Origin: a virus
Virus record (IMG/VR): IMGVR_UViG_3300024344_000003
Span: 3,711-67,710 of that record
Strand: one strand, 5' to 3'
DNA length: 64,000 nucleotides
The notes under the pieces were generated by a model. That model was not told the DNA's origin, ran no database searches, and saw only the letters and a program-made list of their open reading frames with translations. The position numbers were made by a program, and so were the translations under genes. Positions within the stretch are counted from its first letter, which is position 1, and each line of letters starts with the position of its first letter. Positions 1-64,000 of the stretch are shown here, in pieces.

Positions 1-1770
1 TTGCCTTGGTGATAATGTATTTATAAATTCTTTTACAAGTCTTTCACCTTCAGTAGAAAGATTACCATCAACTCCTTGTATTGTTGATTTAACTAAACCA
101 TGTAATAATTCGTGAGATCCAACTGATACAGCTTCTGTTTTTAAAGCTTGTTCTTTATTAATATACCAATTACCTTGCCCGTCAAAGAAACCATCTGCAA
201 GTTTTACATCATCGAATACACCGTTATTAGATAATGCTTGCTTTTTACCAACAGAAGAGTTTTCGTATGCTTTTTGAAACTCTGTAGCATTATCAATAAC
301 TTGCTGTCTAACACCAGCTTTATTAGCATAAGCTTCAGTTACAGATAAATTATTATTAAGGGATTTATGTACATGATCTTTCCATATAACTTGATTAGCT
401 TCAGTAGCTTGCTCAACTTGGCTTTCATACATTTTCCTTGTTTCTGGAGCTATATTATCTTTTTTAAGTTTTTTATTAGCTTTATTTATAACGTTCACAT
501 TAGTAGCATAATTCATAAGATCTTGACCTCTCATTGATCTAACTACCTTTTGAGTTTGACTTTGTTTAATAACTATATCATCAGCTAACTTATTAATCTT
601 ACCGTTTAATTCAGTCCTTACATCTTCATCTTTTTCATTTGATAACTCATTAGTTAATTTGGTTAACTCATTATATTTAGTTTTTATATACTTATTATCT
701 TCTTCTGGTCTTAATAACACTTCTGCTCTACCTTCTAAAGCTCTATTACCTGTAGTTAACGTTTGTATACCTCCAACGTTACCACCCATAAAAGCACCAA
801 TAATACCTTCATCAAGTATTTCATACCATTTTTGTTTAGTATCTAATCTCGTGTCATAACCTAAAGTTGCTTTGTCCCATAACGTAGTACCTAACGCTTG
901 TGCCATTTCAGTACCACCTTCCCAAGCAAAACCTCTTGTTATGTTATTAACATATCTTTGAGCAGCGGTCATTGTTAATTGCTTTGCTGCTTTTGTTGGT
1001 GTTCCTCCTCCGATACCAAGTAGACGTCTACTAATCATACCTTCACCAAACTCTATAAAACCAGTACCAGCGGCGTTTAATAATAATAGAGCATTTGCTC
1101 TATCTGGATCTTTCTCCATTTCTTCGTCCCATTTATTACCAGCAGTTGATACTCCTAATACACCTAAAGCTTTTGGACTAAAAAGAGATAAATAACTAGT
1201 CCATGATTCAGCTCCACCTAATACTACTCTTTCAAGAGCTTGACCAATATTACCATCTCCTATATCTTCAGTGATTGTTTGGTTATACACACCTTGTCTA
1301 GCTCTCATTGTATCAACCTTTTGTTGTAATTCCTCAGCAGACCAAATATTTTTACCAAAAATTCTAAGACCTTCTTCTTTAACCTTAGATCTATTAGCTA
1401 CTTTCTCTTCACCTGATAAAGATCTCCACTCACCAGTGTCATTCCACATCCTAACTTGGTCGGCTACATCTTGATAACCACCATGTATTTCTTCCATAAC
1501 ATTTATTAAACCAGCTACTTTGTCATCTATACCAATGACAAAAGCATCACCCAATTTATCTACAAAAGATCTATCATCTGGGTTTTCAGTTTGTTGTTTT
1601 ATGTATTGTGATTGTACTTTGCTCGGACCTGAGCCAGTGTATTTATCGTAGAAGGCATTTACAAATGTATCTTTGTCTTGCGTCATAGCGTAAGACACTT
1701 TTTGATTTAGCTCTTCCTCACTTAAATTCGGAGCGTATTTAAGATACATGTTTCTGTATAAATCTTGCAT
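1..1770 (-). CDS. Large internal virion/ejection protein, N-terminal 590 aa (runs off window start), with zincin HExxH motif
   Basis: Missing from the ORF track because it has no stop in the window. Hand translation from ATG at 1770 (MQDLYRNMYLKYAPNLSEEELNQKVSY...) stays open to base 1. GSHELLHGL is at about 94-120. It follows the ejection-type genes. Confidence 0.75.
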   Translation of the reverse strand, partial: MQDLYRNMYLKYAPNLSEEELNQKVSYAMTQDKDTFVNAFYDKYTGSGPSKVQSQYIKQQTENPDDRSFVDKLGDAFVIGIDDKVAGLINVMEEIHGGYQDVADQVRMWNDTGEWRSLSGEEKVANRSKVKEEGLRIFGKNIWSAEELQQKVDTMRARQGVYNQTITEDIGDGNIGQALERVVLGGAESWTSYLSLFSPKALGVLGVSTAGNKWDEEMEKDPDRANALLLLNAAGTGFIEFGEGMISRRLLGIGGGTPTKAAKQLTMTAAQRYVNNITRGFAWEGGTEMAQALGTTLWDKATLGYDTRLDTKQKWYEILDEGIIGAFMGGNVGGIQTLTTGNRALEGRAEVLLRPEEDNKYIKTKYNELTKLTNELSNEKDEDVRTELNGKINKLADDIVIKQSQTQKVVRSMRGQDLMNYATNVNVINKANKKLKKDNIAPETRKMYESQVEQATEANQVIWKDHVHKSLNNNLSVTEAYANKAGVRQQVIDNATEFQKAYENSSVGKKQALSNNGVFDDVKLADGFFDGQGNWYINKEQALKTEAVSVGSHELLHGLVKSTIQGVDGNLSTEGERLVKEFINTLSPRQ

Positions 1771-1777
1771 TTGTTAA

Positions 1778-2953
1778 TTATATTTTGTCAATATCTATGC
1801 TAACAGTTGGTTTATACCCTGCAGCATTTAACGCTTTACTTCCTAAACCTAAAGCTTTTAGATAAAGTCGTAAGTGATCAGGATTGTTAGGATCTATTTT
1901 AAAAGGCATAACTCTATTGCCAATTTTTATATCATAAGTACCATCATCGTACGCGTCGATTTTTGTCTTACTATCAAGGGGTAATAAATTTCCTATTTGC
2001 TCTAAATCTCCTGATTCCCATATTTGCATTGCTGTATCCATAGCTATACCACCAAATTGACCTATAACGTTAGAAGCTCTATTTTTTAATTGGAACGCTT
2101 GGTTTGCAGCAGAAGATATACCATTTATCCAGTTGTTTACTAAGAAATCTTTTAATTGATCGTGGTTTTCTTCTTGTAATAACCACAAGTTAGGATCATC
2201 AGGGTTGTCAAGATTTATTAATGGATTATCTAAAAACTTATCTGTAGCTAAAGAAATCATACCATCTCTACCCGACTCACCAATTAATTGCTGTATTTGT
2301 CTTCTATATAAATAATCTGAAGTTCTATCTATTGGAACAGCGTTTTTATAAGCTTGTTGATTAAGTGCTAACAAACCATCAATAGCTTTAGCATTTTTGT
2401 TAAAATAACTTACTTCACTACCAAGTTGATTAGCTGCTAGAAAAGATCCATCATCCATTAAAAAGTTTAATTTACCATCTATTATAGATACTTTATAATC
2501 ATCTTTACCAAATAGCTCTTTTAATTTGCTATCTGAAGAACCAACAGATATATTACCAGAATCAAAATCTTGAAGATACTCTTGTTTTAAATTTTTGAAG
2601 TTGTCTAGATCTGAGCTTAAGCCTTTAAATGATTTCTGTATGTTAAACATTTCAGATTGAACCTGCATGTATCTAGGACTACCAGCTTGAATATTATTAC
2701 TAGCTAACATCCTAGCTAACCTTCCATATCTCATTCTACTTTGTTGCAAATAGTTTTCAACAGGTTCGTGCATACTACCTGGAACCTTTTCTAAATCTAG
2801 ACCCGCTGGTAATTGATCGATATATTTCCTGACATTTCTATCTTGATACACTCTTTCTAAAGATTTTTGTTTAATCTGTTCTCTAGAAAAAGGGTTGTAG
2901 TTTATAAACTGTGGAGCAGATGTTGCAGCTCCTTGTATTAATGCTTTACTCAT
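1778..2953 (-). CDS. Putative internal virion (ejected) protein
   Basis: 391 aa, helical and Gln-rich; lies between the Gly/Ala-rich ejection protein and the large internal protein, as in podovirus core gene order. Confidence 0.5.
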   Translation of the reverse strand: MSKALIQGAATSAPQFINYNPFSREQIKQKSLERVYQDRNVRKYIDQLPAGLDLEKVPGSMHEPVENYLQQSRMRYGRLARMLASNNIQAGSPRYMQVQSEMFNIQKSFKGLSSDLDNFKNLKQEYLQDFDSGNISVGSSDSKLKELFGKDDYKVSIIDGKLNFLMDDGSFLAANQLGSEVSYFNKNAKAIDGLLALNQQAYKNAVPIDRTSDYLYRRQIQQLIGESGRDGMISLATDKFLDNPLINLDNPDDPNLWLLQEENHDQLKDFLVNNWINGISSAANQAFQLKNRASNVIGQFGGIAMDTAMQIWESGDLEQIGNLLPLDSKTKIDAYDDGTYDIKIGNRVMPFKIDPNNPDHLRLYLKALGLGSKALNAAGYKPTVSIDIDKI

Positions 2954-2966
2954 ATCTTATTTAATT

Positions 2967-3617
2967 TTATCCTCCAGTAAGGAATCCTTGAATTTTACCC
3001 ATTACACCGCTATCGCCAAATCCGCCACCAGCTGCTACTTGCGCAGCACCACCTACTACATCACCAATTCCTGATGTTATAGCTGATGTAGCTTGTTGCC
3101 TGGCTTCATTAGCTGCACCAAGTCTAGCTTGAGACATACCTAATAAAGTTTCTGTTTTAGCAGCTTCTGCTTGTCTAGCGTTTTGAGCACCTTGTATTTG
3201 TGCTGATTGAACATTAGCAGCTCCTTGTGCTGCCATAGCTTGGTTAGCAGCTTCTTGTTGACCAACGCTAGCTGATGCGGCTTGTATATTTTGTGATTGT
3301 TGACCAGCCATTGCTTGTGCTAAAGCAGCAATACCAGATCCACCAGCAGCTTGATTCATACTACTCATAGTATTAGATAGTGCTTGATTTTGTTGTTGCA
3401 TAGCCATATCTGCCGCCTGTGTATTAACAGTCAGATCTTCATACGTGTTTTCCATGTTAGCTGCAAGGTTAGAAGTATCTAGATTTTCATACCTAGCTTT
3501 ATTTATAGCTAGTTCTTTTTGAGCCTTTCTTTGCTCTTCTCTTCTAGCTCCTCCCCCAATTATTCCACTAGCTATACTAGTTAACCCGCCTAATGCTTGA
3601 GTTGCTGCTCCTATCAT
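2967..3617 (-). CDS. Putative DNA ejection/pilot protein (T7 gp14 / P22 gp7-like composition)
   Basis: 216 aa, Ala/Gly/Gln-rich with glycine-rich hydrophobic ends; downstream of the tail nozzle gene. Confidence 0.55.
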   Translation of the reverse strand: MIGAATQALGGLTSIASGIIGGGARREEQRKAQKELAINKARYENLDTSNLAANMENTYEDLTVNTQAADMAMQQQNQALSNTMSSMNQAAGGSGIAALAQAMAGQQSQNIQAASASVGQQEAANQAMAAQGAANVQSAQIQGAQNARQAEAAKTETLLGMSQARLGAANEARQQATSAITSGIGDVVGGAAQVAAGGGFGDSGVMGKIQGFLTGG

Positions 3618-3653
3618 ATTTTTATATTTTATTTATGTTATTATTATTACACA

Positions 3654-3974
3654 TTATTTACTACTTTCAAATATTTCACTTCCAACGTCGAATAGTTCAC
3701 ATTGTGTTGTTTCGTCATTAACCATCTTTACTTCAGCGTAATAACCTCTTAATGCTGATACAGCTGCTCTACTATCTTTACTAAATAGTATGAAGTCACT
3801 ACCTGTTGGTCTGGTTTGAGTACCACTTATATTTGTTGATACAGTTGTTGGAGTTACTGCTGTTACAGTACCCATTTCAGTTATATTTGTTGTTCCTGAA
3901 GCTTGATAATACGATGTATCACCTACTTGAACTGAATCATTAACATGTGGAAAAGTCATTGTTATTACTGGCAT
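3654..3974 (-). CDS. Small virion protein, hypothetical
   Basis: 106 aa beta-rich ORF tightly packed in the tail operon. Confidence 0.5.
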   Translation of the reverse strand: MPVITMTFPHVNDSVQVGDTSYYQASGTTNITEMGTVTAVTPTTVSTNISGTQTRPTGSDFILFSKDSRAAVSALRGYYAEVKMVNDETTQCELFDVGSEIFESSK

Positions 3975-3984
3975 AATCTATCTA

Positions 3985-6900
3985 TTAAGGTTCGTTAGCT
4001 AAAGCTACATTAATGTTATAAGTTGGCACTGATGATGATGTAACGGTTTCATCAAATTGTGCTGACCAAGTATAGGTTAAATCTTGACTACCATCTTCAC
4101 CTGTTAATGTTCCTTTCGTTACACTCATATTGTCAAAGCAAGATGTATTAGTTGTGTTACCAGTTCCTGGAGTTATTGTTAAAGTTATTTGTGATAAGTC
4201 ATTACCGTAGAAATTACCAAATATAGTACCTGTACCAGTTATGTTTGTATTGTCAGCTACTCCAATATGTATAACCTTACCATTTGAAGTACTATATGTA
4301 CCATCGTTATATGTAAGTTTACCTATATTTATATAACCACCAAGTCCATGGGTTACTTCAGCATTTAACAATATTGATCCACCACCACCAGAACCACCAG
4401 TTTTAGTAAGGAAATCATCTAAGTCAATATTTGACGTGGTATCAGCTGTTCCATACTGTTCAATATTTATAGTACCTGTTATACTAACTGTTTTAGGAGA
4501 AGGTGAATTATCTATAGTTGCTACACCTCCAGAATCAAACTCCCATATAAAGCTGTTAGAAGTATAGTTTGTAAAATCATCAGTTTCAGGTTCTCTACTT
4601 TGTGATATATTACCTGTAGCTGTTGCTGTAATCGTTAAATCTAATTGAGAAGCTTCTGAGTTTTCTTCAGGTTCCATTAATGCTTGGTTTGATTTAACAA
4701 AATTACTAGATGTTATAGTAAAGTCTCCAGATGTACTAGATGCAGATACAGTTAGATCAATATCAACTAATTGATCTATAGTAAATGGATTTTGTACAAC
4801 AGGTGGTGAAGCTGTGTTAAACACATTACCCATTAAAGGACTTAATAAAGCACTAGGTGATTTTGCTTCTAAAGTATATACATGTTGTACTGAAGTATTT
4901 ACAACTTCATAAAATGGTATTGCTATTGTATAAACACCTGCACTTGGAATTGTTAAAGTTGTACCTCCTGTTTCCCAACTATCACCATCCCAGTAATGAG
5001 CTGTTCCACTATCAATAACTTGTTTTATTGAAAACTTAGCCCCTACTGATCCGTATATCTTTAAATTTTTAGTTTGTTCAAATCTACCAACTTGTGATCC
5101 ACCTTCAAAATTATAACCACGTACTTGATCATCATCTTGAGTAGCGCTAGGTTCTGAAGATGCATTAAACTCTATATGATCTTTACTTGTGTCTTGCGCT
5201 GGAAACTTATACTTAATTGTAAATGTTCTTTTATCAACATTTGCTAATGTTTTACCGTCACTACCTATTGTCATAGCCGATCCATCAGCTTCGTAATCTT
5301 GAAATGTTACTTGATATGCGCTCTCAACTAAATTATCTTGTTTTAGAATTTTATATTGAGGTGTTAATTTTGTAAAATCATAATTAGAATCTAAATTAAA
5401 CTCTACAGTAGCGATAGTTTCAAAGGTTGTTCCATCATAATTAGCTTCAAATCCAGTTCTATCAGTATGCACTTCTGCTGTAGCATTTCCAGTACCACTA
5501 TATGTTATTGTTCTTGTTATATTAGAATCAGTATTACTAGTTAACGTTAAGTCATGTAATCTATATATTAGTTGTTTACCATCTCCCGTTACAGCTAAAG
5601 CAATAGTTAAATCATTAGAAGGCATGTTAACACCATCTGTGAAATTAACAGTTGCTATTACATTATCACCACTTTGTGCAAACGTAACACTATCAACATA
5701 AGTACCTGTAGAACCTACACTTAAATCACTAGCCGTTATTGTAGCTCCAGTGTCAGGTATTATAGTTAATTGTTGAGAGGTTTTAGTTGAATGTATTTCG
5801 CTACCTATTGAAACATCAAATTTTTGATCTTCAACTGTAGTATTAGCAATGCCAGTTAACTGAACAGTAACTTCTCTATCATCTAAGCTAATATCACCAG
5901 CTAAAGCTGTATATTGACCTATACCTTGTACGCTAAATTCTTGACTATCTAAATTAGTTAATGCTGTAGCTACACCTTTTAGATTATTATAATATCTGTT
6001 TTCTTTTTTAATGAACTCTTTTACAAAACCTTGTTGTTGATCTGTATTAATATATTCGCAAAACCAACCAGGAGTAAAAGTAGAAGTTTCTTCTGTATAA
6101 TTATTAGTATAAACTCTAGATCTACTACCACTATAATTTAATGTTTTAAATCCTTTTATAGTTTCAGCTAAATCATTTACTAATAAAGTAATTTCAGAAT
6201 TTGCAGATCCAGCTCCATAAAAATCATTTCTTGATTCGTTTGTATGAACCCACATCTCTCCGTTTTTTATACTAAAATATTTGTTATTTAAAGCACATGC
6301 TGCTTCTGGTACAAATGATTTGAAACTAGGCCAACCATTTACTTTTTCATCAAATGATACTGTAGTGTCATTAAGTGTTAGGTTATATAAACCTTTACTA
6401 CCATCATAACTACCTAATATTAACGAAGCGGTAGGTAAATTATCTTTAAAATAATCTCTCATACCATTTTCTGATATAGCTGTTAAACCGTCTCTAGACA
6501 ATCTTAAAACAGCTCCTCTGTTTCTGTCAGTAAAATAAACTCTAAAAGCATAAGAAGCAAGACTTTCTGGATTTTTACTTATACCGTAATTACCAATGTA
6601 AGGTATTGCTTGACCTAATACTCTATTTGTTGCTGTTAACTGTGTGTTACCACCAGCTTCATATAAAGCATCTTTATTCGCTAATATTTTTAAAACTTTA
6701 TCTTCACAAAATGCTATTAAATCTGTATTTCTAGCTAATAACCTTTGTATACCACCATAATGTGGATTTAAATCTTTAGTTATTGATTCACCTGCTATAA
6801 ATTGATTTAATCTATTTACACCACTTGTAGAATTAAATATACCAGAAAATATTAAACCATTTTTTCTTCTTTCTTCTTTATATTGTTCTGCTAATACAGT

Positions 6901-9900
6901 TGAAACTTTAACACCTTTGTCAATTTTAACAGCATTAAAATCATCTCTTAATCTATCTGTTTCAACACCATTACCATATGAATAGCAATTTTTAAATACT
7001 AAAGTTTGTTCAGATCCATGATCTGCTATAGGTAGTGTATCACCAGTTTCGTAGTATAAATCTAAATCAACTGCTTCTTTAGGTTCAGTCTCCCATATAG
7101 CTGGGTTTTCTGAAGTTAATTGCTCGTTGCCTTGTTCTATAACTTTCTCTAATATTTGTATTTCATCTATGTAGTTAGTACCATAAGATCCTGATGTAGG
7201 TAAACTAAAAGTATCTTCATAAGGTGTTTGGTTGACCCAATGTCTAAAGTATATTTTGTATTTTCTTCTTTTAGCACTGTAATATTTTTTACCAGAACCT
7301 CTTCTAAAATCATACGATATATCATTACTTGTTGTTTCGTATATCTCTCCAGTTTGACCAGCTTTACTTTTAAATCTCATATAAGTACCGCCTTTTGTCA
7401 AAGCTTTTAAGAAAGAGTTAATAGTATTATTTTTATCGTGCTTTCTTCTATTAGGCCTTGATTGACCAGGAGCTCCACATCTTATTATTGTCATGTAATC
7501 TCTACCTTGCTTAGGATGTTTGTTTGAGGATTGTTGTATTCTCCAAGATACTCTTCTATCTCTTGTATCAAACCAAGATTCACCATTGGTACTACTACCA
7601 GCACCCATATTTGGTGAGTTAGGAAATAATTCTCTTGAATCTTTTATACCCCATTGCTGATCTTCTTCAGCATATTTCTCTACAATATTAGTATCAAAAG
7701 CTCCGTCTCTATTTATTTTTACAAAAAATCTACCGTAATGCTCAGGTTTTCTTTCAAACTTTTGTTCGTATACAGTTATTCTTATAGAATCACCATCAGC
7801 TAAACCATCTAACATTGTTTCACCCTCTCTTATAGGTTCAGATATTGTTACTTGGTATATATGATCATCATTATCTTTTTCTCCAGTAAAACCACCACTT
7901 ACAATATCGTATTTTTCTGTTTTACTACCATTAACATCTAGTAGTATCATGTTATCAGAAGTAAATCCTGCAGCAAAAGCAGGATTGTTCAATGGATCAG
8001 GACCAAGAAACTTAAACGACACACTACCAACTTGAGGTATATTTTCACTATGTGCTTTAGCATCAACAGCAGATAATGCTTTTCTTGTAAGCTTTATAAA
8101 GTCAGGTGCTTCGTTTTGTATATCTAATATTTTATATCTAGCTTTATCAGATACTACATCATCATTGTCATGACCTTTCTTTAATATTAAGTACATGTCT
8201 TCTTGTACTTTATTTCTTTCTGATGAAGGAAAACTTAACCAAACATTACCATCTTCAGCTAGATAGTATCTATCCATAGCTAAGTTATAATATTCGTTAG
8301 AAGTTTCTTTTATGTAATACTTAAAATGAGTTGCCCAACTAGGTGGAGTGTTATTACATATAGCTTTTAATGTAGATACTTTTGGTGCAAAAGCTTTTGA
8401 TACTTGAATTGAAGCATCTTTACTTGTAAACACAGGTGTTTGTCTATTATATTTATCCATGTAAACAACACCAACTTGATAAGTTCTTAATGACTTTATA
8501 GATAGTTCAGGTTCTTTGATAGTTGTTATATCAGCTGTATCTATAGACAAGTTTATGTCAGGTAGATTATAATTAGGTATATCGTATTGTTGTAAATAGT
8601 TACCATATATAAGTCTATTTGCTGTAATTTCTTGTGATTTAGCTAGTTTCGGTACGTTATCCCATGGTCTTAGTATTTGACTAGACTCAACTGTTTTACT
8701 AATTAAATCAGATGTTAAGTTGTAAGTAAGATCAAAGTTATTATAAGAATCTCTTTTTAAACTATCTACAACATATATGTTATTACTATTTGATTCTTTA
8801 TATAATATATCTATTTCGTCTACATCAACTGGGTAACCGGTAGGTATTGTTATTGTTAAATCTCTTAAGTTATTTATCATACCAACATTATATCCGTCAG
8901 AAGATAAATATTCAAACGTAGTTGGTCTAAATGCTAATTCGCTAAAAGGTGAATACACTGAATACTCTCCACTAGTGTATTTCCATCTATAACCAAACCT
9001 AACCATTTTCTTTTCAAACAATACACCTTCTTCTTCTAATAAAACCTCCCATGTCAATGGTACATAAGCCACTTCTGTTGGTACACTTTGCAGTTTTACC
9101 CCTACTACACCACCGCTGCTAGTAACGTTTGTTACTCTAGCTTTAATTTCATAATTTGTCTGAGATACCTGCTCTTCGTATGTAGCTGTTATAACTAGTA
9201 TATCACCTACTTGATAAACTGATTGAGGTGATAAATGTAAAGATTTACTAGTTCCAGCTGCTAAACCATTTCCATCTGAATCCGCAAATAGACCAGCTGT
9301 CGAGTTTGTAATTATACATGGTTCAGTTCCAGTTCCACTACCACCTCTTTTTGACGTAGCCATTGTAAGAGTTGGAGCTGTAATAGGAGCTTGTTTAGCT
9401 ACAGTTATATTTTCTTCTGTAAAAGCTGAAGCAGCAGCTAAATCAGCTGGTAGTATTATTTCTCCATCATATTTTGTATGAGTTGTGAAATCACCATTAC
9501 ATCCAGATTTAAAAACTTCAATATCTATTTTCTTAGGTTCAGTTCTGTTATCTGTCCAGAATAACATACCTTCTAAAACATTTATACCTGTTATATACTG
9601 ATCAGCCGTGAAGTCTAATATATTGTTTGCATCTACTAAAACAGGTGATATAATACCTTTGTTATCATCGTATTCAGCAATACAATCAGATTCATCAGCT
9701 TTTATAAACCAATATATTTTATCAGTTTCATTATTTAAAACATGTCCTATACAAACTGGGTTTGTTAATCCAAATTGCGATGCCCAGTTAGCTGTTATAG
9801 ATTTTGAATTACTATTATAAGTTTTGCCAATAATCTTTGTATTACCCCTAACATTCTGAACAGCACCTACATCACTACCTTCAGAAACTGATATTTCTAT

Positions 9901-9996
9901 GTTCTGCGCGTCTCTATATTCTCCATTAGGTACTAACCTCTCGTCCAGGTCTTTGTTCATCTTACCTGCACGAAAGTGATGTTTTAATTCTGGCAT
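3985..9996 (-). CDS. Tail nozzle/stabilisation protein (P22 gp10 / crAss muzzle-like)
   Basis: 2003 aa; N-terminus F..GKMNKDLDERLVPNGEYRDAQN typical of crAss-like stabilisation proteins; beta-rich with an Ig-like Thr/Ser-rich C-terminal region; positional support. Confidence 0.65.
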   Translation of the reverse strand: MPELKHHFRAGKMNKDLDERLVPNGEYRDAQNIEISVSEGSDVGAVQNVRGNTKIIGKTYNSNSKSITANWASQFGLTNPVCIGHVLNNETDKIYWFIKADESDCIAEYDDNKGIISPVLVDANNILDFTADQYITGINVLEGMLFWTDNRTEPKKIDIEVFKSGCNGDFTTHTKYDGEIILPADLAAASAFTEENITVAKQAPITAPTLTMATSKRGGSGTGTEPCIITNSTAGLFADSDGNGLAAGTSKSLHLSPQSVYQVGDILVITATYEEQVSQTNYEIKARVTNVTSSGGVVGVKLQSVPTEVAYVPLTWEVLLEEEGVLFEKKMVRFGYRWKYTSGEYSVYSPFSELAFRPTTFEYLSSDGYNVGMINNLRDLTITIPTGYPVDVDEIDILYKESNSNNIYVVDSLKRDSYNNFDLTYNLTSDLISKTVESSQILRPWDNVPKLAKSQEITANRLIYGNYLQQYDIPNYNLPDINLSIDTADITTIKEPELSIKSLRTYQVGVVYMDKYNRQTPVFTSKDASIQVSKAFAPKVSTLKAICNNTPPSWATHFKYYIKETSNEYYNLAMDRYYLAEDGNVWLSFPSSERNKVQEDMYLILKKGHDNDDVVSDKARYKILDIQNEAPDFIKLTRKALSAVDAKAHSENIPQVGSVSFKFLGPDPLNNPAFAAGFTSDNMILLDVNGSKTEKYDIVSGGFTGEKDNDDHIYQVTISEPIREGETMLDGLADGDSIRITVYEQKFERKPEHYGRFFVKINRDGAFDTNIVEKYAEEDQQWGIKDSRELFPNSPNMGAGSSTNGESWFDTRDRRVSWRIQQSSNKHPKQGRDYMTIIRCGAPGQSRPNRRKHDKNNTINSFLKALTKGGTYMRFKSKAGQTGEIYETTSNDISYDFRRGSGKKYYSAKRRKYKIYFRHWVNQTPYEDTFSLPTSGSYGTNYIDEIQILEKVIEQGNEQLTSENPAIWETEPKEAVDLDLYYETGDTLPIADHGSEQTLVFKNCYSYGNGVETDRLRDDFNAVKIDKGVKVSTVLAEQYKEERRKNGLIFSGIFNSTSGVNRLNQFIAGESITKDLNPHYGGIQRLLARNTDLIAFCEDKVLKILANKDALYEAGGNTQLTATNRVLGQAIPYIGNYGISKNPESLASYAFRVYFTDRNRGAVLRLSRDGLTAISENGMRDYFKDNLPTASLILGSYDGSKGLYNLTLNDTTVSFDEKVNGWPSFKSFVPEAACALNNKYFSIKNGEMWVHTNESRNDFYGAGSANSEITLLVNDLAETIKGFKTLNYSGSRSRVYTNNYTEETSTFTPGWFCEYINTDQQQGFVKEFIKKENRYYNNLKGVATALTNLDSQEFSVQGIGQYTALAGDISLDDREVTVQLTGIANTTVEDQKFDVSIGSEIHSTKTSQQLTIIPDTGATITASDLSVGSTGTYVDSVTFAQSGDNVIATVNFTDGVNMPSNDLTIALAVTGDGKQLIYRLHDLTLTSNTDSNITRTITYSGTGNATAEVHTDRTGFEANYDGTTFETIATVEFNLDSNYDFTKLTPQYKILKQDNLVESAYQVTFQDYEADGSAMTIGSDGKTLANVDKRTFTIKYKFPAQDTSKDHIEFNASSEPSATQDDDQVRGYNFEGGSQVGRFEQTKNLKIYGSVGAKFSIKQVIDSGTAHYWDGDSWETGGTTLTIPSAGVYTIAIPFYEVVNTSVQHVYTLEAKSPSALLSPLMGNVFNTASPPVVQNPFTIDQLVDIDLTVSASSTSGDFTITSSNFVKSNQALMEPEENSEASQLDLTITATATGNISQSREPETDDFTNYTSNSFIWEFDSGGVATIDNSPSPKTVSITGTINIEQYGTADTTSNIDLDDFLTKTGGSGGGGSILLNAEVTHGLGGYINIGKLTYNDGTYSTSNGKVIHIGVADNTNITGTGTIFGNFYGNDLSQITLTITPGTGNTTNTSCFDNMSVTKGTLTGEDGSQDLTYTWSAQFDETVTSSSVPTYNINVALANEP

Positions 9997-9999
9997 ATT

Positions 10000-11181
10000 T
10001 TAGTGTTTTATAAATTTCGATTTACCTCTCATTATCTGAGTAAGTTCTTCCATCTTATAGTTGGATAATCTTAGTTTAGCTTTTCTCATCTCAGCATATC
10101 TTTCTTTCTTGAATCTTGCTACTAAGTATTCAGGTGTAGCTATTTTAGTGGCTAATATAGCGTGGGCTATCCATTTATAAACAGCCTCTTCAGCAAATTT
10201 ATGGACTTGCATTTCACCATCTGTACCTAAACTATCACTTATGTATTTTAAAGTTACTGTTTTACCGCTTATAGATCCACTAAAAAATATACGTCCTCTA
10301 GCTCCATCTATGTAAAACAAACCATTACTTGAAGCGTTTTCTGGTTCAATACCATATCTACCACCTAAAAAATATGTTTTATCTATAGCATCATTTTCTT
10401 CATTTACATCATCAAGAGTTTCATCTGGATCACTAGCTACTTTATATTTTTCCCATGTGTCAGAGTCTTGTTGTGTAAGTAAACTACCATCACTATCAAA
10501 TAAATAACCATAGTCACTATTCTGTAATAACGAAGTGGGGTTACTAGTTTTTCTTGCTGGTAGTAATAATCTCTCTATACCATCTTTATCAGTGTAAGAA
10601 AGTTTTACGTAGTTTACAAAATCTTGTGGCAACACCATTGTTAATGATGGTGGTACTTCTATTTCTTGTGATTTTTCTGATCTTAATGTATCATAGCTAA
10701 GTTCTGCTATACATCTTTGCGCATGGAAAAATACGTCGGTTCTTTTTACTTTTTGTATTAGCTTATCTAAACCAACATACTGTATTATAAAGTTATTTAC
10801 TAAATCTTGAAGACCTATGTACTGATAATTACCATATTCTTCAGCAGCGCTTTCTTCTCTTAATGTTATAACTAAACCAGTGTTTGGAGCACCGTTTGTT
10901 TGTTGTACACTTGAATTAATACCTGAGCTAGTAAAAACAAGGTTATAACTACCATCAACTGTAGTGTCGTTAGGGCTTGTACCGTTATAACTATAGTTAC
11001 TTTTAGATATCTCAATATTGTTAATAAAAACTACAATATTAGCTTGTTGTGTAGGTCTAGTGGGAAAATCTGAATCAGCTACATTAAATGATAATGTTCC
11101 AGATCCACCTGTTCCATCTCCTGTCCAACTTTTACTTTGGTTATAATACGATTGTTGTGTTGTTGTTCCTAGTAATCCCAT
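10000..11181 (-). CDS. Tail ring/adaptor protein
   Basis: 393 aa between the tubular protein and the nozzle. Confidence 0.5.
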   Translation of the reverse strand: MGLLGTTTQQSYYNQSKSWTGDGTGGSGTLSFNVADSDFPTRPTQQANIVVFINNIEISKSNYSYNGTSPNDTTVDGSYNLVFTSSGINSSVQQTNGAPNTGLVITLREESAAEEYGNYQYIGLQDLVNNFIIQYVGLDKLIQKVKRTDVFFHAQRCIAELSYDTLRSEKSQEIEVPPSLTMVLPQDFVNYVKLSYTDKDGIERLLLPARKTSNPTSLLQNSDYGYLFDSDGSLLTQQDSDTWEKYKVASDPDETLDDVNEENDAIDKTYFLGGRYGIEPENASSNGLFYIDGARGRIFFSGSISGKTVTLKYISDSLGTDGEMQVHKFAEEAVYKWIAHAILATKIATPEYLVARFKKERYAEMRKAKLRLSNYKMEELTQIMRGKSKFIKH

Positions 11182-11184
11182 TTA

Positions 11185-11919
11185 TTATACTTTTTCTTGT
11201 TGTTTGTCTTGTACCTCTTCTTGATTAGCTATACTATATACATCTTGTTGTTTGATTATTATACCAGCTAATTCTAATATTTTTACTACTAAATTTGTTT
11301 CTTCAGACATATGTAATTCAAAGTTAGTACTATTATTAGTATTATATAAAGCTTCGTCTAATACTGTTGTATACGCCCACTCTACTGTACTAGGTCTAGA
11401 TATGTAGTTACAAACTACACCCGATGTTATAGTAATCGGATATAATTGTATATATCTATCGTTGTCTCCAGTCAAAGCGCTAGCTCTAACATATACAGGT
11501 CTGTTTATTGTTGGTTCGGTTAAAGGTGAGTTTAATATATGATGTATATCGTTTTGAGGAATTTTCTCTATTTCTAAGTATTTGTCATTACATAGATAAT
11601 ACAATTCGCCCATACGATAATAACCGTCAGGTAATAAGAATAATCCATTTTCTACTGTAGCATCTTGTAGTGCTATTGGTATTCTATATTTTTCAAAAAT
11701 ATCTATTTTTTCTTCGAGCAAATCTATCATGTCAGAATACGTAGTATCATTTCCTGGTTTTGCTCTAAATTGATCTAAGTCATAAAAGTATTGCTCAAAT
11801 ATTTCCATTTGTGCTTGATTAGCTAACAAGTTGAATTCTTGAGGCGTTATATAACCTCTTTGTTCTTTATTAGCTATTGCTAGTACTCTTTGATATACTG
11901 TGTCTACGTTAACTGCCAT
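11185..11919 (-). CDS. Tail tubular/head-tail adaptor protein
   Basis: 244 aa; helical N-terminus (VYQRVLAIANKEQRGYITPQEFN); two genes after MCP. Confidence 0.5.
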   Translation of the reverse strand: MAVNVDTVYQRVLAIANKEQRGYITPQEFNLLANQAQMEIFEQYFYDLDQFRAKPGNDTTYSDMIDLLEEKIDIFEKYRIPIALQDATVENGLFLLPDGYYRMGELYYLCNDKYLEIEKIPQNDIHHILNSPLTEPTINRPVYVRASALTGDNDRYIQLYPITITSGVVCNYISRPSTVEWAYTTVLDEALYNTNNSTNFELHMSEETNLVVKILELAGIIIKQQDVYSIANQEEVQDKQQEKV

Positions 11920-11938
11920 ATTAATTTATTTATAGTAA

Positions 11939-11963
11939 GTAACCACCTCATAGAGATGGTTAC
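11939..11963 (-). terminator. Intergenic hairpin, possible terminator or processing site
   Basis: Imperfect inverted repeat GTAACCACCTC-ATA-GAGATGGTTAC. Confidence 0.35.
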
Positions 11964-11978
11964 CTCTATAAGTGATTA

Positions 11979-12719
11979 TTATTTTAATCTTTTTTCAATA
12001 GCTTTAACTACTTCTAAACCGTCATCGGTTTTAAACCAAGCAGATATAGCTGAGTATGGGTGTTCTTCAAAAGGAACTTCAAATAATTTTCTACCATTAC
12101 TTGCCCATTGGAATGATCTGTTATCACCAGCTAGTTTTATAATATTAGCTTCAACAGCTTTTATTGCAAAGTTTCTTAGGTGAACATCATCATCTTGCAT
12201 TAAGTTTAAAAACAAAGCTGATCTTTGTTTAGCAAACAACAAAATATCTCTTTGTATTTCTTTTGAAGTCATTTGAGATACAGCGTTACCGTATTCTACT
12301 CTTAAAATAGCTTCAGCTTCATCTACTGATAATTGTTTTGCCGCAATTAATGCATCAACTTCTAAGTTTATAACATCAAGTTGATCTGTTGCTATCACTT
12401 GTATATCGTGTTCATAATACATTTTATCTTTTAACGGATGATAAAGTGATAATAGTTTTTGTAAGTTTTGCATTCTTCCAGGAACAAATAATGATCCATT
12501 TCTAAATACAATTCTACCAAGTGTTATTTGACCTTTTTGTTCATCTACAAATGGTGAATTTTGATTTGTTGCATATCTTAATTCTCTTTGTATTTGTTGT
12601 TCTTCGTCCCACCAAAGCAAAGGTCTTTTCCTTGAGTGTCTTCCTGGTATTGTAAATACCAAAGGTTGTTTTATTCCAGATAGAATATAAGTTCTATCTT
12701 TAATTTCCCATTTTTCCAT
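11979..12719 (-). CDS. Head-associated hypothetical protein
   Basis: 246 aa ORF directly after MCP. Confidence 0.5.
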   Translation of the reverse strand: MEKWEIKDRTYILSGIKQPLVFTIPGRHSRKRPLLWWDEEQQIQRELRYATNQNSPFVDEQKGQITLGRIVFRNGSLFVPGRMQNLQKLLSLYHPLKDKMYYEHDIQVIATDQLDVINLEVDALIAAKQLSVDEAEAILRVEYGNAVSQMTSKEIQRDILLFAKQRSALFLNLMQDDDVHLRNFAIKAVEANIIKLAGDNRSFQWASNGRKLFEVPFEEHPYSAISAWFKTDDGLEVVKAIEKRLK

Positions 12720-12750
12720 AATATAATATAATTAAAAAGTTTATAAAAAT

Positions 12751-12782
12751 AAAGGTGAGGGTGCCGAAGCACCCATACCTTT
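12751..12782 (-). terminator. Rho-independent terminator after MCP
   Basis: Minus strand AAAGGT-AT-GGGTGC-TTCG-GCACCC-TC-ACCTTT followed by a T-rich tract; C(UUCG)G tetraloop. Confidence 0.75.
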
Positions 12783-12800
12783 AATTAATTAGATGATTGA

Positions 12801-14312
12801 TTAGTCACCATGTACTGCGTCAGTTTTCTTCAATAATACGAAGTTATTAGCCGCTTGAACACATAAACATCTCTCAGATAAGAAATGAACGTTCATTGCG
12901 TCTTCATCACTTGTATAATTTCCACCAACAGATCCAGTGATCCATGATTTCATTCTTCTATCATCAGCTTCAGAAGCTCTATATCTAACGTGTAAGAAAG
13001 GTCTTTTTACGTTTTGACCAAGAATTTGATCATAAACAGTAGAAGTACCAGCAGGTACTATAATACCTTCTACATCATCAGCATTACCTCTTGTAGTACT
13101 GTCATTTAAGTATTTCCAATCAGTTTTATAGAAGTCATAAGAACCTCTTCTAAAACCAGAGAAACCTAAATTAAGTGCCATATCCTCTTGGTTGTTGAAT
13201 ACACCATAAGATGTTCCACCAGAACCATAAGAATTTTGGTTTGCTAACATTTTGTCAATCGCTAAAGCAATATCTCTGTTAGCGAAGATCATGTTTTCTT
13301 CAATAGATCCTTGCTTATCAAGCTCTTTAAGGATGTTATCAAATTCTACAATACCTTCACCTGTACCAGTATCACCAAAGTCAGCATCGTTATAAACAAT
13401 ACCTCTTGATTCAACTGCAGCGAAAAGACCTTCAGAACCTTTAGGAGAGAATGAAGTAGCACCAAAAACGTTTCCTGGAGTAATAGTTACACCAGAAGCA
13501 GTTTTTTCAGCTTCAATCATTGCCATTTCTAATTGATCTTCAAATCTTAGTCTTGCTTCGTGCTCAGACTTTAGATACCATAAGTATCCAGAAGTTCCTA
13601 TTTCAGAAGTTACTTCAACCCAACCAATCTGAGCAGTGTCAGATCCGTTTACACTATACTTGTCTCTAAGAATAATTGGCTTATTGCTATAAGAGTCAAA
13701 TTTAGCGTCAATTGAGTTACCAACTCCTGAAGTTCCTTTTCCGTATTCAGAACCATAAACGAATAACTTAATTCCAGTTATTGCAGCAGATGATGCGTCA
13801 TACGCAGATCCTGCAGCAGAGAAATCAGCTACACTATAAGGTGCCGCTACGAATGTAGGGTTACTAGCGTGAATGCTAGTGATATAAGCTTTAACAGTGT
13901 TTCCACTTTTACTTACAGCGATAGTATCACCAACTTTAAGAAGCGCCTTCTTTTGAGCCGCTGTTTGTCTTAAAGAAGATGGACCAGTTGCGTCGTCAAT
14001 CAAAGTGAACTGAGAGTTACTGTGATCGTCTTGTACAATCTGTACATCACTAAAAGCTACGTGGATTCTGCCTTGCTCTGACCATACGACTTCATCAGAA
14101 GCCATAGGCATTTCAGCGCCAACCATTTTCAAAAAGCCAGAGATAGTACGGTTACCGTATCTTTCTACCTCTTTCTCATATACTTCAGGAAGGAACTGTT
14201 TCGCGAAGTTAAAATCGTTACCCGCGATGTTTAAATAATTACTACCCCATAGATCCTTAGTAGGTCTAGGAGTAAGGTGCATTAATTCTGCACCAGTTCC
14301 AGCTAATGCCAT
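12801..14312 (-). CDS. Major capsid protein
   Basis: 503 aa; terminase-portal-scaffold-MCP order; followed by a strong terminator. Confidence 0.8.
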   Translation of the reverse strand: MALAGTGAELMHLTPRPTKDLWGSNYLNIAGNDFNFAKQFLPEVYEKEVERYGNRTISGFLKMVGAEMPMASDEVVWSEQGRIHVAFSDVQIVQDDHSNSQFTLIDDATGPSSLRQTAAQKKALLKVGDTIAVSKSGNTVKAYITSIHASNPTFVAAPYSVADFSAAGSAYDASSAAITGIKLFVYGSEYGKGTSGVGNSIDAKFDSYSNKPIILRDKYSVNGSDTAQIGWVEVTSEIGTSGYLWYLKSEHEARLRFEDQLEMAMIEAEKTASGVTITPGNVFGATSFSPKGSEGLFAAVESRGIVYNDADFGDTGTGEGIVEFDNILKELDKQGSIEENMIFANRDIALAIDKMLANQNSYGSGGTSYGVFNNQEDMALNLGFSGFRRGSYDFYKTDWKYLNDSTTRGNADDVEGIIVPAGTSTVYDQILGQNVKRPFLHVRYRASEADDRRMKSWITGSVGGNYTSDEDAMNVHFLSERCLCVQAANNFVLLKKTDAVHGD

Positions 14313-14331
14313 AGTTTTTAAATTTTAAGGT

Positions 14332-15612
14332 TTAATTAATTTTGTTAATTTGTACGCGAAGCTTGCTCGAATCATCACCACTAACCACTTTAAACTTAGT
14401 ACCTCCTGCAACTACATTTCCATGTTGTTGATTTGGATCCATGTTAACATTTTTAGCTTTTGCCATACTTTCTTTTATAGCATCAGCTTTTCCTTGTTGA
14501 TAAAAGTGATTTGCAATAGCGTCTGGATTATTGGCTGTAAATAAAGCTTTGTGATAACCTTGTGGATCTGTAAGTTGTTGTTTCTTATCTAAGAATTTAC
14601 CAACAAAATTGTTGATGTCACTTTGGGTATCTTTTACTTTACCTGCATCCTTTACATTGTACCTGTATCTTTTGTCTCCAACTTTGTATTCAAAACCTTT
14701 GAATTCATCGCTGAACAGTTGTTCTGTTTTCGACGTAAATACATTCCTTTGTTCCTCTGCTAATTTTTGATTTTCCGCACTTGCTTCATTGTATCTATTA
14801 AAAAAATCAATGGCTTTTTTTTGATCAGGCGTTAACTTAACACCGGCCTTGATCTCCTCATAGTACGTGGATTTTAAGCCATCCAAATGGCTCTTAGCGT
14901 TTGCAACTTGCTCTTTTAACGCTAATTTTTTACGTTTTATGTCTTTTTCATCATCTGCTTCCGTATCGAATGCAAATTGATCTTCCATCATAAAACTAAT
15001 TTCATCATCAGTAAGATGACCTTTAGTTTGCTTATAGTATTCTCTAAGCAAAGTATTATCATCAATATTACTGTAGTCTTGATTTAATCTAACATATTCT
15101 TCAAGACTTCCACCAGTTTCATTCATAAAGTCTACGACTTTTTGTATGTTTTCTGGTAGCTCCTGACCAGTTTGTTGAGCTTCTTCTACCGCTTCTTCAA
15201 CATTATCTTGAAGCTTTTCGACTTGCTCTTCAACTGCTTCTTTTACTTTTTCGTCAGTTTTAACCTTAGGTTCTTCATCTACTATCTCCTCTATAATAGG
15301 AGCTTCTTCCTTAACTTCTTCCTTAACCTCTTCTTTTACTTCTTCCTTAACCTCTTCTTTAGGTTCTTCTTTAGGTTCATCTAAGCTTACTTTTGTAACC
15401 TCTTCTTCAACCTTTTCTTCTTTAAACTTATCTAAATTTACCTTAACTGGTTCGTCATTATCTTTGTTAACAAACTGTTTTGGAGTTTTAGGAAGTTTAA
15501 CTTTCATATCTCCACCCTCTTCTTTTACTTCAGGGTTTTTGATTTTATTTTCATTTTTTGACTCAGTAGGTTGAATTTCTTCAACTACCTCGTCGGTTTT
15601 TTTCTTAGCCAT
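14332..15612 (-). CDS. Capsid scaffolding protein
   Basis: 426 aa, very acidic with EEVK/EEPK repeats and coiled coil; between portal and MCP. Confidence 0.65.
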   Translation of the reverse strand: MAKKKTDEVVEEIQPTESKNENKIKNPEVKEEGGDMKVKLPKTPKQFVNKDNDEPVKVNLDKFKEEKVEEEVTKVSLDEPKEEPKEEVKEEVKEEVKEEVKEEAPIIEEIVDEEPKVKTDEKVKEAVEEQVEKLQDNVEEAVEEAQQTGQELPENIQKVVDFMNETGGSLEEYVRLNQDYSNIDDNTLLREYYKQTKGHLTDDEISFMMEDQFAFDTEADDEKDIKRKKLALKEQVANAKSHLDGLKSTYYEEIKAGVKLTPDQKKAIDFFNRYNEASAENQKLAEEQRNVFTSKTEQLFSDEFKGFEYKVGDKRYRYNVKDAGKVKDTQSDINNFVGKFLDKKQQLTDPQGYHKALFTANNPDAIANHFYQQGKADAIKESMAKAKNVNMDPNQQHGNVVAGGTKFKVVSGDDSSKLRVQINKIN

Positions 15613-15639
15613 AATATAATATTATATAATTAAACAAAT

Positions 15640-18060
15640 TTATCTAGGATCAAAACCACCTAGACCTATACCACCTAATATATCATTACCCGCAGATTCA
15701 AAGTTTTTAGGTGGTTTTCCGCTTTTTCTTTGATCTATTAATTCAGATTGTTGAGATGCTTGGATTTTAGTCCTTTCATCTTTACGATCTTCCTTTTCTT
15801 TTTCTTTTTTACTTATGACACCAAGCTCCATTTGCTTTAGTTTCATGTTTATTTTAAACTCATGATTCATTAACTCTTTTTTAACTTGAGCTTCTTTCAT
15901 TAATTTACTTTCTTCTAATACAGCTTTACCTTCTTCTAACTGCATTTGAGTTGCAACTAAAGCTTGATTTTTCTCTACTTCAGCTTGTGCTGCAACCTGT
16001 TGAGCTTGTGCGTTAGCATCAGCTTGAGCTTTTATATTTCTTTCTTGCAACTCTTGATCTCTTTCTTGCTTTTTCTTTCTTCTAACCTTCAACATCTCAT
16101 TAGCTAACTTAACATTTTTAATATTCCTTATATCAATAGCATCTTCAAGATCAATTAAACCTTTTGATAAAGCTATTTGAATATTATTCTCAAGCATTTG
16201 TTTTTCTTCCTCATCAGGAGCAAGTTCTATAAATATACCAAAATCATATAAATGTAAATCCGCTAATTCATCTAACGTACCAACATTATGGTTACCTATC
16301 CTTTGTATAAATGCTTCTCTTGTTGGAGAAAACTCTAACACATCTGATATTCTTAATGAAATACCTTCTGCTACCTGAGTGGTTAAATATAAACCAGATT
16401 GCAATATATGTCTAGTTGCTGTATTACTATTAGCGGCTGCTAATTTTTGTATACCAACTAGAGCATGTTTATCTGGTGTGCTTGCATCACGTGCCTCGTT
16501 CAATCCGGTCACGTCTCTGATCATTTGTAGGTAGTAGTTATATGTTTGTATTAGAGACTGTAATTTTTGTCCTCCTGATCCAGCTTGTATCTCCTGAATA
16601 GGTACTTTACCTGGATTCATATCACCCTCTTGCGTCATTGATCTACCAATAACACTACCAGTTTGGAAGAACATGTTTAACGCTTCTTGTGGATTATAGT
16701 TTGTCCCATTACCAAGATCTATTTCAGCTAAACCATCAGCATCTAAATAAACACCATCTGGTACCATTCTAGCTAAAACCTGTTGTAGCTTTAAATGTGT
16801 TAACTGTATCATATCAGCAAAAGTAGTTGTTCTACCTACTAATGATTCTATTCTTCCTTTATACATTCTTGGAGCACATATACTATAATTCATTTTAACT
16901 TTAGTATAATCACTCTTAGGTCTCATCATGTTTGCAGCAAGTCCCCATTTAAGTAATTTGTTACTACCAACAACTAAAGCACCTTCATATAATACCTCTA
17001 AAGATCTTTTTAATTTACCAAACTGTTGTTCTAATACTTCAACAGGTGGATCAAATTGATCATCTCTTAATATTATTTTTTCTGCACCAGTCGCTGTTTC
17101 TTTTACTTTATAAACTTCATTCATATAAGTTTTATAATTAAAATATAAAACTTGCACAGTATTCTTATCGTTTTCACGTGAATCGTTTTGCGATTTGAAT
17201 AAACCAGAAGATGTGAAACCAGACGCTGATATTTCTCCAAGTTCCTCTTGTGTTATGTTAGGAAATTGTTTTTTAAGTTCATTTATAGGTATGTTTTTTA
17301 CTTCACCAACATAATATAAATCATCAAAGAATGGATCTTCTGTATAAGACCATACTAAGTTCGCTGGATCTACATATTCTACTTTAATACCCTCAGTTTG
17401 TGTAAAATGATTTTTAACAGCTCCAATACCTAGTACTGTTAAATCATAGTAAAATCTTTTTCTTATATTCTCGTATTGATTACCTTCTAAAACAACATTA
17501 ATAGCTTGTTCTTCAGCTAATTCAGAAGCTTGCTTGTAAGACAATTGCATGTGTAGCTGTAATTCATCTTCTGAATCAGGTAGTTCTTTAGGATTATTTT
17601 CTTGTAATTGAATACCAAATGCCTCTTCAGCAAAAGCAGCTAACTCTTTAGTCTCCATATCTCTTAATATAGATTCCATATACTCTGTTCTTTTACTAAC
17701 ACCATATGGATCCTGTGAAAATGCTTTTACATCATAACTTCTTTCAGCAATACCATTTACCACTATATCTACAAACTTAGGTATAATAGGTACTGGTTTC
17801 CAGTCTAAATTAAGATAAGACAAATCACCGTTAATAGATAATTCATCTTTATATTTTTGTATTGATTGTTCTCCTCTAGCGTAAAGTCTAAGTTTATGAA
17901 ATTCATTTTGATTATTATAAAATCTATTTACGCCTGAATCTTTATTGAACCATTCACTTTCTATAGCTTTAGCAACCTTCAAACCATATTCTGGCGAAAC
18001 CTTTTCTTGATCGCTTACTACTTGACTAGGAAAAAAACCTTTTAATGCTTGTTCGGCCAT
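15640..18060 (-). CDS. Portal protein
   Basis: 806 aa with a long C-terminal coiled coil; directly after TerL. Confidence 0.8.
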   Translation of the reverse strand: MAEQALKGFFPSQVVSDQEKVSPEYGLKVAKAIESEWFNKDSGVNRFYNNQNEFHKLRLYARGEQSIQKYKDELSINGDLSYLNLDWKPVPIIPKFVDIVVNGIAERSYDVKAFSQDPYGVSKRTEYMESILRDMETKELAAFAEEAFGIQLQENNPKELPDSEDELQLHMQLSYKQASELAEEQAINVVLEGNQYENIRKRFYYDLTVLGIGAVKNHFTQTEGIKVEYVDPANLVWSYTEDPFFDDLYYVGEVKNIPINELKKQFPNITQEELGEISASGFTSSGLFKSQNDSRENDKNTVQVLYFNYKTYMNEVYKVKETATGAEKIILRDDQFDPPVEVLEQQFGKLKRSLEVLYEGALVVGSNKLLKWGLAANMMRPKSDYTKVKMNYSICAPRMYKGRIESLVGRTTTFADMIQLTHLKLQQVLARMVPDGVYLDADGLAEIDLGNGTNYNPQEALNMFFQTGSVIGRSMTQEGDMNPGKVPIQEIQAGSGGQKLQSLIQTYNYYLQMIRDVTGLNEARDASTPDKHALVGIQKLAAANSNTATRHILQSGLYLTTQVAEGISLRISDVLEFSPTREAFIQRIGNHNVGTLDELADLHLYDFGIFIELAPDEEEKQMLENNIQIALSKGLIDLEDAIDIRNIKNVKLANEMLKVRRKKKQERDQELQERNIKAQADANAQAQQVAAQAEVEKNQALVATQMQLEEGKAVLEESKLMKEAQVKKELMNHEFKINMKLKQMELGVISKKEKEKEDRKDERTKIQASQQSELIDQRKSGKPPKNFESAGNDILGGIGLGGFDPR

Positions 18061-18061
18061 G

Positions 18062-20272
18062 TTATTGTTTTATTAATTTTGAATGCATACCTTTATTTTT
18101 ATATTTAGCTATACTTATATTTAACTTTTGTTTTTCTACTTTAGCATAAGGTGTATATAAATGTTTATTACAAGCCATAATCGCTAAACCTGAACTAATA
18201 GTAGCATCAAACTTTGTTCTTTTTGTTATATCAAATCTAGCCCAATCATTTAACGTTCTATTAAAATACATATTACCAGGAAGGCCATCCGATCTTTGAC
18301 CGACATGTTCCTGTATGTACATTTCAATAGCAGCGGCGTGAGCTTGTTTAACATCTTCACTAGTATTTGGTATGCCACCTATTTCTTTTTCTGCAACTGA
18401 TAGTTTATTCCAAACTTTATCAGGTCTATTCATAGAATAACCTCTATAACCTCTTCTTTTTATATAATATAATAATCTAGGTTTGTTATTCTCACATAAT
18501 AACGGCATTCCGTAAAATACTATTGCCATTAAAACGTCTTCAAAAAATATTTCTGCAGTTTGTGGTCTAGCTATATATTCTAAGAAAAATTGACTAGGTG
18601 GACAATCTTCCATACTAAATTTAGTTAAACCGTGTAAAGAACCTTTAGATCCTTTACCATCAACAGTACCTGATATATCGTAACTATCACAACCAAAGGC
18701 ACCCATGTGTTCATTACCTGGGTATTTTCTACCATTGTTGTTTACTACTTTGTTTTGTAAACTTGCTTTTGGTACCCAACTAACTCTAAACCTTCCTTTT
18801 GGATCTGGATAAAATTGTACTTTAGTATCTTTTATACCGTTTACCCATTGAAAATTTCCAATTGATATACCTTGATTTGTTTCTTCGTTGTAATCTATTT
18901 GTTCGTATATTCTAACTAAATTAAATATACTGTTGTTTGCTTCATCTCTAAAAGCATGTTCTTCTGTTCTTGGGAATTGACGATAAAATTCATTTAAACC
19001 GTCTTGATCGTTCTTTAAACCATCAGCTTCATTTTGCCAATGCTCTATAACACCTATATCAATTAAATCTCCCCATGGATCTAATCTTTCTTCTTTTGGC
19101 GTATTAAAAACAGGTATACCATATTCATCAATAAATCCCTCGTAGTTCCACTCCATTGGTATAAATAAACTGTATAAGCCAGAATTAGTTTGGCCATTAC
19201 GGTTTCGTTGAGTAACATCTGAATCATTGTATAATTTTTTAAAGTTGTCGCCACCTTTATCTAAGGCGTTTGATGTTGATCCCATCATACACTTACCAAT
19301 AATTCTACTACCTAACCTTAATGTTGTTTTTGTAACACGCCAGTTATTTAATATGTTATCTGGTCTTTCCCATTTACCACTTTCGTCGTGCGCTAATAGT
19401 TTTAACTTTTCACCATCGTAACTATTATCACCAGTATTTTTCCAATCAATAGTTGTATCAAGTCCTGATAGTTCTTCTATTTTATCATTACTAGTTAACT
19501 TTCTTCTAGTTAATTTAGTTGCTGGTACTCTATATGCTAATTCTGTTTTTGGTCGATCCATACCATCTTGGATCGGTTTAAAGAAAAAAGGATAGTTTAC
19601 TGATATTGGTACAACCTTATCTGTAAACATCTTTTTAGCATCAGCTCCAGTTTTAGATAATATTCCAAACCTAGCATCATTTGATATTGTTGCCATGTTT
19701 ACTATTTCACCTGACGCCATAAACGAAAAACCAGATCGTCTATTTTTCAAGTAACACATACCATAGCATCTTTGATCAGCTTTACAAGCTTCCCAAAATA
19801 TATAAAACAATCTATTTGCTTCTCTAAAATCTGGGTTACCCACATCTATCTTACTCCATTGTAAGTACATATAATGTGTGCCTGTTATGTATATTGGTTC
19901 ACCTAAGTTATAAAACCAGAAACCTTCTTCTCTTCTTCTAAATTCTTCTTCTATATAATCTGCATAACTTTCTTTAAAATCTTCTGGATATTCTCTCCAA
20001 TCAAATATCGTTTTGATTCTTTGTAATTCTTTTGGATATGGTGTTACCTGCCATTTGTCATGCTTAAATTTATGTATTTTTTTAGGAACTTTAGGTAGAG
20101 CTATTTTTAAATTTTGGACTTCAATAACATCTCCTATTTGACCTGTTTTAGATATAACAATAACATCATGTTCTTTATTATATCCATATTTCCATTTTTT
20201 AGACTTATTAAGTCTCTTAATAGTATTGATTTTTATATCATCTACTATTTTATACAAGGTTTGTTCGTACAT
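18062..20272 (-). CDS. terL: Terminase large subunit
   Basis: 736 aa; crAss-type Walker A (LKNRRSGFS), Walker B (LAHDESGK), GSTSN motif, RNase H-like nuclease (GCDSYD...KFDATISSG). Confidence 0.9.
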   Translation of the reverse strand: MYEQTLYKIVDDIKINTIKRLNKSKKWKYGYNKEHDVIVISKTGQIGDVIEVQNLKIALPKVPKKIHKFKHDKWQVTPYPKELQRIKTIFDWREYPEDFKESYADYIEEEFRRREEGFWFYNLGEPIYITGTHYMYLQWSKIDVGNPDFREANRLFYIFWEACKADQRCYGMCYLKNRRSGFSFMASGEIVNMATISNDARFGILSKTGADAKKMFTDKVVPISVNYPFFFKPIQDGMDRPKTELAYRVPATKLTRRKLTSNDKIEELSGLDTTIDWKNTGDNSYDGEKLKLLAHDESGKWERPDNILNNWRVTKTTLRLGSRIIGKCMMGSTSNALDKGGDNFKKLYNDSDVTQRNRNGQTNSGLYSLFIPMEWNYEGFIDEYGIPVFNTPKEERLDPWGDLIDIGVIEHWQNEADGLKNDQDGLNEFYRQFPRTEEHAFRDEANNSIFNLVRIYEQIDYNEETNQGISIGNFQWVNGIKDTKVQFYPDPKGRFRVSWVPKASLQNKVVNNNGRKYPGNEHMGAFGCDSYDISGTVDGKGSKGSLHGLTKFSMEDCPPSQFFLEYIARPQTAEIFFEDVLMAIVFYGMPLLCENNKPRLLYYIKRRGYRGYSMNRPDKVWNKLSVAEKEIGGIPNTSEDVKQAHAAAIEMYIQEHVGQRSDGLPGNMYFNRTLNDWARFDITKRTKFDATISSGLAIMACNKHLYTPYAKVEKQKLNISIAKYKNKGMHSKLIKQ

Positions 20273-20559
20273 TATTTAGATCTTCTTTCTGCAAATCCAC
20301 CAAAAGCAATAGTTTTCTTTTCTTCTTTTGGTTTATTATTTAACATATTCTCTTCTTCCTGTATACGTGTAAGTATTTCAAAAGCATCAAATATAGCTAA
20401 CTTTTTAGTTGCAGCTGCGTTTTTTAACCTATCCGCAGATATATCATCATCACTATCAACTATAGGTTCTTTAGCTACTTTAACTAACTCCTCTACAGCT
20501 TTATAACCAGCTTGGATTATATTCTTTTTCTTTTCCTTGATATTCATATTTAATTGCAA
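20272..20559 (-). CDS. Probable terminase small subunit
   Basis: 95 aa helical ORF coupled to the TerL start. Confidence 0.5.
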   Translation of the reverse strand: MQLNMNIKEKKKNIIQAGYKAVEELVKVAKEPIVDSDDDISADRLKNAAATKKLAIFDAFEILTRIQEEENMLNNKPKEEKKTIAFGGFAERRSK

Positions 20560-21085
20560 TGTCTTGTGTTCTTACTCTATATAATCTTTCACCATCAATA
20601 ATAAATTCATATTCACTATTTGGTGTAAAACCTATTAAACTACCAACTTTAGGTAAATTTTTATTTGTGTATTTTATTATACCCATTAAAGGTTGTTCTT
20701 TATTAGTATCAAACATGTCATAAGATTTTATTGGTTTAATAAAACAATAATCATCTAATGGTATCCACTTATTATCTCTTTTGTAAGCAAATATTTGATC
20801 AATAAAAACAAAATACATATTATCTTTATAATAACCTTTGCCGTCTCTTTCCACACCCTTAATATCTGTGTATCTTCTAAAAACATTATGGTGCACTATT
20901 ATAGTGTCACCTACGTTTATATCTGATTTAAGTGATGAAGGTGTAGAAATTACAACAGCTTCTCTACTAACATATTGATGTTGAAATATATCTGTATTAA
21001 CAATTATATCTTTTCCACCAATTTTTTTAGTATTATTATAACGATTTTTTTTAGGTTTTATTATAAAGTTATATAAACCTTTCAC
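20501..21085 (-). CDS. Two-domain GroES-like protein
   Basis: Two GroES-like beta units (FIIKP...VVISTP...INVGDTII; FIKPI...VGSLIGF...IDGERLYRVRTQDI). Confidence 0.5.
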   Translation of the reverse strand: MKGLYNFIIKPKKNRYNNTKKIGGKDIIVNTDIFQHQYVSREAVVISTPSSLKSDINVGDTIIVHHNVFRRYTDIKGVERDGKGYYKDNMYFVFIDQIFAYKRDNKWIPLDDYCFIKPIKSYDMFDTNKEQPLMGIIKYTNKNLPKVGSLIGFTPNSEYEFIIDGERLYRVRTQDIAIKYEYQGKEKEYNPSWL

Positions 21086-21306
21086 TAATACTCTAAATTA
21101 TACTCTATAGCGATTGCCATATTTTTATTAAAGTCTTTCCAAGGTAGAACTTCTTCTCCTTTTTGTATATATATACTATACTTATCGTCTTCTTCAATTA
21201 TATCACAAATTGTATGCCCTCCGTAAACCTCTTGGCCAACAGCGTAATGCATAGCTTCGTTTTTATAATCTTTACCTATACTAATTTTTCTAATTAACTG
21301 GCTCAT
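21085..21306 (-). CDS. Hypothetical protein
   Basis: 73 aa, translationally coupled to its neighbours. Confidence 0.6.
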   Translation of the reverse strand: MSQLIRKISIGKDYKNEAMHYAVGQEVYGGHTICDIIEEDDKYSIYIQKGEEVLPWKDFNKNMAIAIEYNLEY

Positions 21307-21550
21307 TTGAAGTCTCTTTTAAAGTTCCATCGTTTATATTAACAGAAACTTTTCCATATTTTTTCTGTAAACCAACGTTAAATTCATTTAGTTTGTCTTG
21401 TAAAGTAGCTATTTTTTGTATACCAACTTGTTGTTGATAAGCTAAACCACCAACATCCATTTGGGTTTTGTTGATAGCTGTAACATATTCTTGTATAGTC
21501 TTTAACTCTTCATTTGTAACCTTTGTAGGTTTTGCTTTTGCTTTTGCCAT
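21290..21550 (-). CDS. Hypothetical coiled-coil protein
   Basis: 86 aa; overlaps the next gene. Confidence 0.55.
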   Translation of the reverse strand: MAKAKAKPTKVTNEELKTIQEYVTAINKTQMDVGGLAYQQQVGIQKIATLQDKLNEFNVGLQKKYGKVSVNINDGTLKETSNEPVN

Positions 21551-21611
21551 AATTTTTATATTTAATTAAACTTTATTTCACTTTTATATTATCACGCAAT
21601 TGTCACGTTTT

Positions 21612-22517
21612 TTACTTTTTCTTATTCTTAGGTTTTCTATTATCTATAAACCAATCTTTATAATAATGCCTTTTAGCTAATATATACTCAAAGTATTGAT
21701 CTACTTTCTTCTTCCAATCTTTATCAACATTTGGATTAATTACACCTGATTTAGGACTAGAAAACGTTTTATCTATCCATTTTATACTTTTTGTATCATA
21801 TAATTTAGCATTTATATGATGAAAAGATCCTCTATGTACTGTTTGCCAAACATCTATTGGTTCAATATCTTTACCTAATATAATTGAATACAAAGCACTT
21901 TCACTAACATGTGTTGTATATACTTTCTTAGCTTTAACTAAAAAATGATACAAATCCATATCTCTATGTAATATAGCTTCTTCTCCAAATAAATCCTGTA
22001 ACTCACCAATAAACTGATGTTTTGTTATAGGATGTGGTTTAAACCATATATTGTGTTTGTATTTTTTTGATATTGCTATCATTTTGTTTAAACAAGCTAT
22101 TTCTTTTAACTTATTTGATCCAGGTAAAACAACTAAATAATCCTTATAAGGATATTTTTTTGTATCTACTTTTCTTCTATGCTGATATTTGTTAGCTTGT
22201 TTATCTTTAATATTTTTATTTAAATATCCAGACCAATCTAAAATATCTACATTTTCATCATTGTAAGCATCGGTTATTTGTTCTGTTCTAAATTTTAAAT
22301 TTAAAGGTTGCATTATAAAACTAGTACCATATGATGTATAACCCATGGTTTTAAAATATGGCATTTCTTCTGCCATAACATCATAACTAGTTTCTAAACC
22401 AGCTTCGCTTGCTTTTCTAATTACATAACCCTCAACTTGTTCTAAGTCATCTAGGTTTGTGTTTTTCTTTAAGGGTCCTATCCTTCCGTCTAAAACCTTT
22501 TTGTTAAACATTTCCAT
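21612..22517 (-). CDS. KpsS/KpsC-like (capsule-synthesis family) GT-B glycosyltransferase, candidate CMP-Kdo transferase
   Basis: YLVVLPGS, IWFKPHP and LVKAKKVYTTHVSESALYSIILGKDI resemble the KpsC/KpsS motifs K[PT]HP and VYTVTS..GFEALL.GKPV; recognised by eye only. Confidence 0.55.
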   Translation of the reverse strand: MEMFNKKVLDGRIGPLKKNTNLDDLEQVEGYVIRKASEAGLETSYDVMAEEMPYFKTMGYTSYGTSFIMQPLNLKFRTEQITDAYNDENVDILDWSGYLNKNIKDKQANKYQHRRKVDTKKYPYKDYLVVLPGSNKLKEIACLNKMIAISKKYKHNIWFKPHPITKHQFIGELQDLFGEEAILHRDMDLYHFLVKAKKVYTTHVSESALYSIILGKDIEPIDVWQTVHRGSFHHINAKLYDTKSIKWIDKTFSSPKSGVINPNVDKDWKKKVDQYFEYILAKRHYYKDWFIDNRKPKNKKK

Positions 22518-22570
22518 ATTATTAAATTTAATTCGTTATTATATATATAGTTACAGAATATTGCTTATTT

Positions 22571-24112
22571 CTAAGCGCAATCGTTTAGGTTCTGAACAAC
22601 ACCAACGCTACTCATGATTCTAATATATTTATTATCTGACAACTGACCAACTCTATAATATCCAGCTATTAAGTGAGTACCATTACCATCTTTAACAACA
22701 TCTCCAGCAACCGGAAGTGCACCACTACCATTGTGATAATACGTTTGATCAAGTGTTACAGCAGAATCATCACAAACTGTAAGGAAGTTTACAGTATCAG
22801 AAGATGTATATGCTGTGCTAGATGCTCTATTTAAATAATCAACCATAGTAGACATATCTTTATATGTTGTATTATATCTAGATGTTTGTGTTGTTGTGGT
22901 TGTGTTCCAACTAGTAGTTGTGTTTTGACTAGTATTAAATGTAGTTGTCGTACTGTGACTTGTGTTATACGTAGTTGTAGTACTTTGGCTAGTATTAAAT
23001 GTAGTTGTAGTACTATGTGACGTATTATAAGTTGTGTTATAGGTTGTAGTAGTACTTTTAGACGTATTATATGTAGTCGTAGTATCGGTTGCTCTAGTTG
23101 TGTTCCAGGTTGTAGTGGTTGTGCGAGCGGTGTTGTACGTTGTGGTAGTACTAGAACTTGTACTTTGACTTGTTTGCCACGTTGTAGTAGTAGAGTGCGA
23201 CGTATTATACGACGTGCTAGTACTATGACTTGTTGCAAACGTTGTAGTTGTATTAGTTGTGTGGCTGGTATTATATGTCGTAGTCGTTGAGTGATTAGTT
23301 GAGTGACTAGTATTATACGTAGTAGTAGTATTTGAACTAGTAGCAAATGTTGTCGTTGTACTCTTAGACGTGTTATATGTCGTAGTAGTACTTTTAGATG
23401 TACTCCAAGTTGTTGTCCAAGTGGTCGTAGTACTATGTGATGTATTATACGTAGTTGTAGTATCATGAGACGTGTTGTAAGTCGTAGTCGTATCATGAGA
23501 TGTACTATATGTTGTTTCAGTAGTATGGGATGTACTCTGACTTGTTTGCCATGTTGTAGTGGTACTATGTGATGTCGCTGTAGAGTGACTAGTATTGTAC
23601 GTAGTGTTATATGTTGTTGTAGTACTTTGAGACGTAGCCCAAGTTGTTGTAGTATCGTGAGAAGTACTTCTATATGTATTTGAACTAGTGTTCCAACTTG
23701 TATTATATGTTGTCGTAGTATTATGAGATGTATTATACGTTGTTGTCGTATTATAAGACGTTGTAGTACTATGACTAGTAGCATACGTAGTATTGTACGT
23801 GGTAGTAGTACTATGAGATGTACTACGAGATGTATTAAACGTGGTAGTAGTACTGTGAGACGTATTATGAGACGTACCAGTGGAGTGACTAGTATTGTAA
23901 GTCGTAGTTGTATTATGACTAGTGTTATACGTAGTAGTAGTGCTATGACTTGTATTCCACGATGTAGTTGTTGTATGTGATGTATTATATGTAGTAGTAG
24001 TGTTTTTACTAGTATTAAAATACGTTTGATAATACGAGTCGTAAGACGTAGCGTGATACGTCTCTCTACTTGTAAGCCAAGAAGTCCACCATGATGTTGT
24101 AGTATTAGGCAT
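22571..24112 (-). CDS. Thr/Ser-rich decamer-repeat protein 2 (mucin-like or beta-solenoid fibre) with small C-terminal globular domain
   Basis: 513 aa; repeated [HK]STTTT[YWF]NTS units; C-terminal domain YYHNGSGALPVAGD...GYYR. Confidence 0.8.
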   Translation of the reverse strand: MPNTTTSWWTSWLTSRETYHATSYDSYYQTYFNTSKNTTTTYNTSHTTTTSWNTSHSTTTTYNTSHNTTTTYNTSHSTGTSHNTSHSTTTTFNTSRSTSHSTTTTYNTTYATSHSTTTSYNTTTTYNTSHNTTTTYNTSWNTSSNTYRSTSHDTTTTWATSQSTTTTYNTTYNTSHSTATSHSTTTTWQTSQSTSHTTETTYSTSHDTTTTYNTSHDTTTTYNTSHSTTTTWTTTWSTSKSTTTTYNTSKSTTTTFATSSNTTTTYNTSHSTNHSTTTTYNTSHTTNTTTTFATSHSTSTSYNTSHSTTTTWQTSQSTSSSTTTTYNTARTTTTTWNTTRATDTTTTYNTSKSTTTTYNTTYNTSHSTTTTFNTSQSTTTTYNTSHSTTTTFNTSQNTTTSWNTTTTTQTSRYNTTYKDMSTMVDYLNRASSTAYTSSDTVNFLTVCDDSAVTLDQTYYHNGSGALPVAGDVVKDGNGTHLIAGYYRVGQLSDNKYIRIMSSVGVVQNLNDCA

Positions 24113-25145
24113 CTTTTCCTCCGTTTTTAATTAACATATTATTTATAAAGTAATTATCATTAGAATTTAATCTAACCATAGTATATATTGTTTCAGAGCT
24201 ATCAAAGTTTATACTAGTAATCTCTACTTCAGTATTATCAACTTTATACAACTTATCACCAACAACTAATTCATTCATATTTTTTTCAATCCAAGATCCA
24301 TCTCTTTTAATAATCATTGGATGATTTCCAGTAACGATCAATAATCCATCATTTATATTATAAACACCTTTACATTTAGCTCCATAAGATAACACACCTG
24401 TTTTTACTATTAAATTAGGATTAGACGGATCTTCACAAGTTAAAATATCTTGATCTGTATTTATTTTAAAAATATTTTTTGTTTCAGTTTCTGATATATG
24501 CACTGTTGATGTGTCTAATATACCATGTGTCCTTGCTTTTTGATTTAAAATCTTTAATGGTATAAAATAGTTATTTCTATTATAATACGTGTTTTCTGGT
24601 GGGTTTAATCCCGTAACCTCTGTAAATGACACGTTATTCCAATAAAACATCATCCATTCATCTGTTGTTCCGCCACTAAAATTCCACCAACTTACTTTAC
24701 AATTATCTTTAGCTTTTCTTTCACAAAATCCAGCAAAGCTTGGATGTAGATCGTCATCTACATAAGTATCCATTAGTATTACATCGTATTTCTGTGGTTC
24801 ACTTACTTGATCAAACCACTTACCTTCAATTACATTTACATTAGGTTTATCTGCCGCCCATTCATTTAGTTTAACTATTATTTGAGGGTGACATTCAACT
24901 ATAGTATGAGAAGCAGGATTTCTCGCTTGAACAGCATCGGATAATATACCCATACCAAAACCACATTCTAAAACATGATCTCCTTCAGATACAGCAACCT
25001 CAGCCATTTTAGTCATAATAGGTTGTTCCCAAGACATCATAACTTCTCTGACATCCTTCATTTCTGGACAATACCATGTTATTTTATCATCTTCAAATGT
25101 TAATGTTGCTGCTAAATATGAATCTCTAAATTGATGTTCTGCCAT
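24105..25145 (-). CDS. RMT2/GAMT-like SAM methyltransferase fused to a degenerate Hint domain
   Basis: VMMSWEQPIM...VLECGFGMGI...HTIVECHP matches GAMT/RMT2. The C-terminal ~135 aa has Hint blocks: TGNH (TxxH), ELVVGDKL, NYFINNMLIKN. Confidence 0.75.
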   Translation of the reverse strand: MAEHQFRDSYLAATLTFEDDKITWYCPEMKDVREVMMSWEQPIMTKMAEVAVSEGDHVLECGFGMGILSDAVQARNPASHTIVECHPQIIVKLNEWAADKPNVNVIEGKWFDQVSEPQKYDVILMDTYVDDDLHPSFAGFCERKAKDNCKVSWWNFSGGTTDEWMMFYWNNVSFTEVTGLNPPENTYYNRNNYFIPLKILNQKARTHGILDTSTVHISETETKNIFKINTDQDILTCEDPSNPNLIVKTGVLSYGAKCKGVYNINDGLLIVTGNHPMIIKRDGSWIEKNMNELVVGDKLYKVDNTEVEITSINFDSSETIYTMVRLNSNDNYFINNMLIKNGGKDA

Positions 25146-25156
25146 AATTATTTAAT

Positions 25157-26464
25157 TTATATACATCCTCTAAAACAACCGCCGCCGCCACCGCCACCAC
25201 CATCAGTAAATGTATTTCTACTTGTGTATTGACTCGTGTTCCATCCGGTTATTGTTGTACCAGTATTTCTTGTTGTAAATGTATCAGTTTGGTGACTTGT
25301 TTGCCAAGTCGTTGTTGTTGAATGACTTGTTGCGTATGTTGTAGTAGTATTTTTACTTGTACTATATACTGTAGTTGTACTATGACTAGTTGCATAAGAA
25401 GTCATTGTTGTACGACTAGTATTATATGTTGTTGTTGTATTATACGATGTGGTATATGACGTAGTAGTACTCCTACTTGTATTATACGTTGTATTGTATG
25501 TTGTAGTTGTACTGTGAGAAGTACTATGATACGTATTATAAGTTGTAGTTGTACTATGAGACGTTCCTGTACTATGACTGGTATTATACGTAGTTGAAGT
25601 AGTATGAGACGTACTTCTTGATGTACTCCAAGTTGTAGCATAATATGTTGTGTATGTAGTCGTCGTAGTTTTACTAGTATTCCACGTGGTAGTTGTCGAA
25701 TGACTTGTACTATGATACGTATTATATGTGGTAGTCGTATTATATGTAGTAGTTGTACTTCTAGTTGTATTCCAATATGTGGTATACGTAGTAGTTGTAT
25801 CATGCTCTGTATTATACGTTTCAGTAGTCGTTTTACTAGTGTTATACGTAGTAGTAGTTGTTTTACTAGTATTGTATGTCGTGGTTGTATTAGAACTTGT
25901 ACTTTGACTTGTGTTGAAAGTTGTCGTTGTTGAATGACTTGTTTCATATGTTGTTGTCGTACTTCTAGTAGTGTTCCACGTTGTAGTAGTTGTTTTACTT
26001 GTATTATACGTAGTAGTATACGTGGTAGTTGTACTCTTACTTGTATTATAAGTAGTAGTAGTTTCAGTTGTTCTAGTAGTATTATACGTAGTGGTTGTAT
26101 TATTACTAGTGCTATAAGTTGTTGTGGTGCTCTTACTAGTATTCCAATAACTCGTCCAAGTTGTAGTCGTACTATGACTTGTATTGTAAGTAGTAGTAGT
26201 ATCTTGACTAGTAGCCCACTCAGTAGTGGTATTAGTCGTATGACTAGTGTTATATGTTGTTGTTGTAGAATGACTAGTAGAACGACTAGTATTGTATGTT
26301 GTTGTAGTTGATTTACTTGTTGACCAAGTAGTAGTTGTACTTTTAGAAGTATTATATGTTGTTGTCGTACTTTTAGACGTACTCCAAGTCGTGGCCGTTG
26401 AAGTTGAAAACGAACCTGTTGTGTTCTTTAACCAGAAATCTTTTCTCCATAAAAATCTTAACAT
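25157..26464 (-). CDS. Thr/Ser-rich decamer-repeat protein 1
   Basis: 435 aa; same decamer repeats; ends DGGGGGGGGCFRGCI. Confidence 0.8.
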   Translation of the reverse strand: MLRFLWRKDFWLKNTTGSFSTSTATTWSTSKSTTTTYNTSKSTTTTWSTSKSTTTTYNTSRSTSHSTTTTYNTSHTTNTTTEWATSQDTTTTYNTSHSTTTTWTSYWNTSKSTTTTYSTSNNTTTTYNTTRTTETTTTYNTSKSTTTTYTTTYNTSKTTTTTWNTTRSTTTTYETSHSTTTTFNTSQSTSSNTTTTYNTSKTTTTTYNTSKTTTETYNTEHDTTTTYTTYWNTTRSTTTTYNTTTTYNTYHSTSHSTTTTWNTSKTTTTTYTTYYATTWSTSRSTSHTTSTTYNTSHSTGTSHSTTTTYNTYHSTSHSTTTTYNTTYNTSRSTTTSYTTSYNTTTTYNTSRTTMTSYATSHSTTTVYSTSKNTTTTYATSHSTTTTWQTSHQTDTFTTRNTGTTITGWNTSQYTSRNTFTDGGGGGGGGCFRGCI

Positions 26465-26475
26465 AATTGACTGTT

Positions 26476-27315
26476 TTAGCTGAAGTTACCAACATAATTA
26501 CAAAGCACTTTATCAGTAGCATGGACATAATATGTTATTATGTGAATAGCGTTAGCAGATGTAACCCAATTTAATGTTGCGGCATCAGGTGTTAACATAT
26601 AACTTGGTAAAGCTGCAAAAGCTAATGATCCTACACTTGCAGGATTTGTTATAACTATCATACCAGATTGGCCAACGTTTTCAGAAGCAACAGTTAAAGC
26701 TAAAGTATTAGTAGCATTTGTTGCGGTTACATTAAAGTTATCATTAGTAGTTAAATCCATGGTATGCGTATTACTTGACTCACTTGCGGTTGTCACAGTT
26801 CTACGTATGTTTTGAGTTACTTTAATACTGCCAGTTACATCTATATCACCTGCAAAAGTTACAGTACCACCTCCACTAGTATTTATATCTGAAATATTTA
26901 TTAATTCTAAAGTATCAGCACCTGAAACTCTCCTAAAGCCATTTAACCAACTGTTATCTGCATTGTTTCTAAACTTTAATGTTCCGGCTGAAAGAAAATT
27001 GTTATCGGATTGTATGTAGGAAGTGGCTTCTACATTGCCTGTTACACTAATCCCTGAACTTGCCGTACTTAGCTTAACACTATTGTCGTAAAATAATCTA
27101 ACCCTACCGTTGTCGCCATCACTCATATCAATATAAGTATCACCGCCAGCGGCTTGAAGATACATATATTGGCCTTGTATATATAATGCTCCTACTCCGT
27201 TCTCACCTAAATAAGTGTTTGAACCATTGTGGTAGAAATATGCATCCGCACTAGTTCCTAGTTTTAAGTGAACATCATCTGCGAGTTCTAAATGACTATG
27301 TGTTGGTATTCCCAT
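26476..27315 (-). CDS. Tail fibre-associated protein
   Basis: 279 aa beta-rich, Gly/Ser/Thr-rich fibre-like segments; follows the main fibre gene. Confidence 0.55.
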   Translation of the reverse strand: MGIPTHSHLELADDVHLKLGTSADAYFYHNGSNTYLGENGVGALYIQGQYMYLQAAGGDTYIDMSDGDNGRVRLFYDNSVKLSTASSGISVTGNVEATSYIQSDNNFLSAGTLKFRNNADNSWLNGFRRVSGADTLELINISDINTSGGGTVTFAGDIDVTGSIKVTQNIRRTVTTASESSNTHTMDLTTNDNFNVTATNATNTLALTVASENVGQSGMIVITNPASVGSLAFAALPSYMLTPDAATLNWVTSANAIHIITYYVHATDKVLCNYVGNFS

Positions 27316-27332
27316 ATTATTACAGTTAAGTT

Positions 27333-27363
27333 AATACTGGCGGCACAAATGTACCGCCGTATT
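27333..27363 (-). terminator. Intergenic GC-rich hairpin (terminator-like)
   Basis: AATAC-TGGCGGCAC-AAAT-GTACCGCC-GTATT. Confidence 0.5.
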
Positions 27364-27373
27364 TTAATTTTTA

Positions 27374-29788
27374 TTAAGATGTTGGATATGTAGGAGTTGC
27401 TGTTGCTGCTCCTTTAGCAGAAGTAATCGTAACAACTATATCCTCACTTGGTACTGCCGCAAAATGGAAAGTTAAATGGTCATCAGATGAAGAACCATTG
27501 TTATCTTTATGATACTCACATATAACAACTTCTTTTGAAGTAAGTCCGTGACATTCAACAATAACATTTGGTGTATTAAGACTGTGATCTATTAAAGCTT
27601 TCTTTTGCGTACTGTCTAATGAACTAACATCAATAGTTGCTGTTACACATCTATCATTACCAATGTTATGAGGTGTCATAAACACAGTATCGTTACTACC
27701 ATTTTCAGCTTGCGTTTGAGTTGCTTTTGTATTTGAAGTTGAACCATCAGCAACATTAAGTATTGTTCTAAGAGCTGAATCTCCTATTTCTTCTATTACC
27801 CCTGCGCCTGAACTATCTCTACCTAATACTACATTTGTAGCACTTACATTTTGTATTTTAGCGTATGTTACTTGATCATCCGCTATGTGAGCTGTATCAA
27901 TCGATCCATCAGCGTAGTGTTCTGAATTAATAGCATCATCAGCGATATGAGCGTTATCAATACTACCATCAACATAATGTTCTGAATTAATAGCATTATC
28001 TTGAATATTAGTTCCGTCTATTGCATCTAATCCAATATAATCATGTGCTATTGCTGTACCTTGCCATGTACCTGAACCAATTGTGCCACAGCTTACAAGA
28101 TTTGGCATTGCTGTAATTTCATCATCGAAATAAGCAGCTAAATCTGTAACGGCAACTTGTTTCATTGTACCACCGTCATTAAGTACCACTCTATCAGCAT
28201 CAGCAACTGTAGTTGATGAAGCAGATGTGCCACCGTCCATTATATTAAGTTCAGCAACTGTTGCAGATATTGCTGTTGTGCTTGGATCAGCTGAGAATAA
28301 AGCTACATAACCCGTTACGTTTGGTAACGTGTATGTTACATCAGCTCCAGCAACAACTGATTTAAGTGTACCATCGTGACCATCAGCAGTAGTACCTTCA
28401 AATACAACTCCATTAGAAGTAGTTACTGTAGTAACATTATTTGTTGTTGTATCTCCAGTTACTACTAAATCACCTGGTATTGTAATAGTATCAGAACCAT
28501 CACCAATCGATAATGCCCCACCTTGTGAAGTTGCTAGAAGATTTGTTGCTGCAGCTGCCGCAGTAGATGCGCCAGTACCACCGTTAGCAATTGCTAAATC
28601 AGTACCAGACCAATTACTATTGTTACAGCTTGTTAAATAACCATAATCTTCAATTCTATTCTTTATAGCAAGCGCGGTCATTAAATGATCATCTGCATCA
28701 GAAGCTTCTGAAGTAATATCTATATCGTCAACTGTATGACCACCAATTATTAAACTACCTGTTACATTACCAGTTAAATTACCAGAAAAAGTAGTTGCTG
28801 TTAATAATCCTGAACTAGAGTTAAATGTTAAATTACTACCAGATTTAGGTCCTAGATCACCAGTTGCTGCAGTAGCAAATAATGGGAAACATGTAGTATC
28901 AGAAGATTCATCTGCAACTGTTACTGTTGTAGCAATCGCTGCAGTACCTGTTGTATCTTGGTTAAGTGTACCAACAACAAGATCAATAGTACCATCAGCA
29001 TCTTGATATGTTGCTGTAATACCTGTTTCAGTATTACCTGTAAACATAGCACCAGCTATATCTTGTACCTCTTCAGTTGTTTGTACTGCATCATCAACAT
29101 AAGTCTTAATAGATTCAGATGTTGCTAAAGTTGTAGCTGAAGCGTCACTAAAGTCATCAGTATCGTTAATAGCTGTAACTGTAACACCCATTGCTAAAGC
29201 ATCAATGTTTGCTGTACCGTCAATATATAGGTTATTCCATTCTTTTGTAGAAGATCCTAAATCTTTATCACCGTCGCTTCCAGGTATAAAAGCAGATCCA
29301 TTCCATCTTGCTTCGCCTCCATCTACTCTTAATGTTATTCTACCATCATTCCCAAAGTCGATCCATTCACCTGATCCATCACCTGGATCGGTTATTCTAC
29401 CAACTTTTAATGAGGTATTGTAAATTGATGTTATTCCTGTTTGTGCAGCGTCTAAATTTACTGTTACTGTATCAGTACTGCCAACGGCTGTTGTTATACC
29501 AGTTCCACCAGCCACATCTAACGTGTTGCCATCTTGTATTGTTTCAGGTGTACCAGAGTCACCTGTTAAACTGAAACTGCTCATACTTCCTGAGGAAGTA
29601 CCGATTGACTGCCAAGTTGAATTAGCGCCGTCGTAATATTTTAAGGTACCACTATCATAGATCAGCTTACCAGCAGTATTACCGGCATCGCCAGTCGTTG
29701 AGTGATCTACAACAAAGTCCTGTAATTGATTGTCATTAAGGTCTATATTACCTTTGACATCTAAATGATTTAAAATAGGTATTGCCAT
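27374..29788 (-). CDS. Tail fibre protein
   Basis: 804 aa; fibre motifs (LAIANGGTGAST, LGRDSSGAGVIEEI) and tandem INSEHYxDGSIDxAHIADD repeats. Confidence 0.7.
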   Translation of the reverse strand: MAIPILNHLDVKGNIDLNDNQLQDFVVDHSTTGDAGNTAGKLIYDSGTLKYYDGANSTWQSIGTSSGSMSSFSLTGDSGTPETIQDGNTLDVAGGTGITTAVGSTDTVTVNLDAAQTGITSIYNTSLKVGRITDPGDGSGEWIDFGNDGRITLRVDGGEARWNGSAFIPGSDGDKDLGSSTKEWNNLYIDGTANIDALAMGVTVTAINDTDDFSDASATTLATSESIKTYVDDAVQTTEEVQDIAGAMFTGNTETGITATYQDADGTIDLVVGTLNQDTTGTAAIATTVTVADESSDTTCFPLFATAATGDLGPKSGSNLTFNSSSGLLTATTFSGNLTGNVTGSLIIGGHTVDDIDITSEASDADDHLMTALAIKNRIEDYGYLTSCNNSNWSGTDLAIANGGTGASTAAAAATNLLATSQGGALSIGDGSDTITIPGDLVVTGDTTTNNVTTVTTSNGVVFEGTTADGHDGTLKSVVAGADVTYTLPNVTGYVALFSADPSTTAISATVAELNIMDGGTSASSTTVADADRVVLNDGGTMKQVAVTDLAAYFDDEITAMPNLVSCGTIGSGTWQGTAIAHDYIGLDAIDGTNIQDNAINSEHYVDGSIDNAHIADDAINSEHYADGSIDTAHIADDQVTYAKIQNVSATNVVLGRDSSGAGVIEEIGDSALRTILNVADGSTSNTKATQTQAENGSNDTVFMTPHNIGNDRCVTATIDVSSLDSTQKKALIDHSLNTPNVIVECHGLTSKEVVICEYHKDNNGSSSDDHLTFHFAAVPSEDIVVTITSAKGAATATPTYPTS

Positions 29789-29812
29789 AGTTTTGTTGTT
29801 TTATAGTTTTGT

Positions 29813-30163
29813 TTATTTTCTTATATAAGCAAGTCCTGCTTGAGCTGAACTAAATGCTATTGTTAATTCGTTTTTGTTTACATAAGTAACTATACCTGTT
29901 GCTTGTACATTTGCATATGTACCACCGCTAATTTTAACGGTTACATTAGGTAAGTAATTATTTAAGTCTAAATTATGTGTGACGGTCCAAGTAGCAGCAG
30001 CGTTGGTTTGTACATGTTTAAATACGCCAGCACTGTTATCTTCTACAAATTTAGCTATATCTCCTAAGGAGTAATTTCTTGTAGCGCCATCTTTATCACT
30101 GCCTAGTAACTTATCTTCTGATGTAAGCGTAAGATCTTTTTGAATATTCTTAATTCTAGGCAT
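29813..30163 (-). CDS. Small structural protein (fibre-associated)
   Basis: 116 aa; WTVTHNL motif similar to fibre termini. Confidence 0.5.
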   Translation of the reverse strand: MPRIKNIQKDLTLTSEDKLLGSDKDGATRNYSLGDIAKFVEDNSAGVFKHVQTNAAATWTVTHNLDLNNYLPNVTVKISGGTYANVQATGIVTYVNKNELTIAFSSAQAGLAYIRK

Positions 30164-30164
30164 A

Positions 30165-30572
30165 TCATTTCTTTTTTATTTGGTTATATTTTTCAACACT
30201 TCGTCCGCCGAAATAGGCACCGATAGTAGTCATAAGGACTAATTGTAAAAGATCCACCCATTTGTCCTCAACTTGAAAGGTTAAAGATCCACTATCAATA
30301 AACACCATTATAACTGTACAAACAATAAGAAAAACAAGCACTAATGGACGAACTGATCTAGTTAACCAGTTTCCATGTTGTAAGTCTGCTTGCCAACGTT
30401 CTGTAACGTTTTTTTGCATAGCTGCCTCAGCATCAATTAATATCTGAGTCATTTGCTTTTCAAACTCTGCTTTCTCGTCTTTTGTTCTTATAAATCTGTC
30501 AGCAACACCTGCTAACTTATCTACTACACTACCTCCGGCATTACCGAATAGCTTGCCTAATATCTTGCTCAT
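30165..30572 (-). CDS. Holin-like protein (GTA 3TM holin family)
   Basis: DRFIRTKDEKAE...W...VRP followed by two hydrophobic helices and GAYFGGRS.EK. Confidence 0.6.
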   Translation of the reverse strand: MSKILGKLFGNAGGSVVDKLAGVADRFIRTKDEKAEFEKQMTQILIDAEAAMQKNVTERWQADLQHGNWLTRSVRPLVLVFLIVCTVIMVFIDSGSLTFQVEDKWVDLLQLVLMTTIGAYFGGRSVEKYNQIKKK

Positions 30573-30574
30573 AA

Positions 30575-32536
30575 TTATGCGTTATATCCTGGTCTTTTTG
30601 TTTTACTAAATTGACCTTTATTATTTTGCTTAAAGTTATTGATATTGCTATCATATGTTTTACCACCAGCAAAAGATCTAAGTGTTCCACCAATTGCGGT
30701 AGGATTTGCTCTCCTCATAGCTCTTCTCTTTTGTCTGTTAGCTAAACGCATATTTTTTCTAGCTTGTCTACCTTCAGCTCTTGTCATTTTATCAGCTTCG
30801 TTTTGAGATGCTAAAGTGTTTGATAACGATCTACCAACTGTTACATTATTTCTATTACCACTACCTGGGCTATAATCAGCACCAGTAGGTAAATCTCTAC
30901 GAATACCACCAATTTTTGTTACTGGTTTAGGTTTAGTTACTGGAGTAGTTGATGGAGTAGTTGTAGTTGTTGGGGTAGTTGTTCCGCCACCGCCTGTTCC
31001 ACCACCACCAGTAGTAGTGTTTTGTTCTGTTTTATCACCATCACTACCACTAAACATTGAATATACACCTGCACCTACAGCAGCAGCTGTACCATATTTA
31101 ACAATAGGTTTTATAATCTTTCCTCCTGGTCCTAAAATGTTTTTACCAATATATTTACCAGCTTTAAAAGATGTTGATTCACCAGCAGTTTTAGCAAAGT
31201 TCTCAGTTCCACCGCTTTTGAAATTTATATTTCCACCACCTTTTCCTGGTCCGCTAGGAACTAAATCTGTTGAACTTTTAGTATTTGGTACTTCTACAAA
31301 ATCTATGTCTTCAGCATCAAGTTTATTAAAATTTGGTTTCTTTTTCTTTGTCATTCCTGTCTGAACAGATTCTTTAAAAATCTTCATCGCTTTACTTTTA
31401 CTTTTCAATGGAGACATTTTAACAGCTGAACCTTGTTTCATAGCTAAAAATGTATTTTTACCAGTATTATCTTTATCGTCCGTTGTTTCAGCTTGTGCTC
31501 TTGGTTTTAAAGCGCTAAGATCAGCTTCTATTGGTTTAGTTTCTAATTCTTGCAATTCTTGTTGTTGTAATTCACCAACACTACTTACTTCTTCTCTTGG
31601 TGTGTTATTTTCAGGTGTAGTTACCATACTAGGTTTTAATTCTGTTTCACCTGTGTCTGGATTTATCTGAGCTGAAGTTCTAAATTTAGGATCATCAATG
31701 TTTGTGAATGTTTGATTTTCAGTACCTCCAACATTTTTCTGATAAACCATTTTGTTCTTTTCGTAGCTTTGACCACCTATACCAACACCTGTTCCATAAC
31801 CCATATCTTGACCGGAAGTTAATTTAGCAGCATACAACCTTTTCTCTTTTTTTGTCCAAGGTTTTCCAGTTTCTGGATTGTCACCTTCAAAAGCACCAAG
31901 CTTTTGTTCAGTCCTCATAGCTTTATTAATTGCTTTTTGATTTCCTCTAGCGGCTGCACCAGCATCATACTGACCCATTACAGCAAAATCTTGAGGTTTA
32001 TTCTCTCCTTCAAATGTTGATACTGTTTGATCTGGACCTTGTTGAGTTGTAGTTTGATTTCTTTCCCCTATTTGCTCAGGTGTCAATGCTAATGTTTCTT
32101 CATTACTAAGAGTTCTTTTATTACCTTCTGCGTCAGAAGCGGTAACATCACCAAAAGCACCGTCATCTTTTACATTACCAGATAGTCTTCTTTGTTTATT
32201 CTCTATTAGTTTAGATTGTTCGTAGTTCCTGATAGCGTCTGGTGTGATGTTAGTCATACCTAATTTTTTCATTTCTCTACCTAATGGACTATCAGGCGCG
32301 TAATAATCTCCTTCATAAAGCTTATTGCCAGTATAAGATCCTTCTAAACCTTCGTTAACTTCTGTTGATTCTCCTGGTACAATTTGATCAACAAATTGAC
32401 CTTCTTGAATTGTCATGGTTCTTGGATCGTCGACTAAGATTTTCTTATCTTTATCTTTTTCTTCGTCCGTTTGTTTAAGAGCAGACTTCATTCTCAATGC
32501 TGCCTGTACTCTTTGTGTTATTGGTGAATTACTCAT
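30575..32536 (-). CDS. Low-complexity virion cargo-like protein
   Basis: 653 aa, largely disordered; starts SPITQR...SALKQ; one central hydrophobic Gly/Ala segment. Confidence 0.6.
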   Translation of the reverse strand: MSNSPITQRVQAALRMKSALKQTDEEKDKDKKILVDDPRTMTIQEGQFVDQIVPGESTEVNEGLEGSYTGNKLYEGDYYAPDSPLGREMKKLGMTNITPDAIRNYEQSKLIENKQRRLSGNVKDDGAFGDVTASDAEGNKRTLSNEETLALTPEQIGERNQTTTQQGPDQTVSTFEGENKPQDFAVMGQYDAGAAARGNQKAINKAMRTEQKLGAFEGDNPETGKPWTKKEKRLYAAKLTSGQDMGYGTGVGIGGQSYEKNKMVYQKNVGGTENQTFTNIDDPKFRTSAQINPDTGETELKPSMVTTPENNTPREEVSSVGELQQQELQELETKPIEADLSALKPRAQAETTDDKDNTGKNTFLAMKQGSAVKMSPLKSKSKAMKIFKESVQTGMTKKKKPNFNKLDAEDIDFVEVPNTKSSTDLVPSGPGKGGGNINFKSGGTENFAKTAGESTSFKAGKYIGKNILGPGGKIIKPIVKYGTAAAVGAGVYSMFSGSDGDKTEQNTTTGGGGTGGGGTTTPTTTTTPSTTPVTKPKPVTKIGGIRRDLPTGADYSPGSGNRNNVTVGRSLSNTLASQNEADKMTRAEGRQARKNMRLANRQKRRAMRRANPTAIGGTLRSFAGGKTYDSNINNFKQNNKGQFSKTKRPGYNA

Positions 32537-32566
32537 TGTTATTTTGTTTATTATTCCTAAATGTTT

Positions 32567-32971
32567 TTATAGTTTCCAAAGATTACCTAAGTTGTTTATT
32601 ACTTCTTGTCCTGTTAGACCTGATGTTTTATCTTTGTTATTTAGCCAATCAGTTATGGCTTTATCATTAGGTGCACCTTCTGTACAAGGCTTTCCTGTTT
32701 TTGTGTTTTTTCCTTCAACACACTTACCTTCGTCATCAGTAGAACCGCATGGTTCTCCAGTTACAGTATTTTTTCCATTAACGCATTCACCCTCATCAAG
32801 TGGTGGAGGTGGAGCTTGTGTTTCTTGTTCTTCTTCTTTAGCAGCATCTATTTTAAAGTTTTGAAATTTTTTAAATTGCTTGCCACTAGTTAAATCTACA
32901 GCACCAGTATATTTTAGAGCACTAGCTCTTTGTGTTATAGGTGTTGCTTTTTCATTATCTTTATAAGCCAT
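32567..32971 (-). CDS. Hypothetical late protein with duplicated Cys motif
   Basis: 134 aa; TPITQRASALK; two DEG.CV.GKNT.TG.PC repeats. Confidence 0.6.
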   Translation of the reverse strand: MAYKDNEKATPITQRASALKYTGAVDLTSGKQFKKFQNFKIDAAKEEEQETQAPPPPLDEGECVNGKNTVTGEPCGSTDDEGKCVEGKNTKTGKPCTEGAPNDKAITDWLNNKDKTSGLTGQEVINNLGNLWKL

Positions 32972-32973
32972 AA

Positions 32974-33351
32974 TTAAGCGTTTTGTTGTTTAAATTTTTT
33001 GTTAGATTTCCAAGCTTCTGCTTCCCATGGTAGGTTTTTTGCTCCTTCTTCCATTTCATCTCTAGGATAGGTTTTACCTTTCCAGTATACGTTTTCATCG
33101 TCGTATGCTAAATCTCCTCTTTCCATTTGATTCATATGAACTTCTTCATGGACTATAGCTTCTTCCTTTTTTTTAGGAGAAGCATCTTTATCTACAAATA
33201 TAGTACCATCATCGTTAGCTTCTGCAACAACTCCAGGTTCTAAATCATCTTTTTCAATAACTGGATATTCGCTGTTAGCAGCAACTTGTGTTCTTACAAC
33301 TTGATTGTTGTGTAATTGTTGTTTAGCTCTTTGTGTTATAGGTATCGACAT
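32974..33351 (-). CDS. Small zincin-like metallopeptidase-motif protein
   Basis: 125 aa; AIVHEEVH (HExxH) with downstream LPWEAEA; starts IPITQR. Confidence 0.5.
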   Translation of the reverse strand: MSIPITQRAKQQLHNNQVVRTQVAANSEYPVIEKDDLEPGVVAEANDDGTIFVDKDASPKKKEEAIVHEEVHMNQMERGDLAYDDENVYWKGKTYPRDEMEEGAKNLPWEAEAWKSNKKFKQQNA

Positions 33352-33371
33352 AATCTATATTATAAGTTACA

Positions 33372-34253
33372 CTATTTATTTTTATTTTTATAGTAATCTA
33401 CAAATTTTTGAGGTCTGTTAGATTTTACAGGTTTATTATTTGTATTTGAAGGAGTAACATTATTATTATCATTTTTATTATCATCATCATCATCACCAAA
33501 ACCTAATGCATTACTTACACCATCTCCTATACTACTTATACCACCTTTAATATTATCTCCAAATTGAGACAGTTTATTTCCTTCTATACCATCTTTCATA
33601 TCCCATTCATTTACTTTCTTCTGAAGTTTACTTCCCTCATACTTTTCACCTATGTATTCACCAGCAGCTGGAATTGCTGCAGGTATTCCACCTTCCCACA
33701 TTTCTCCTTTTTCATTACCTATAAATGGTGAAAATCCACTTGTTCCATCAGTAGCGCCTAATTCTTGAAGGTTATGTTGAGTAAAATCACCAGCCATACC
33801 TATATCAGCTGCTCTAAGAAGTTTAGAAGATTTATTCCATTTATTAACTCGGTCAGCAAGTTTATACGTTCCTTTAACCGCAGCTCCTACATCCCCATAA
33901 CCAGGTATAGCTGCAAAAGCTGACATCGCTGCTAAATCATGTTTACCTTCAGCTGTGTACCAAGCCGCGTTAGCTAAATCAGCGAAAGCTCCTATTCCAG
34001 GTATAAAACCAGCTACATCTAAAGCTGCATGTCCCCAGTCTTTCCAACTTGAACCACCTTTTTTATTATCTTCTTTTGCTTGATAACTTGTCGACTGTTT
34101 AATTGGTGATAAACTAGCTAAGCCACTAGTTCTAGAATGTACACCATTAAAGTTAATTACAGGTCCGTTCCCACCAGCATCAATAGTTACCTCTTGATAA
34201 TTATTGTGCCTAGGAGTAATTTCCCTACTATTAACTTTTTGTACAATGTTCAT
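33372..34253 (-). CDS. Late protein with pre-toxin (PT-TG-like) domain
   Basis: HAALDVAGFIPGIGAFADLANAAWYTAEG...AAIPGYGD resembles pre-toxin domains of polymorphic toxins. Confidence 0.55.
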   Translation of the reverse strand: MNIVQKVNSREITPRHNNYQEVTIDAGGNGPVINFNGVHSRTSGLASLSPIKQSTSYQAKEDNKKGGSSWKDWGHAALDVAGFIPGIGAFADLANAAWYTAEGKHDLAAMSAFAAIPGYGDVGAAVKGTYKLADRVNKWNKSSKLLRAADIGMAGDFTQHNLQELGATDGTSGFSPFIGNEKGEMWEGGIPAAIPAAGEYIGEKYEGSKLQKKVNEWDMKDGIEGNKLSQFGDNIKGGISSIGDGVSNALGFGDDDDDNKNDNNNVTPSNTNNKPVKSNRPQKFVDYYKNKNK

Positions 34254-34411
34254 TACTCAGCTTTTGCCTTGATTTCTTTATCTTCAGCGCTATCTACAGA
34301 AACATCACCAATTCCTGGCACTATAGCCTCTGTTGATTCATAATTTGCGTTAGGTACTCTTTTAAAGATGTTGCTAACTTTACTTTGATTTTTATCTCCT
34401 GGTTTACCCAT
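34253..34411 (-). CDS. Small hypothetical protein (52 aa)
   Basis: Hand-translated MGKPGDKNQSKVSNIFKRVP...; its TAA overlaps the next ATG. Confidence 0.55.
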   Translation of the reverse strand: MGKPGDKNQSKVSNIFKRVPNANYESTEAIVPGIGDVSVDSAEDKEIKAKAE

Positions 34412-34422
34412 AATTATTTAGT

Positions 34423-34827
34423 TTATTGATTTCGCCAGAATTTTTTATCTTTTCTAGCATATTTCTTTTTATCTCTACCTTCTTGTCTATCAGCTCTATT
34501 TTGTAATCTTACTTGTCTAGCTTGTAGTCTAGCTGCTTTTGCATCATTACCAGCTTCAGCCGCAAGCATAGCTTTTTCTTCTGTTTTATCTAATCTGTGC
34601 TCAACTCTAGTTTTTTCTCTAGGTCCTGCAGTTAAAACAACTTCATCTAAATGACCAGATCTACCTGTTGTCATATCTGACGCTATAACGTCTTGTTCGC
34701 CGTAGTTAGTATCTATAGTCTCACTACTAGCTTCTTCGTCTGAAATTATGTTTTCCCCTACAGGTTCAAACTTAAGTGGTGATCCATATTTATTTGGGCC
34801 TATGCCCTTAAATCCTTTGTAAGCCAT
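34423..34827 (-). CDS. Hypothetical late protein
   Basis: 134 aa; N-terminal GSPLK motif; basic C-terminus. Confidence 0.6.
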   Translation of the reverse strand: MAYKGFKGIGPNKYGSPLKFEPVGENIISDEEASSETIDTNYGEQDVIASDMTTGRSGHLDEVVLTAGPREKTRVEHRLDKTEEKAMLAAEAGNDAKAARLQARQVRLQNRADRQEGRDKKKYARKDKKFWRNQ

Positions 34828-34828
34828 G

Positions 34829-35323
34829 TTATCTATGTTTATCTCTTATCATATCACTAATAGATTTATTGTAAACCTTATCAGTATATGATTTGTTATT
34901 AAAAAAAATGTTTCGTTCTGAAGTTGGAATATCCTCTTCACCCAATAAGATCCTGTATATTCGGGATATAAGTTGACTACATTTAAATGAGGTTTTGAAT
35001 ATACTATATTTGATTGATGTTCTATTTCGATGTCTCCAAGCTTCGATCCAACCATCACGCCTTAGACGTTCCCAACGGTTTTTATCCCAAGAATAGGTAT
35101 AAACACCATTAATAAAGTCATTACGTGTAAATCGACCTTTGCAATCTAAATAGATTAAAAGTTCTAAATCCGCGTCTTTAAGATTATAAGTTTTACAAGC
35201 CCATTTTCTAACAAGCCTGTAATATTTAAATAATCCTATATCTCTTAAATCTTGCGCACTTAATTTCATTCTACTATAACTATGTCTTGTATTCTTATAA
35301 CATAGTATAGTTTGTCTTTCCAT
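34829..35323 (-). CDS. Putative winged-helix DNA-binding protein
   Basis: 164 aa basic; LELLIYL...FTRNDF...WERLRRDGWI resembles a MarR-like wHTH. Confidence 0.45.
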   Translation of the reverse strand: MERQTILCYKNTRHSYSRMKLSAQDLRDIGLFKYYRLVRKWACKTYNLKDADLELLIYLDCKGRFTRNDFINGVYTYSWDKNRWERLRRDGWIEAWRHRNRTSIKYSIFKTSFKCSQLISRIYRILLGEEDIPTSERNIFFNNKSYTDKVYNKSISDMIRDKHR

Positions 35324-35523
35324 TGTATACCATGCCCAGCGTGTTTATCGTAGTGAACAGTGTCATTTACGTTAACGCCTTCTACAAGGTTGCCAATTGA
35401 TACGATTTTTGCTTTTAAGTACCTGTTGTCAGTGTCTAATTTTTCAGTTAGTTCTAATCCTGCAACGGTAGTAGGCTTTTGCTTAATTTTTTCTACTATT
35501 ATATAGTTATTTACCGCTTTCAT
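35266..35523 (-). CDS. groES: Co-chaperonin GroES
   Basis: KAVNNYIIVEK...AGLEL...KIVSIG...VNVNDTVHY...IRIQDI; adjacent to GroEL. Confidence 0.85.
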   Translation of the reverse strand: MKAVNNYIIVEKIKQKPTTVAGLELTEKLDTDNRYLKAKIVSIGNLVEGVNVNDTVHYDKHAGHGIQWKDKLYYVIRIQDIVIVE

Positions 35524-37081
35524 GTCCTACTCTTATATTAGATATTACACAATCTGCGGAAATTATAGTAGAAACTACAGAAATTGCGTTCTTTAACGCA
35601 GTTTTTGTCACTAAGGCGGGGTCTACGATTCCAGATTTGATCATATTGACGCTTTTACCGGTTGTAACGTCGTATCCAACACCTTTTTTGGTCGGTGTTT
35701 CGTAGTTTTCAATACCAGCGTTTGCCATTATGGTAAAAAATGGAGATTTTATGGCTTCTACTAGTATTTTCTCCCCTATATTTTTAGGTTTTATACTATT
35801 TGCAGCGTTTAACAGCGCAATTCCTCCGCCAGGGACAATCCCTTCTTGTAAAGCTGCTTTAACTGCGTAAATAGCATCCTCAACTCTATCTTTTTTCTCC
35901 TTTAATTCTATTTTAGAGTTACCACCTACTTTAATTATGCCAACATAACCTGTTAACATAGCTAATCGTTCTTGTAATTTCTTCTTAAAAAACGGTTCTT
36001 TTTCGTTTTTTATTGATTTTTTAACAGTATCAATCCTTTCTTGTAGACTTTTCTTATCTACACCAGTTGTCAGGACTGTAGTTCTGTTATTAGTTACAGA
36101 TGTTACCACTTCGCCTAAACAATCTGGCTGGATCAGATCTAAATCATCTCCTAGTTCTTCGTTCATCACCGACGCGCCAGTTAAAAATGCTAAATCTTCT
36201 ATTGTATCAAACCTTCCAGCACCAAAACCAGGAGGATCTACAATGTTAACATTAATATTACCTTTAACTTTATTCATCAAAAGTGCCGATTTTACTTGAG
36301 GATCGACATCTGCAATAATTAATAATGATCTCTTATTCTTTATTACATGTTCTAATATACTTTGTATTTTTCTAATACTAGGTATTGTTGATGAAACTAT
36401 TAAAACTACAGGGTTTTGAAGTTCTGCTATCTGTTTATCTTTATTCGTTGCAAAATGTGATGATGTTAATCCACTATCGAACTGCACACCGTCTACTATT
36501 TCTGCATACGTTTCATCAGTATCACTTTCTTCCATTAATACTACGCCATCTTTACCTACTTTTTCGTAAGCTGACGCAATAATGCCACCAAGTTCCCGAT
36601 CATTATTACACGAAATCGTTGAAACGTCGGTAAGCTGAGTGCCAGATACTGCTTTGGAGCTTCTTGAAAGGTACTCCATAACCTTTTTACTTGCTGATTG
36701 AATTCCATTTTTAATATCTCTTGTCGATGCACCTAAATATTCAGGTTCACCCACTGTTTTTAATAGTGATTCAGCAAGGACGATAGCCGTAGTGGTACCA
36801 TCACCTGCTTCTTTCACTGTGTTTTTACTTGCTTCTTTAATAAGTGTCGCGCCTATATTTTCAACGGGATCAAACAAGACAACAGATTCTGCTACTGTTA
36901 CACCGTCTTTTGTGATCACTGGTTTTCCAAGTCCGTCTTCGTAAATTACACACTTACCGGAAGCACCAAGAGTAGATTTTACTGCAGTTGCTAGTTTTTC
37001 TACTCCACTCATAATTTTATTCTTGGCAGTATCGCCAAAATTAAGATCTTTCACGATCTCACTCGGATGATTAAATTCCAT
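35507..37081 (-). CDS. groEL: Chaperonin GroEL
   Basis: ITKDGVTVA, AGDGTTTA, EGIVPGGG, GIVDP motifs; 524 aa with no GGM tail. Confidence 0.95.
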   Translation of the reverse strand: MEFNHPSEIVKDLNFGDTAKNKIMSGVEKLATAVKSTLGASGKCVIYEDGLGKPVITKDGVTVAESVVLFDPVENIGATLIKEASKNTVKEAGDGTTTAIVLAESLLKTVGEPEYLGASTRDIKNGIQSASKKVMEYLSRSSKAVSGTQLTDVSTISCNNDRELGGIIASAYEKVGKDGVVLMEESDTDETYAEIVDGVQFDSGLTSSHFATNKDKQIAELQNPVVLIVSSTIPSIRKIQSILEHVIKNKRSLLIIADVDPQVKSALLMNKVKGNINVNIVDPPGFGAGRFDTIEDLAFLTGASVMNEELGDDLDLIQPDCLGEVVTSVTNNRTTVLTTGVDKKSLQERIDTVKKSIKNEKEPFFKKKLQERLAMLTGYVGIIKVGGNSKIELKEKKDRVEDAIYAVKAALQEGIVPGGGIALLNAANSIKPKNIGEKILVEAIKSPFFTIMANAGIENYETPTKKGVGYDVTTGKSVNMIKSGIVDPALVTKTALKNAISVVSTIISADCVISNIRVGHESGK

Positions 37082-37108
37082 TTTATTATATTACGTTTTA
37101 TTTCCTAG

Positions 37109-37393
37109 TTACTCAAATGTCTTAACAACCTTCGGTCCTTTAACAAAATCTACTTTCTTAAGATAATGTTCGATGCTACCATCAATAGCAGCTTCGGCCG
37201 ATTCAATTGTTTCTCTTCTTGTTACGTCCACCCAAGAACCATCTTGGTCCTGGTATTCGGTTTGATAAAATCCATTAGGTAGCTGGACTATTCTCCAGTT
37301 TTTCTTTTCAGCTAAATGCTTCCAAAATTCAATGGTTTCTTCGTTTATTTGTGGTTGACTACTCCACGATCTAGTCTGGTAAAATAATGTCAT
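37109..37393 (-). CDS. Hypothetical protein
   Basis: 94 aa clean ORF in the late operon. Confidence 0.6.
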   Translation of the reverse strand: MTLFYQTRSWSSQPQINEETIEFWKHLAEKKNWRIVQLPNGFYQTEYQDQDGSWVDVTRRETIESAEAAIDGSIEHYLKKVDFVKGPKVVKTFE

Positions 37394-37415
37394 AATTATT
37401 GGTTTTTGGTTAAAC

Positions 37416-37670
37416 TTACGCTGTACGTTCGCCGTGTTGCCAAACGTCGCGGTTATTTGCGATGCTCATTTTGACCACTGTTCCGTCTGGTTTATGGTGC
37501 AAGTCGTGTGTTGACGTTTGCCCTATTCTTTGGTTTTCAGCCTTACGTGCTTTACGCTTAGCTTTTTTAGCGGCCCTAATATCACGTCTCTTCTTTCTCC
37601 TGGCTGCTGCCGGGGATAAGTCCTGTTTAAAGGGTGAAGATCCTGATCTTAGTTTAAATGGTGTCGTCAT
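37416..37670 (-). CDS. Small basic protein
   Basis: 84 aa Arg/Lys-rich; TPFK...SPFKQ; first gene of the left arm. Confidence 0.55.
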   Translation of the reverse strand: MTTPFKLRSGSSPFKQDLSPAAARRKKRRDIRAAKKAKRKARKAENQRIGQTSTHDLHHKPDGTVVKMSIANNRDVWQHGERTA

Positions 37671-37741
37671 ATAGAGATAATCACATAGTATAAAAAATAT
37701 TTAAATGTGACAATTGCCTATTATTAATTATATTTATCCTA

Positions 37742-37822
37742 AAGATTATACTAAGTATAATCTTATAAGGATAGATAGTGACAACAGCCTGTTACTTAGG
37801 TATACTATAAGGCTAGTGTCAC
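37742..37822. repeat. Two inverted repeats in the divergent region
   Basis: Perfect AAGATTATAC-TAA-GTATAATCTT (37742-37764) and imperfect GTGACAACAGCCT...AGGCTAGTGTCAC (37778-37822). Confidence 0.7.
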
Positions 37823-38012
37823 AAAAAAAAGTTATCAGATATATAGGAGTAAGGTACTATACCCCCTCTTCTTCACTCTGTGCTTTTCTACAAAGTCAAA
37901 TTATTTCACCGGGCCCCCATGTTCATTTCGTTTTCCTCCTTGTATACCTCGCTAATCCTCAATAACTAATAACTATTTTTATTATATATAAATAATTTTC
38001 ATTCTAGATTTT

Positions 38013-38046
38013 CACATATTAGATACGATATACAATAGATATTATA
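38013..38046 (+). promoter_or_regulatory. Early promoter-like motif, copy 1 (divergent)
   Basis: CACATATTAGATACGA-N8-AGATATTATA. Confidence 0.6.
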
Positions 38047-38151
38047 TTATAAGTAAACAATTATAAATGAACTATAATAAATTAGATATTGAGAGACAGT
38101 GCGGAATACTACTAACACAATAATAATAACTAAACAAGTAATATACTTTTA

Positions 38152-38185
38152 CACAAACTCAATACGATGTATAATAGATAATATA
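38152..38185 (+). promoter_or_regulatory. Early promoter-like motif, copy 2
   Basis: CACAAACTCAATACGA-N8-AGATAATATA. Confidence 0.75.
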
Positions 38186-38220
38186 ATATAAGTAATAATA
38201 ACAATTTAAATATAATAACT

Positions 38221-38448
38221 ATGAGTAATTTAACTACAAAAAGATTTGTCGTAAGACAATCACTAATCGGAAAAAATGTAACATTCGAATTCACTAACAA
38301 AAAAGGTGACAAGATAACTTACAATCACGACAAAGTATTTTCAATAATGAAAGATACACTAACTAACTTACCATGCTGGTTAAAGTATAAAAGCTACACA
38401 GCTACTAACAATATACCAATGGTGCTTAGAGATAAAGAGTTAGTTTAA
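38221..38448 (+). CDS. Early hypothetical protein
   Basis: 75 aa; first ORF after promoter copy 2. Confidence 0.7.
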   Translation: MSNLTTKRFVVRQSLIGKNVTFEFTNKKGDKITYNHDKVFSIMKDTLTNLPCWLKYKSYTATNNIPMVLRDKELV

Positions 38449-38512
38449 TAACTAATTCTTTATTCACTCGGCGTTACATTATTCTCTCGAGTATAAATAC
38501 AGTTGAATCATA

Positions 38513-38555
38513 ACTAGTCTTGGAGCAGAGGTGGGTTTCGACTACTCACACTAGT
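38513..38555 (+). ncRNA. T-loop-bearing minihelix (tRNA-like fragment)
   Basis: GTGGGT-TTCGACT-ACTCAC stem-loop flanked by two ACTAGT that can pair; no D or anticodon arm. Confidence 0.3.
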
Positions 38556-38589
38556 ACTAAATAACATTAACTTTTAAATACATATAATT

Positions 38590-38709
38590 ATGGCACACAT
38601 AAATACATACAAATTAAAAGTGGGTTTCAGATTATATGGAATGCACTACAATCTACTAACTAAAGAGCAAAAAGCTCATGTAACACAAGTAGTATACGAA
38701 AACTATTAA
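38590..38709 (+). CDS. Small early protein (39 aa)
   Basis: Hand-translated MAHINTYKLKVGFRLYGMHY...; AT-rich leader. Confidence 0.45.
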   Translation: MAHINTYKLKVGFRLYGMHYNLLTKEQKAHVTQVVYENY

Positions 38710-38726
38710 TAACTAAATAAATAACT

Positions 38727-38897
38727 ATGATTAAATTCACATACAATAAAGCGTATAAATACGTAACTAATACTCACCCATTCGATATATTTATGGATGT
38801 AGTGATGACTGCGCTAGGAACTATAGCGTTTAGTGGAATCGCAATGGTAATATACCATGTAGCGAATGGAGCAACTGCTAACTTCGGAATATACTAA
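38727..38897 (+). CDS. Small early membrane protein (56 aa)
   Basis: Hand-translated; one hydrophobic helix (VVMTALGTIAFSGIAMVIY). Confidence 0.45.
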   Translation: MIKFTYNKAYKYVTNTHPFDIFMDVVMTALGTIAFSGIAMVIYHVANGATANFGIY

Positions 38898-39166
38898 TGA
38901 AGGAAGTAAGAAAACTAATTGTGGATTTTCTATTCGTAGCGTTGATATTCTATTTATTATATATCTCGCTATGGATATTCTGTCCTTGCTAAAATAAACA
39001 AACTATGCTATCATTAATAACTGGAGTACTATATTTATTATTACTCTATCTAATACTAAAATCTTAATACTATGGAAGATAATAAACTCGACTATTGGTT
39101 AATGTTTATCGAAGGTGATCTATCACTTGAGGAATTACAGAAACTATTACTAGACTATGTGTAAAT

Positions 39167-39200
39167 CACAAACTAAATACGATAATAGTTAGATAATATA
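39167..39200 (+). promoter_or_regulatory. Early promoter-like motif, copy 3
   Basis: CACAAACTAAATACGA-N8-AGATAATATA. Confidence 0.75.
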
Positions 39201-39211
39201 ATAAAATCAAT

Positions 39212-39397
39212 ATGAATACAATTAAATTTACTAACTTTAATACTCTTAATCAACCACAACAAGTTATTTTAACTTACTCTGATGGTACAAAAGAAGAGTT
39301 ATATCGCTGGCCTCATACTAAATACTATGACAAAGCAGATAAAGAATACAGAACTTTTAAATCATTTACTAAAATTAAAAATAATACTTATGTCTAA
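39212..39397 (+). CDS. Early hypothetical protein
   Basis: 61 aa directly after promoter copy 3. Confidence 0.6.
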   Translation: MNTIKFTNFNTLNQPQQVILTYSDGTKEELYRWPHTKYYDKADKEYRTFKSFTKIKNNTYV

Positions 39398-39638
39398 ACC
39401 ACAATACTTTTCAGACTTGACACTAAAACAAATGTTTAAATATCACGACCATACTTATATGATGAGTGATGACTTCAGAGCATACGAAAACGGTAGAGCT
39501 CAGCAAGATATAATTAATGATAAAGTCGAAGCTGAAGGCGGTTGGACTAAAGAATTATGTAAACTATGGAACAAATATGCACCAAATGATGAAGCTTTCC
39601 AAAAAGATTACGAGTGGATTAAAAAATATTCTAAATAA
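39390..39638 (+). CDS. Early hypothetical protein
   Basis: Track ORF is 39282-39638; likely start at ATG 39390 (MSKPQYF), overlapping the upstream stop. Confidence 0.6.
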   Translation: MSKPQYFSDLTLKQMFKYHDHTYMMSDDFRAYENGRAQQDIINDKVEAEGGWTKELCKLWNKYAPNDEAFQKDYEWIKKYSK

Positions 39639-39643
39639 AAACT

Positions 39644-40087
39644 ATGAGTTATACTAAATACAGACAAGAAAGAGAAGCATTAGAAAATGCTTATGCAAGA
39701 AGATTACTGATCGAGTATGGTATTCGTGAAGTAACTACACAAAGACAAGCTAAAAATGGTACAAGAGAATTTGAGTTTCCTGTATCTACATATGCTAATA
39801 CTAATGAGTATTACAAGAAATGGCTAAAAACTCAAGGTAGATCACTAAAAGATACACCAAGATTAAGAATAGCTTGCTTTAAATCTGGCTATGTAAGAAA
39901 ACAAAACGGCACTTACTCACCATATCAACTAAATAAAACTTATAATCAAAATAGTAGACAGATGTTCTTGATTGATGGTAAGCTAGAAATTAGAAAATCT
40001 ATAGGTAAAGCAAGGACTTTAATATGGAGCCAAATGGCAAGAATGAACTATATGCTAGAATATTATTTAAAAAATTATAAAAAATGA
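39644..40087 (+). CDS. Early hypothetical protein
   Basis: 147 aa basic ORF. Confidence 0.65.
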   Translation: MSYTKYRQEREALENAYARRLLIEYGIREVTTQRQAKNGTREFEFPVSTYANTNEYYKKWLKTQGRSLKDTPRLRIACFKSGYVRKQNGTYSPYQLNKTYNQNSRQMFLIDGKLEIRKSIGKARTLIWSQMARMNYMLEYYLKNYKK

Positions 40088-40272
40088 ATGAACTATTTGA
40101 CTTATGTGTAGAAATACTAATATGGATTAGCAATGTATTCAATATAAGCTATCAAGAAGCTAATATATGGATATTTGTAATCATAGAACCTATAGTATTC
40201 TTTATAATGTGTATATATATTTATAAACTAAGAAATAAAATACACAAACTGAATACGAATAAAGTCAGATAA
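40084..40272 (+). CDS. Small membrane protein
   Basis: 62 aa with hydrophobic helices; ATGA overlap. Confidence 0.55.
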   Translation: MNELFDLCVEILIWISNVFNISYQEANIWIFVIIEPIVFFIMCIYIYKLRNKIHKLNTNKVR

Positions 40273-40276
40273 TATA
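40243..40276 (+). promoter_or_regulatory. Early promoter-like motif, copy 4
   Basis: CACAAACTGAATACGA-N8-AGATAATATA. Confidence 0.75.
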
Positions 40277-40280
40277 ATAT

Positions 40281-40496
40281 ATGAAATGTAAATGTAAACC
40301 AAACAATATAATACCTCCGCAGCGGGTAGCCCTAGGGTATACCACTTGCGTCGAGTGTTCAACCACTGAACCATATGGTTGCGTAGCAATTACGTACCAT
40401 AAAACCGGCAACACTATACAGATTATGCCTAAAGCTCAGGCGAAACGTATACGTAAGCTATCCGCGAGACGAGGTTATGGAACATGTTTAAGATAA
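40281..40496 (+). CDS. DksA/TraR-like C4 zinc-finger protein
   Basis: CKC...IPPQRVALGYTTCVEC resembles the IPxxR...CxxC signature. Confidence 0.45.
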   Translation: MKCKCKPNNIIPPQRVALGYTTCVECSTTEPYGCVAITYHKTGNTIQIMPKAQAKRIRKLSARRGYGTCLR

Positions 40497-40720
40497 ATGA
40501 TATGGCAACAATAAAACAAATGGATATAGTAGCAAAAGAAATATCCAAAGATATAATAGAAGAAATATATAAGCAATGTGATTGGCAAATCGGCCAGTTC
40601 TTACCAGAATCTAGTGAGGGCACCGAAATAAATGAAGCTCATAGTTATCTCATGAGACTGGTCGGCCGTCACATAGCTAATAAACTAGATGTAACAACTA
40701 ATAAATACTACGATGAGTGA
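40484..40720 (+). CDS. Early hypothetical protein
   Basis: 78 aa ORF (start uncertain). Confidence 0.55.
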   Translation: MFKINDMATIKQMDIVAKEISKDIIEEIYKQCDWQIGQFLPESSEGTEINEAHSYLMRLVGRHIANKLDVTTNKYYDE

Positions 40721-40970
40721 TTCAGTAAAAAAATACTTTGAGGATTTAAGCGAGCACGAACAAATGGCAAGAAAAAATGCTATACACAACGAGCTCGAAG
40801 TACGAAAATATTTATGGGTACTAGACTTTGAAATGGGTAGAGTATTCCTATATAATATCAGAAGAGAAGATCTACAACATGAAGATTATGAGGATTTACT
40901 AGTCCTAAAGGGACATAAGCCTACTAACTGTGAGTGGATGGTTGGTATATCTGATAGAATATATAGATAA
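40713..40970 (+). CDS. Early hypothetical protein
   Basis: 85 aa ORF overlapping the upstream stop. Confidence 0.6.
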   Translation: MSDSVKKYFEDLSEHEQMARKNAIHNELEVRKYLWVLDFEMGRVFLYNIRREDLQHEDYEDLLVLKGHKPTNCEWMVGISDRIYR

Positions 40971-41145
40971 AGCATTGATGCACTTCAAATTAAGAGTACA
41001 GAGTATATCTTAAATAGGAGTACAAAGCAGATGTAAGTCTTTATTTTGCGAAGTACGTTTCGAACCATTGAAAGAGTATGGGATGTGAACGTGAAGCACC
41101 CCTCGGTAACACAGTAGGCCTTGTGATGAAAACAAGAGGGGATTT

Positions 41146-41243
41146 GGGCGTGACTTGGAAAGTCAAGACAGTATCTCAACCGCGGCGTAAGCAAAGGTAG
41201 TAGACAGTATCTTGTAACGGGGGTTCGAATCCCTCCACGTCCA
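41146..41243 (+). ncRNA. tRNA/tmRNA-like RNA with alanine identity (98 nt)
   Basis: Acceptor GGGCGTG/CACGTCC with G3-U70, discriminator A, canonical T arm GGGGG-TTCGAAT-CCCTC; no canonical anticodon arm; CCA not encoded. Confidence 0.7.
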
Positions 41244-41246
41244 CAA

Positions 41247-41280
41247 CACAAATTAAATACGACAATAGTCGGATAATATA
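41247..41280 (+). promoter_or_regulatory. Early promoter-like motif, copy 5
   Basis: CACAAATTAAATACGA-N8-GGATAATATA. Confidence 0.75.
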
Positions 41281-41303
41281 ATAAACAATTAAATATAATA
41301 ACA

Positions 41304-41543
41304 ATGAGTAAACTTAAATCAATTTACGACTTGCTAAAACCTGATATTAAATCAGAGTTGCAAGCTAGTGCTAGAAAATACAGTAGTGCTAAACTACTTA
41401 AATACACTCTTATGTCTAAGATGACTTGGTCAGAGCTTACAATGAGAGAAGTATCAGAGCTATTAACCTATTCAAACCTTCAAAGCTACAAACTGTCAGC
41501 TTATGATTTCTTATATGGTGAGAATATAATAAACCAAGGATAA
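41304..41543 (+). CDS. Hypothetical protein
   Basis: 79 aa after promoter copy 5. Confidence 0.6.
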   Translation: MSKLKSIYDLLKPDIKSELQASARKYSSAKLLKYTLMSKMTWSELTMREVSELLTYSNLQSYKLSAYDFLYGENIINQG

Positions 41544-42007
41544 TGGAATTACTAACAGACGATATAATAAACGAAGCTCTTCAAACTGATGGTATCATGG
41601 AAGAACCAGATGCTAATTGGTTAATGGAGTATATAAATTCAGAGTATGGTGGTACACTAGATCATAATACTAGTTGGTGTGATAAAAAACATATGCTAAA
41701 AATATACAGTGAATCAACATATGACGGTTATGATATATGGTGGTGTACTCATGATGAGAGACCTTATGTATCACAAGATGGTTTTTACTATGAAGATTAT
41801 ACTGAATGGTCCTCAAGAGCTATTGATGAACTAACATCAGGTAGTGATGTATGGGTAGAACCTCATGTATGGGACGATATGGAATACGAGTTTAACCATG
41901 AATTAGAACAATGGTGGCAAGATGTATATGAAGATTTGTTTAACGATAAAAAAGATGAGTTATTAGACTCAGGCGATTACTATGAAGACGAAGAAAACAA
42001 ACAATAA
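41543..42007 (+). CDS. Acidic hypothetical protein
   Basis: 154 aa rich in Asp/Glu/Trp/Tyr. Confidence 0.65.
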   Translation: MELLTDDIINEALQTDGIMEEPDANWLMEYINSEYGGTLDHNTSWCDKKHMLKIYSESTYDGYDIWWCTHDERPYVSQDGFYYEDYTEWSSRAIDELTSGSDVWVEPHVWDDMEYEFNHELEQWWQDVYEDLFNDKKDELLDSGDYYEDEENKQ

Positions 42008-42284
42008 ACAAGAACAACCTAAATGGTTTAAAGGAGCTTGGTATAAAACAGGTGACATTGTAACTAATCCATTTAGCGGTGAGTTCTGTGAGTTAACAGG
42101 ACCAGAATTAAGTATGTATGATTTTATTAAAGGTGCTGAGTATACAATTGCTATACATCAGCAGCGAGAAGGCGACTTCTACATTCAAGATCCTGCAATA
42201 GTAAAATTACAAAAAGATATGATTAAAGCTTTAGACTGGTTCAGATCAGCGAACAGTTCAGCTTATATGACATTACTAGATTAA
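41982..42284 (+). CDS. Hypothetical protein
   Basis: 100 aa ORF, overlapping start. Confidence 0.6.
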   Translation: MKTKKTNNKQEQPKWFKGAWYKTGDIVTNPFSGEFCELTGPELSMYDFIKGAEYTIAIHQQREGDFYIQDPAIVKLQKDMIKALDWFRSANSSAYMTLLD

Positions 42285-42285
42285 T

Positions 42286-42600
42286 ATGACAAGTTTAGAA
42301 TTTAATGTGCTGGTAGATGAGTTAGACTCACACGCACAACAAACAATGAATAAGAAAGGTCCTGAATATACTACAGGAAACGAAGATGTATTAAATAACT
42401 TTAAATCTACGGCTAAAAAGTTAGGTGTAGATCCATTAGTTATTTGGTATGCTTATTTCGATAAGCAAGTAAGCTCAGTTGCTGCTCACGTAAGCAACGA
42501 AGACTTAAATAAAGCAGAACCTATGATTAGTAGGTTTGGAGATATTATTAACTATGCTAAGCTTGGCTTTGCATTATTCAGAGAAAGAGATGATGTGTAA
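42286..42600 (+). CDS. Nucleotide-modification-associated alpha-helical protein (DUF1599/NMAD1-like)
   Basis: KKGPEY...DVLNNF...K...E....RFGDIINY pattern of the all-alpha NTP-pyrophosphatase-like family. Confidence 0.45.
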   Translation: MTSLEFNVLVDELDSHAQQTMNKKGPEYTTGNEDVLNNFKSTAKKLGVDPLVIWYAYFDKQVSSVAAHVSNEDLNKAEPMISRFGDIINYAKLGFALFRERDDV

Positions 42601-42754
42601 AGATGTTATGGTGACTTTGTTATCTCTTATAGAAAAAGAGATGAAAAAAAGAATCGAACATTCATACTTTGAAGAAGAATCTGATAAATGGAGTAATTTT
42701 CATGGTCAACTTAGAAATATAAGATTAACTATAAAAAATGGCGGAATTAAATAA
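42536..42754 (+). CDS. Hypothetical protein (likely starts at an internal Met)
   Basis: Track ORF; its N-terminus overlaps the upstream gene. Confidence 0.4.
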   Translation: MEILLTMLSLALHYSEKEMMCKDVMVTLLSLIEKEMKKRIEHSYFEEESDKWSNFHGQLRNIRLTIKNGGIK

Positions 42755-42901
42755 CATAAATAAAATAATGGCTATATTAAAACTATGTCAAGAGTTTGAC
42801 GCAGCTGAAGGCAAACCATATGAACATTGTGTATGTAGTCGAGAATTAACAGATAAAATCCAGACAGTAATACTGGGAAACGATTATAAAAATAAAAAAT
42901 A

Positions 42902-43369
42902 ATGAGTACAAGAAATTTAACAATGGTCGTAGATAGACGACATGCAGAAGAATCTGAATTAGGATTTGCTGCACCACCATCAACCTTTAGTGACAAAAGC
43001 TATGTAAATATGTATTTACATCATGATGGTTATCCTGAATGGCAAGGTGTACAGTTAGCAAACTGGATACATGCTAATGGTAGACAAGATGGTAGTGCTA
43101 TGGCTGCAAAGCTAGTACATGATCATTACTATGACAGTTGCTATCTATACCCTAAACAAGGTAATATAGATCACCAATATACATATATCATATGGTCAGG
43201 TAAAGAAGATATATGGATTAGTTGTTGGGATAGATACTCAACCAAATGTGTATTTGTATTAAAACCAGAGAAGATTATATCTAAGTATATGGAAGATATG
43301 GAATACACTGATTTTGCTAATGGTAAAACAAGATTAATGAAAGCAGAAGACCCTAATTTCACAAACTAA
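42902..43369 (+). CDS. Conserved phage early protein (MSTR...YxHxDGYP family)
   Basis: MSTRNL...MYLHHDGYPEWQGVQL. Confidence 0.65.
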   Translation: MSTRNLTMVVDRRHAEESELGFAAPPSTFSDKSYVNMYLHHDGYPEWQGVQLANWIHANGRQDGSAMAAKLVHDHYYDSCYLYPKQGNIDHQYTYIIWSGKEDIWISCWDRYSTKCVFVLKPEKIISKYMEDMEYTDFANGKTRLMKAEDPNFTN

Positions 43370-43393
43370 ATACGAATGGATTTGGATAATATA
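43360..43393 (+). promoter_or_regulatory. Early promoter-like motif, copy 6
   Basis: CACAAACTAAATACGA-N8-GGATAATATA; upstream of the ligase block. Confidence 0.75.
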
Positions 43394-43705
43394 AATGATA
43401 AAACTATAGATTTGATAACTGACGCTGTTATCAAAAAAATGCTATACAAATTCAAGCAAGAGTACCATCAAATGTCTACACCTATGAGTGTGGCAGATTT
43501 AATGAAGGGTTTTATGCCTTTCAGAGAATCACCTGAAGAGTTCTTGCTAGCTGAAATGGCTAGGCTACACACGTTGTTAGCTTTATATGAAGGTAAAGAA
43601 GAATTTATGAAAGCAGCGATAATAAAACGAAGATTAGAAATTATACAAACAAAATTAGATAATATAGATGACACAGATGAAACCGATGCTGGCCCACAAA
43701 TTTGA
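43376..43705 (+). CDS. Hypothetical protein with UVR-like C-terminal helix pair
   Basis: EEFMKAAIIKRRL; the true start is probably downstream because the track start lies within promoter copy 6. Confidence 0.5.
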   Translation: MDLDNINDKTIDLITDAVIKKMLYKFKQEYHQMSTPMSVADLMKGFMPFRESPEEFLLAEMARLHTLLALYEGKEEFMKAAIIKRRLEIIQTKLDNIDDTDETDAGPQI

Positions 43706-44507
43706 TAATAATCGAGTTGACTGGTCAAAACCATTATACATACAACCAAAGCTTGACGGCGTTCGCTGTCTATTTACTAAAGATGGTGCGTTCTCACGTA
43801 CAGGTAAACAATTTAAAAATATAGCTCATATTGAGTTATCTTTAAAATCATTCTTTGATCAACAACCTGATGTAGTACTCGATGGCGAGTTATACAATCA
43901 TGATCTAAAAGATGACTTCGAAAAAATTATATCATTAGTTCGTAAGCAAAAACCTACCGATGATGACAGGTTAGATGCTAAAAATCTAACTCAGTTTCAT
44001 TGCTACGATTATTTCGATGGCGTGCAGTATAACAGCTACAAAACTCGTATGAATAATCTAGTAACTTCAGATATATATAGTTATTGTGTCAGATATGTTC
44101 CTGCAAAGCTTGTAGATAGCTACAATTATGCTAGAACATTACACAAACAATATCTTGATGAAGGTTACGAAGGCTCTATCATAAGGCTAGATGGCTTATA
44201 CAAACACGGTAGGTCTTACGACTTAATGAAATTCAAAGACTTCAGCGATACTGAAGCAACCATAATCGGTTATGAATTAGGTAAAGGTAAAAGGACAGGC
44301 ACGATCGGAAAGTTTCTGATGCAAGATGACGAAGGCGTACAGTTCGGTTGTCCACCGGGCAAAGGTTATACCTACAAGGACCTTGCAAATATGCTACTGA
44401 AAGTTGATGACTATATAGGTCAACGTGCTACCTTTACTTATTTTCAAAGAACAAAAGCAGGTTCGTACAGACACCCGCTATTTAAAACTATAAGAAACTA
44501 TGAGTAG
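43668..44507 (+). CDS. ATP-dependent DNA ligase
   Basis: QPKLDGVRC (KxDG), LDGELY, EGYEGSIIR, LMKFK motifs. Confidence 0.95.
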   Translation: MTQMKPMLAHKFDNNRVDWSKPLYIQPKLDGVRCLFTKDGAFSRTGKQFKNIAHIELSLKSFFDQQPDVVLDGELYNHDLKDDFEKIISLVRKQKPTDDDRLDAKNLTQFHCYDYFDGVQYNSYKTRMNNLVTSDIYSYCVRYVPAKLVDSYNYARTLHKQYLDEGYEGSIIRLDGLYKHGRSYDLMKFKDFSDTEATIIGYELGKGKRTGTIGKFLMQDDEGVQFGCPPGKGYTYKDLANMLLKVDDYIGQRATFTYFQRTKAGSYRHPLFKTIRNYE

Positions 44508-44636
44508 AAAATTTAAAAATGAAGTCTTGTGGAGAGTTACAGTAAATGTAAACGGCAAGCAAGAATATAGTATAAACGAAACTAATTATGATCAGTTATG
44601 CGATAAGCTAACTGATATTATGATACGAGAAACATT

Positions 44637-45176
44637 ATGAATATATTTTACTTAGATAAATGTCCTGACAAGGCAGCTAGACTACAATATAATAAACATG
44701 TAGTCAAGATGATACTTGAGTCAGCGCAAATGCTTTGTACAGCTCATCACCATTGGGCAGAAGAGGTTGGTTATAAGTCTGATTATATTCCTTATAAAAC
44801 GGCTCATTATAACCATCCATCAACAATATGGTGTAGACAAAATGTAAAACAATACTATTGGCTTTACAATCACATGATAGCATTAGGTGATGAATATAAT
44901 AAAAGATATAATAAAACTCATTTGACAATAACTAAATGTAAAGAGCCATTAGAGCTCTGTCCATTTGGTATGCCTGATGGTAAGTTTATACAACCGCCAC
45001 AGGCTATGCCTGATGAGTTTAAGCGTGATTGTGCTATACACGCGTACTGGTTATACTACGTGTATGACAAAAAACATATAGCGCATAACAAAGAACAATT
45101 ATATGATAGAAAATATATTAAAAATCATTTTGGTTACAGCGACGATTTATCATGCTACACCGGAGCAAACGGATAG
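44637..45176 (+). CDS. Pyrimidine dimer DNA glycosylase family protein
   Basis: MNIFYLD...KHVVKMILESAQMLCTAH...HYNHPSTIW...EYNKRYNKTH. Confidence 0.8.
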   Translation: MNIFYLDKCPDKAARLQYNKHVVKMILESAQMLCTAHHHWAEEVGYKSDYIPYKTAHYNHPSTIWCRQNVKQYYWLYNHMIALGDEYNKRYNKTHLTITKCKEPLELCPFGMPDGKFIQPPQAMPDEFKRDCAIHAYWLYYVYDKKHIAHNKEQLYDRKYIKNHFGYSDDLSCYTGANG

Positions 45177-45456
45177 TACTCCGAATATTACAGCTAGCAA
45201 TAAAAAGATAGATATGAATAATCCATTAAAACATAGATGGATAGCTGTATCACAAGATTTAGAAGCAGAAGGCTTGGTATTTGGCGTAAAAGTTAAAGTT
45301 ACCGGAGCCGGTAATCTTGACGGTATATGGACTGTTGAAGATAGAATGAATTCAAGATGGAAACATCGCATTGACTTTTTAGTCAATGATTCAATAAAGG
45401 GTGGAAAATGGGAAAACGTCAGAGTTGAAATAATCAACGATGACAATAGGCTATAA
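45103..45456 (+). CDS. 3D-domain / double-psi beta-barrel cell-wall protein
   Basis: TATIYH...TAS...RWIAVSQDL...VEDRMN...IDFL. Confidence 0.65.
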   Translation: MIENILKIILVTATIYHATPEQTDSTPNITASNKKIDMNNPLKHRWIAVSQDLEAEGLVFGVKVKVTGAGNLDGIWTVEDRMNSRWKHRIDFLVNDSIKGGKWENVRVEIINDDNRL

Positions 45457-45477
45457 GATATAATAAGTAATAGGCAA

Positions 45478-46092
45478 ATGTCACAAGATAGAAATTTAAA
45501 ATGGCTAAATGATAGACGCATCATATATAGGAAAGATCCTGATACTGATGTACCTACTATTGAAACCAAACAATATAGATACTATGAAGATGGTACGTAT
45601 CAATGTTATCACTTGTTTAATAGCAAGGCTAAGATAACTACATACAAATCATTGAAGTGGCACATGCTTGTATTAAAATATCTCAATGATGATTTACTTG
45701 ATTTAGAGTTTGCATCGATATGTCATTTTTTAGCTGATAAAGAAAATGGTTTTGTAACCTTTTTCATTAAAGATAAATTGCTACATGAAATGATAAAAGA
45801 TGTTATAAATCAAGGTGGTGATCCACCTGTTAACAAGCTACGTAAAGTAGTATTCAAACCGTACTCTGGGTTAGACTTGAGTGGTAAATTAAAAATTGTA
45901 GGTCAACTAATAGGTAGATCTAGCATTGATAGAGATATGATATATGACGCTATGCTTGAAATAATATCTCAAGCTGAAAAGATTACTATCAGTCGTATTG
46001 CTAAACGCTTAGGTTGTTCTACTAGAACCATACATAGACATATGTGTGATACTTTAAAACGAGAAAAACAAATATTAAATGAAGAAGTATAA
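45478..46092 (+). CDS. DNA-binding protein with C-terminal HTH
   Basis: KITISRIAKRLGCSTRTIHRHM. Confidence 0.6.
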   Translation: MSQDRNLKWLNDRRIIYRKDPDTDVPTIETKQYRYYEDGTYQCYHLFNSKAKITTYKSLKWHMLVLKYLNDDLLDLEFASICHFLADKENGFVTFFIKDKLLHEMIKDVINQGGDPPVNKLRKVVFKPYSGLDLSGKLKIVGQLIGRSSIDRDMIYDAMLEIISQAEKITISRIAKRLGCSTRTIHRHMCDTLKREKQILNEEV

Positions 46093-46861
46093 TATTAAAA
46101 ATTATATTAGGTGGAAGACTGACGTAGCCGATGCTATACATCGCGTACCGAAGCACCTAAAACAACAATGTGAAGCTGGTGATTTTACAGGTTTAAATAG
46201 AGACCAGACTATTACCATGTTTTTACCTCTTGTTGAAAATATTGCAAGAAAATTTTCCACATCACAACAAGCTTCAGGTGTTATGACTATTATGGACATA
46301 ATACAGGAAGGTAATGCTGGTTTAACCTTTGCAGTAGATAGGCTTGACAAAACTCTTTTAAGTGAGTCTGAAGATCAAGAGAAAACTATCAAATCATTTT
46401 TATCTAAAAGAATAAGAGGTGCGATACGTAGAGGCATTGACTCTAATAGAGGTGATATGCGTATACCTGAGCACAAGATGAACGAGATAAGGAGATCTTT
46501 TGGTAAAGATAAAAAGATGGTTGAAATGTTTTTTAACAGTATATTTTTAAGTATTGATAGTAAACCTAATAATGATGAGAATATGGTATATCAGATACCT
46601 GATAAATCAGAACCTTATAACATGGCTTTATTAAATGTATACTTAATGGGTTTACTAAAAAAGCATTTAAATGAAAGGGAGTATGAAGTATTAAGATTAA
46701 GCTATGGATTAGATTGTGATAAGCATTCTGCTAAAGAAATAGCTACAAAACTTAGTATACCCGGACAAAGCTCTTATGTAAGAGTTTCACAGTTAAAAAA
46801 GCAAGCTGTAGACAAATTGATAGACAATGTTGACTACACTCAAGTGCTTGATTATCTGTAA
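46079..46861 (+). CDS. Phage sigma70-family RNA polymerase sigma factor
   Basis: Region 2 (LPLVENIARKF, DIIQEGNAGL..AVD, IRGAIRRGI) and region 4 (LNEREYEVLRLSYGL...KEIA). Confidence 0.9.
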   Translation: MKKYNIKNYIRWKTDVADAIHRVPKHLKQQCEAGDFTGLNRDQTITMFLPLVENIARKFSTSQQASGVMTIMDIIQEGNAGLTFAVDRLDKTLLSESEDQEKTIKSFLSKRIRGAIRRGIDSNRGDMRIPEHKMNEIRRSFGKDKKMVEMFFNSIFLSIDSKPNNDENMVYQIPDKSEPYNMALLNVYLMGLLKKHLNEREYEVLRLSYGLDCDKHSAKEIATKLSIPGQSSYVRVSQLKKQAVDKLIDNVDYTQVLDYL

Positions 46862-46899
46862 GTTATAGAGTGAATAATCATTTAAATGGTGTTCGCTAA

Positions 46900-46911
46900 T
46901 GTGTAATTATA
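46900..46911 (+). promoter_or_regulatory. Candidate middle/late promoter element TGTGTAATTATA
   Basis: Similar TGTRAYWAT elements precede several minus-strand late genes. Confidence 0.35.
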
Positions 46912-46936
46912 TATATAGACTAAAATTAAATTAAAT

Positions 46937-47452
46937 ATGACTTTACAACAAAAGCTGGCTCAGATCCAGACTGAGTTTAAATCGAAGAAAAGTAGATTTA
47001 ACTCCTTCGGCAAATATAATTTCCGATCAGCCGAAGACATCTTAGAAGCAATCAAACCGTTTTTATTGAAGTATGGTGTTACAGTCACAGTTAATGAGAA
47101 ATTATTATCTGAAGGACCAACACCTATTATTGAAACAACTGCTGCTATACACGACGAAAAAGGTATGCGGCTAAAGGCGAAAGCTATCGTTGGAGTAGAT
47201 CTCATGCAGAAAGGTATGCAAACACCTCAGCAATTTGGTAGTGCATCTTCTTACGGTAAGAAATATGCTTTAGGAAATTTATTTTTAATAGATGATACTG
47301 CAGACAGTGATGCTACTAATACGCATGGTAAAGATAAACTACAGGATATTAAGAAGGCTGTAGATTATGTTAAATCAGGCGGTAAAATAGATGCAATCAA
47401 AGCTAAGTATCAGTTGACTCCACAACAGGAGAAGGAATTAACAACACTATAG
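46937..47452 (+). CDS. erf: ERF-family single-strand annealing protein
   Basis: FNSFGKYNFRSAEDILEAIKP...GSASSYGKKYALGNLFLIDD..DSD. Confidence 0.85.
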   Translation: MTLQQKLAQIQTEFKSKKSRFNSFGKYNFRSAEDILEAIKPFLLKYGVTVTVNEKLLSEGPTPIIETTAAIHDEKGMRLKAKAIVGVDLMQKGMQTPQQFGSASSYGKKYALGNLFLIDDTADSDATNTHGKDKLQDIKKAVDYVKSGGKIDAIKAKYQLTPQQEKELTTL

Positions 47453-47453
47453 A

Positions 47454-48185
47454 ATGAAGAAAGAAGAGATCCTTAAAAAGCTCCGTGATGATGAAAATTA
47501 TTATGGAGACTTTGGCAGGAAATACTTAAGCAACTCAGATATTAGTACATTACTAAAAAACCCTCTGGCATTCGGAGAACCTAGTAAGCCATCGGCTGCG
47601 TTTTTAGTAGGCGGATATTTTCATACAGCTATACTTGAGCCAGATAAGCTCAAGAAGTTTAAGATAATACAAGCTACAACTAGAAACACTAAGGTTTATA
47701 AAGAGATGTCAGGTGGTGAGTTGTGTTTATTACAACATGAAGTAGATCAAATAGAATTGATGAAAGATAAGATGATGAATAACAATGTTTGTAAAGGATT
47801 AATACAAGGCGAATGGGTAGATTATGAACAACCTGGTGTAGAAACACTAGATAAATATACATGGAAAGGAAAAGCTGATATTGTTAATCACGAAGAGAAA
47901 TTAGTAATTGATTTAAAGACAACTGCAGATATTGGAAAATTTAGAGGCAGTGCTTATAGATATAACTACGATTCTCAAGCTTACATATATAGAAAACTAT
48001 TTGGATATGATATGTTATTTATAGTAATAGACAAAACAACACACCAATTGGGTATATTTGATTGTTCACCTGAATTTTATGAATCAGGTAAAGACAAGGT
48101 CGAAAGAGCAGAACAAGCTTATGAGCTGTTCTTTAAAACCAAGGATTTTAATCCAAAACAATATTTCATAAGCAAAACACTTTAA
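47454..48185 (+). CDS. RecE/ExoVIII-like PD-(D/E)xK exonuclease
   Basis: YLSNSDI, WKGKAD, VIDLKTT, YDSQAYIY. Confidence 0.8.
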   Translation: MKKEEILKKLRDDENYYGDFGRKYLSNSDISTLLKNPLAFGEPSKPSAAFLVGGYFHTAILEPDKLKKFKIIQATTRNTKVYKEMSGGELCLLQHEVDQIELMKDKMMNNNVCKGLIQGEWVDYEQPGVETLDKYTWKGKADIVNHEEKLVIDLKTTADIGKFRGSAYRYNYDSQAYIYRKLFGYDMLFIVIDKTTHQLGIFDCSPEFYESGKDKVERAEQAYELFFKTKDFNPKQYFISKTL

Positions 48186-48195
48186 ATTTAATTAT

Positions 48196-48363
48196 ATGGC
48201 AAGAACAAGAAAAAGAACGTGTGATGTCACTGGCATGAACACAAGTGTAAATAACTTTTACACAAATCAATCGCATGTAAAAGCTGTTGATAATTTAAGA
48301 AGACTGACGGGTGCAACAAAAACTCAGATGTCTAGAATGTTTAACCAATTAAATACTTATTAA
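48196..48363 (+). CDS. Small hypothetical protein (55 aa)
   Basis: Hand-translated MARTRKRTCDVTG...; fills the gap before SSB. Confidence 0.55.
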   Translation: MARTRKRTCDVTGMNTSVNNFYTNQSHVKAVDNLRRLTGATKTQMSRMFNQLNTY

Positions 48364-48365
48364 TT

Positions 48366-48686
48366 ATGGCGAGTATAATAGCAACAAGTATTAACCTTCA
48401 AGAAATACCTAAAGATAAAATTATCGAAGGTAAGAAAGGTAAATACCTACCTATTACAATTACTATTAATGATGAAGTAGATCAGTTTGGCAATCAAGGT
48501 CCTGTGGTCGTTCAACAAACGAAAGAGGAAAGAGAAGCTAAAACTGCTAAAACTTATCTTGGTAATGTTAAGGTAGTATGGACCAACGGTGACAACGTAG
48601 CCGTAGCTCCAAGACAAGATCAGCCAGCGCAGGTAGCTCAAGCAGCTCCAGCAGCGGCAGCAGTAAAAGAAGACTTACCGTTTTAA
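48366..48686 (+). CDS. Single-stranded DNA-binding protein
   Basis: Beta-rich core, Ala/Gln linker and C-terminal EDLPF tail as in bacterial SSB. Confidence 0.7.
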   Translation: MASIIATSINLQEIPKDKIIEGKKGKYLPITITINDEVDQFGNQGPVVVQQTKEEREAKTAKTYLGNVKVVWTNGDNVAVAPRQDQPAQVAQAAPAAAAVKEDLPF

Positions 48687-48695
48687 ATATTATAG

Positions 48696-50423
48696 ATGCA
48701 AGTAGAAAATAGAGAGATTAATGGATTTGCGATTGATGAATTCAATCAGCATGATCTTGAAGTGGGTAAAACACAGGGGATTTGTCCTTTGTGTTCCCAC
48801 ACAAGAAAGCCTGAAAATAAGAAGAAAAAATGTGCTTCTTATGATTGGGAACGTGGTCTCGGTACTTGCCACAACTGTGATTCAACTTTTCAACTACATA
48901 CTTACGAACGTAAGGGATCTAGCGAACGTGAATACGTACGCCCGACTTTCTCTACAAAAAGTCATAAAGCTCCCAGTAGTAAAGTTGTAGAATGGTTTAA
49001 GTCTAGAGGAATATCTCAGGATACTTTAGAAGCATTAAATGTTTCTGAAGGTCCTGAGTATATGCCTCAAACTGGTAAGGAAGAGAATACAATAAAGTTT
49101 AATTACTTTATGGGTAATAAACTTATAAATATAAAATACAGAGATGGTGCTAAAAACTTTAAGTTATACAAAGGTGCTGAGAAAGTATTTTATAATATTA
49201 ACAGTATAGTTAATAGAGATACATGTGTTATTGTAGAAGGAGAAATAGATGCATTATCTTTACACGAGGCAGGTGTGCCTAACGTAATATCAGTTCCTAA
49301 CGGAGCAACGTTAAATCACAACAACTTAGATTACTTAGATAACTGTATAGATTATTTTGAAGATAAAGAAAAGATAATACTAGCAGTAGATGCTGATGAA
49401 CCTGGAACAATGTTAAAGCAAGAGTTTATTCGTAGACTTGGAGCTGAAAATTGTTATTTAGTAGATTTCTTAGATTGTAAAGATGCTAACGAGTATTTAG
49501 TTAAATACGGAGCTAGCGATTTAAAGAATGCTATACATGACGCACATCAGGTACCATTAGAAAATGTAACAACACTTAAAAACGTAGAAAATGACCTTAA
49601 AGACTTTGTTAAACATGGTTTTAAACCGGGCTTTCAAGTTGGTTTACCAAACTTTGACCAAATATTCAGTACATACACTGGTCAGTTCATCACTGTTACT
49701 GGGATACCTAGTAGCGGTAAGTCTGATTTTGTTGATCAAATGGTCGTAGGGTATAATAAACAGTATGGTTGGAAGACTGCATTTGCTAGTCCTGAAAACG
49801 CACCTATTTATTTACATGCTCACAAACTAATGAGGAAAACATGGGGAGATATGCCATCACCTGGTGATATAGGTGGCGAACAATGGAAGCAAGTATCTCA
49901 ACATGTAAATGACAATTACTATTTTATCGATATGGATAAATATAGTTTAGAGTCTGTTTTACGTAAAGGTGCTGAGTTGGTAAAACGTAAAGGTATTAAA
50001 TGCTTAGTTATAGATCCTTATAATAAAATAAGAGATGTAAACGCGGTGTCAGATGATGTTAATAGATATACAATGGATTATCTATCTAAGATAGAGCAGT
50101 TCTGTAAAAAGTATGATGTTTTAACATTTATAGTAGCACATCCGACAAAGATGATGAGAGATCAAAATGGAAAAATACAAGAACCAACTATGTATAATAT
50201 AAAAGGTGGTGGTGAATGGTATGACGCTAGTTACCACGGTTTGTTAGTACATAGAGATTATGAAGCTAAAAATACTAAAGTAAAAGTATTAAAAGTTAAG
50301 TTTCAAAACCTGGGTGAAAATGGTGGTGAATCATTTTTTACTTGGGAACCTAAATCAGGTTCATTTGTACCACAAGTTAATGTATTAGACGAGAAGAATG
50401 AGTCCTTACCATGGGAAAACTAA
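48696..50423 (+). CDS. T7 gp4/Twinkle-like primase-helicase
   Basis: Zn finger CPLC...CHNC, TOPRIM VEGEIDAL and AVDADEPG, Walker A GIPSSGKS, LVIDP, VAHP. Confidence 0.95.
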   Translation: MQVENREINGFAIDEFNQHDLEVGKTQGICPLCSHTRKPENKKKKCASYDWERGLGTCHNCDSTFQLHTYERKGSSEREYVRPTFSTKSHKAPSSKVVEWFKSRGISQDTLEALNVSEGPEYMPQTGKEENTIKFNYFMGNKLINIKYRDGAKNFKLYKGAEKVFYNINSIVNRDTCVIVEGEIDALSLHEAGVPNVISVPNGATLNHNNLDYLDNCIDYFEDKEKIILAVDADEPGTMLKQEFIRRLGAENCYLVDFLDCKDANEYLVKYGASDLKNAIHDAHQVPLENVTTLKNVENDLKDFVKHGFKPGFQVGLPNFDQIFSTYTGQFITVTGIPSSGKSDFVDQMVVGYNKQYGWKTAFASPENAPIYLHAHKLMRKTWGDMPSPGDIGGEQWKQVSQHVNDNYYFIDMDKYSLESVLRKGAELVKRKGIKCLVIDPYNKIRDVNAVSDDVNRYTMDYLSKIEQFCKKYDVLTFIVAHPTKMMRDQNGKIQEPTMYNIKGGGEWYDASYHGLLVHRDYEAKNTKVKVLKVKFQNLGENGGESFFTWEPKSGSFVPQVNVLDEKNESLPWEN

Positions 50424-50670
50424 ATACGGTATGGGTGTTTACACTCCTAGTATAGAAGAATCAGAAGCTAATACTTGGTGTCACAATAATGACATATGTA
50501 TAACTCCAAGAGCAATTAAATGGGGTGAAAGAGTATGGGTTGTAGATATTGAGAAAGGAAAATATCCTAATCGTAAATTACTAGGTACGTCTGATGCTTA
50601 TGGACCAGGTACAATATGGGAAAAAGTATTTGAATATAAATTATATTATTATAAGAAATATGGAAGATAA
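50398..50670 (+). CDS. Hypothetical protein
   Basis: 90 aa between helicase and the TS-fold gene. Confidence 0.55.
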   Translation: MSPYHGKTKYGMGVYTPSIEESEANTWCHNNDICITPRAIKWGERVWVVDIEKGKYPNRKLLGTSDAYGPGTIWEKVFEYKLYYYKKYGR

Positions 50671-51301
50671 ATTTTATAACGCTAATCATGCGTATAATTA
50701 CTTATGGGATCACATAATAGAGACCGGTGTTGATTTTGATAACACCAAAGCTATATTTAACTGTGGTTTTAGAATGGAGAATCCTATGGATAATCACATT
50801 ACAAATTTAGATCGTAATTGGAAACATGATTATGCTGAAGCCGAATGGCAATGGTATTTATCTGGTGACAATAGCATATCAAAGCTAGGGTCTATATACG
50901 GTAAGATACCACCAATATGGGTAAAGATGTCTAATAGCAAAGGTAAAGTAATGTCTAACTATGGTTGGCAATGGGAACGAGAGAATCAAATTGATTATGT
51001 CGTAGCTAAACTAAGAAAGAAGAAAGAAACTAGACATGCAGCTATTAGTATATACGATTGTAAAGAGCATGACAAATACAAGAAAGATACCCCTTGTACG
51101 TATGCTGTTCAATTTACAATACTTAATGATAAACTGAATATGTCTGTTTATATGCGTTCTAATGACCTCTGGTACGGTTTTTGTAATGACCAATACTGTT
51201 TTAGTAATTTACAAAAATTAGTTGCAGACAGATTAAATATGGACATTGGATGGTATTACCATCACGCACACAACATGCATATATATAACGATAAATTATG
51301 A
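50660..51301 (+). CDS. dCMP hydroxymethylase-like enzyme (T4 gp42 type, thymidylate synthase fold)
   Basis: PPIW...SKG..SNYGW, catalytic PCT..VQF, MRSNDLWYGFCND with Asp at the E. coli ThyA N177 position (codon 51188-51190); likely start ATG 50660. Confidence 0.8.
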   Translation: MEDKFYNANHAYNYLWDHIIETGVDFDNTKAIFNCGFRMENPMDNHITNLDRNWKHDYAEAEWQWYLSGDNSISKLGSIYGKIPPIWVKMSNSKGKVMSNYGWQWERENQIDYVVAKLRKKKETRHAAISIYDCKEHDKYKKDTPCTYAVQFTILNDKLNMSVYMRSNDLWYGFCNDQYCFSNLQKLVADRLNMDIGWYYHHAHNMHIYNDKL

Positions 51302-52092
51302 TGTATTATATTTATCATATTCCAGGTAAAAAGATTGGTGTTACCTGTGATCTTAATAACCGGGTCACAGTTCAACAAGGATATTCATCTGACGAATATG
51401 AAATACTAGAAAGCTCTGATGATATAGATTATATATCAAGTAAAGAGATAGAATTACAACGTGAATGGGGTTACCGAGTAGATATGGTACCTTATAGAAA
51501 CTTAAATAAAAATAACAAGAATATGAACATAAACGTGACTGAACAAACTACAACATTTCCTTGTCCAGTAGATAAATTAAAAGGTAGATTATTTGATATG
51601 ATCGGCCATAAATGGACAACGGAACACGGCGATTTTATAATTACTCCACGTTCAATAGATTGGATAATGAAGAACGTAAAAACGTCTATGTTTAACGATG
51701 ATAGATCTTATGTATACAATAAAGCCTTCTCAGTATTTATAGAGAATGCAGATATTGTTGACGTAAGAAAACCTGTTAAATGCTCTAAGAAACCTTTAAA
51801 AATGTTTGAAAACATTAGACAATGGGCTGATGAAAGAGGCATATATGACAAGGGCGATACAAAAACACAGTTGATTAAATTACAAGAGGAAATGGGTGAG
51901 TTAGCTAAAGCTACATTAGAAAAAGACCATGACGAAGTTGTTGACGCAATAGGTGATATGGTTGTAGTATTAACTAATCTAGCACATTTGAACGGAGTAC
52001 ATATAGAGACGTGTATAGCAGAAGCATACAATGTTATATCGAAACGAAAAGGTAAAATGATTAACGGAACATTTGTGAAAAATGCAGATTAA
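51298..52092 (+). CDS. MazG-like NTP pyrophosphohydrolase with N-terminal GIY-YIG-like domain
   Basis: C-terminal KLQEEMGEL...DAIGDMVVVL; N-terminal YYIYH...KIGVTCDLNNR. Confidence 0.7.
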   Translation: MMYYIYHIPGKKIGVTCDLNNRVTVQQGYSSDEYEILESSDDIDYISSKEIELQREWGYRVDMVPYRNLNKNNKNMNINVTEQTTTFPCPVDKLKGRLFDMIGHKWTTEHGDFIITPRSIDWIMKNVKTSMFNDDRSYVYNKAFSVFIENADIVDVRKPVKCSKKPLKMFENIRQWADERGIYDKGDTKTQLIKLQEEMGELAKATLEKDHDEVVDAIGDMVVVLTNLAHLNGVHIETCIAEAYNVISKRKGKMINGTFVKNAD

Positions 52093-52369
52093 GACAAAAG
52101 ACAAGATAGTACAAGCTGTACTGAGGAAGATGGACGATCGTAGCATTATAGGCCAAAAGAAATATGGTCAGACAATGCAAAACGAAATAGAAACAGGTAA
52201 GAAAGATCTGCATATGTTTTTAACTGATGTACAAGAAGAGATAATGGATGCTCTATTGTATATTGAAGCTGCAAAAAGATGTTTACAAGATGAGGTTGAA
52301 GAATCAATGCTTAAACAATATGAAACGCAGCTAGATAATATAGATGTACATGAGGAAGAAGAATTATAG
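52082..52369 (+). CDS. Small all-alpha NTP-pyrophosphatase-like protein
   Basis: RS..G.KKYG.T...QEEIMDALLYIE pattern. Confidence 0.45.
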   Translation: MQIKTKDKIVQAVLRKMDDRSIIGQKKYGQTMQNEIETGKKDLHMFLTDVQEEIMDALLYIEAAKRCLQDEVEESMLKQYETQLDNIDVHEEEEL

Positions 52370-52796
52370 AAGAAAACGAGGTCCCGTTGTTAGTAAGAAA
52401 ATTACTGTAGACGGGATTAAGTTTGCTAGCGGACTAGAAGCTTATATGTATAAAGCATTAAAAGCGGCTAAGATACCTGCTGCCTATGAAGGTAGTACGT
52501 ATACGATCTTTCAAGGTTTTGATTTAAACAAGACTTGTTATGAAAGATGTGCTAATGGAAAAGGTGATTATAAAGATAGAGGTAATAAAAAGATATTACC
52601 TATTAAATATACTCCTGATTTTATTGGTAAAGGTTTTATAATAGAAACAAAAGGTAGAGCTAATGAAGCTTTTCCAATGAGATGGAAATTATTTAAGCAT
52701 TATGCAGAACATAATTTAAACTCAGTATTATATAAACCTCAGAATCAAAAAGAATGTGACACAACAGTAGAATTAATATTAAAACAAAATGGCTAG
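52344..52796 (+). CDS. T7 endonuclease I-like junction resolvase
   Basis: FASGLE...YE...YTPDF...IETKG. Confidence 0.8.
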   Translation: MYMRKKNYRRKRGPVVSKKITVDGIKFASGLEAYMYKALKAAKIPAAYEGSTYTIFQGFDLNKTCYERCANGKGDYKDRGNKKILPIKYTPDFIGKGFIIETKGRANEAFPMRWKLFKHYAEHNLNSVLYKPQNQKECDTTVELILKQNG

Positions 52797-52843
52797 ACTA
52801 ATATTACAAGCTTACAAATGGAAGCCTAAAAAGAAAAGGCCTG

Positions 52844-53077
52844 GTGTTCACAGTAAAAATAGAAACACAAAACAAAAAACAGGGAAGTACTATAGCGGTA
52901 CTCCCTATAGAGGACAAGGAAGATAATATGAAAATAACAAGATGGGAATTAAGCTTTGGATTATTCGAAGGCTTATTATTTGGGTATAGAAATTATCCTG
53001 ATCTGGATAATAACAAAATAGATCACGTATTATATGTATTTATATTTGACATTTGTTTAACACTTAATTACGATTAA
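52844..53077 (+). CDS. Hypothetical protein (likely start at MKITRW)
   Basis: Track ORF ending just before nrdB. Confidence 0.45.
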   Translation: MFTVKIETQNKKQGSTIAVLPIEDKEDNMKITRWELSFGLFEGLLFGYRNYPDLDNNKIDHVLYVFIFDICLTLNYD

Positions 53078-53078
53078 T

Positions 53079-54047
53079 ATGGGATTATTTGATGCACGTA
53101 TACCGTACAAACCTTTTGAGTACCCTGAGTATTATACTGAGGGTTGGTTAAAACAAGCTCAAGCATTCTGGCTACACACTGAAATACCAATGAGTGGTGA
53201 TGTTAAAGACTGGAATGAAAAATTAACAAAAGAAGAGAAAAACTTAGTAGGTAATATACTACTAGGTTTTGCTCAGACTGAATGTGCAGTAAGTGATTAC
53301 TGGACTCAGAAAGTAGTATCATGGTTTCCTAAACACGAAATACAGCAGATGGCCATGATGTTTGGAAGTCAAGAGACAATACATGCTGTAGCTTATAGTT
53401 ACTTAAATGAAACATTGGGACTTGAAGACTTTGAAGCGTTTTTACATGAGCCAGCTACGGCTGAGCGTTTTGATAATCTCGTTTCATATAGTGGCACCGA
53501 TCCTATTGAGATTGGTAGATCATTGGCTGTTTTTAGTGCTTTCGCTGAAGGAGTTTCTTTATATTCTGCCTTTGCAGTACTTTATAGCTTTCAGTTACGA
53601 AATTTACTTAAAGGCGTTGGCCAACAAATGAAATGGTCCGTAAGGGACGAATCTCTACACTCAAGAATGGGTTGTAGATTATATAGACATATGTGTGAAG
53701 AAAAAGACTTTTTAAAACAAGCTTGCAGACCACATATACTAGAAGCAGCACATATCATGCATGATGCTGAAATGAAATATATAGATAAGATGTTTGAGGC
53801 AGGGGATATTGAAGGGTTAAAATCTTATGACTTGAAACAATTTATAAAGAAAAGATTAAATGAAAAACTTGTGGAGCTCGGATACACCGATCTCTCAGAA
53901 GAATTTGAATACGACAAAGAAGCCGCGAAAAAGCTGGATTGGTTTTATCATCTTACTGGTGGTCATACCCATACTGACTTTTTTGCTATTAGGCCGACCG
54001 ACTACAGCAAAGCAAATGAGGGAGAAGATTTCGAAAATATCTGGTAA
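53079..54047 (+). CDS. nrdB: Ribonucleotide reductase class Ia beta subunit
   Basis: FWLHTEI, ETIHAVAYS, FAEGVSLYSAF, VRDESLH, HTDFF. Confidence 0.95.
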   Translation: MGLFDARIPYKPFEYPEYYTEGWLKQAQAFWLHTEIPMSGDVKDWNEKLTKEEKNLVGNILLGFAQTECAVSDYWTQKVVSWFPKHEIQQMAMMFGSQETIHAVAYSYLNETLGLEDFEAFLHEPATAERFDNLVSYSGTDPIEIGRSLAVFSAFAEGVSLYSAFAVLYSFQLRNLLKGVGQQMKWSVRDESLHSRMGCRLYRHMCEEKDFLKQACRPHILEAAHIMHDAEMKYIDKMFEAGDIEGLKSYDLKQFIKKRLNEKLVELGYTDLSEEFEYDKEAAKKLDWFYHLTGGHTHTDFFAIRPTDYSKANEGEDFENIW

Positions 54048-54050
54048 TAT

Positions 54051-54296
54051 ATGAAAAGAAAGATTTTAAGATTCTTAATAAGAAATAGAAAATTAACACC
54101 AAGCGAAAGACTAGCTAGTAGAGTAGGTTATATGGGTGCGGGCTTTTTAGTAGCTGCACAATGGACTGTAGAACCTGTGCTATACATAGCTGGCTTTTGT
54201 TGTGTGTTAGTACAAGTAGCATCAAGAAAACAATGGAACCTTGTTGCATTAAACATTAATGGGCTTATCGCCTGGATTAAACACTTAATAACATAA
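54051..54296 (+). CDS. Small three-helix membrane protein between RNR subunits
   Basis: 81 aa with three hydrophobic segments; PnuC/SemiSWEET-half-like layout. Confidence 0.55.
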   Translation: MKRKILRFLIRNRKLTPSERLASRVGYMGAGFLVAAQWTVEPVLYIAGFCCVLVQVASRKQWNLVALNINGLIAWIKHLIT

Positions 54297-56020
54297 TGTG
54301 GAGTAATAGATGGAAAAAAGGCGTTGATTACCCAGAGTGGGCAGACGCAGACGTATACAAAAAAACTATAACTGGTGGTTATCTATATAATGGAGAAACA
54401 CCACGTGAAGCATATGAACGTGTGGCTACAACTGTAGCAAGACGTTTAAGAAAGCCAGAAATGGCTGACATATTTTTTGATTACATATGGAAAGGTTGGC
54501 TTTGTTTAGCTTCTCCAGTGTTATCAAATACAGGAACTGAAAGAGGATTACCTATATCATGCTTTGGTATTGATGTAGCTGATAGTATATTAGACATTGG
54601 AACTAAAAACCTAGAGATGATGCTATTAGCTAAACATGGTGGAGGAGTTGGTATTGGTATTAATCAGATCCGCCCAGCCGGGGCAGAGATTACAATGAAT
54701 GGTACATCAGATGGTGTTGTACCTTTTTGTAAACTATACGACTCTAGTATACTAGCTACTAATCAAGGAGCTGTACGTAGAGGAGCTGCATCGGTTAATT
54801 TAAATATAGATCACAAGGATTGGGAAGATTGGTTAGAAATTAGAGAACCTAAGGGTGATGTAAATAGACAATCATTAAACCTACATCAGTGTACTATAAT
54901 CGGTGATAAGTTTATGCGTAAACTTAGAGACGGTGATAAGGTTGCTAGACGTAAATGGGGTAAACTACTTCAAAAACGTAAAGCAACAGGAGAGCCTTAT
55001 ATAATGTTTAAGGGCAATGTTAATAAACAAAACCCTAGTATGTATAAGGATAATGCTCTGAAAGTATTTATGACAAATATATGTTCAGAGATTGTATTAC
55101 ACACGGATGAAAACCATAGCTTTGTATGTTGTTTATCTAGTTTAAATCTAGCTAAATACCACGAATGGAAAGACTCTAATTTAATTTATGATAGCATATG
55201 GTTTTTAGACGGTGTATTAGAGGAATTTATACAAAAAGCAAAAAATAGAAGAGGATTTGAAAATGCTGTAAGATCTGCTGAAAAGGGTAGAGCGTTAGGA
55301 TTAGGGGTTTTAGGTTGGCATACATATTTACAACAACAAGGATTTCCCTTCGAAGGATTATTAGCGCAATATGAAACAAGAAGAATTTTTTCACAAATTA
55401 AAATCGAATCTGAAAGAGCAAGTATGGCACTTGCGGCGACTTTTGGAGAACCTCTCTGGTGCGTGGGTACTGGTATGCGTAATACTCACCTTCGTGCTAT
55501 TGCTCCCACTGTTAGTAATTCGAAGCTTGCTGGAAACATATCTCCAGGAATTGAGCCATGGGCTGCTAACGTATTTACGGATCAAAGCGCGAAAGGTACG
55601 TTCATTCGTAAAAACCCTACTTTGGTAAATGTATTAGAAGAACATAATCTTAATACAGAAAAGATATGGAAACAAATACTAAAGGATGGCGGTTCTGTAC
55701 AAGGTATTAAAGCTCTTAATAAAGTTATGGTAGGCCCTCAAAAGGATATACCTATAAAAGAAGTATATAAAACTTTTAAAGAGATAAATCAATTGGAATT
55801 AGTGAATCAAGCTGGGATAAGACAGCAATATATAGATCAAGCTGTTAGTTTGAACTTAGCTTTCCCATCTCAAGTTGATCCTAAGTTTATTAACAAAGTT
55901 CATTTAGAAGCATGGAAGAAAGGTATTAAAACTTTATATTACATGAGAACAGAATCAGTACTAAGAGGTGATATTGCCGATGCTGCTATGAACGAAAATT
56001 GTTTAAGTTGCGATGGATAG
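54296..56020 (+). CDS. nrdA: Ribonucleotide reductase class Ia alpha subunit (no ATP cone)
   Basis: PISCF, TNICSEI, CCLSSLN, AIAPTVS, KTLYY; 574 aa with no intein. Confidence 0.95.
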   Translation: MWSNRWKKGVDYPEWADADVYKKTITGGYLYNGETPREAYERVATTVARRLRKPEMADIFFDYIWKGWLCLASPVLSNTGTERGLPISCFGIDVADSILDIGTKNLEMMLLAKHGGGVGIGINQIRPAGAEITMNGTSDGVVPFCKLYDSSILATNQGAVRRGAASVNLNIDHKDWEDWLEIREPKGDVNRQSLNLHQCTIIGDKFMRKLRDGDKVARRKWGKLLQKRKATGEPYIMFKGNVNKQNPSMYKDNALKVFMTNICSEIVLHTDENHSFVCCLSSLNLAKYHEWKDSNLIYDSIWFLDGVLEEFIQKAKNRRGFENAVRSAEKGRALGLGVLGWHTYLQQQGFPFEGLLAQYETRRIFSQIKIESERASMALAATFGEPLWCVGTGMRNTHLRAIAPTVSNSKLAGNISPGIEPWAANVFTDQSAKGTFIRKNPTLVNVLEEHNLNTEKIWKQILKDGGSVQGIKALNKVMVGPQKDIPIKEVYKTFKEINQLELVNQAGIRQQYIDQAVSLNLAFPSQVDPKFINKVHLEAWKKGIKTLYYMRTESVLRGDIADAAMNENCLSCDG

Positions 56021-56759
56021 TTTTGATGAATTAATACACCCGATGACTGTACAAGAGTTCTTTACTAAATATTGGGGTAAAGAACATTTTGTTATAAAAG
56101 CACAATGTGGAGCTTGTACCGAATGGATGAAGAATCTATATACATGGGACGATTTTAATAAATATGTAAATCAATATCCTTATATAAGAGGTTTGCAAAT
56201 ATTAAATTATGACGATAAAGATGATAGGTTTTGTTTAGACAAAGTAAGATCTAAAAAACTTGATCAACCATTTTTTACTAAAAATCAAGTATATGAGTTT
56301 TGGAAACAAGGTAAATCATTTGTTATACCTATGGCTGAATATCAAAAAGAAGGATTGGTTGATATTTGCAGTGCAATAGAAAGATATTTTGGGATGGGGT
56401 GTGCTAATGTATATTGTTCACCCGGGGGCGGGAGCAAAAGCTTTCCACCTCACGCTGATAGTACTGAAAACTTTTTATTGCATAATCATGGTAAAACAAA
56501 ATGGACTATGTATAAGGAATTTGCTCCAGAAAAACCTAAAACAATTATAGCTGAATATGAATTAGAACCTGGAGATTTATTATATATACCTATAGGTCAA
56601 TATCATAAAGCTGAATCAATGACACCTAGAATATCCACTAGTGTTCATTTTCATAATAAAAAGAATCAAAGTATAAAACACTTTAAAATTCGTAGTGAGA
56701 ATAGAGAACCTTATTATAATTTTAAATATTTTTTAAATGAAGATAGCAATAATAAATAA
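56013..56759 (+). CDS. JmjC/cupin-4 (YcfD/NO66-like) 2OG-Fe(II) oxygenase
   Basis: ANVYCSP, PPHADS (HxD), GKTKW, LEPGDLLYIP.GQYH. Confidence 0.8.
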   Translation: MDSFDELIHPMTVQEFFTKYWGKEHFVIKAQCGACTEWMKNLYTWDDFNKYVNQYPYIRGLQILNYDDKDDRFCLDKVRSKKLDQPFFTKNQVYEFWKQGKSFVIPMAEYQKEGLVDICSAIERYFGMGCANVYCSPGGGSKSFPPHADSTENFLLHNHGKTKWTMYKEFAPEKPKTIIAEYELEPGDLLYIPIGQYHKAESMTPRISTSVHFHNKKNQSIKHFKIRSENREPYYNFKYFLNEDSNNK

Positions 56760-56970
56760 TAATCCTTTTATAGAAAGTGCTAATGAGGCAATATCAAATA
56801 AAATATATAATACATTTTGTGGTAGATATGTTCCTTATAAAGTACAAGATATAAAAGATCTTCAAAAAGGTAAACACGTTGGAGTTTTCTTTTTAGCAGA
56901 AAAGAAACCAGAATTAATAGAGAAAATTTTAAATTTAATAGAATATGAAAGCAGGAAAGATTTGGGGTAA
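56737..56970 (+). CDS. Hypothetical protein
   Basis: 77 aa with overlaps on both sides. Confidence 0.5.
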   Translation: MKIAIINNNPFIESANEAISNKIYNTFCGRYVPYKVQDIKDLQKGKHVGVFFLAEKKPELIEKILNLIEYESRKDLG

Positions 56971-57289
56971 GACTGAAAAAGTCCATGCGAATGGAGTATT
57001 TGAGTTTCACCGAATAGAATTTAAGAAAGGATTTAAATGTTCAGAACATGAACATAAATTTAAATGGAATGGATTTTATGTTGAATCCGGAACAATGCTT
57101 GTCAGAGTATGGCAAGATGATCAAGGTCTTGTTGATGAGACAATACTCAGACCTGGAGATTTTACTATGGTAAAACCAGGGAAGTTTCATCAGTTTGAAG
57201 GTATTGATGATGGTATAGCTTTTGAATTATATTGGGCTGAGTTTAATCACGATGATATAAGTAGAAGAACTTCAGGTACAGAGATATGA
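56945..57289 (+). CDS. Cupin (sugar-isomerase-like)
   Basis: SEHEHKFKWNGFYVESG...LRPGD...VKPGKFHQF. Confidence 0.75.
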   Translation: MKAGKIWGKTEKVHANGVFEFHRIEFKKGFKCSEHEHKFKWNGFYVESGTMLVRVWQDDQGLVDETILRPGDFTMVKPGKFHQFEGIDDGIAFELYWAEFNHDDISRRTSGTEI

Positions 57290-57960
57290 AGAATATAGCT
57301 GTAGTAATACCAGCAAGACTGAATAGTACTAGACTCAAACATAAGATGTTAATAAAGTTCGATGATGAACCTTTAATACGTCTTGTGTTTGATAAAGTAC
57401 GTATGATGGGATTTGACACGTTTGTAGCTACTGATAGTAAACGTATTGCTAAATTAATACCACAAAAGTGGTGTATCATGACAGGTAAAGCAAGCAATGG
57501 TACACATAGATTATCTAAACGAGTTGTTATAGATTTAGTAGGTAATTACGATTATGTAATGAATATACAAGGAGACATGATTGATATAAGTCATGAAACT
57601 ATAAAACCTATTAAGAAAAAATTATTATCACCATTTAGTCCATTATGCTTAACAGCATATACAAAAGGAGCTAAAGCAAATGATGTTAAGGTTATACACC
57701 AAAACAATAAAGCATTATGGTTCACGAGATCTGATATAGGTTATGGTGATAGACATTTAGGTATATATGCTTATTCACCTTACCTGTTAAAAGCATACAG
57801 AGGAATGAAAGACAATTATCCTAAAGAAAATCTAGAACAAAATAGAATATTAGGATTATACGATATAGAGGTAATAGAAACAAAATATGAAGGATATGAA
57901 ATCAACACCCAAGGCGATGTTAATCGCAAACAAATACAAAACGTTACACGAGGGTGGTAG
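57286..57960 (+). CDS. kdsB: CMP-Kdo synthetase (3-deoxy-manno-octulosonate cytidylyltransferase)
   Basis: VIPARLNSTRL..K, VATD, NGTHR, NIQGD, HLGIYAY, LEQNR. Confidence 0.9.
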   Translation: MKNIAVVIPARLNSTRLKHKMLIKFDDEPLIRLVFDKVRMMGFDTFVATDSKRIAKLIPQKWCIMTGKASNGTHRLSKRVVIDLVGNYDYVMNIQGDMIDISHETIKPIKKKLLSPFSPLCLTAYTKGAKANDVKVIHQNNKALWFTRSDIGYGDRHLGIYAYSPYLLKAYRGMKDNYPKENLEQNRILGLYDIEVIETKYEGYEINTQGDVNRKQIQNVTRGW

Positions 57961-58480
57961 ATATAAAGTATTACAACCTGACGGATCTTTTAAAATAAAG
58001 AGTACTGGATATGGTAACGGTGGAGGATTGAAAAACATATTGAAAAATGTTAAAGAATTTGTTGATAAAAATCCTGGTACACTATTATTAGATTATGGCT
58101 GTGGATCAGCAGAAGCATGGCATAAGAAAATACTTAATAATATGTCGTTTACAGAGCATCTTGGTGAAAACCTTATTGGTTTTTATAGATATGATCCTTA
58201 TCACCCTAAGTATAACAAAAGACCAGATATTAAATTTAACTTAACAATTGTTAATGATGTTATAGAACATATACCACTAGAAGAAATACCAGATGTATTA
58301 AAAGATATAGCTAGTTTAACTTCTGGTAAAATAATAATATCAATACCACAACGTCCTTCATACGCTTATTTTATTGATGGTGAAAATATGCACTGCACAT
58401 TAATGTCAAAAGATGAATGGGAAAAATTAATAAGAAAATATATACCAAACCACGTAATAACAATAATCCACACAATATGA
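57887..58480 (+). CDS. Class I SAM-dependent methyltransferase
   Basis: LLDYGCG, YDP, DVIEHIP; between kdsB and kdsA. Confidence 0.85.
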   Translation: MKDMKSTPKAMLIANKYKTLHEGGRYKVLQPDGSFKIKSTGYGNGGGLKNILKNVKEFVDKNPGTLLLDYGCGSAEAWHKKILNNMSFTEHLGENLIGFYRYDPYHPKYNKRPDIKFNLTIVNDVIEHIPLEEIPDVLKDIASLTSGKIIISIPQRPSYAYFIDGENMHCTLMSKDEWEKLIRKYIPNHVITIIHTI

Positions 58481-59229
58481 AAAAACCAATGTTAATTGCG
58501 GGACCTTGCAGTCTTGAAGACTGGCATACAGTAAGTACAACTGCTAAATATGGTAAATGTCTTGCTGCTAAATATGGCTTTGATTATGTATTTAAAGGAT
58601 CATTTGATAAAGCTAATAGAACATCTGTACTATCTAAAAGAGGTATAGGTATAGATGAAGCTAAATTTATGTTTAGATCTCTTAGAGAATATGGTATAGA
58701 AAAGATCACAACAGACATACATGAACCATGGCAAGCTAAAGCGCTAGAGCCATACGTAGATATAATACAAATACCTGCTTACCTATGTAGACAAACTGAT
58801 TTATTAGTTGCTGCAGGTGAAACAGGTAGAACTGTTAATATAAAGAAAGGACAATTTGTTAGTGGTAAGAATATGATACATGCTATTGATAAGGTAAGAG
58901 TTACAGGAAATAAAGATGTTATGTTGACTGAAAGAGGTAGTATGTTTGGCATGGGAGATCTTGTTGTAGATTTTAGACAGATAATCGACATGAAGGAATT
59001 AGGTGTACCAGTTATAATAGATTGTACTCATTCAATGCAAAAACCTAATTCAGGTAATACAACAAATGGTAATCCAGAGTATGCTATACACTTAGCTAAA
59101 GCTGCCAAAGCACTAGGCGTTGACGGTTATTTCTTTGAGATACATCCAAAACCAGAAAAGGCTTGGAGCGATGGATCGAATATGATCCAGTTAGATAAGT
59201 TTGATGATATGTTAAAAGCTATTTCTTAA
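58477..59229 (+). CDS. kdsA: Kdo-8-phosphate synthase
   Basis: IAGPCS, FDKANRTS (KdsA-type, not the KPRTS of DAHP synthase), QIPAYLCRQT, NIKKGQF, ERG, DCTHS, EIHP...SDG; likely start ATG 58477. Confidence 0.92.
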   Translation: MKKPMLIAGPCSLEDWHTVSTTAKYGKCLAAKYGFDYVFKGSFDKANRTSVLSKRGIGIDEAKFMFRSLREYGIEKITTDIHEPWQAKALEPYVDIIQIPAYLCRQTDLLVAAGETGRTVNIKKGQFVSGKNMIHAIDKVRVTGNKDVMLTERGSMFGMGDLVVDFRQIIDMKELGVPVIIDCTHSMQKPNSGNTTNGNPEYAIHLAKAAKALGVDGYFFEIHPKPEKAWSDGSNMIQLDKFDDMLKAIS

Positions 59230-59437
59230 CCTTTTCAAAAGCAGATATTCCAAAGCAACCTAATGTAACCCACACAAATGAGTTATATATTACTTCATTA
59301 ATTTGTAATCCACCATCTACATAGATAATGCTTGTTACAAGATCAGCTACAGCAAATAAAGTCATTACTATAAAGGATGCAAATCCTATTATATTTTTTT
59401 CGTTTATTTCGTTTTTATCTTTAAATAATTTCCACAT
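59219..59437 (-). CDS. Two-helix membrane protein (holin-like)
   Basis: 72 aa with two TM segments; converges on kdsA. Confidence 0.5.
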   Translation of the reverse strand: MWKLFKDKNEINEKNIIGFASFIVMTLFAVADLVTSIIYVDGGLQINEVIYNSFVWVTLGCFGISAFEKVKK

Positions 59438-59444
59438 AATTTAT

Positions 59445-59753
59445 TTATTTAGGTCCACATTTCCACTTTCTTCTAGCAATGTCATTAGGACAATCCCCGT
59501 TTTCATCTGGATTTTTACAATCAGGTATACCAGCAGATCTAGCACAATAGCTATCTTTACGTGACCCACCTTCTGGTTGAGGGTCTTTTAAATCACTATC
59601 AGGGTTTTCTCTCCTGTATTCATCTCTATCGGCTTGCGTCCAACTCTTATGCTTTTTTACTTTAAATGGTGATACCATATTATCTACCATCATATAGTTT
59701 CTTCTACGACCACAAGGTGTACATGAAAATGGATTATTTTTTTGTACGTACAT
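59445..59753 (-). CDS. Small Cys-containing late protein (RKxSYCARS motif)
   Basis: GGSRKDSYCARSAG...ARRKWKC; SPFK motif. Confidence 0.6.
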   Translation of the reverse strand: MYVQKNNPFSCTPCGRRRNYMMVDNMVSPFKVKKHKSWTQADRDEYRRENPDSDLKDPQPEGGSRKDSYCARSAGIPDCKNPDENGDCPNDIARRKWKCGPK

Positions 59754-59759
59754 ATTCTA

Positions 59760-59930
59760 TTATCTTGGTACACAGTTAGGTACTGTTTTACCGTTTTTCT
59801 TTTTTGTTCCAACCATCTCGTAATTATCCCAACACGGATCGCTGTCATTTTTCTTTAACGGTGAAATCATTTTGTTAGGAGCTCCCAAACCTCGTGGGCC
59901 ACATCCTTTTTTCTTTAATGGTGTTGTCAT
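59760..59930 (-). CDS. Small late protein (56 aa) with CW...VPNCVP motif
   Basis: Hand-translated MTTPLKKKGCGPRGLGAPNKMISPLKKNDSDPCWDNYEMVGTKKKNGKTVPNCVPR; ATGA overlap. Confidence 0.7.
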   Translation of the reverse strand: MTTPLKKKGCGPRGLGAPNKMISPLKKNDSDPCWDNYEMVGTKKKNGKTVPNCVPR

Positions 59931-60664
59931 AATGTTATATTTACTTTAGATCCTTCTCCAGGACCAGATCCTTGATATTTAGCAAACTTTCTAATTTTTT
60001 GGTAAGTTGTAAGATCTGGATTGTCTTTTAGTTCTTGTTTAAAAGCATCCATTCCTCCCTCTTTAGCATCGTTAAAATTGTACCTATCCTGATATGAATA
60101 AGTTCCATCATCATTTTTTGTAAATGCCATTTGTCCAAACGTAGTTTTTAAAGCATATTTAGGATCAGTCATTCTTTTTAATAAATCCATGGTACTTTCT
60201 TCATTATCACCACCAACATCTCCATATTGACTATTAGTACCATAATCTTTATATTCAATTCTATCACTTCCTCTTTTTTCCGCGTTTTTTGTAGCTTCTA
60301 ACAAAGCTTCTTTTTCATCATCATCTAAATGCCTTTCAGTAATATCACGATCACGTCCTAATACATCACCCGCAAGAGCACGTACGTTTATTGGTACTTT
60401 ATTTTGTATACTCTGTGGTATAATAAAATCTTCCCAATCTGTGTCTTTAAACTTATTAACTAAATTAGATCCTAGATTAGCCATTGTACCAAGAAAAGTA
60501 CTACCTGGTGATGTAGAGCTTGCTACTACTGTTTGTTTTAAAGCAGAAGGTTGATACTCAGTATTAGGTAATACAGTTTTCTTCTTTATGTTTAAACTTG
60601 TAGGTCTAACATAATTAGCTTTAAACTCACTTGGAACACTGTTATCTTTTAATCTAAAACTCAT
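59927..60664 (-). CDS. Putative virion cargo protein
   Basis: 245 aa; MSFRLK...PSALKQ N-terminus. Confidence 0.6.
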   Translation of the reverse strand: MSFRLKDNSVPSEFKANYVRPTSLNIKKKTVLPNTEYQPSALKQTVVASSTSPGSTFLGTMANLGSNLVNKFKDTDWEDFIIPQSIQNKVPINVRALAGDVLGRDRDITERHLDDDEKEALLEATKNAEKRGSDRIEYKDYGTNSQYGDVGGDNEESTMDLLKRMTDPKYALKTTFGQMAFTKNDDGTYSYQDRYNFNDAKEGGMDAFKQELKDNPDLTTYQKIRKFAKYQGSGPGEGSKVNITL

Positions 60665-60666
60665 AA

Positions 60667-61152
60667 TTAGTTATTTTTTCTAGGGTTTGCAACAACTGGA
60701 TTAGGTGGATTTGGTGGAGTAGTTATTCTATCTACTCTAGGAGCAGGTGAATTATTACTTTGACTTATATTAGGATTATTATTATTGCTAGGTCTAGAAG
60801 GATGTTGACTATAAATAGGTTGATACCTATGTGGACTATAATAAAAATAATTAGGTGTAATAGGGTATCTGTTAGTAGGATAAGTATTATAGTTATATAT
60901 AGGTCTTATAACATCTATAGGTAATTTTAAAGTATCTCCTTCTGCTGTTACAGCTAACACAGATGTTATCTTCATTTGAGGTTGTCTATATACTGTACAA
61001 CTAGATAGTACACCAACTAGAATTATAGCAGCTAGAACTGCTATTGATATTACTTTACCATAATCTCTTTGTCTTTCTGTCATTTTTTTAAATTTTACGT
61101 TTATTGTTTCTTTGAAATGTTTTTTAAATGATTTACAGTTTTGAATATACAT
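60667..61152 (-). CDS. Lipoprotein with Pro-rich tail (o-spanin-like)
   Basis: Signal and lipobox ILVGVLSSC (likely start MTERQR); Pro/Asn-rich C-terminus; next to the endolysin. Confidence 0.5.
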   Translation of the reverse strand: MYIQNCKSFKKHFKETINVKFKKMTERQRDYGKVISIAVLAAIILVGVLSSCTVYRQPQMKITSVLAVTAEGDTLKLPIDVIRPIYNYNTYPTNRYPITPNYFYYSPHRYQPIYSQHPSRPSNNNNPNISQSNNSPAPRVDRITTPPNPPNPVVANPRKNN

Positions 61153-61173
61153 ATATTTTTTTTAAATTAAACA

Positions 61174-61635
61174 TTAGATAACCATATATTTGGTTTTACC
61201 GTCTTCACGATAAGCTTTTAAACATCTATTTCTATTTGAACCAGGATCTACATAACTTACATGTACCCAATCAGGATTTTCATCCGTACCAAATTCCCAT
61301 ATCATCTGATCGTAATCTAAATTAGCTTTAATCCAGTTAAACATTTCTTTATTAGAAGCATTACCATATGTGTCGTCAATATCCATTGCTTGGCCTTTAC
61401 AATGTTGTGACTTAGCTGACCCACCGATAGCTTTATTTAATTCTGGTCCTCTATAGAACGAATTAATCTTTATAGGACCTCCTACGTGCATTCTAAGAGG
61501 TTCAAATATCTTTTCTGACAATAGTATCATACTTTGTAGGTGATCATCAGAGGGATCATTTTTTAAACCTAGCCTTAAAGCTGTTATACTGTGTACACCT
61601 TCTTTAAATGATACGTGTTTTGTTAATCTATTCAT
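61174..61635 (-). CDS. Endolysin, peptidase M15A family
   Basis: SFYR...N.AIGG...SQH..GQAMD...WVHVS. Confidence 0.85.
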   Translation of the reverse strand: MNRLTKHVSFKEGVHSITALRLGLKNDPSDDHLQSMILLSEKIFEPLRMHVGGPIKINSFYRGPELNKAIGGSAKSQHCKGQAMDIDDTYGNASNKEMFNWIKANLDYDQMIWEFGTDENPDWVHVSYVDPGSNRNRCLKAYREDGKTKYMVI

Positions 61636-61796
61636 TATGATTTTATAGCTTTCTTGACTGCTTTAGCTTTAGCTTTTAATTTAGCAGCTTTATCTTTTAT
61701 ATCACTAGCTTTAGCTAATATAATTTCATCTACAGTGGTTTTACTCCATAAGTAAGTCCACATATCTTTCCAATATTCTTTTGTTAATTTCCACAT
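61635..61796 (-). CDS. Small protein (53 aa)
   Basis: Hand-translated MWKLTKEYWKDMWTYLWSK...KAKAKAVKKAIKS; stop overlaps the endolysin ATG. Confidence 0.6.
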   Translation of the reverse strand: MWKLTKEYWKDMWTYLWSKTTVDEIILAKASDIKDKAAKLKAKAKAVKKAIKS

Positions 61797-61803
61797 ATTA
61801 TTA

Positions 61804-61950
61804 TTATTTATAAGGTATTAATTTATTTAATTTATTTTTTCTTTCTTCACAACCACAGTTATCTCCAGCTACACGCTGTACGATGTTTTTAATCCCAGTT
61901 GCTTTTGTTATTTTCTCTATTGTATCGCCTAAACCTTTACTAGCAGGCAT
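61804..61950 (-). CDS. Small protein (48 aa), GLGDT...CGC family
   Basis: Hand-translated MPASKGLGDTIEKITKATGIK...NCGCEERKNKLN. Confidence 0.65.
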   Translation of the reverse strand: MPASKGLGDTIEKITKATGIKNIVQRVAGDNCGCEERKNKLNKLIPYK

Positions 61951-61978
61951 TACAAAAAGGACAGTTAAAATCACACAT
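61940..61978 (-). CDS. Possible 12-aa Cys-rich micropeptide MCDFNCPFCNAC
   Basis: ATG 4 nt after the thioredoxin-like stop; overlaps the next start. Confidence 0.3.
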   Translation of the reverse strand: MCDFNCPFCNAC

Positions 61979-61982
61979 ATTT

Positions 61983-62393
61983 CTAAAATTTAGAAGCCGT
62001 ATTGACTTCGTTAATTGATTCTTGTATTTCTTCCAAGTCTGCAGGTAATACAAGATCTAACCCTGCTTTCCACATATCTTCTTTCACGCCACCTTTAAAT
62101 AATATAATTGTAGGTGCCATTCTGACTCTATATTCTTTTTTTGCAATAGGAGCATTAGATATATCTACTCTATAATAAATAGCATTTTCTAATTTATCCC
62201 ACTCAGCAAAACAATTTGCTTCGTTAAACTTTGCCCAAAACTCCACAACAATAGGGAGTTTATCGTCATCTCCAAATCTATGATGTTCATTAATTTTTTC
62301 TTCAAAATTAGAATCATCTATCCAATATTTATCTGGTACGTCTTCTTGACTAAAAGATATAAATGGTATTAAAAGTAGTATTAAAAATCTCAT
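61983..62393 (-). CDS. Secreted thioredoxin-fold protein lacking CxxC
   Basis: Signal peptide; IVVEFWAKFN, RVDI, YRVRMAPTIILFKGG. Confidence 0.65.
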   Translation of the reverse strand: MRFLILLLIPFISFSQEDVPDKYWIDDSNFEEKINEHHRFGDDDKLPIVVEFWAKFNEANCFAEWDKLENAIYYRVDISNAPIAKKEYRVRMAPTIILFKGGVKEDMWKAGLDLVLPADLEEIQESINEVNTASKF

Positions 62394-62677
62394 TATCGTT
62401 GTTTTTGTATTTCATATAATCTTTCATCGATTTTATCAAGTTTCTCTTTCATTTCCTCCACATCATCTTGCGTATCCATTATTGTCTGACGAATCAACTC
62501 ATCTTTTAGATCATATTCAACTCTATCAATAACTGGTGTCGGTAATTCTTTAGCTAAAGCTATATCAGATTGTAGTGTAAACCACATACCTGCTAACGTT
62601 ATTACAAATGCGACTATCATACCTATCGTTTTAAGGTCTAATGTTACTTTAGTATCTTCGCCTAATTGCTTTGCCAT
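62393..62677 (-). CDS. Single-TM coiled-coil protein (i-spanin-like)
   Basis: N-terminal TM followed by a coiled coil. Confidence 0.5.
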   Translation of the reverse strand: MAKQLGEDTKVTLDLKTIGMIVAFVITLAGMWFTLQSDIALAKELPTPVIDRVEYDLKDELIRQTIMDTQDDVEEMKEKLDKIDERLYEIQKQR

Positions 62678-62679
62678 GA

Positions 62680-63924
62680 TTATCTTAGTGTTATGTTAAT
62701 TCCAAAATTAGTATGATAAATTTCTGAATCCCAGAATTTAGTGTATTCTCCTTCAACAAACACTCCAACCATTTTTCCAACTTTCCATCCAAACATTAAA
62801 CCAGCTTGATAATCACTCCATTGTTCAGGTGTTGAATCTTGTCTTAAACCACCCTTGCCCCAGTTATCTCTATTAAGATAACTAAAATCTTCATCACCTT
62901 TTAAATACTTGTGATAAGGTAAAATCCAGTTAGCATAAGCATGCAACCAGAATTTATTTTTAAAGTGATAAAAGTCAGCTCCGATGATTGGTGCAATTTC
63001 ACCATATGGATCTAGAGTATCCCAAATATCATTATTATAACGATTCATAAGATCAGGGAAAACCTCATCTCTAAATACTTCATCTGTATGAGCTACAAGT
63101 ACATCGTTCTCGTCCATCCAAAACCATGCTGGAAATTGTACGTAGTTTCCGTCTTGATCATAATAATAAGCCGTGTAATAAGTATCGTAATATCCATATT
63201 CATATCCAAGGGTGTACCATGGATTAGCAGCTAAACCATTATCATCTGTTTCATTTAACCATATCTCAATTGGATTATATCCATAAGCTTTTTCATGTGT
63301 ACGATAAATAGCTCCTGCTGATATACTAAATTTCTTACCAATAGGTAGTCTTGCTCTAGCTTCAGCTGATTGATATTTAAAACCTATATTACCTTGCTCT
63401 CTTTGCTCTAGTTTTACTATGTGATAATCACCAGTGTGTCTAACAAAGAACCTTGAATTAATCCATTCTTCTCCACGTTTTCTTTCTTTTTCATAATGCA
63501 CAAGATATTCTAAACCTTCAACAGCAGCTGTAGGAGCAGATAAACCAACATTATTTTCGTCTTCACCTATACCGTTATAAAAGTTGTTACCTTTAACTTC
63601 ATAATCAAATCTTGCTAGTTTTCTAATACCTATACCATATCTGTAATCAAACGGATGATATACTGTTTGATCTACTACATCTGGAATAGCATATAAATTA
63701 TCGGGATCAGTTCTTACAAAGAAATCAGGTCTTTGTGTTTCGTATGCGCTACCTATATTACCAGCAGCGTAAAACGTTCCATATTTAAGGAAGTCTTTAT
63801 ACAAGTCTTTAAAGAATGTTGAATTCTTTTTTTCTTTAATAGCCTCTGTATAAGTTATTTCATCATTTTGAGCTAATGAACTAAAGCTCACTAACATGCA
63901 AAGTATTAATAATAGTTTTTTCAT
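62680..63924 (-). CDS. Secreted, probable outer-membrane beta-barrel protein
   Basis: Sec signal MKKLLLILCMLVSFSSLAQ; aromatic-rich amphipathic strands; ends HTNFGINITLR. Confidence 0.55.
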   Translation of the reverse strand: MKKLLLILCMLVSFSSLAQNDEITYTEAIKEKKNSTFFKDLYKDFLKYGTFYAAGNIGSAYETQRPDFFVRTDPDNLYAIPDVVDQTVYHPFDYRYGIGIRKLARFDYEVKGNNFYNGIGEDENNVGLSAPTAAVEGLEYLVHYEKERKRGEEWINSRFFVRHTGDYHIVKLEQREQGNIGFKYQSAEARARLPIGKKFSISAGAIYRTHEKAYGYNPIEIWLNETDDNGLAANPWYTLGYEYGYYDTYYTAYYYDQDGNYVQFPAWFWMDENDVLVAHTDEVFRDEVFPDLMNRYNNDIWDTLDPYGEIAPIIGADFYHFKNKFWLHAYANWILPYHKYLKGDEDFSYLNRDNWGKGGLRQDSTPEQWSDYQAGLMFGWKVGKMVGVFVEGEYTKFWDSEIYHTNFGINITLR

Positions 63925-64000
63925 TGTCTAGATTTTTTCTTTCTTGTTTTCTTTTTAGTCTTACTAGTTCTAAAATTATATTTAGGTCTCTCTATGCCAA

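Follow-up and report, generated by a model that had tools for sequence, protein, structure and literature searches.

The locus stems from an uncultured marine phage and was analysed within a stretch of 64,000 nucleotides, referred to here as the window. Its central gene, an ORF confirmed at 24105-25145 on the minus strand and encoding 346 aa, joins a methyltransferase (MTase) domain to a Hint domain and lies between the genes for two Thr-rich proteins, fibre 1 and fibre 2. The features are, by position:

21612..22517, minus strand: 301-aa gene (phrog_26179), function not assigned, conserved, closing the cassette
22571..24112, minus strand: fibre 2, a 513-aa Thr-rich paralogue
24105..24112, minus strand: 8-nt overlap GATGCCTAA between the end of the MTase-Hint gene (D-A-stop) and the start of fibre 2 (M-P-N)
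24117..24524, minus strand: catalytically dead BIL-type Hint domain, aa 208-343, assigned by profile, fold and residue mapping
24522-24524, minus strand: Hint G208 codon
24525..24554, minus strand: interdomain linker, aa 198-207, with lower pLDDT in the AlphaFold model
24555..25145, minus strand: GAMT/RMT2-type class I SAM methyltransferase domain, aa 1-197, assigned by its GAMT match and fold
25157..26464, minus strand: fibre 1, a 435-aa decamer-repeat protein with 46% Thr
25157-25159, minus strand: fibre 1 stop codon
25160..25201, minus strand: C-terminal tail of fibre 1, G8-C-F-R-G-C-I, read from the DNA
25169-25171, minus strand: AGA codon of the invariant tail Arg

Fibre 1 has a conserved N-terminus (MLRFLWRKDFW) and ends in GGGGGGGGCFRGCI directly before the stop, the tail glycines being encoded by mixed GGT and GGC codons. 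Fibre 2 ends in a globular domain of about 95 aa without a Gly-Arg tail, and its MPNTTT start is kept in relatives. The 8-nt overlap accounts for the conserved 'DA' end of the MTase-Hint gene and implies translational coupling of this gene to fibre 2. As the same frame runs into a Hint or S74-like domain in sister phages, translation follows the Thr-rich frame. A joining of fibre 1 to the MTase by readthrough or frameshift was rejected, since the two lie in different frames, there is a second in-frame stop and the stop is conserved. The linker residue directly preceding the Hint domain (position -1) is aromatic or His throughout the family.

Residues 34-129 of the MTase match rat and human guanidinoacetate N-methyltransferase (GAMT; phmmer against the PDB, E 2e-13), and PF27704 (GuanidinoAc_N-MeTrfase) is precomputed on homologues with identities down to 98%. 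With a Pfam copy that lacks PF27704, only generic MTase models match the window's domain, all below threshold, and an NCBIfam search likewise returned generic methyltransferase matches only, all sub-threshold. In Foldseek the AlphaFold model (pLDDT 91) comes closest to the GAMT structures 1xcj and 3orh (E 6e-11; TM by target 0.68-0.70), which are complexes with SAH and guanidinoacetate. It displays the SAM-binding class I Rossmann fold, its loop being rich in Gly and its strand 2 followed by an acidic residue. Across the 104 family members the SAM loop LECGFGMG and E84 are invariant, with the loop glycines at about 100%. E40 occurs in all 104 and corresponds to GAMT E45, which reportedly acts in guanidino binding or catalysis. 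D126, the equivalent of the GAMT catalytic base D134 (PMC12471008), is present in 97/104. The source record of one homologue names it 'protein arginine N-methyltransferase 2', and yeast Rmt2 forms delta-N-methylarginine on R67 of Rpl12 (PMC10265986). Homology shows the N-terminal domain to be a GAMT/RMT2-type guanidino-group N-methyltransferase with an intact catalytic set, for which activity is predicted.

The Hint domain was predicted to fold completely on its own (pLDDT 91.2). In Foldseek its model lies closest to BIL2 (6y75/6tmm; E 8e-8, TM 0.77-0.79), followed by the Clostridium thermocellum BIL domain 2lwy and then by over 30 intein structures and by Hedgehog (1at0/6tyy); against BIL domains, TM values were 0.74-0.80. 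The window's copy does not reach the Pfam thresholds (Intein_splicing 15.4 bits vs 35.8; Vint 13.7 vs 27), but the family profile matches 6tmm (E 1e-5), BIL profile matches have E values of 1e-5 to 3e-4, and phmmer links the domain (E 1.3e-17) to P0180, whose Hint domains score above the Pfam thresholds. The assignment to Hint rests on the family profile and this bridge.

In the residue map, G208 occupies the position of Cys1, as checked with C1A in 6tmm and with Cys1 in the in-line relatives; TGNH (272-275) corresponds to TxxH, VGD (295-297) to the GD motif, K340 to the penultimate His, N341 to the terminal Asn and G342 to +1. The original prediction had correctly recognized this fusion of an MTase to a Hint domain without Cys1, together with TGNH, the GD motif, Lys for His, the terminal Asn and Gly at +1. 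The retention of the TxxH His and the Asn, however, applies to the window copy and is not a family trait: of the 104 members, 48 have the block B His (37 have Q instead) and nine have the terminal Asn. Position 208 is Gly in 102/104 and Ala in the other two, never Cys, Ser or Thr, and the penultimate His is absent from all 104 (K62/R29/G10). The first strand of the fold is present, GILDTSTVHI aligning to CIVEGTLVHI of active relatives. Because the domain folds completely alone, there is no missing strand for a CFRGCI peptide to supply, as had been suggested; a further candidate explanation, the tail as a leftover N-terminal Hint strand, was discarded, as the fused domain still has that strand.

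Despite the lost catalytic residues, the Hint domain is retained under purifying selection. None of the 104 members has a stop or frameshift in this region, and dN/dS is 0.08-0.24 in 7/10 pairs, near the values of the MTase domain. The L004/L024 lineage, with Ala at 208, is near-neutral (omega about 0.7), and in one sister clade the Hint has been replaced by another gene.

Sister cassettes were fetched with the 301-aa gene as anchor. In seven sister loci (L088, L089, L095, L102, L103, L138 and L158), a Hint domain caps the Thr-rich fibre in-line, in the same genomic slot and followed by the same fibre-2 and 301-aa genes. These caps are the nearest relatives of the dead Hint (33-43% identity, E down to 3e-15) and, judged by their residues, appear active, keeping Cys1, TxxH and His-Asn (Tyr-Asn in L158). 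The fibre before them is of the same kind, and the junction reads EE|C or DD|C; at +1 or +2 they carry Lys and then, in 5/7, a Cys-framed tail. A C-T-R-G segment in the post-Hint tails of L102 and L103 resembles the Gly-Arg tail, an anecdotal likeness. All seven cassettes are without methyltransferase and Gly-Arg tail. A word-index search for proteins of more than 606 aa with this Hint found none, a false negative of that method, since the in-line fusions came to light through synteny. Sequence, fold and synteny show that the dead Hint descends from the self-processing cap which, in sister phages, forms the end of fibre 1 in cis. Uninterrupted fibre-Hint fusions, a search for which had been suggested, do exist, but enter the domain through EE|C or DD|C and lack the Gly-Arg tail; they lend good support to the simpler option offered at the time, an insertion of the MTase into an ancestral fibre-Hint gene.

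The end of fibre 1 had been described as a poly-Gly linker followed by CF. This is correct for the window, but across relatives the conserved motif is Gn-C-x-R-[GN]-C-x-stop and not 'GCF', as the residue after the first Cys varies (F/M/S/A/P/G/L). The tail occurs in 37/40 readable Hint-bearing loci with about 22 distinct sequences, far from chance, and in the alignment of these 22 (alignment A3) G, C, R and C are invariant. In L040 and L041 the Hint is present and the tail has no Cys; Arg is the invariant tail residue and the Cys pair is dispensable. The sub-clade in which D126 is changed to F bears the most degenerate tail, GG-CFRNC.

The constant partner of the Gly-Arg tail is the MTase and not the Hint, a relation missed, like the invariance of the Arg, in the original prediction. 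In a survey of about 130 related loci, 67 of 80 MTase loci have an adjoining ORF with Gly-run-(C-x)-R-[GN] at its end, compared with 4/644 non-adjacent background ORFs. Among the misses, L016, L025 and L057 do have the tail, obscured by a regex miss or frame break, L015 and L061 are contig ends, L043 is a variant, and six are distant tandem-MTase loci, leaving L047 as the one true exception, an MTase without tail. The partnership spans three cassette architectures: in two, the tail lies upstream of the MTase on Thr-rich fibres, and in the S74-fibre architecture it lies downstream on a 190-aa protein, the upstream and downstream arrangements being separated by a 98/98 split of the MTase tree. 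Conversely, the tail was found in 0/21 informative MTase-less cassettes fetched via the 301-aa gene. Cassette types C and D have the fibre-1 globular domains and the second gene in common, type C carrying MTase and tail and type D instead an S74-like end (17-18 bits, sub-threshold; the S74 end of type E scores 73.8 bits). As many of the loci belong to a single group of related marine phages, part of the MTase-tail co-occurrence reflects shared ancestry, and the independent contrasts number about three, not dozens. The co-occurrence of Hint and Cys pair amounts to about one evolutionary event of two, and was dismissed as proof of coupling because it is mostly phylogenetic.

Co-folding of MTase-Hint with SAM and the tail gave a median ipSAE of 0.34 (runs 0.34, 0.02 and 0.55), compared with 0.00 for the best of three controls. 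The mark is reached by 58/80 solved complexes and 2/110 mismatched pairs, and the range at 0.60 or under holds seven of the 80 solved complexes together with both passing mismatches. The runs share at least 12% of contacts, with a partner pLDDT of at least 30. The models, which give no interface, lend weak support to some contact between MTase-Hint as a whole and the tail. Docking of the MTase on the fibre, proposed earlier, may be regarded as a possible but weak reading: the support from these models is weak, the joint occurrence of Hint and Cys pair amounts to about one event, and L040 and L041 have Cys-less tails beside a Hint.

Taken together, MTase-Hint may be a two-domain accessory protein of the phage fibre module. 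From gene neighbourhood and family chemistry, the probable substrate of the MTase would be the single invariant Arg of the flexible, RGG-like Gly-run-(C-x)-Arg-Gly tail. Once a methyltransferase/tail module lay between the fibre and its Hint cap, Cys1, penultimate His and terminal Asn disappeared from the Hint. Now non-catalytic, it might keep the enzyme on the fibre end or chaperone that end, a job its ancestors would have done while covalently attached; we hold this last step with low confidence. That the enzyme methylates the tail arginine, with the dead Hint as a non-catalytic docking or chaperone relic, appears to us an evenly balanced proposition. More generally, and tentatively, these marine phages may use dedicated arginine methylation of a fibre tail as one of at least three interchangeable fibre ends, namely the S74 self-cleaving chaperone, the active Hint cap, or the Gly-Arg tail with its methyltransferase, the Hint being recycled as an adaptor.

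A different substrate for the MTase is rather unlikely, but deserves more weight than the other alternatives. The enzyme might act on a small guanidino compound, on Arg, Lys or His of the repeats or on a host molecule, while the tail would be purely structural, ending a trimeric fibre as an inter-chain disulfide, metal knot or flexible linker, and the two would be neighbours solely through one recombination module. GAMT itself acts on a small molecule (1xcj) and L047 has the enzyme without the tail, both of which also count against tail methylation; each decamer repeat has R, K or H at its first position, and a Cys pair after a Gly-rich stretch recalls the cystine knots of collagens. However, the tail is found before or after the enzyme and is borne by unrelated carriers, a Thr-rich fibre of 400-2000 aa or the 190-aa protein, which makes hitch-hiking hard to uphold. 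It is kept by no MTase-less relative among the informative cassettes, it degenerates where the catalytic Asp is lost, and its Cys pair can be dispensed with while its Arg cannot.

It is improbable that the Hint is a functionless relic of the insertion of the methyltransferase module between fibre and cap. Its depleted catalytic residues, the near-neutral L004/L024 lineage and the sister clade that does without the domain would fit such a relic, but the reading frame is intact in every member, selection on most pairs is close to that on the MTase domain, Gly208 and other positions are almost or fully invariant, and phage genomes are generally expected seldom to keep 140 useless codons. The split-Hint-like processing originally proposed, in which the domain would act in trans on the neighbour's Gly-Cys bond by N-S acyl shift, cleavage or ligation with CFRGCI providing nucleophile and strand, draws on the classic Gly-Cys entry (EE|C or DD|C in active relatives), the Cys residues that are invariant where present, their joint occurrence with the Hint and the weak co-fold signal, but is highly improbable given the missing catalytic residues, the domain's own first strand, the variable residue after Cys, the Cys-less tails beside a Hint and a correlation of about one event.

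For MTase-Hint, both Thr-rich proteins, the 190-aa proteins that bear the tail and the second MTase-like gene, PHROGs yielded no family. At the DNA level the locus matched none of the deposited phage genomes; the MTase part was matched by one metagenomic jumbo-phage record only, the Hint domain alone reached an annotated intein at E 0.1 only, and with a canonical Hint query the matches were confined to ordinary inteins of terminase and helicase genes. Literature searches on phage Hint-methyltransferase fusions, phage arginine methyltransferases, virion methylarginine and Thr-rich marine fibres returned nothing relevant, and no published description of an MTase/dead-Hint beside a Gly-Arg-tailed fibre was found. 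If the proposed reading is true, this would, as far as these searches show, be the first case of a phage methylating, with an enzyme of its own, arginine in a protein of its virion. The enzyme, of 200 aa, and its substrate, a tail of 14 residues, would make a simple, testable pair. One fibre with alternative endings, an S74 chaperone, an active Hint or a Gly-Arg tail with an enzyme in trans, forms a natural series that opens the recruitment, displacement and pseudo-enzyme conversion of self-processing domains to test, and that also bears on what fibre C-termini need in order to assemble or to recognize the host. The dead Hint would represent a clean case of a Hint retained in a non-catalytic role.

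Among known systems, GAMT (1xcj, 1khh, 3orh; PF27704) is the best sequence and fold match of the MTase, sharing the class I SAM fold and, as E45/D134 and E40/D126, the guanidino-binding/catalytic pair. Unlike GAMT, the window's enzyme has about 200 aa, is encoded by a phage among fibre genes and has a Hint as fusion partner, and its probable substrate is a protein arginine instead of free guanidinoacetate. Yeast Rmt2, a GAMT-related seven-beta-strand protein-arginine methylase (PMC10265986), is a functional model likened by description, but is eukaryotic and larger, with a single ribosomal target and neither Gly-run tail nor Hint. For the Hint, BIL2 of Tetrahymena BUBL1 (6y75/6tmm) and the C. 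thermocellum BIL domain (2lwy) are the closest solved folds, with the same block order. In BIL2, however, C1, the block-B His and the terminal Asn transfer the N-extein to lysine (PMC8616854), whereas the window's domain has Gly for C1 and Lys for the penultimate His, and ends the protein with nothing to release. Split inteins are incomplete fragments; this Hint folds alone, and a 6-residue tail fills no role in the fold. Peptidase_S74 (PF13884), of tail fibres and endosialidases, forms the C-terminal fibre end at the same position in alternative cassettes. It is an established self-removing C-terminal fibre cap and intramolecular chaperone, but its fold and Ser-Lys chemistry are unrelated to those of the Hint and the analogy is functional only. 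RGG/GAR motifs, finally, are substrates of eukaryotic protein arginine methyltransferases and may be likened to the tail in having Arg among glycines in a flexible region beside a dedicated methyltransferase; in contrast to them, the tail has a single Arg at the extreme C-terminus, here between two Cys, and its partner enzyme is of the GAMT and not the PRMT type.

The methyltransferase-Hint (MTase-Hint) gene belongs to an uncultured marine phage with ~33% GC in the window, and sits in a compact cassette between tail-fibre-like genes and TerL. The features of the locus are:

15640-18060, minus strand: portal gene
18062-20272, minus strand: TerL
21612-22517, minus strand: conserved 301-aa gene (phrog_26179, function unknown)
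22571-24112, minus strand: fibre 2, 513 aa, Thr-rich
24105-25145, minus strand: MTase-Hint gene, 346 aa
25157-26464, minus strand: fibre 1, 435 aa, 46% Thr
26476-29788, minus strand: tail-fibre-like genes
35507-37081, minus strand: GroEL

The MTase-Hint gene shares its last 8 nt (GATGCCTAA) with the beginning of fibre 2, which explains the conserved 'DA' end of MTase-Hint and indicates translational coupling of the two genes. The C-terminal ~95 aa of fibre 2 (22571-22860) form a small globular domain (..YYRVGQLSDNKYIRIMSSVGVVQNLNDCA), for which a search for a family assignment found none; on visual comparison, it is similar to the globular domain preceding the tail or Peptidase_S74 (S74) end of fibre 1 in cassette types C and D. 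Fibre 2 itself carries no Gly-Arg tail. The 301-aa gene, without a Pfam or NCBIfam match, directly follows the fibre cassette in all architectures (55-91% identity), making it a good synteny anchor, and possibly encodes a further fibre-modifying or assembly factor. The phage-encoded GroEL is located upstream of the fibre module (see also L007:1-1160), and relatives add GroES.

The N-terminal half of the protein (aa 1-197) was rightly predicted to be an RMT2/GAMT-like methyltransferase. A match to guanidinoacetate N-methyltransferase (GAMT) of rat and human spans residues 34-129 (E ~2e-13), and PF27704 (GuanidinoAc_N-MeTrfase) is the precomputed family on close and distant homologues. The top Foldseek neighbours of the full-length AlphaFold model (pLDDT 91, pTM 0.73) were the GAMT complexes 1xcj and 3orh (E 6e-11, TM by target 0.68-0.70). 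Sequence alignment to GAMT places E40 at GAMT E45 and D126 at GAMT D134; a guanidino-binding/catalytic role of E45 was reportedly described by Komoto et al. in 2004. Among 104 full-length members, E40 is conserved in 104/104 and D126 in 97/104, with next to no variation in E84 or the SAM-loop glycines. In GAMT, D134 has been proposed to act as the catalytic base (PMC12471008), and yeast Rmt2, a related enzyme, produces delta-N-methylarginine on Rpl12 R67 (PMC10265986).

Distant relatives of the methyltransferase (L074, L076-L080; 36-47% identity) form tandem pairs of 200-240-aa genes in a different phage context, and no Gly-Arg tail was found near them. A second, weakly methyltransferase-like gene family of ~188 aa (VLVIGLGIG motif; L007:7570-8142, L144:7833-8399, L141:7237-7800), without a match in Pfam or PHROGs, lies between the two fibre genes in cassettes with or without the GAMT-like enzyme.

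Fibre 1, adjoining the methyltransferase, ends in G8-CFRGCI-stop, its glycines being encoded by mixed codons and its Arg codon lying at 25169-25171. Tails of homologous cassettes follow the motif Gly(2-8)-[D]-C-x-R-[GN]-C-[IQNM]-stop, where x is F, M, S, A, P, G or L, and such a Cys-type tail was present in 37 of 40 Hint-bearing loci with a readable fibre-1 end. L043 has a variant, C-L-R-G-C plus six further residues, and L040 and L041 keep the Hint domain with a Cys-less tail (G9-R-G-G-P-G-G-G-Q or G9-LPP-R-G5-DAP). '..GCF' was initially taken as the entry into a Hint domain; the sequence is indeed present at the end of fibre 1 but is not conserved, and the variable x together with the Cys-less tails leaves Arg-Gly as the conserved feature. 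The Cys pair of the tail is reminiscent of a collagen knot. In a sub-clade comprising L028, L029 and L049 (MTase-Hint at ~5980-7065), the catalytic Asp is replaced by Phe (LFAY for MDTY), the tail is shortened to ..GG-C-F-R-N-C-I and an extra Cys occurs upstream (HSCWMTQ).

The methyltransferase is tightly tied to a Gly-run-Arg-Gly C-terminal tail, regardless of position. In a set of 71 IMG/VR loci and 10 assembly contigs, a Gly-run-(C-x)-R-[GN] end was detected on the ORF adjoining the methyltransferase at 67/80 loci, compared to 4/644 non-adjacent ORFs, many loci being near-duplicates from one broad marine phage group that provide ~3 independent contrasts (A vs B, D vs C, and E) and not 67. 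Among the 13 misses, the tail is in fact present in L016, L025 and L057 (regex miss, frame break, degenerate form), two lie at contig ends (L015, L061), one has the variant tail (L043) and six are the distant tandem loci (36-47% identity). Speaking against the coupling, L047 is a true exception with a methyltransferase and no tail.

Architectures of cassettes carrying the methyltransferase and the tail
B (the window): fibre 1 with tail, MTase-Hint, fibre 2
C: fibre 1 (globular end, G-run-R-G-run-SDPGG..P tail), methyltransferase, second weakly methyltransferase-like gene, fibre 2
E: ~2000-aa fibre with bona fide S74 chaperone (73.8 bits), methyltransferase, ~190-aa protein with tail

The ~190-aa protein of architecture E ends in ..TTRST..S-G(8-12)-R-G-xx-P, placing the tail downstream of the enzyme. 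In the methyltransferase tree, a split with 98/98 support separates E from B and C, and C forms a single clade (100/99).

Cassettes lacking the enzyme were identified using the 301-aa gene as anchor, and 48 of 80 fetched loci had enough upstream sequence to be read. Methyltransferase and tail occurred together in 20 of these. Two had a methyltransferase without a scored tail, one being cut and the other the frame-broken L025/L114, in which the tail is actually present. The remaining 26 had neither, and 21 of them were informative as fibre 1 was visible. A tail without the enzyme was found in none of the 48 loci. The methyltransferase-less cassettes are of two kinds, types D and A. In type D, a globular domain of fibre 1 matching that of type C (E 4e-37) is followed by a divergent S74-like end (..SC-GGG-F/SDRSLKKDI..EIDVEFKQI; L144:7472-7828, L141:6881-7237), which aligns from model position 1 with a sub-threshold score of 17-18 bits (cut-off 22), and the next gene is a homologue of the second gene of type C (E 1e-16 to 5e-30). 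With this domain and gene in common, what separates type C from type D is thus essentially 'methyltransferase plus Gly-Arg tail' as against 'self-cleaving chaperone', and the 'SDP' after the Gly run in type C tails may be a remnant of the S74-like end.

Based on the guanidino-nitrogen chemistry of the family, the catalytic residues and this co-occurrence, we infer that the tail arginine of the adjacent protein would be the methyl acceptor. The catalytic residues are intact, the arginine is invariant across tails that differ in carrier protein and in the Cys pair, the tail is absent wherever the enzyme is absent, and the lineage with D126 replaced by Phe has a degenerate tail (GG-CFRNC), all of which argue for this assignment, although the native substrate of GAMT is a small molecule. 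Methylation of the tail arginine is better supported than the original prediction that the Hint domain acts in trans on the Gly-Cys bond of its neighbour. While the component families are known, the domain architecture and the testable enzyme-substrate prediction are new.

The Hint domain (aa 208-343) matched Pfam models below threshold only. Folded in isolation, it gave a complete Hint fold (pLDDT 91.2), with the intein-like BIL2 of Tetrahymena (E 8e-8, TM 0.77-0.79) and the C. thermocellum BIL (TM 0.74/0.80) as nearest neighbours, followed by many inteins and Hedgehog. The family profile reached BIL2 at E 1e-5, and phmmer against 1.8 billion representatives retrieved the metagenomic protein P0180 (E 1.3e-17), whose tandem Hint domains exceed the Pfam thresholds. 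P0180, a membrane-anchored protein of 1207 aa, contains four Hint domains in tandem, of which three begin with CCFPAGT and end with ..NG, and bridges the phage Hint family to the Pfam Hint models in sequence. The six-residue tail was also considered as the missing start of the Hint domain, which was rejected as the fused domain retains its own first strand.

Alignments to BIL2 (C1A/N143A) and active relatives placed G208 at Cys1, TGNH at TxxH, K340 at the penultimate His, N341 at the terminal Asn and G342 at +1, in agreement with the residues described earlier from the sequence. Across the 104 members, position 1 is Gly in 102 and Ala in 2, the TxxH His is present in 48 and replaced by Gln in 37, the penultimate His is Lys in 62, Arg in 29 and Gly in 10, and the terminal Asn is present in 9. 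With the catalytic set gone family-wide, the Hint domain is, judged by its residues, a pseudo-enzyme. It is nonetheless under purifying selection and not debris, as no disruption occurred in the 104 members and dN/dS was 0.08-0.24 in 7/10 pairs (methyltransferase domain, 0.05-0.19). The exception is the L004/L024 lineage (MTase-Hint at 6001-7050; Ala at position 208), in which Hint dN/dS is ~0.7 and the Hint terminal branch has 2.6 substitutions per site, the methyltransferase domain there still being constrained.

The dead Hint domain might instead dock on, or chaperone, the fibre end, a more tentative proposal than arginine methylation; docking had been suggested before and is possible. Co-folding of MTase-Hint with SAM and the tail resulted in a median ipSAE of 0.34 (runs 0.34, 0.02 and 0.55; best of three controls 0.00), with at least 12% of contacts agreeing and partner pLDDT of at least 30, and with no interface given to distinguish the domain contacted. 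The co-fold mark was reached by 58/80 solved complexes and 2/110 mismatched pairs, and at 0.60 or under by only 7/80 solved complexes and both passing mismatches; the co-fold gives weak backing for a contact. Processing in trans is very unlikely, since the catalytic set is lost, the fold is complete without a complementing strand and L040/L041 break the link between Hint and Cys.

The dead Hint domain descends from a fibre-capping Hint of the same slot. The uninterrupted fibre-Hint fusions sought from the outset were found as the type A cassettes of seven loci (Hint-bearing fibre ends L102:4940-5503, L088:6171-6755, L138:5263-5880, L095:6410-6976, L089:2111-2608, L158:6846-7334 and L103:6338-6901). 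Here, the Thr-rich fibre 1 is continuous into a Hint domain with Cys1 (EE/CIVEGT), TTxxH and ANGILTHN (TYN in L158). The dead Hint domain is most closely related to these (33-43% identity, E 3e-15 to 2e-9), and in the Hint tree the dead and the in-line domains each make up a group of their own (92/94 and 99/96, respectively). Synteny and trees fit well with insertion of the methyltransferase into an ancestral fibre-Hint gene, as had been suggested. By their catalytic residues, the type A Hint domains are active-looking; Lys is found at +1 or +2 in 7/7, and a Cys-framed tail of ~25-45 residues, containing four or five Cys, follows the domain in 5/7. The type A fibre-Hint ends resemble the lysine-directed chemistry of BIL2 and, by analogy, the fibre end may be matured through a thioester.

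Follow-up and report, generated by a model that had tools for sequence, protein, structure and literature searches.

The element and its setting

We have studied a 98-base candidate RNA gene in a window of 64,000 nucleotides, the whole stretch of viral DNA analysed here. The source of the window is a virus record of 69,521 bp, which has overlapping ends and is estimated to be 100% complete. The primase-helicase of the phage is closest to that of Cellulophaga phage phi10:1 (42%), and its GroEL is closest to those of Flavobacterium phages (41%). We infer a Bacteroidota host and a marine origin. The complete phage genome contains no SmpB gene, and a search covering the tyrosine-integrase family found no integrase of that type. 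A scan of genome collections returned phage-like contigs in MAGs, two full Patescibacteria tmRNAs and nothing else, and thus identified no host; a close match was not found in any cultured phage. Contigs of the same phage family (L213, L216, L218-L221 and L223; compared loci are denoted by L numbers) were binned in MAGs of unrelated organisms (Aliivibrio, Ilumatobacteraceae, Planctomycetota, Rickettsiales), which is probably contamination.

The element sits within a 333-bp gap, with small plus-strand genes around it. The features of the region are listed below in window coordinates, TLD denoting the tRNA-like domain of tmRNA.

35266-37081, minus strand: phage-encoded pair of GroES- and GroEL-like genes
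38020, 38159, 39174, 40250, 41254 and 43367, plus strand: promoter-like motif with a constant 8-nt spacer, present six times and in each case ahead of a block of genes
40250-40276, plus strand: copy of the promoter-like motif, the probable start of a unit of three small ORFs, the module array and the TLD
40967-41044, plus strand: free-standing module M1, with conserved flanks and a variable insert; also in L070, L074, L120, L131 and L186
41047-41098, plus strand: free-standing module M2, whose core is the TLD cargo in L008 and L037
41099-41141, plus strand: free-standing module M3, with covarying outer stem and inner hairpin
41146-41246, plus strand: TLD-only tmRNA-like RNA gene; mature RNA 41146-41243, 98 bases
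41146-41152, plus strand: 5′ strand of the acceptor stem (G1, G2, G3)
41153-41163, plus strand: D-loop region of 11 nt, with GG at 41157-58 and the G19 equivalent at 41162
41164-41214, plus strand: arm equivalent to H2, the carrier of the cargo; outer module A
41178-41198, plus strand: inner module B, with a GNRA tetraloop, a 2-bp stem and a 3x3 purine-rich loop
41215-41218, plus strand: short connector UAAC, with the A334 equivalent (PMC8363625) at 41217
41219-41235, plus strand: T arm, with stem 41219-23/41231-35 and a canonical loop
41236-41243, plus strand: 3′ strand of the acceptor stem with U70, and the discriminator A73; 41236-41242 pairs with 41146-41152
41254-41280, plus strand: next copy of the promoter-like motif, directly 3′ of the TLD, which would be the end of the upstream unit

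The promoter-like motif is also found 3′ of the TLD in 22 relatives.

Structure of the element

The initial annotation had recognized a 7-bp acceptor stem with G3·U70, the discriminator A73 and a canonical T arm, all of which are found in place. Positions 74-76 are CAA; CCA is not encoded, and would be expected to come from the host. Between the acceptor stem and T arm lie 66 nt (41153-41218). The greater part of this is module A, a two-fold symmetric helix in which a direct repeat, noted initially and located at 41166-76 and 41202-12, forms a 5x5 internal loop. The helix that had been proposed (41164-68/41210-14) is supported by a compensatory change of A-U to G-C among five relatives sharing the module, and the suggested GUAA tetraloop lies at 41187-90. 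A 4-bp hairpin is possible in the D-loop region of the window copy, of which only 8 of 122 family members are capable.

Standard programs do not report the element. The Rfam tmRNA model gives it 34 bits (E = 4e-12) where the gathering score is 47, and a search of the window at the gathering cut-off gave no matches. Rfam nevertheless ranks tmRNA above tRNA for this sequence. ARAGORN returned nothing for the element at its default or at a relaxed score of 90, and only noise at 80. Rfam searches of 30 related loci by E-value gave matches to tRNA and the tmRNA clan, the remainder being weak and unrelated. A first search with the exact 3′ end returned only permuted tmRNAs of crAss-like phages, and a metagenome scan for CCA-ended copies returned genomic contigs, not transcripts. 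The crAss-like gut phages (L001-L005) have a permuted two-piece tmRNA with an acceptor and T arm nearly identical to those of the element, and in L003-L005 a further odd tRNA-like element follows it, with a weak twister-P1 match in L003.

Conservation in related phages

By itself the fold of the window element is only moderately stable (z = -2.1), and we therefore compared its relatives. Seven loci were retrieved by means of the next large ORF, and all seven have a matching element. A pattern based on the 3′ end matched at least 120 viral contigs. Selection by this pattern favours U70, A73 and the connector, and the conservation quoted is thus for a second set alone, 80 loci retrieved via a neighbouring protein and independent of the RNA sequence. 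A TLD is present in 58 of these, giving 57 distinct copies that were scored at positions to which the finder was blind. G3·U70 together with A73 is retained in 52 of the 57, the A334 equivalent in 56 and the G19 equivalent in 49, against a background of 0.43 for the last, while pair 4-69 takes five pair types across the same copies.

Among 38 aligned copies every cell of the acceptor and T stems is paired (456/456, 100%), compared with 45-55% in slid controls. Five pairs change on both sides, a number equalled in 0-1 of 500 shuffles, although two main haplotypes underlie much of this count and it does not represent many independent events. The helix equivalent to H2 carries more weight: all four Watson-Crick pair types occur at its first pairs when unrelated cargos are compared, and its mean stack is 5.7 bp, compared with 3.3 in shuffles. 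The stems are conserved in relatives with compensatory changes, a check that the initial annotation had called for, and because of this the window element is more than a chance fold.

The most frequent geometry is an unpaired loop of 10-11 nt with a connector of 3 nt. A loop of 9-12 and a connector of 3-4 gave the best fit in 37 of 57 copies; the window copy has 11 and 4. CCA is encoded in only a few members. The 57 distinct true tRNA genes in L006-L223 have CUA (50) or CAA (7) at positions 74-76 and never CCA, and the TLD has ends of the same kind. The tRNA-Met genes of these loci have an unpaired 1-72 position.

Conservation of the element is not absolute. Four protein-anchored copies have lost the G·U pair and kept the cargo. 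One clade has a non-alanine scaffold in the TLD slot, and another has no element. In L209 (4682-4773) the TLD has decayed, with broken T and acceptor stems and module A still there. From these cases the element is accessory, and alanine identity is dispensable for the carriage of cargo.

A tRNA-like domain lacking a tag

The initial annotation identified the RNA as the tRNA-like domain of tmRNA with no mRNA-like domain, and the geometry, the conservation and the absence of a tag support this. On sequence criteria, the element is confirmed as a genuine RNA gene and a tag-less, TLD-only homolog of tmRNA. The family has no conserved D stem, and its D-loop agrees with that of the TLD-only class, in which a loop of about 10-13 nt contains GG. 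The H2 equivalent is closed on itself and has no tag frame. None of 122 copies has an anticodon-like arm; such an arm was said to be missing from the outset, and because of its absence the accompanying suggestion that the RNA might absorb anticodon nucleases is not supported.

It had also been argued that there was no room for a tag ORF. There is indeed no tag, but an Ala-Ala-stop frame is formally present in the middle of the element. We reject this as a tag. The stop is the GUAA (GNRA) tetraloop, the frame vanishes where the same module has a GAAA tetraloop, and it is absent from five of eight other copies of the module. An ordinary or intron-containing tRNA was likewise rejected, there being no conserved D stem and no anticodon arm of 5 bp and 7 nt, as was a standard, permuted or intron-form tmRNA, for which neither a tag ORF with resume context nor pseudoknots were found.

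The bases of tmRNA that we considered as contacts of SmpB (G19, A334, U17, C18 and A15) were mapped by position only. Of these, G19 and A334 are in contact with SmpB, and a G19C change eliminates trans-translation (PMC8363625). In the family the spacing from GG to the G19 equivalent is usually 3 nt instead of 4, there is no conservation of U17 and C18 (AAA in the window copy), and the connector reads AAC in place of GAC; full-length Patescibacteria tmRNAs also have AAC. The element belongs to the TLD-only class in all features accessible to such comparison, with the predicted SmpB surface partly matched.

Swappable cargo and the adjacent RNA array

As judged by comparison of the family, the middle of the element is cargo that can be swapped, and it forms part of a larger array of modules, something absent from the initial annotation. 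The middles range from 33 to 153 nt, and 121 copies contain about 80 types of cargo built from nested modules. A 14-mer is shared with free-standing flanking DNA in 66 of the 121, compared with 7 in an antisense-strand control. Between two phages with 97.8% identity over 8.4 kb the elements differ, and in a rough tree built from the anchor protein the cargo differs between sisters and recurs on distant branches. The modules, which are predicted to be folded, are interchangeable and are shuffled among related phages.

The window cargo consists of module B nested in module A. Module A is found with other inserts in six relatives (L067, L099, L101, L107, L115 and L255); a search with it alone found one new TLD, the other matches being chance repeats. 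Module B occurs alone inside TLDs, nested in another outer module (L075) and free-standing. The 175 nt upstream of the TLD are made up of modules M1-M3, each conserved with variable inserts, and parts of each occur inside the tRNA-like bodies of other genomes. M3, for example, is within tRNA-like scaffolds in L126, L186, L191 and L194. No module matched a family in Rfam 15 among the 30 related loci searched; M2 may resemble the P2 stem of c-di-GMP-I or 5S loop E, without Rfam support. Copied fragments of rRNA or tmRNA were tried as a source of the cargo and rejected, since word sharing was not clearly above that of shuffles; the rRNA comparison used two rRNA operons from a MAG that may not be those of the host. 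We found no description of a swappable-module array in the literature, within a search of limited coverage.

A very common array module lies about 100 nt upstream of the TLD in L008, L009, L010, L020, L042, L097 and L156 and is absent from the window. It can be read as a GC-rich stem with an insertion site, enclosing an H-type pseudoknot, and has no Rfam match.

Other tRNA-shaped RNAs are present in these phages. Minimal tRNA-like RNAs of about 44 nt, comprising an acceptor stem, a 9-nt GG loop and a T arm, are found in L013, L021, L037, L040, L042, L045 and others. Their acceptor stems covary and are non-alanine, and among the 45 distinct short elements only one has G3·U70. Non-alanine tRNA-shaped scaffolds with the same cargo modules as the TLD occur in L011 (at 3084), L062, L069, L092, L140 and L221, and in the clade of L182, L186, L191, L194 and L195 such a scaffold replaces the TLD. 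Flavobacterium phage FL-1 (KY421186; L224:2360-2536) has an unannotated tRNA-shaped element, missed by ARAGORN, with an acceptor, a Leu-like D arm and a T arm, and an insert of about 120 nt replacing the anticodon arm. Since FL-1 is in culture, it would allow tests of a scaffold of similar kind.

Possible function

The comparisons show an RNA that is predicted to fold as a tmRNA-type TLD with alanine identity, and whose H2 arm holds interchangeable structured modules. Such an RNA may be processed and alanylated by the host, bind SmpB, compete with tagging by host tmRNA and display decoy modules, a model to which we give an even chance. The TLD would be transcribed together with an early unit as its final element, and released by host RNase P cleavage, 3′ trimming and CCA addition. 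Host AlaRS would charge it, and host SmpB and EF-Tu would bind. Because it has no tag frame it would compete with host tmRNA for SmpB and stalled ribosomes, and the competition would lead to less tagging and proteolysis of nascent chains during infection. The weakest steps are that the protected, abundant RNA might also present its cargo, whose likeliest role would be to act as decoys for RNA-binding or defence proteins of the host, and that recombination might reshuffle the cargo modules. Cargo would be sterically tolerated because H2 projects outward from the ribosome (PMC8363625). Titration of SmpB or tag-free entry into ribosomes is plausible, and there is precedent. A molecule similar to the TLD of mycobacteriophage DS6A is reported to inhibit tmRNA strongly, perhaps via SmpB titration (PMC4131195). 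The main weaknesses of the model include the imperfect D-loop, and the copies lacking the G·U pair or the whole element.

We prefer this combination of tmRNA competition and decoy display to the alternatives, with moderate confidence. The tRNA-like body might be only a scaffold and processing signal, directing RNase P and stabilizing the cargo and upstream modules, with an alanine identity that is inherited or merely protective and trans-translation not the target. Non-alanine scaffolds carrying the same modules, including those that replace the TLD in the L182/L186/L191/L194/L195 clade, the A3-U70 copies that persist with cargo, and the location of the TLD at the end of, or within, a module array all point this way. 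Yet a pure scaffold gives no reason to keep a destabilizing G·U pair and two SmpB-contact bases at about 86-98% amid variable neighbours, and TLD-only genes stand alone without an array in DS6A and L127; we regard it as possible but doubtful. Tag-free rescue, in which the alanylated TLD with SmpB would enter stalled ribosomes, add one or more alanines and recycle them in aid of phage translation, would be in keeping with the CDS-less tmRNAs of mitochondria and plastids (PMC11915505) and with the template-free synthesis of polyalanine by TLD and SmpB in vitro (PMC3929946, PMC2481249). It is unlikely, however. Without a stop codon the release-factor step is lacking, Helicobacter pylori needs an intact resume codon and resumption is reported to be mandatory for ribosome dissociation in vitro (PMC2584231), and the DS6A-like molecule is described as an inhibitor (PMC4131195).

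The RNA might instead be a decoy for toxins or defence enzymes that attack the acceptor ends or elbows of tRNA, rather than for SmpB. Candidate attackers include acetylases, nucleotidyl- or pyrophospho-transferases and HEPN nucleases. The many minimal acceptor-plus-T-arm RNAs in the same phages, of which 45 are distinct and whose acceptor stems vary, would suit this role, but it would not require the tmRNA-specific loop and connector, and anticodon nucleases are excluded by the lack of an anticodon arm, so that we consider it quite improbable. A resume-codon-like stretch in one upstream module of relatives raises the idea of half of a split tmRNA with its tag piece elsewhere, or one member of an antisense pair. 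The frame of that stretch is not conserved, and the module is absent from the window. Moreover H2 is closed on itself by covarying pairs, the element has no match above chance elsewhere in the genome, an antisense partner was not found in related loci, just two tag-like frames occur and both are on the strand opposite the late genes, and no permuted tmRNA rises above noise. This idea is largely refuted in silico and we give it very little credence. Least credible of all is the remnant of an integration site or a decaying tmRNA or tRNA pseudogene. The 3′ ends of tmRNA genes are common integration sites (PMC11915505) and there is one decayed copy (L209), but the complete genome is without a tyrosine integrase, the sequence differs from Bacteroidota tmRNAs, and the acceptor stem has both its strands, with compensatory changes. 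Covariation in over 100 copies contradicts decay. An attP fragment was also rejected, as comparison with Bacteroidota tmRNAs and the search for a tyrosine integrase gave no 3′-end identity to a host gene beside an integrase.

The competition and display model could be taken further. It is conceivable, though we think it rather improbable, that these marine phages possess a library of natural RNA aptamers that diversifies combinatorially and is borne on an SmpB-bound, alanylated TLD scaffold, stabilized and possibly ribosome-homing, each module blocking a different host RNA-binding or anti-phage protein. If true, this would be a natural counterpart of tRNA-scaffold aptamer display used in counter-defence. 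The nested swappable cargo and the array point to an undescribed phage repertoire of structured RNA that evolves like a counter-defence hotspot. Should the modules be aptamers or decoys, they would constitute a new RNA-based layer of anti-defence and a source of natural aptamers and scaffolds.

Comparison with known systems

A 'TLD only' tmRNA is on record in mycobacteriophage DS6A (PMC4131195, PMC11915505), and we locate its gene at L247:3479-3561. Like the present family it is phage-encoded in one piece, with G3·U70 and A73, no D stem, a short H2 arm, a 3-nt connector, no tag and no encoded CCA (the end is ACUA); ARAGORN misses it and its Rfam score is under the cut-off. A model built from the present family found the DS6A TLD as its best match in a test set of 28 loci, in which host tRNA-Ala genes were unmatched. 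The DS6A RNA differs in being a single 83-nt gene with a short hairpin, whereas in the present family the H2 arm is a hypervariable cassette of nested modules common to the adjacent RNA array. A further stand-alone TLD-only gene, with CCA encoded and a U tract, is found at L127:640-711 in an unrelated phage of 46.8 kb that has no module array.

Bacterial tmRNA (RF00023) has the same TLD architecture and alanine identity, but possesses a tag ORF and a pseudoknot ring and is about 370 nt in length, compared with about 100 nt here; the D-loop of the present family is usually one base shorter before the G19 equivalent. The tmRNAs of Bacteroidota (L225, L226) are like the family in its commonest loop and connector geometry, where tRNA is different, and differ from the element in sequence. 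The permuted tmRNAs of the crAss-like phages are identical to the 3′ end of the element at 27 of 28 positions. CDS-less tmRNAs are known in jakobid and oomycete mitochondria and in Mallomonadaceae plastids (PMC11915505). These too have lost the mRNA-like domain and kept the TLD, but each is the sole tmRNA of its organelle and the mitochondrial ones co-occur with nucleus-encoded SmpB, whereas the window phage has no SmpB and its host presumably keeps a full tmRNA.

The TLD-only RNAs described so far are those of one phage and a few organelles, to which the present family adds over 100 natural variants that escape standard annotation. The bases kept under selection can now be read directly, and whether a phage inhibits or bypasses trans-translation becomes testable.

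In engineered tRNA-scaffold aptamer display the anticodon-side arm of a body shaped like tRNA gives way to a structured insert. Phages also make RNA decoys, such as pseudo-ToxI repeats and mimics of CRISPR repeats, and decoy RNAs diversify by recombination. Compared with both, the RNA described here has no known ligand, and is a natural one with a body of the tmRNA type. That TLD-only body is already known; the swappable nested cargo and the array are new.
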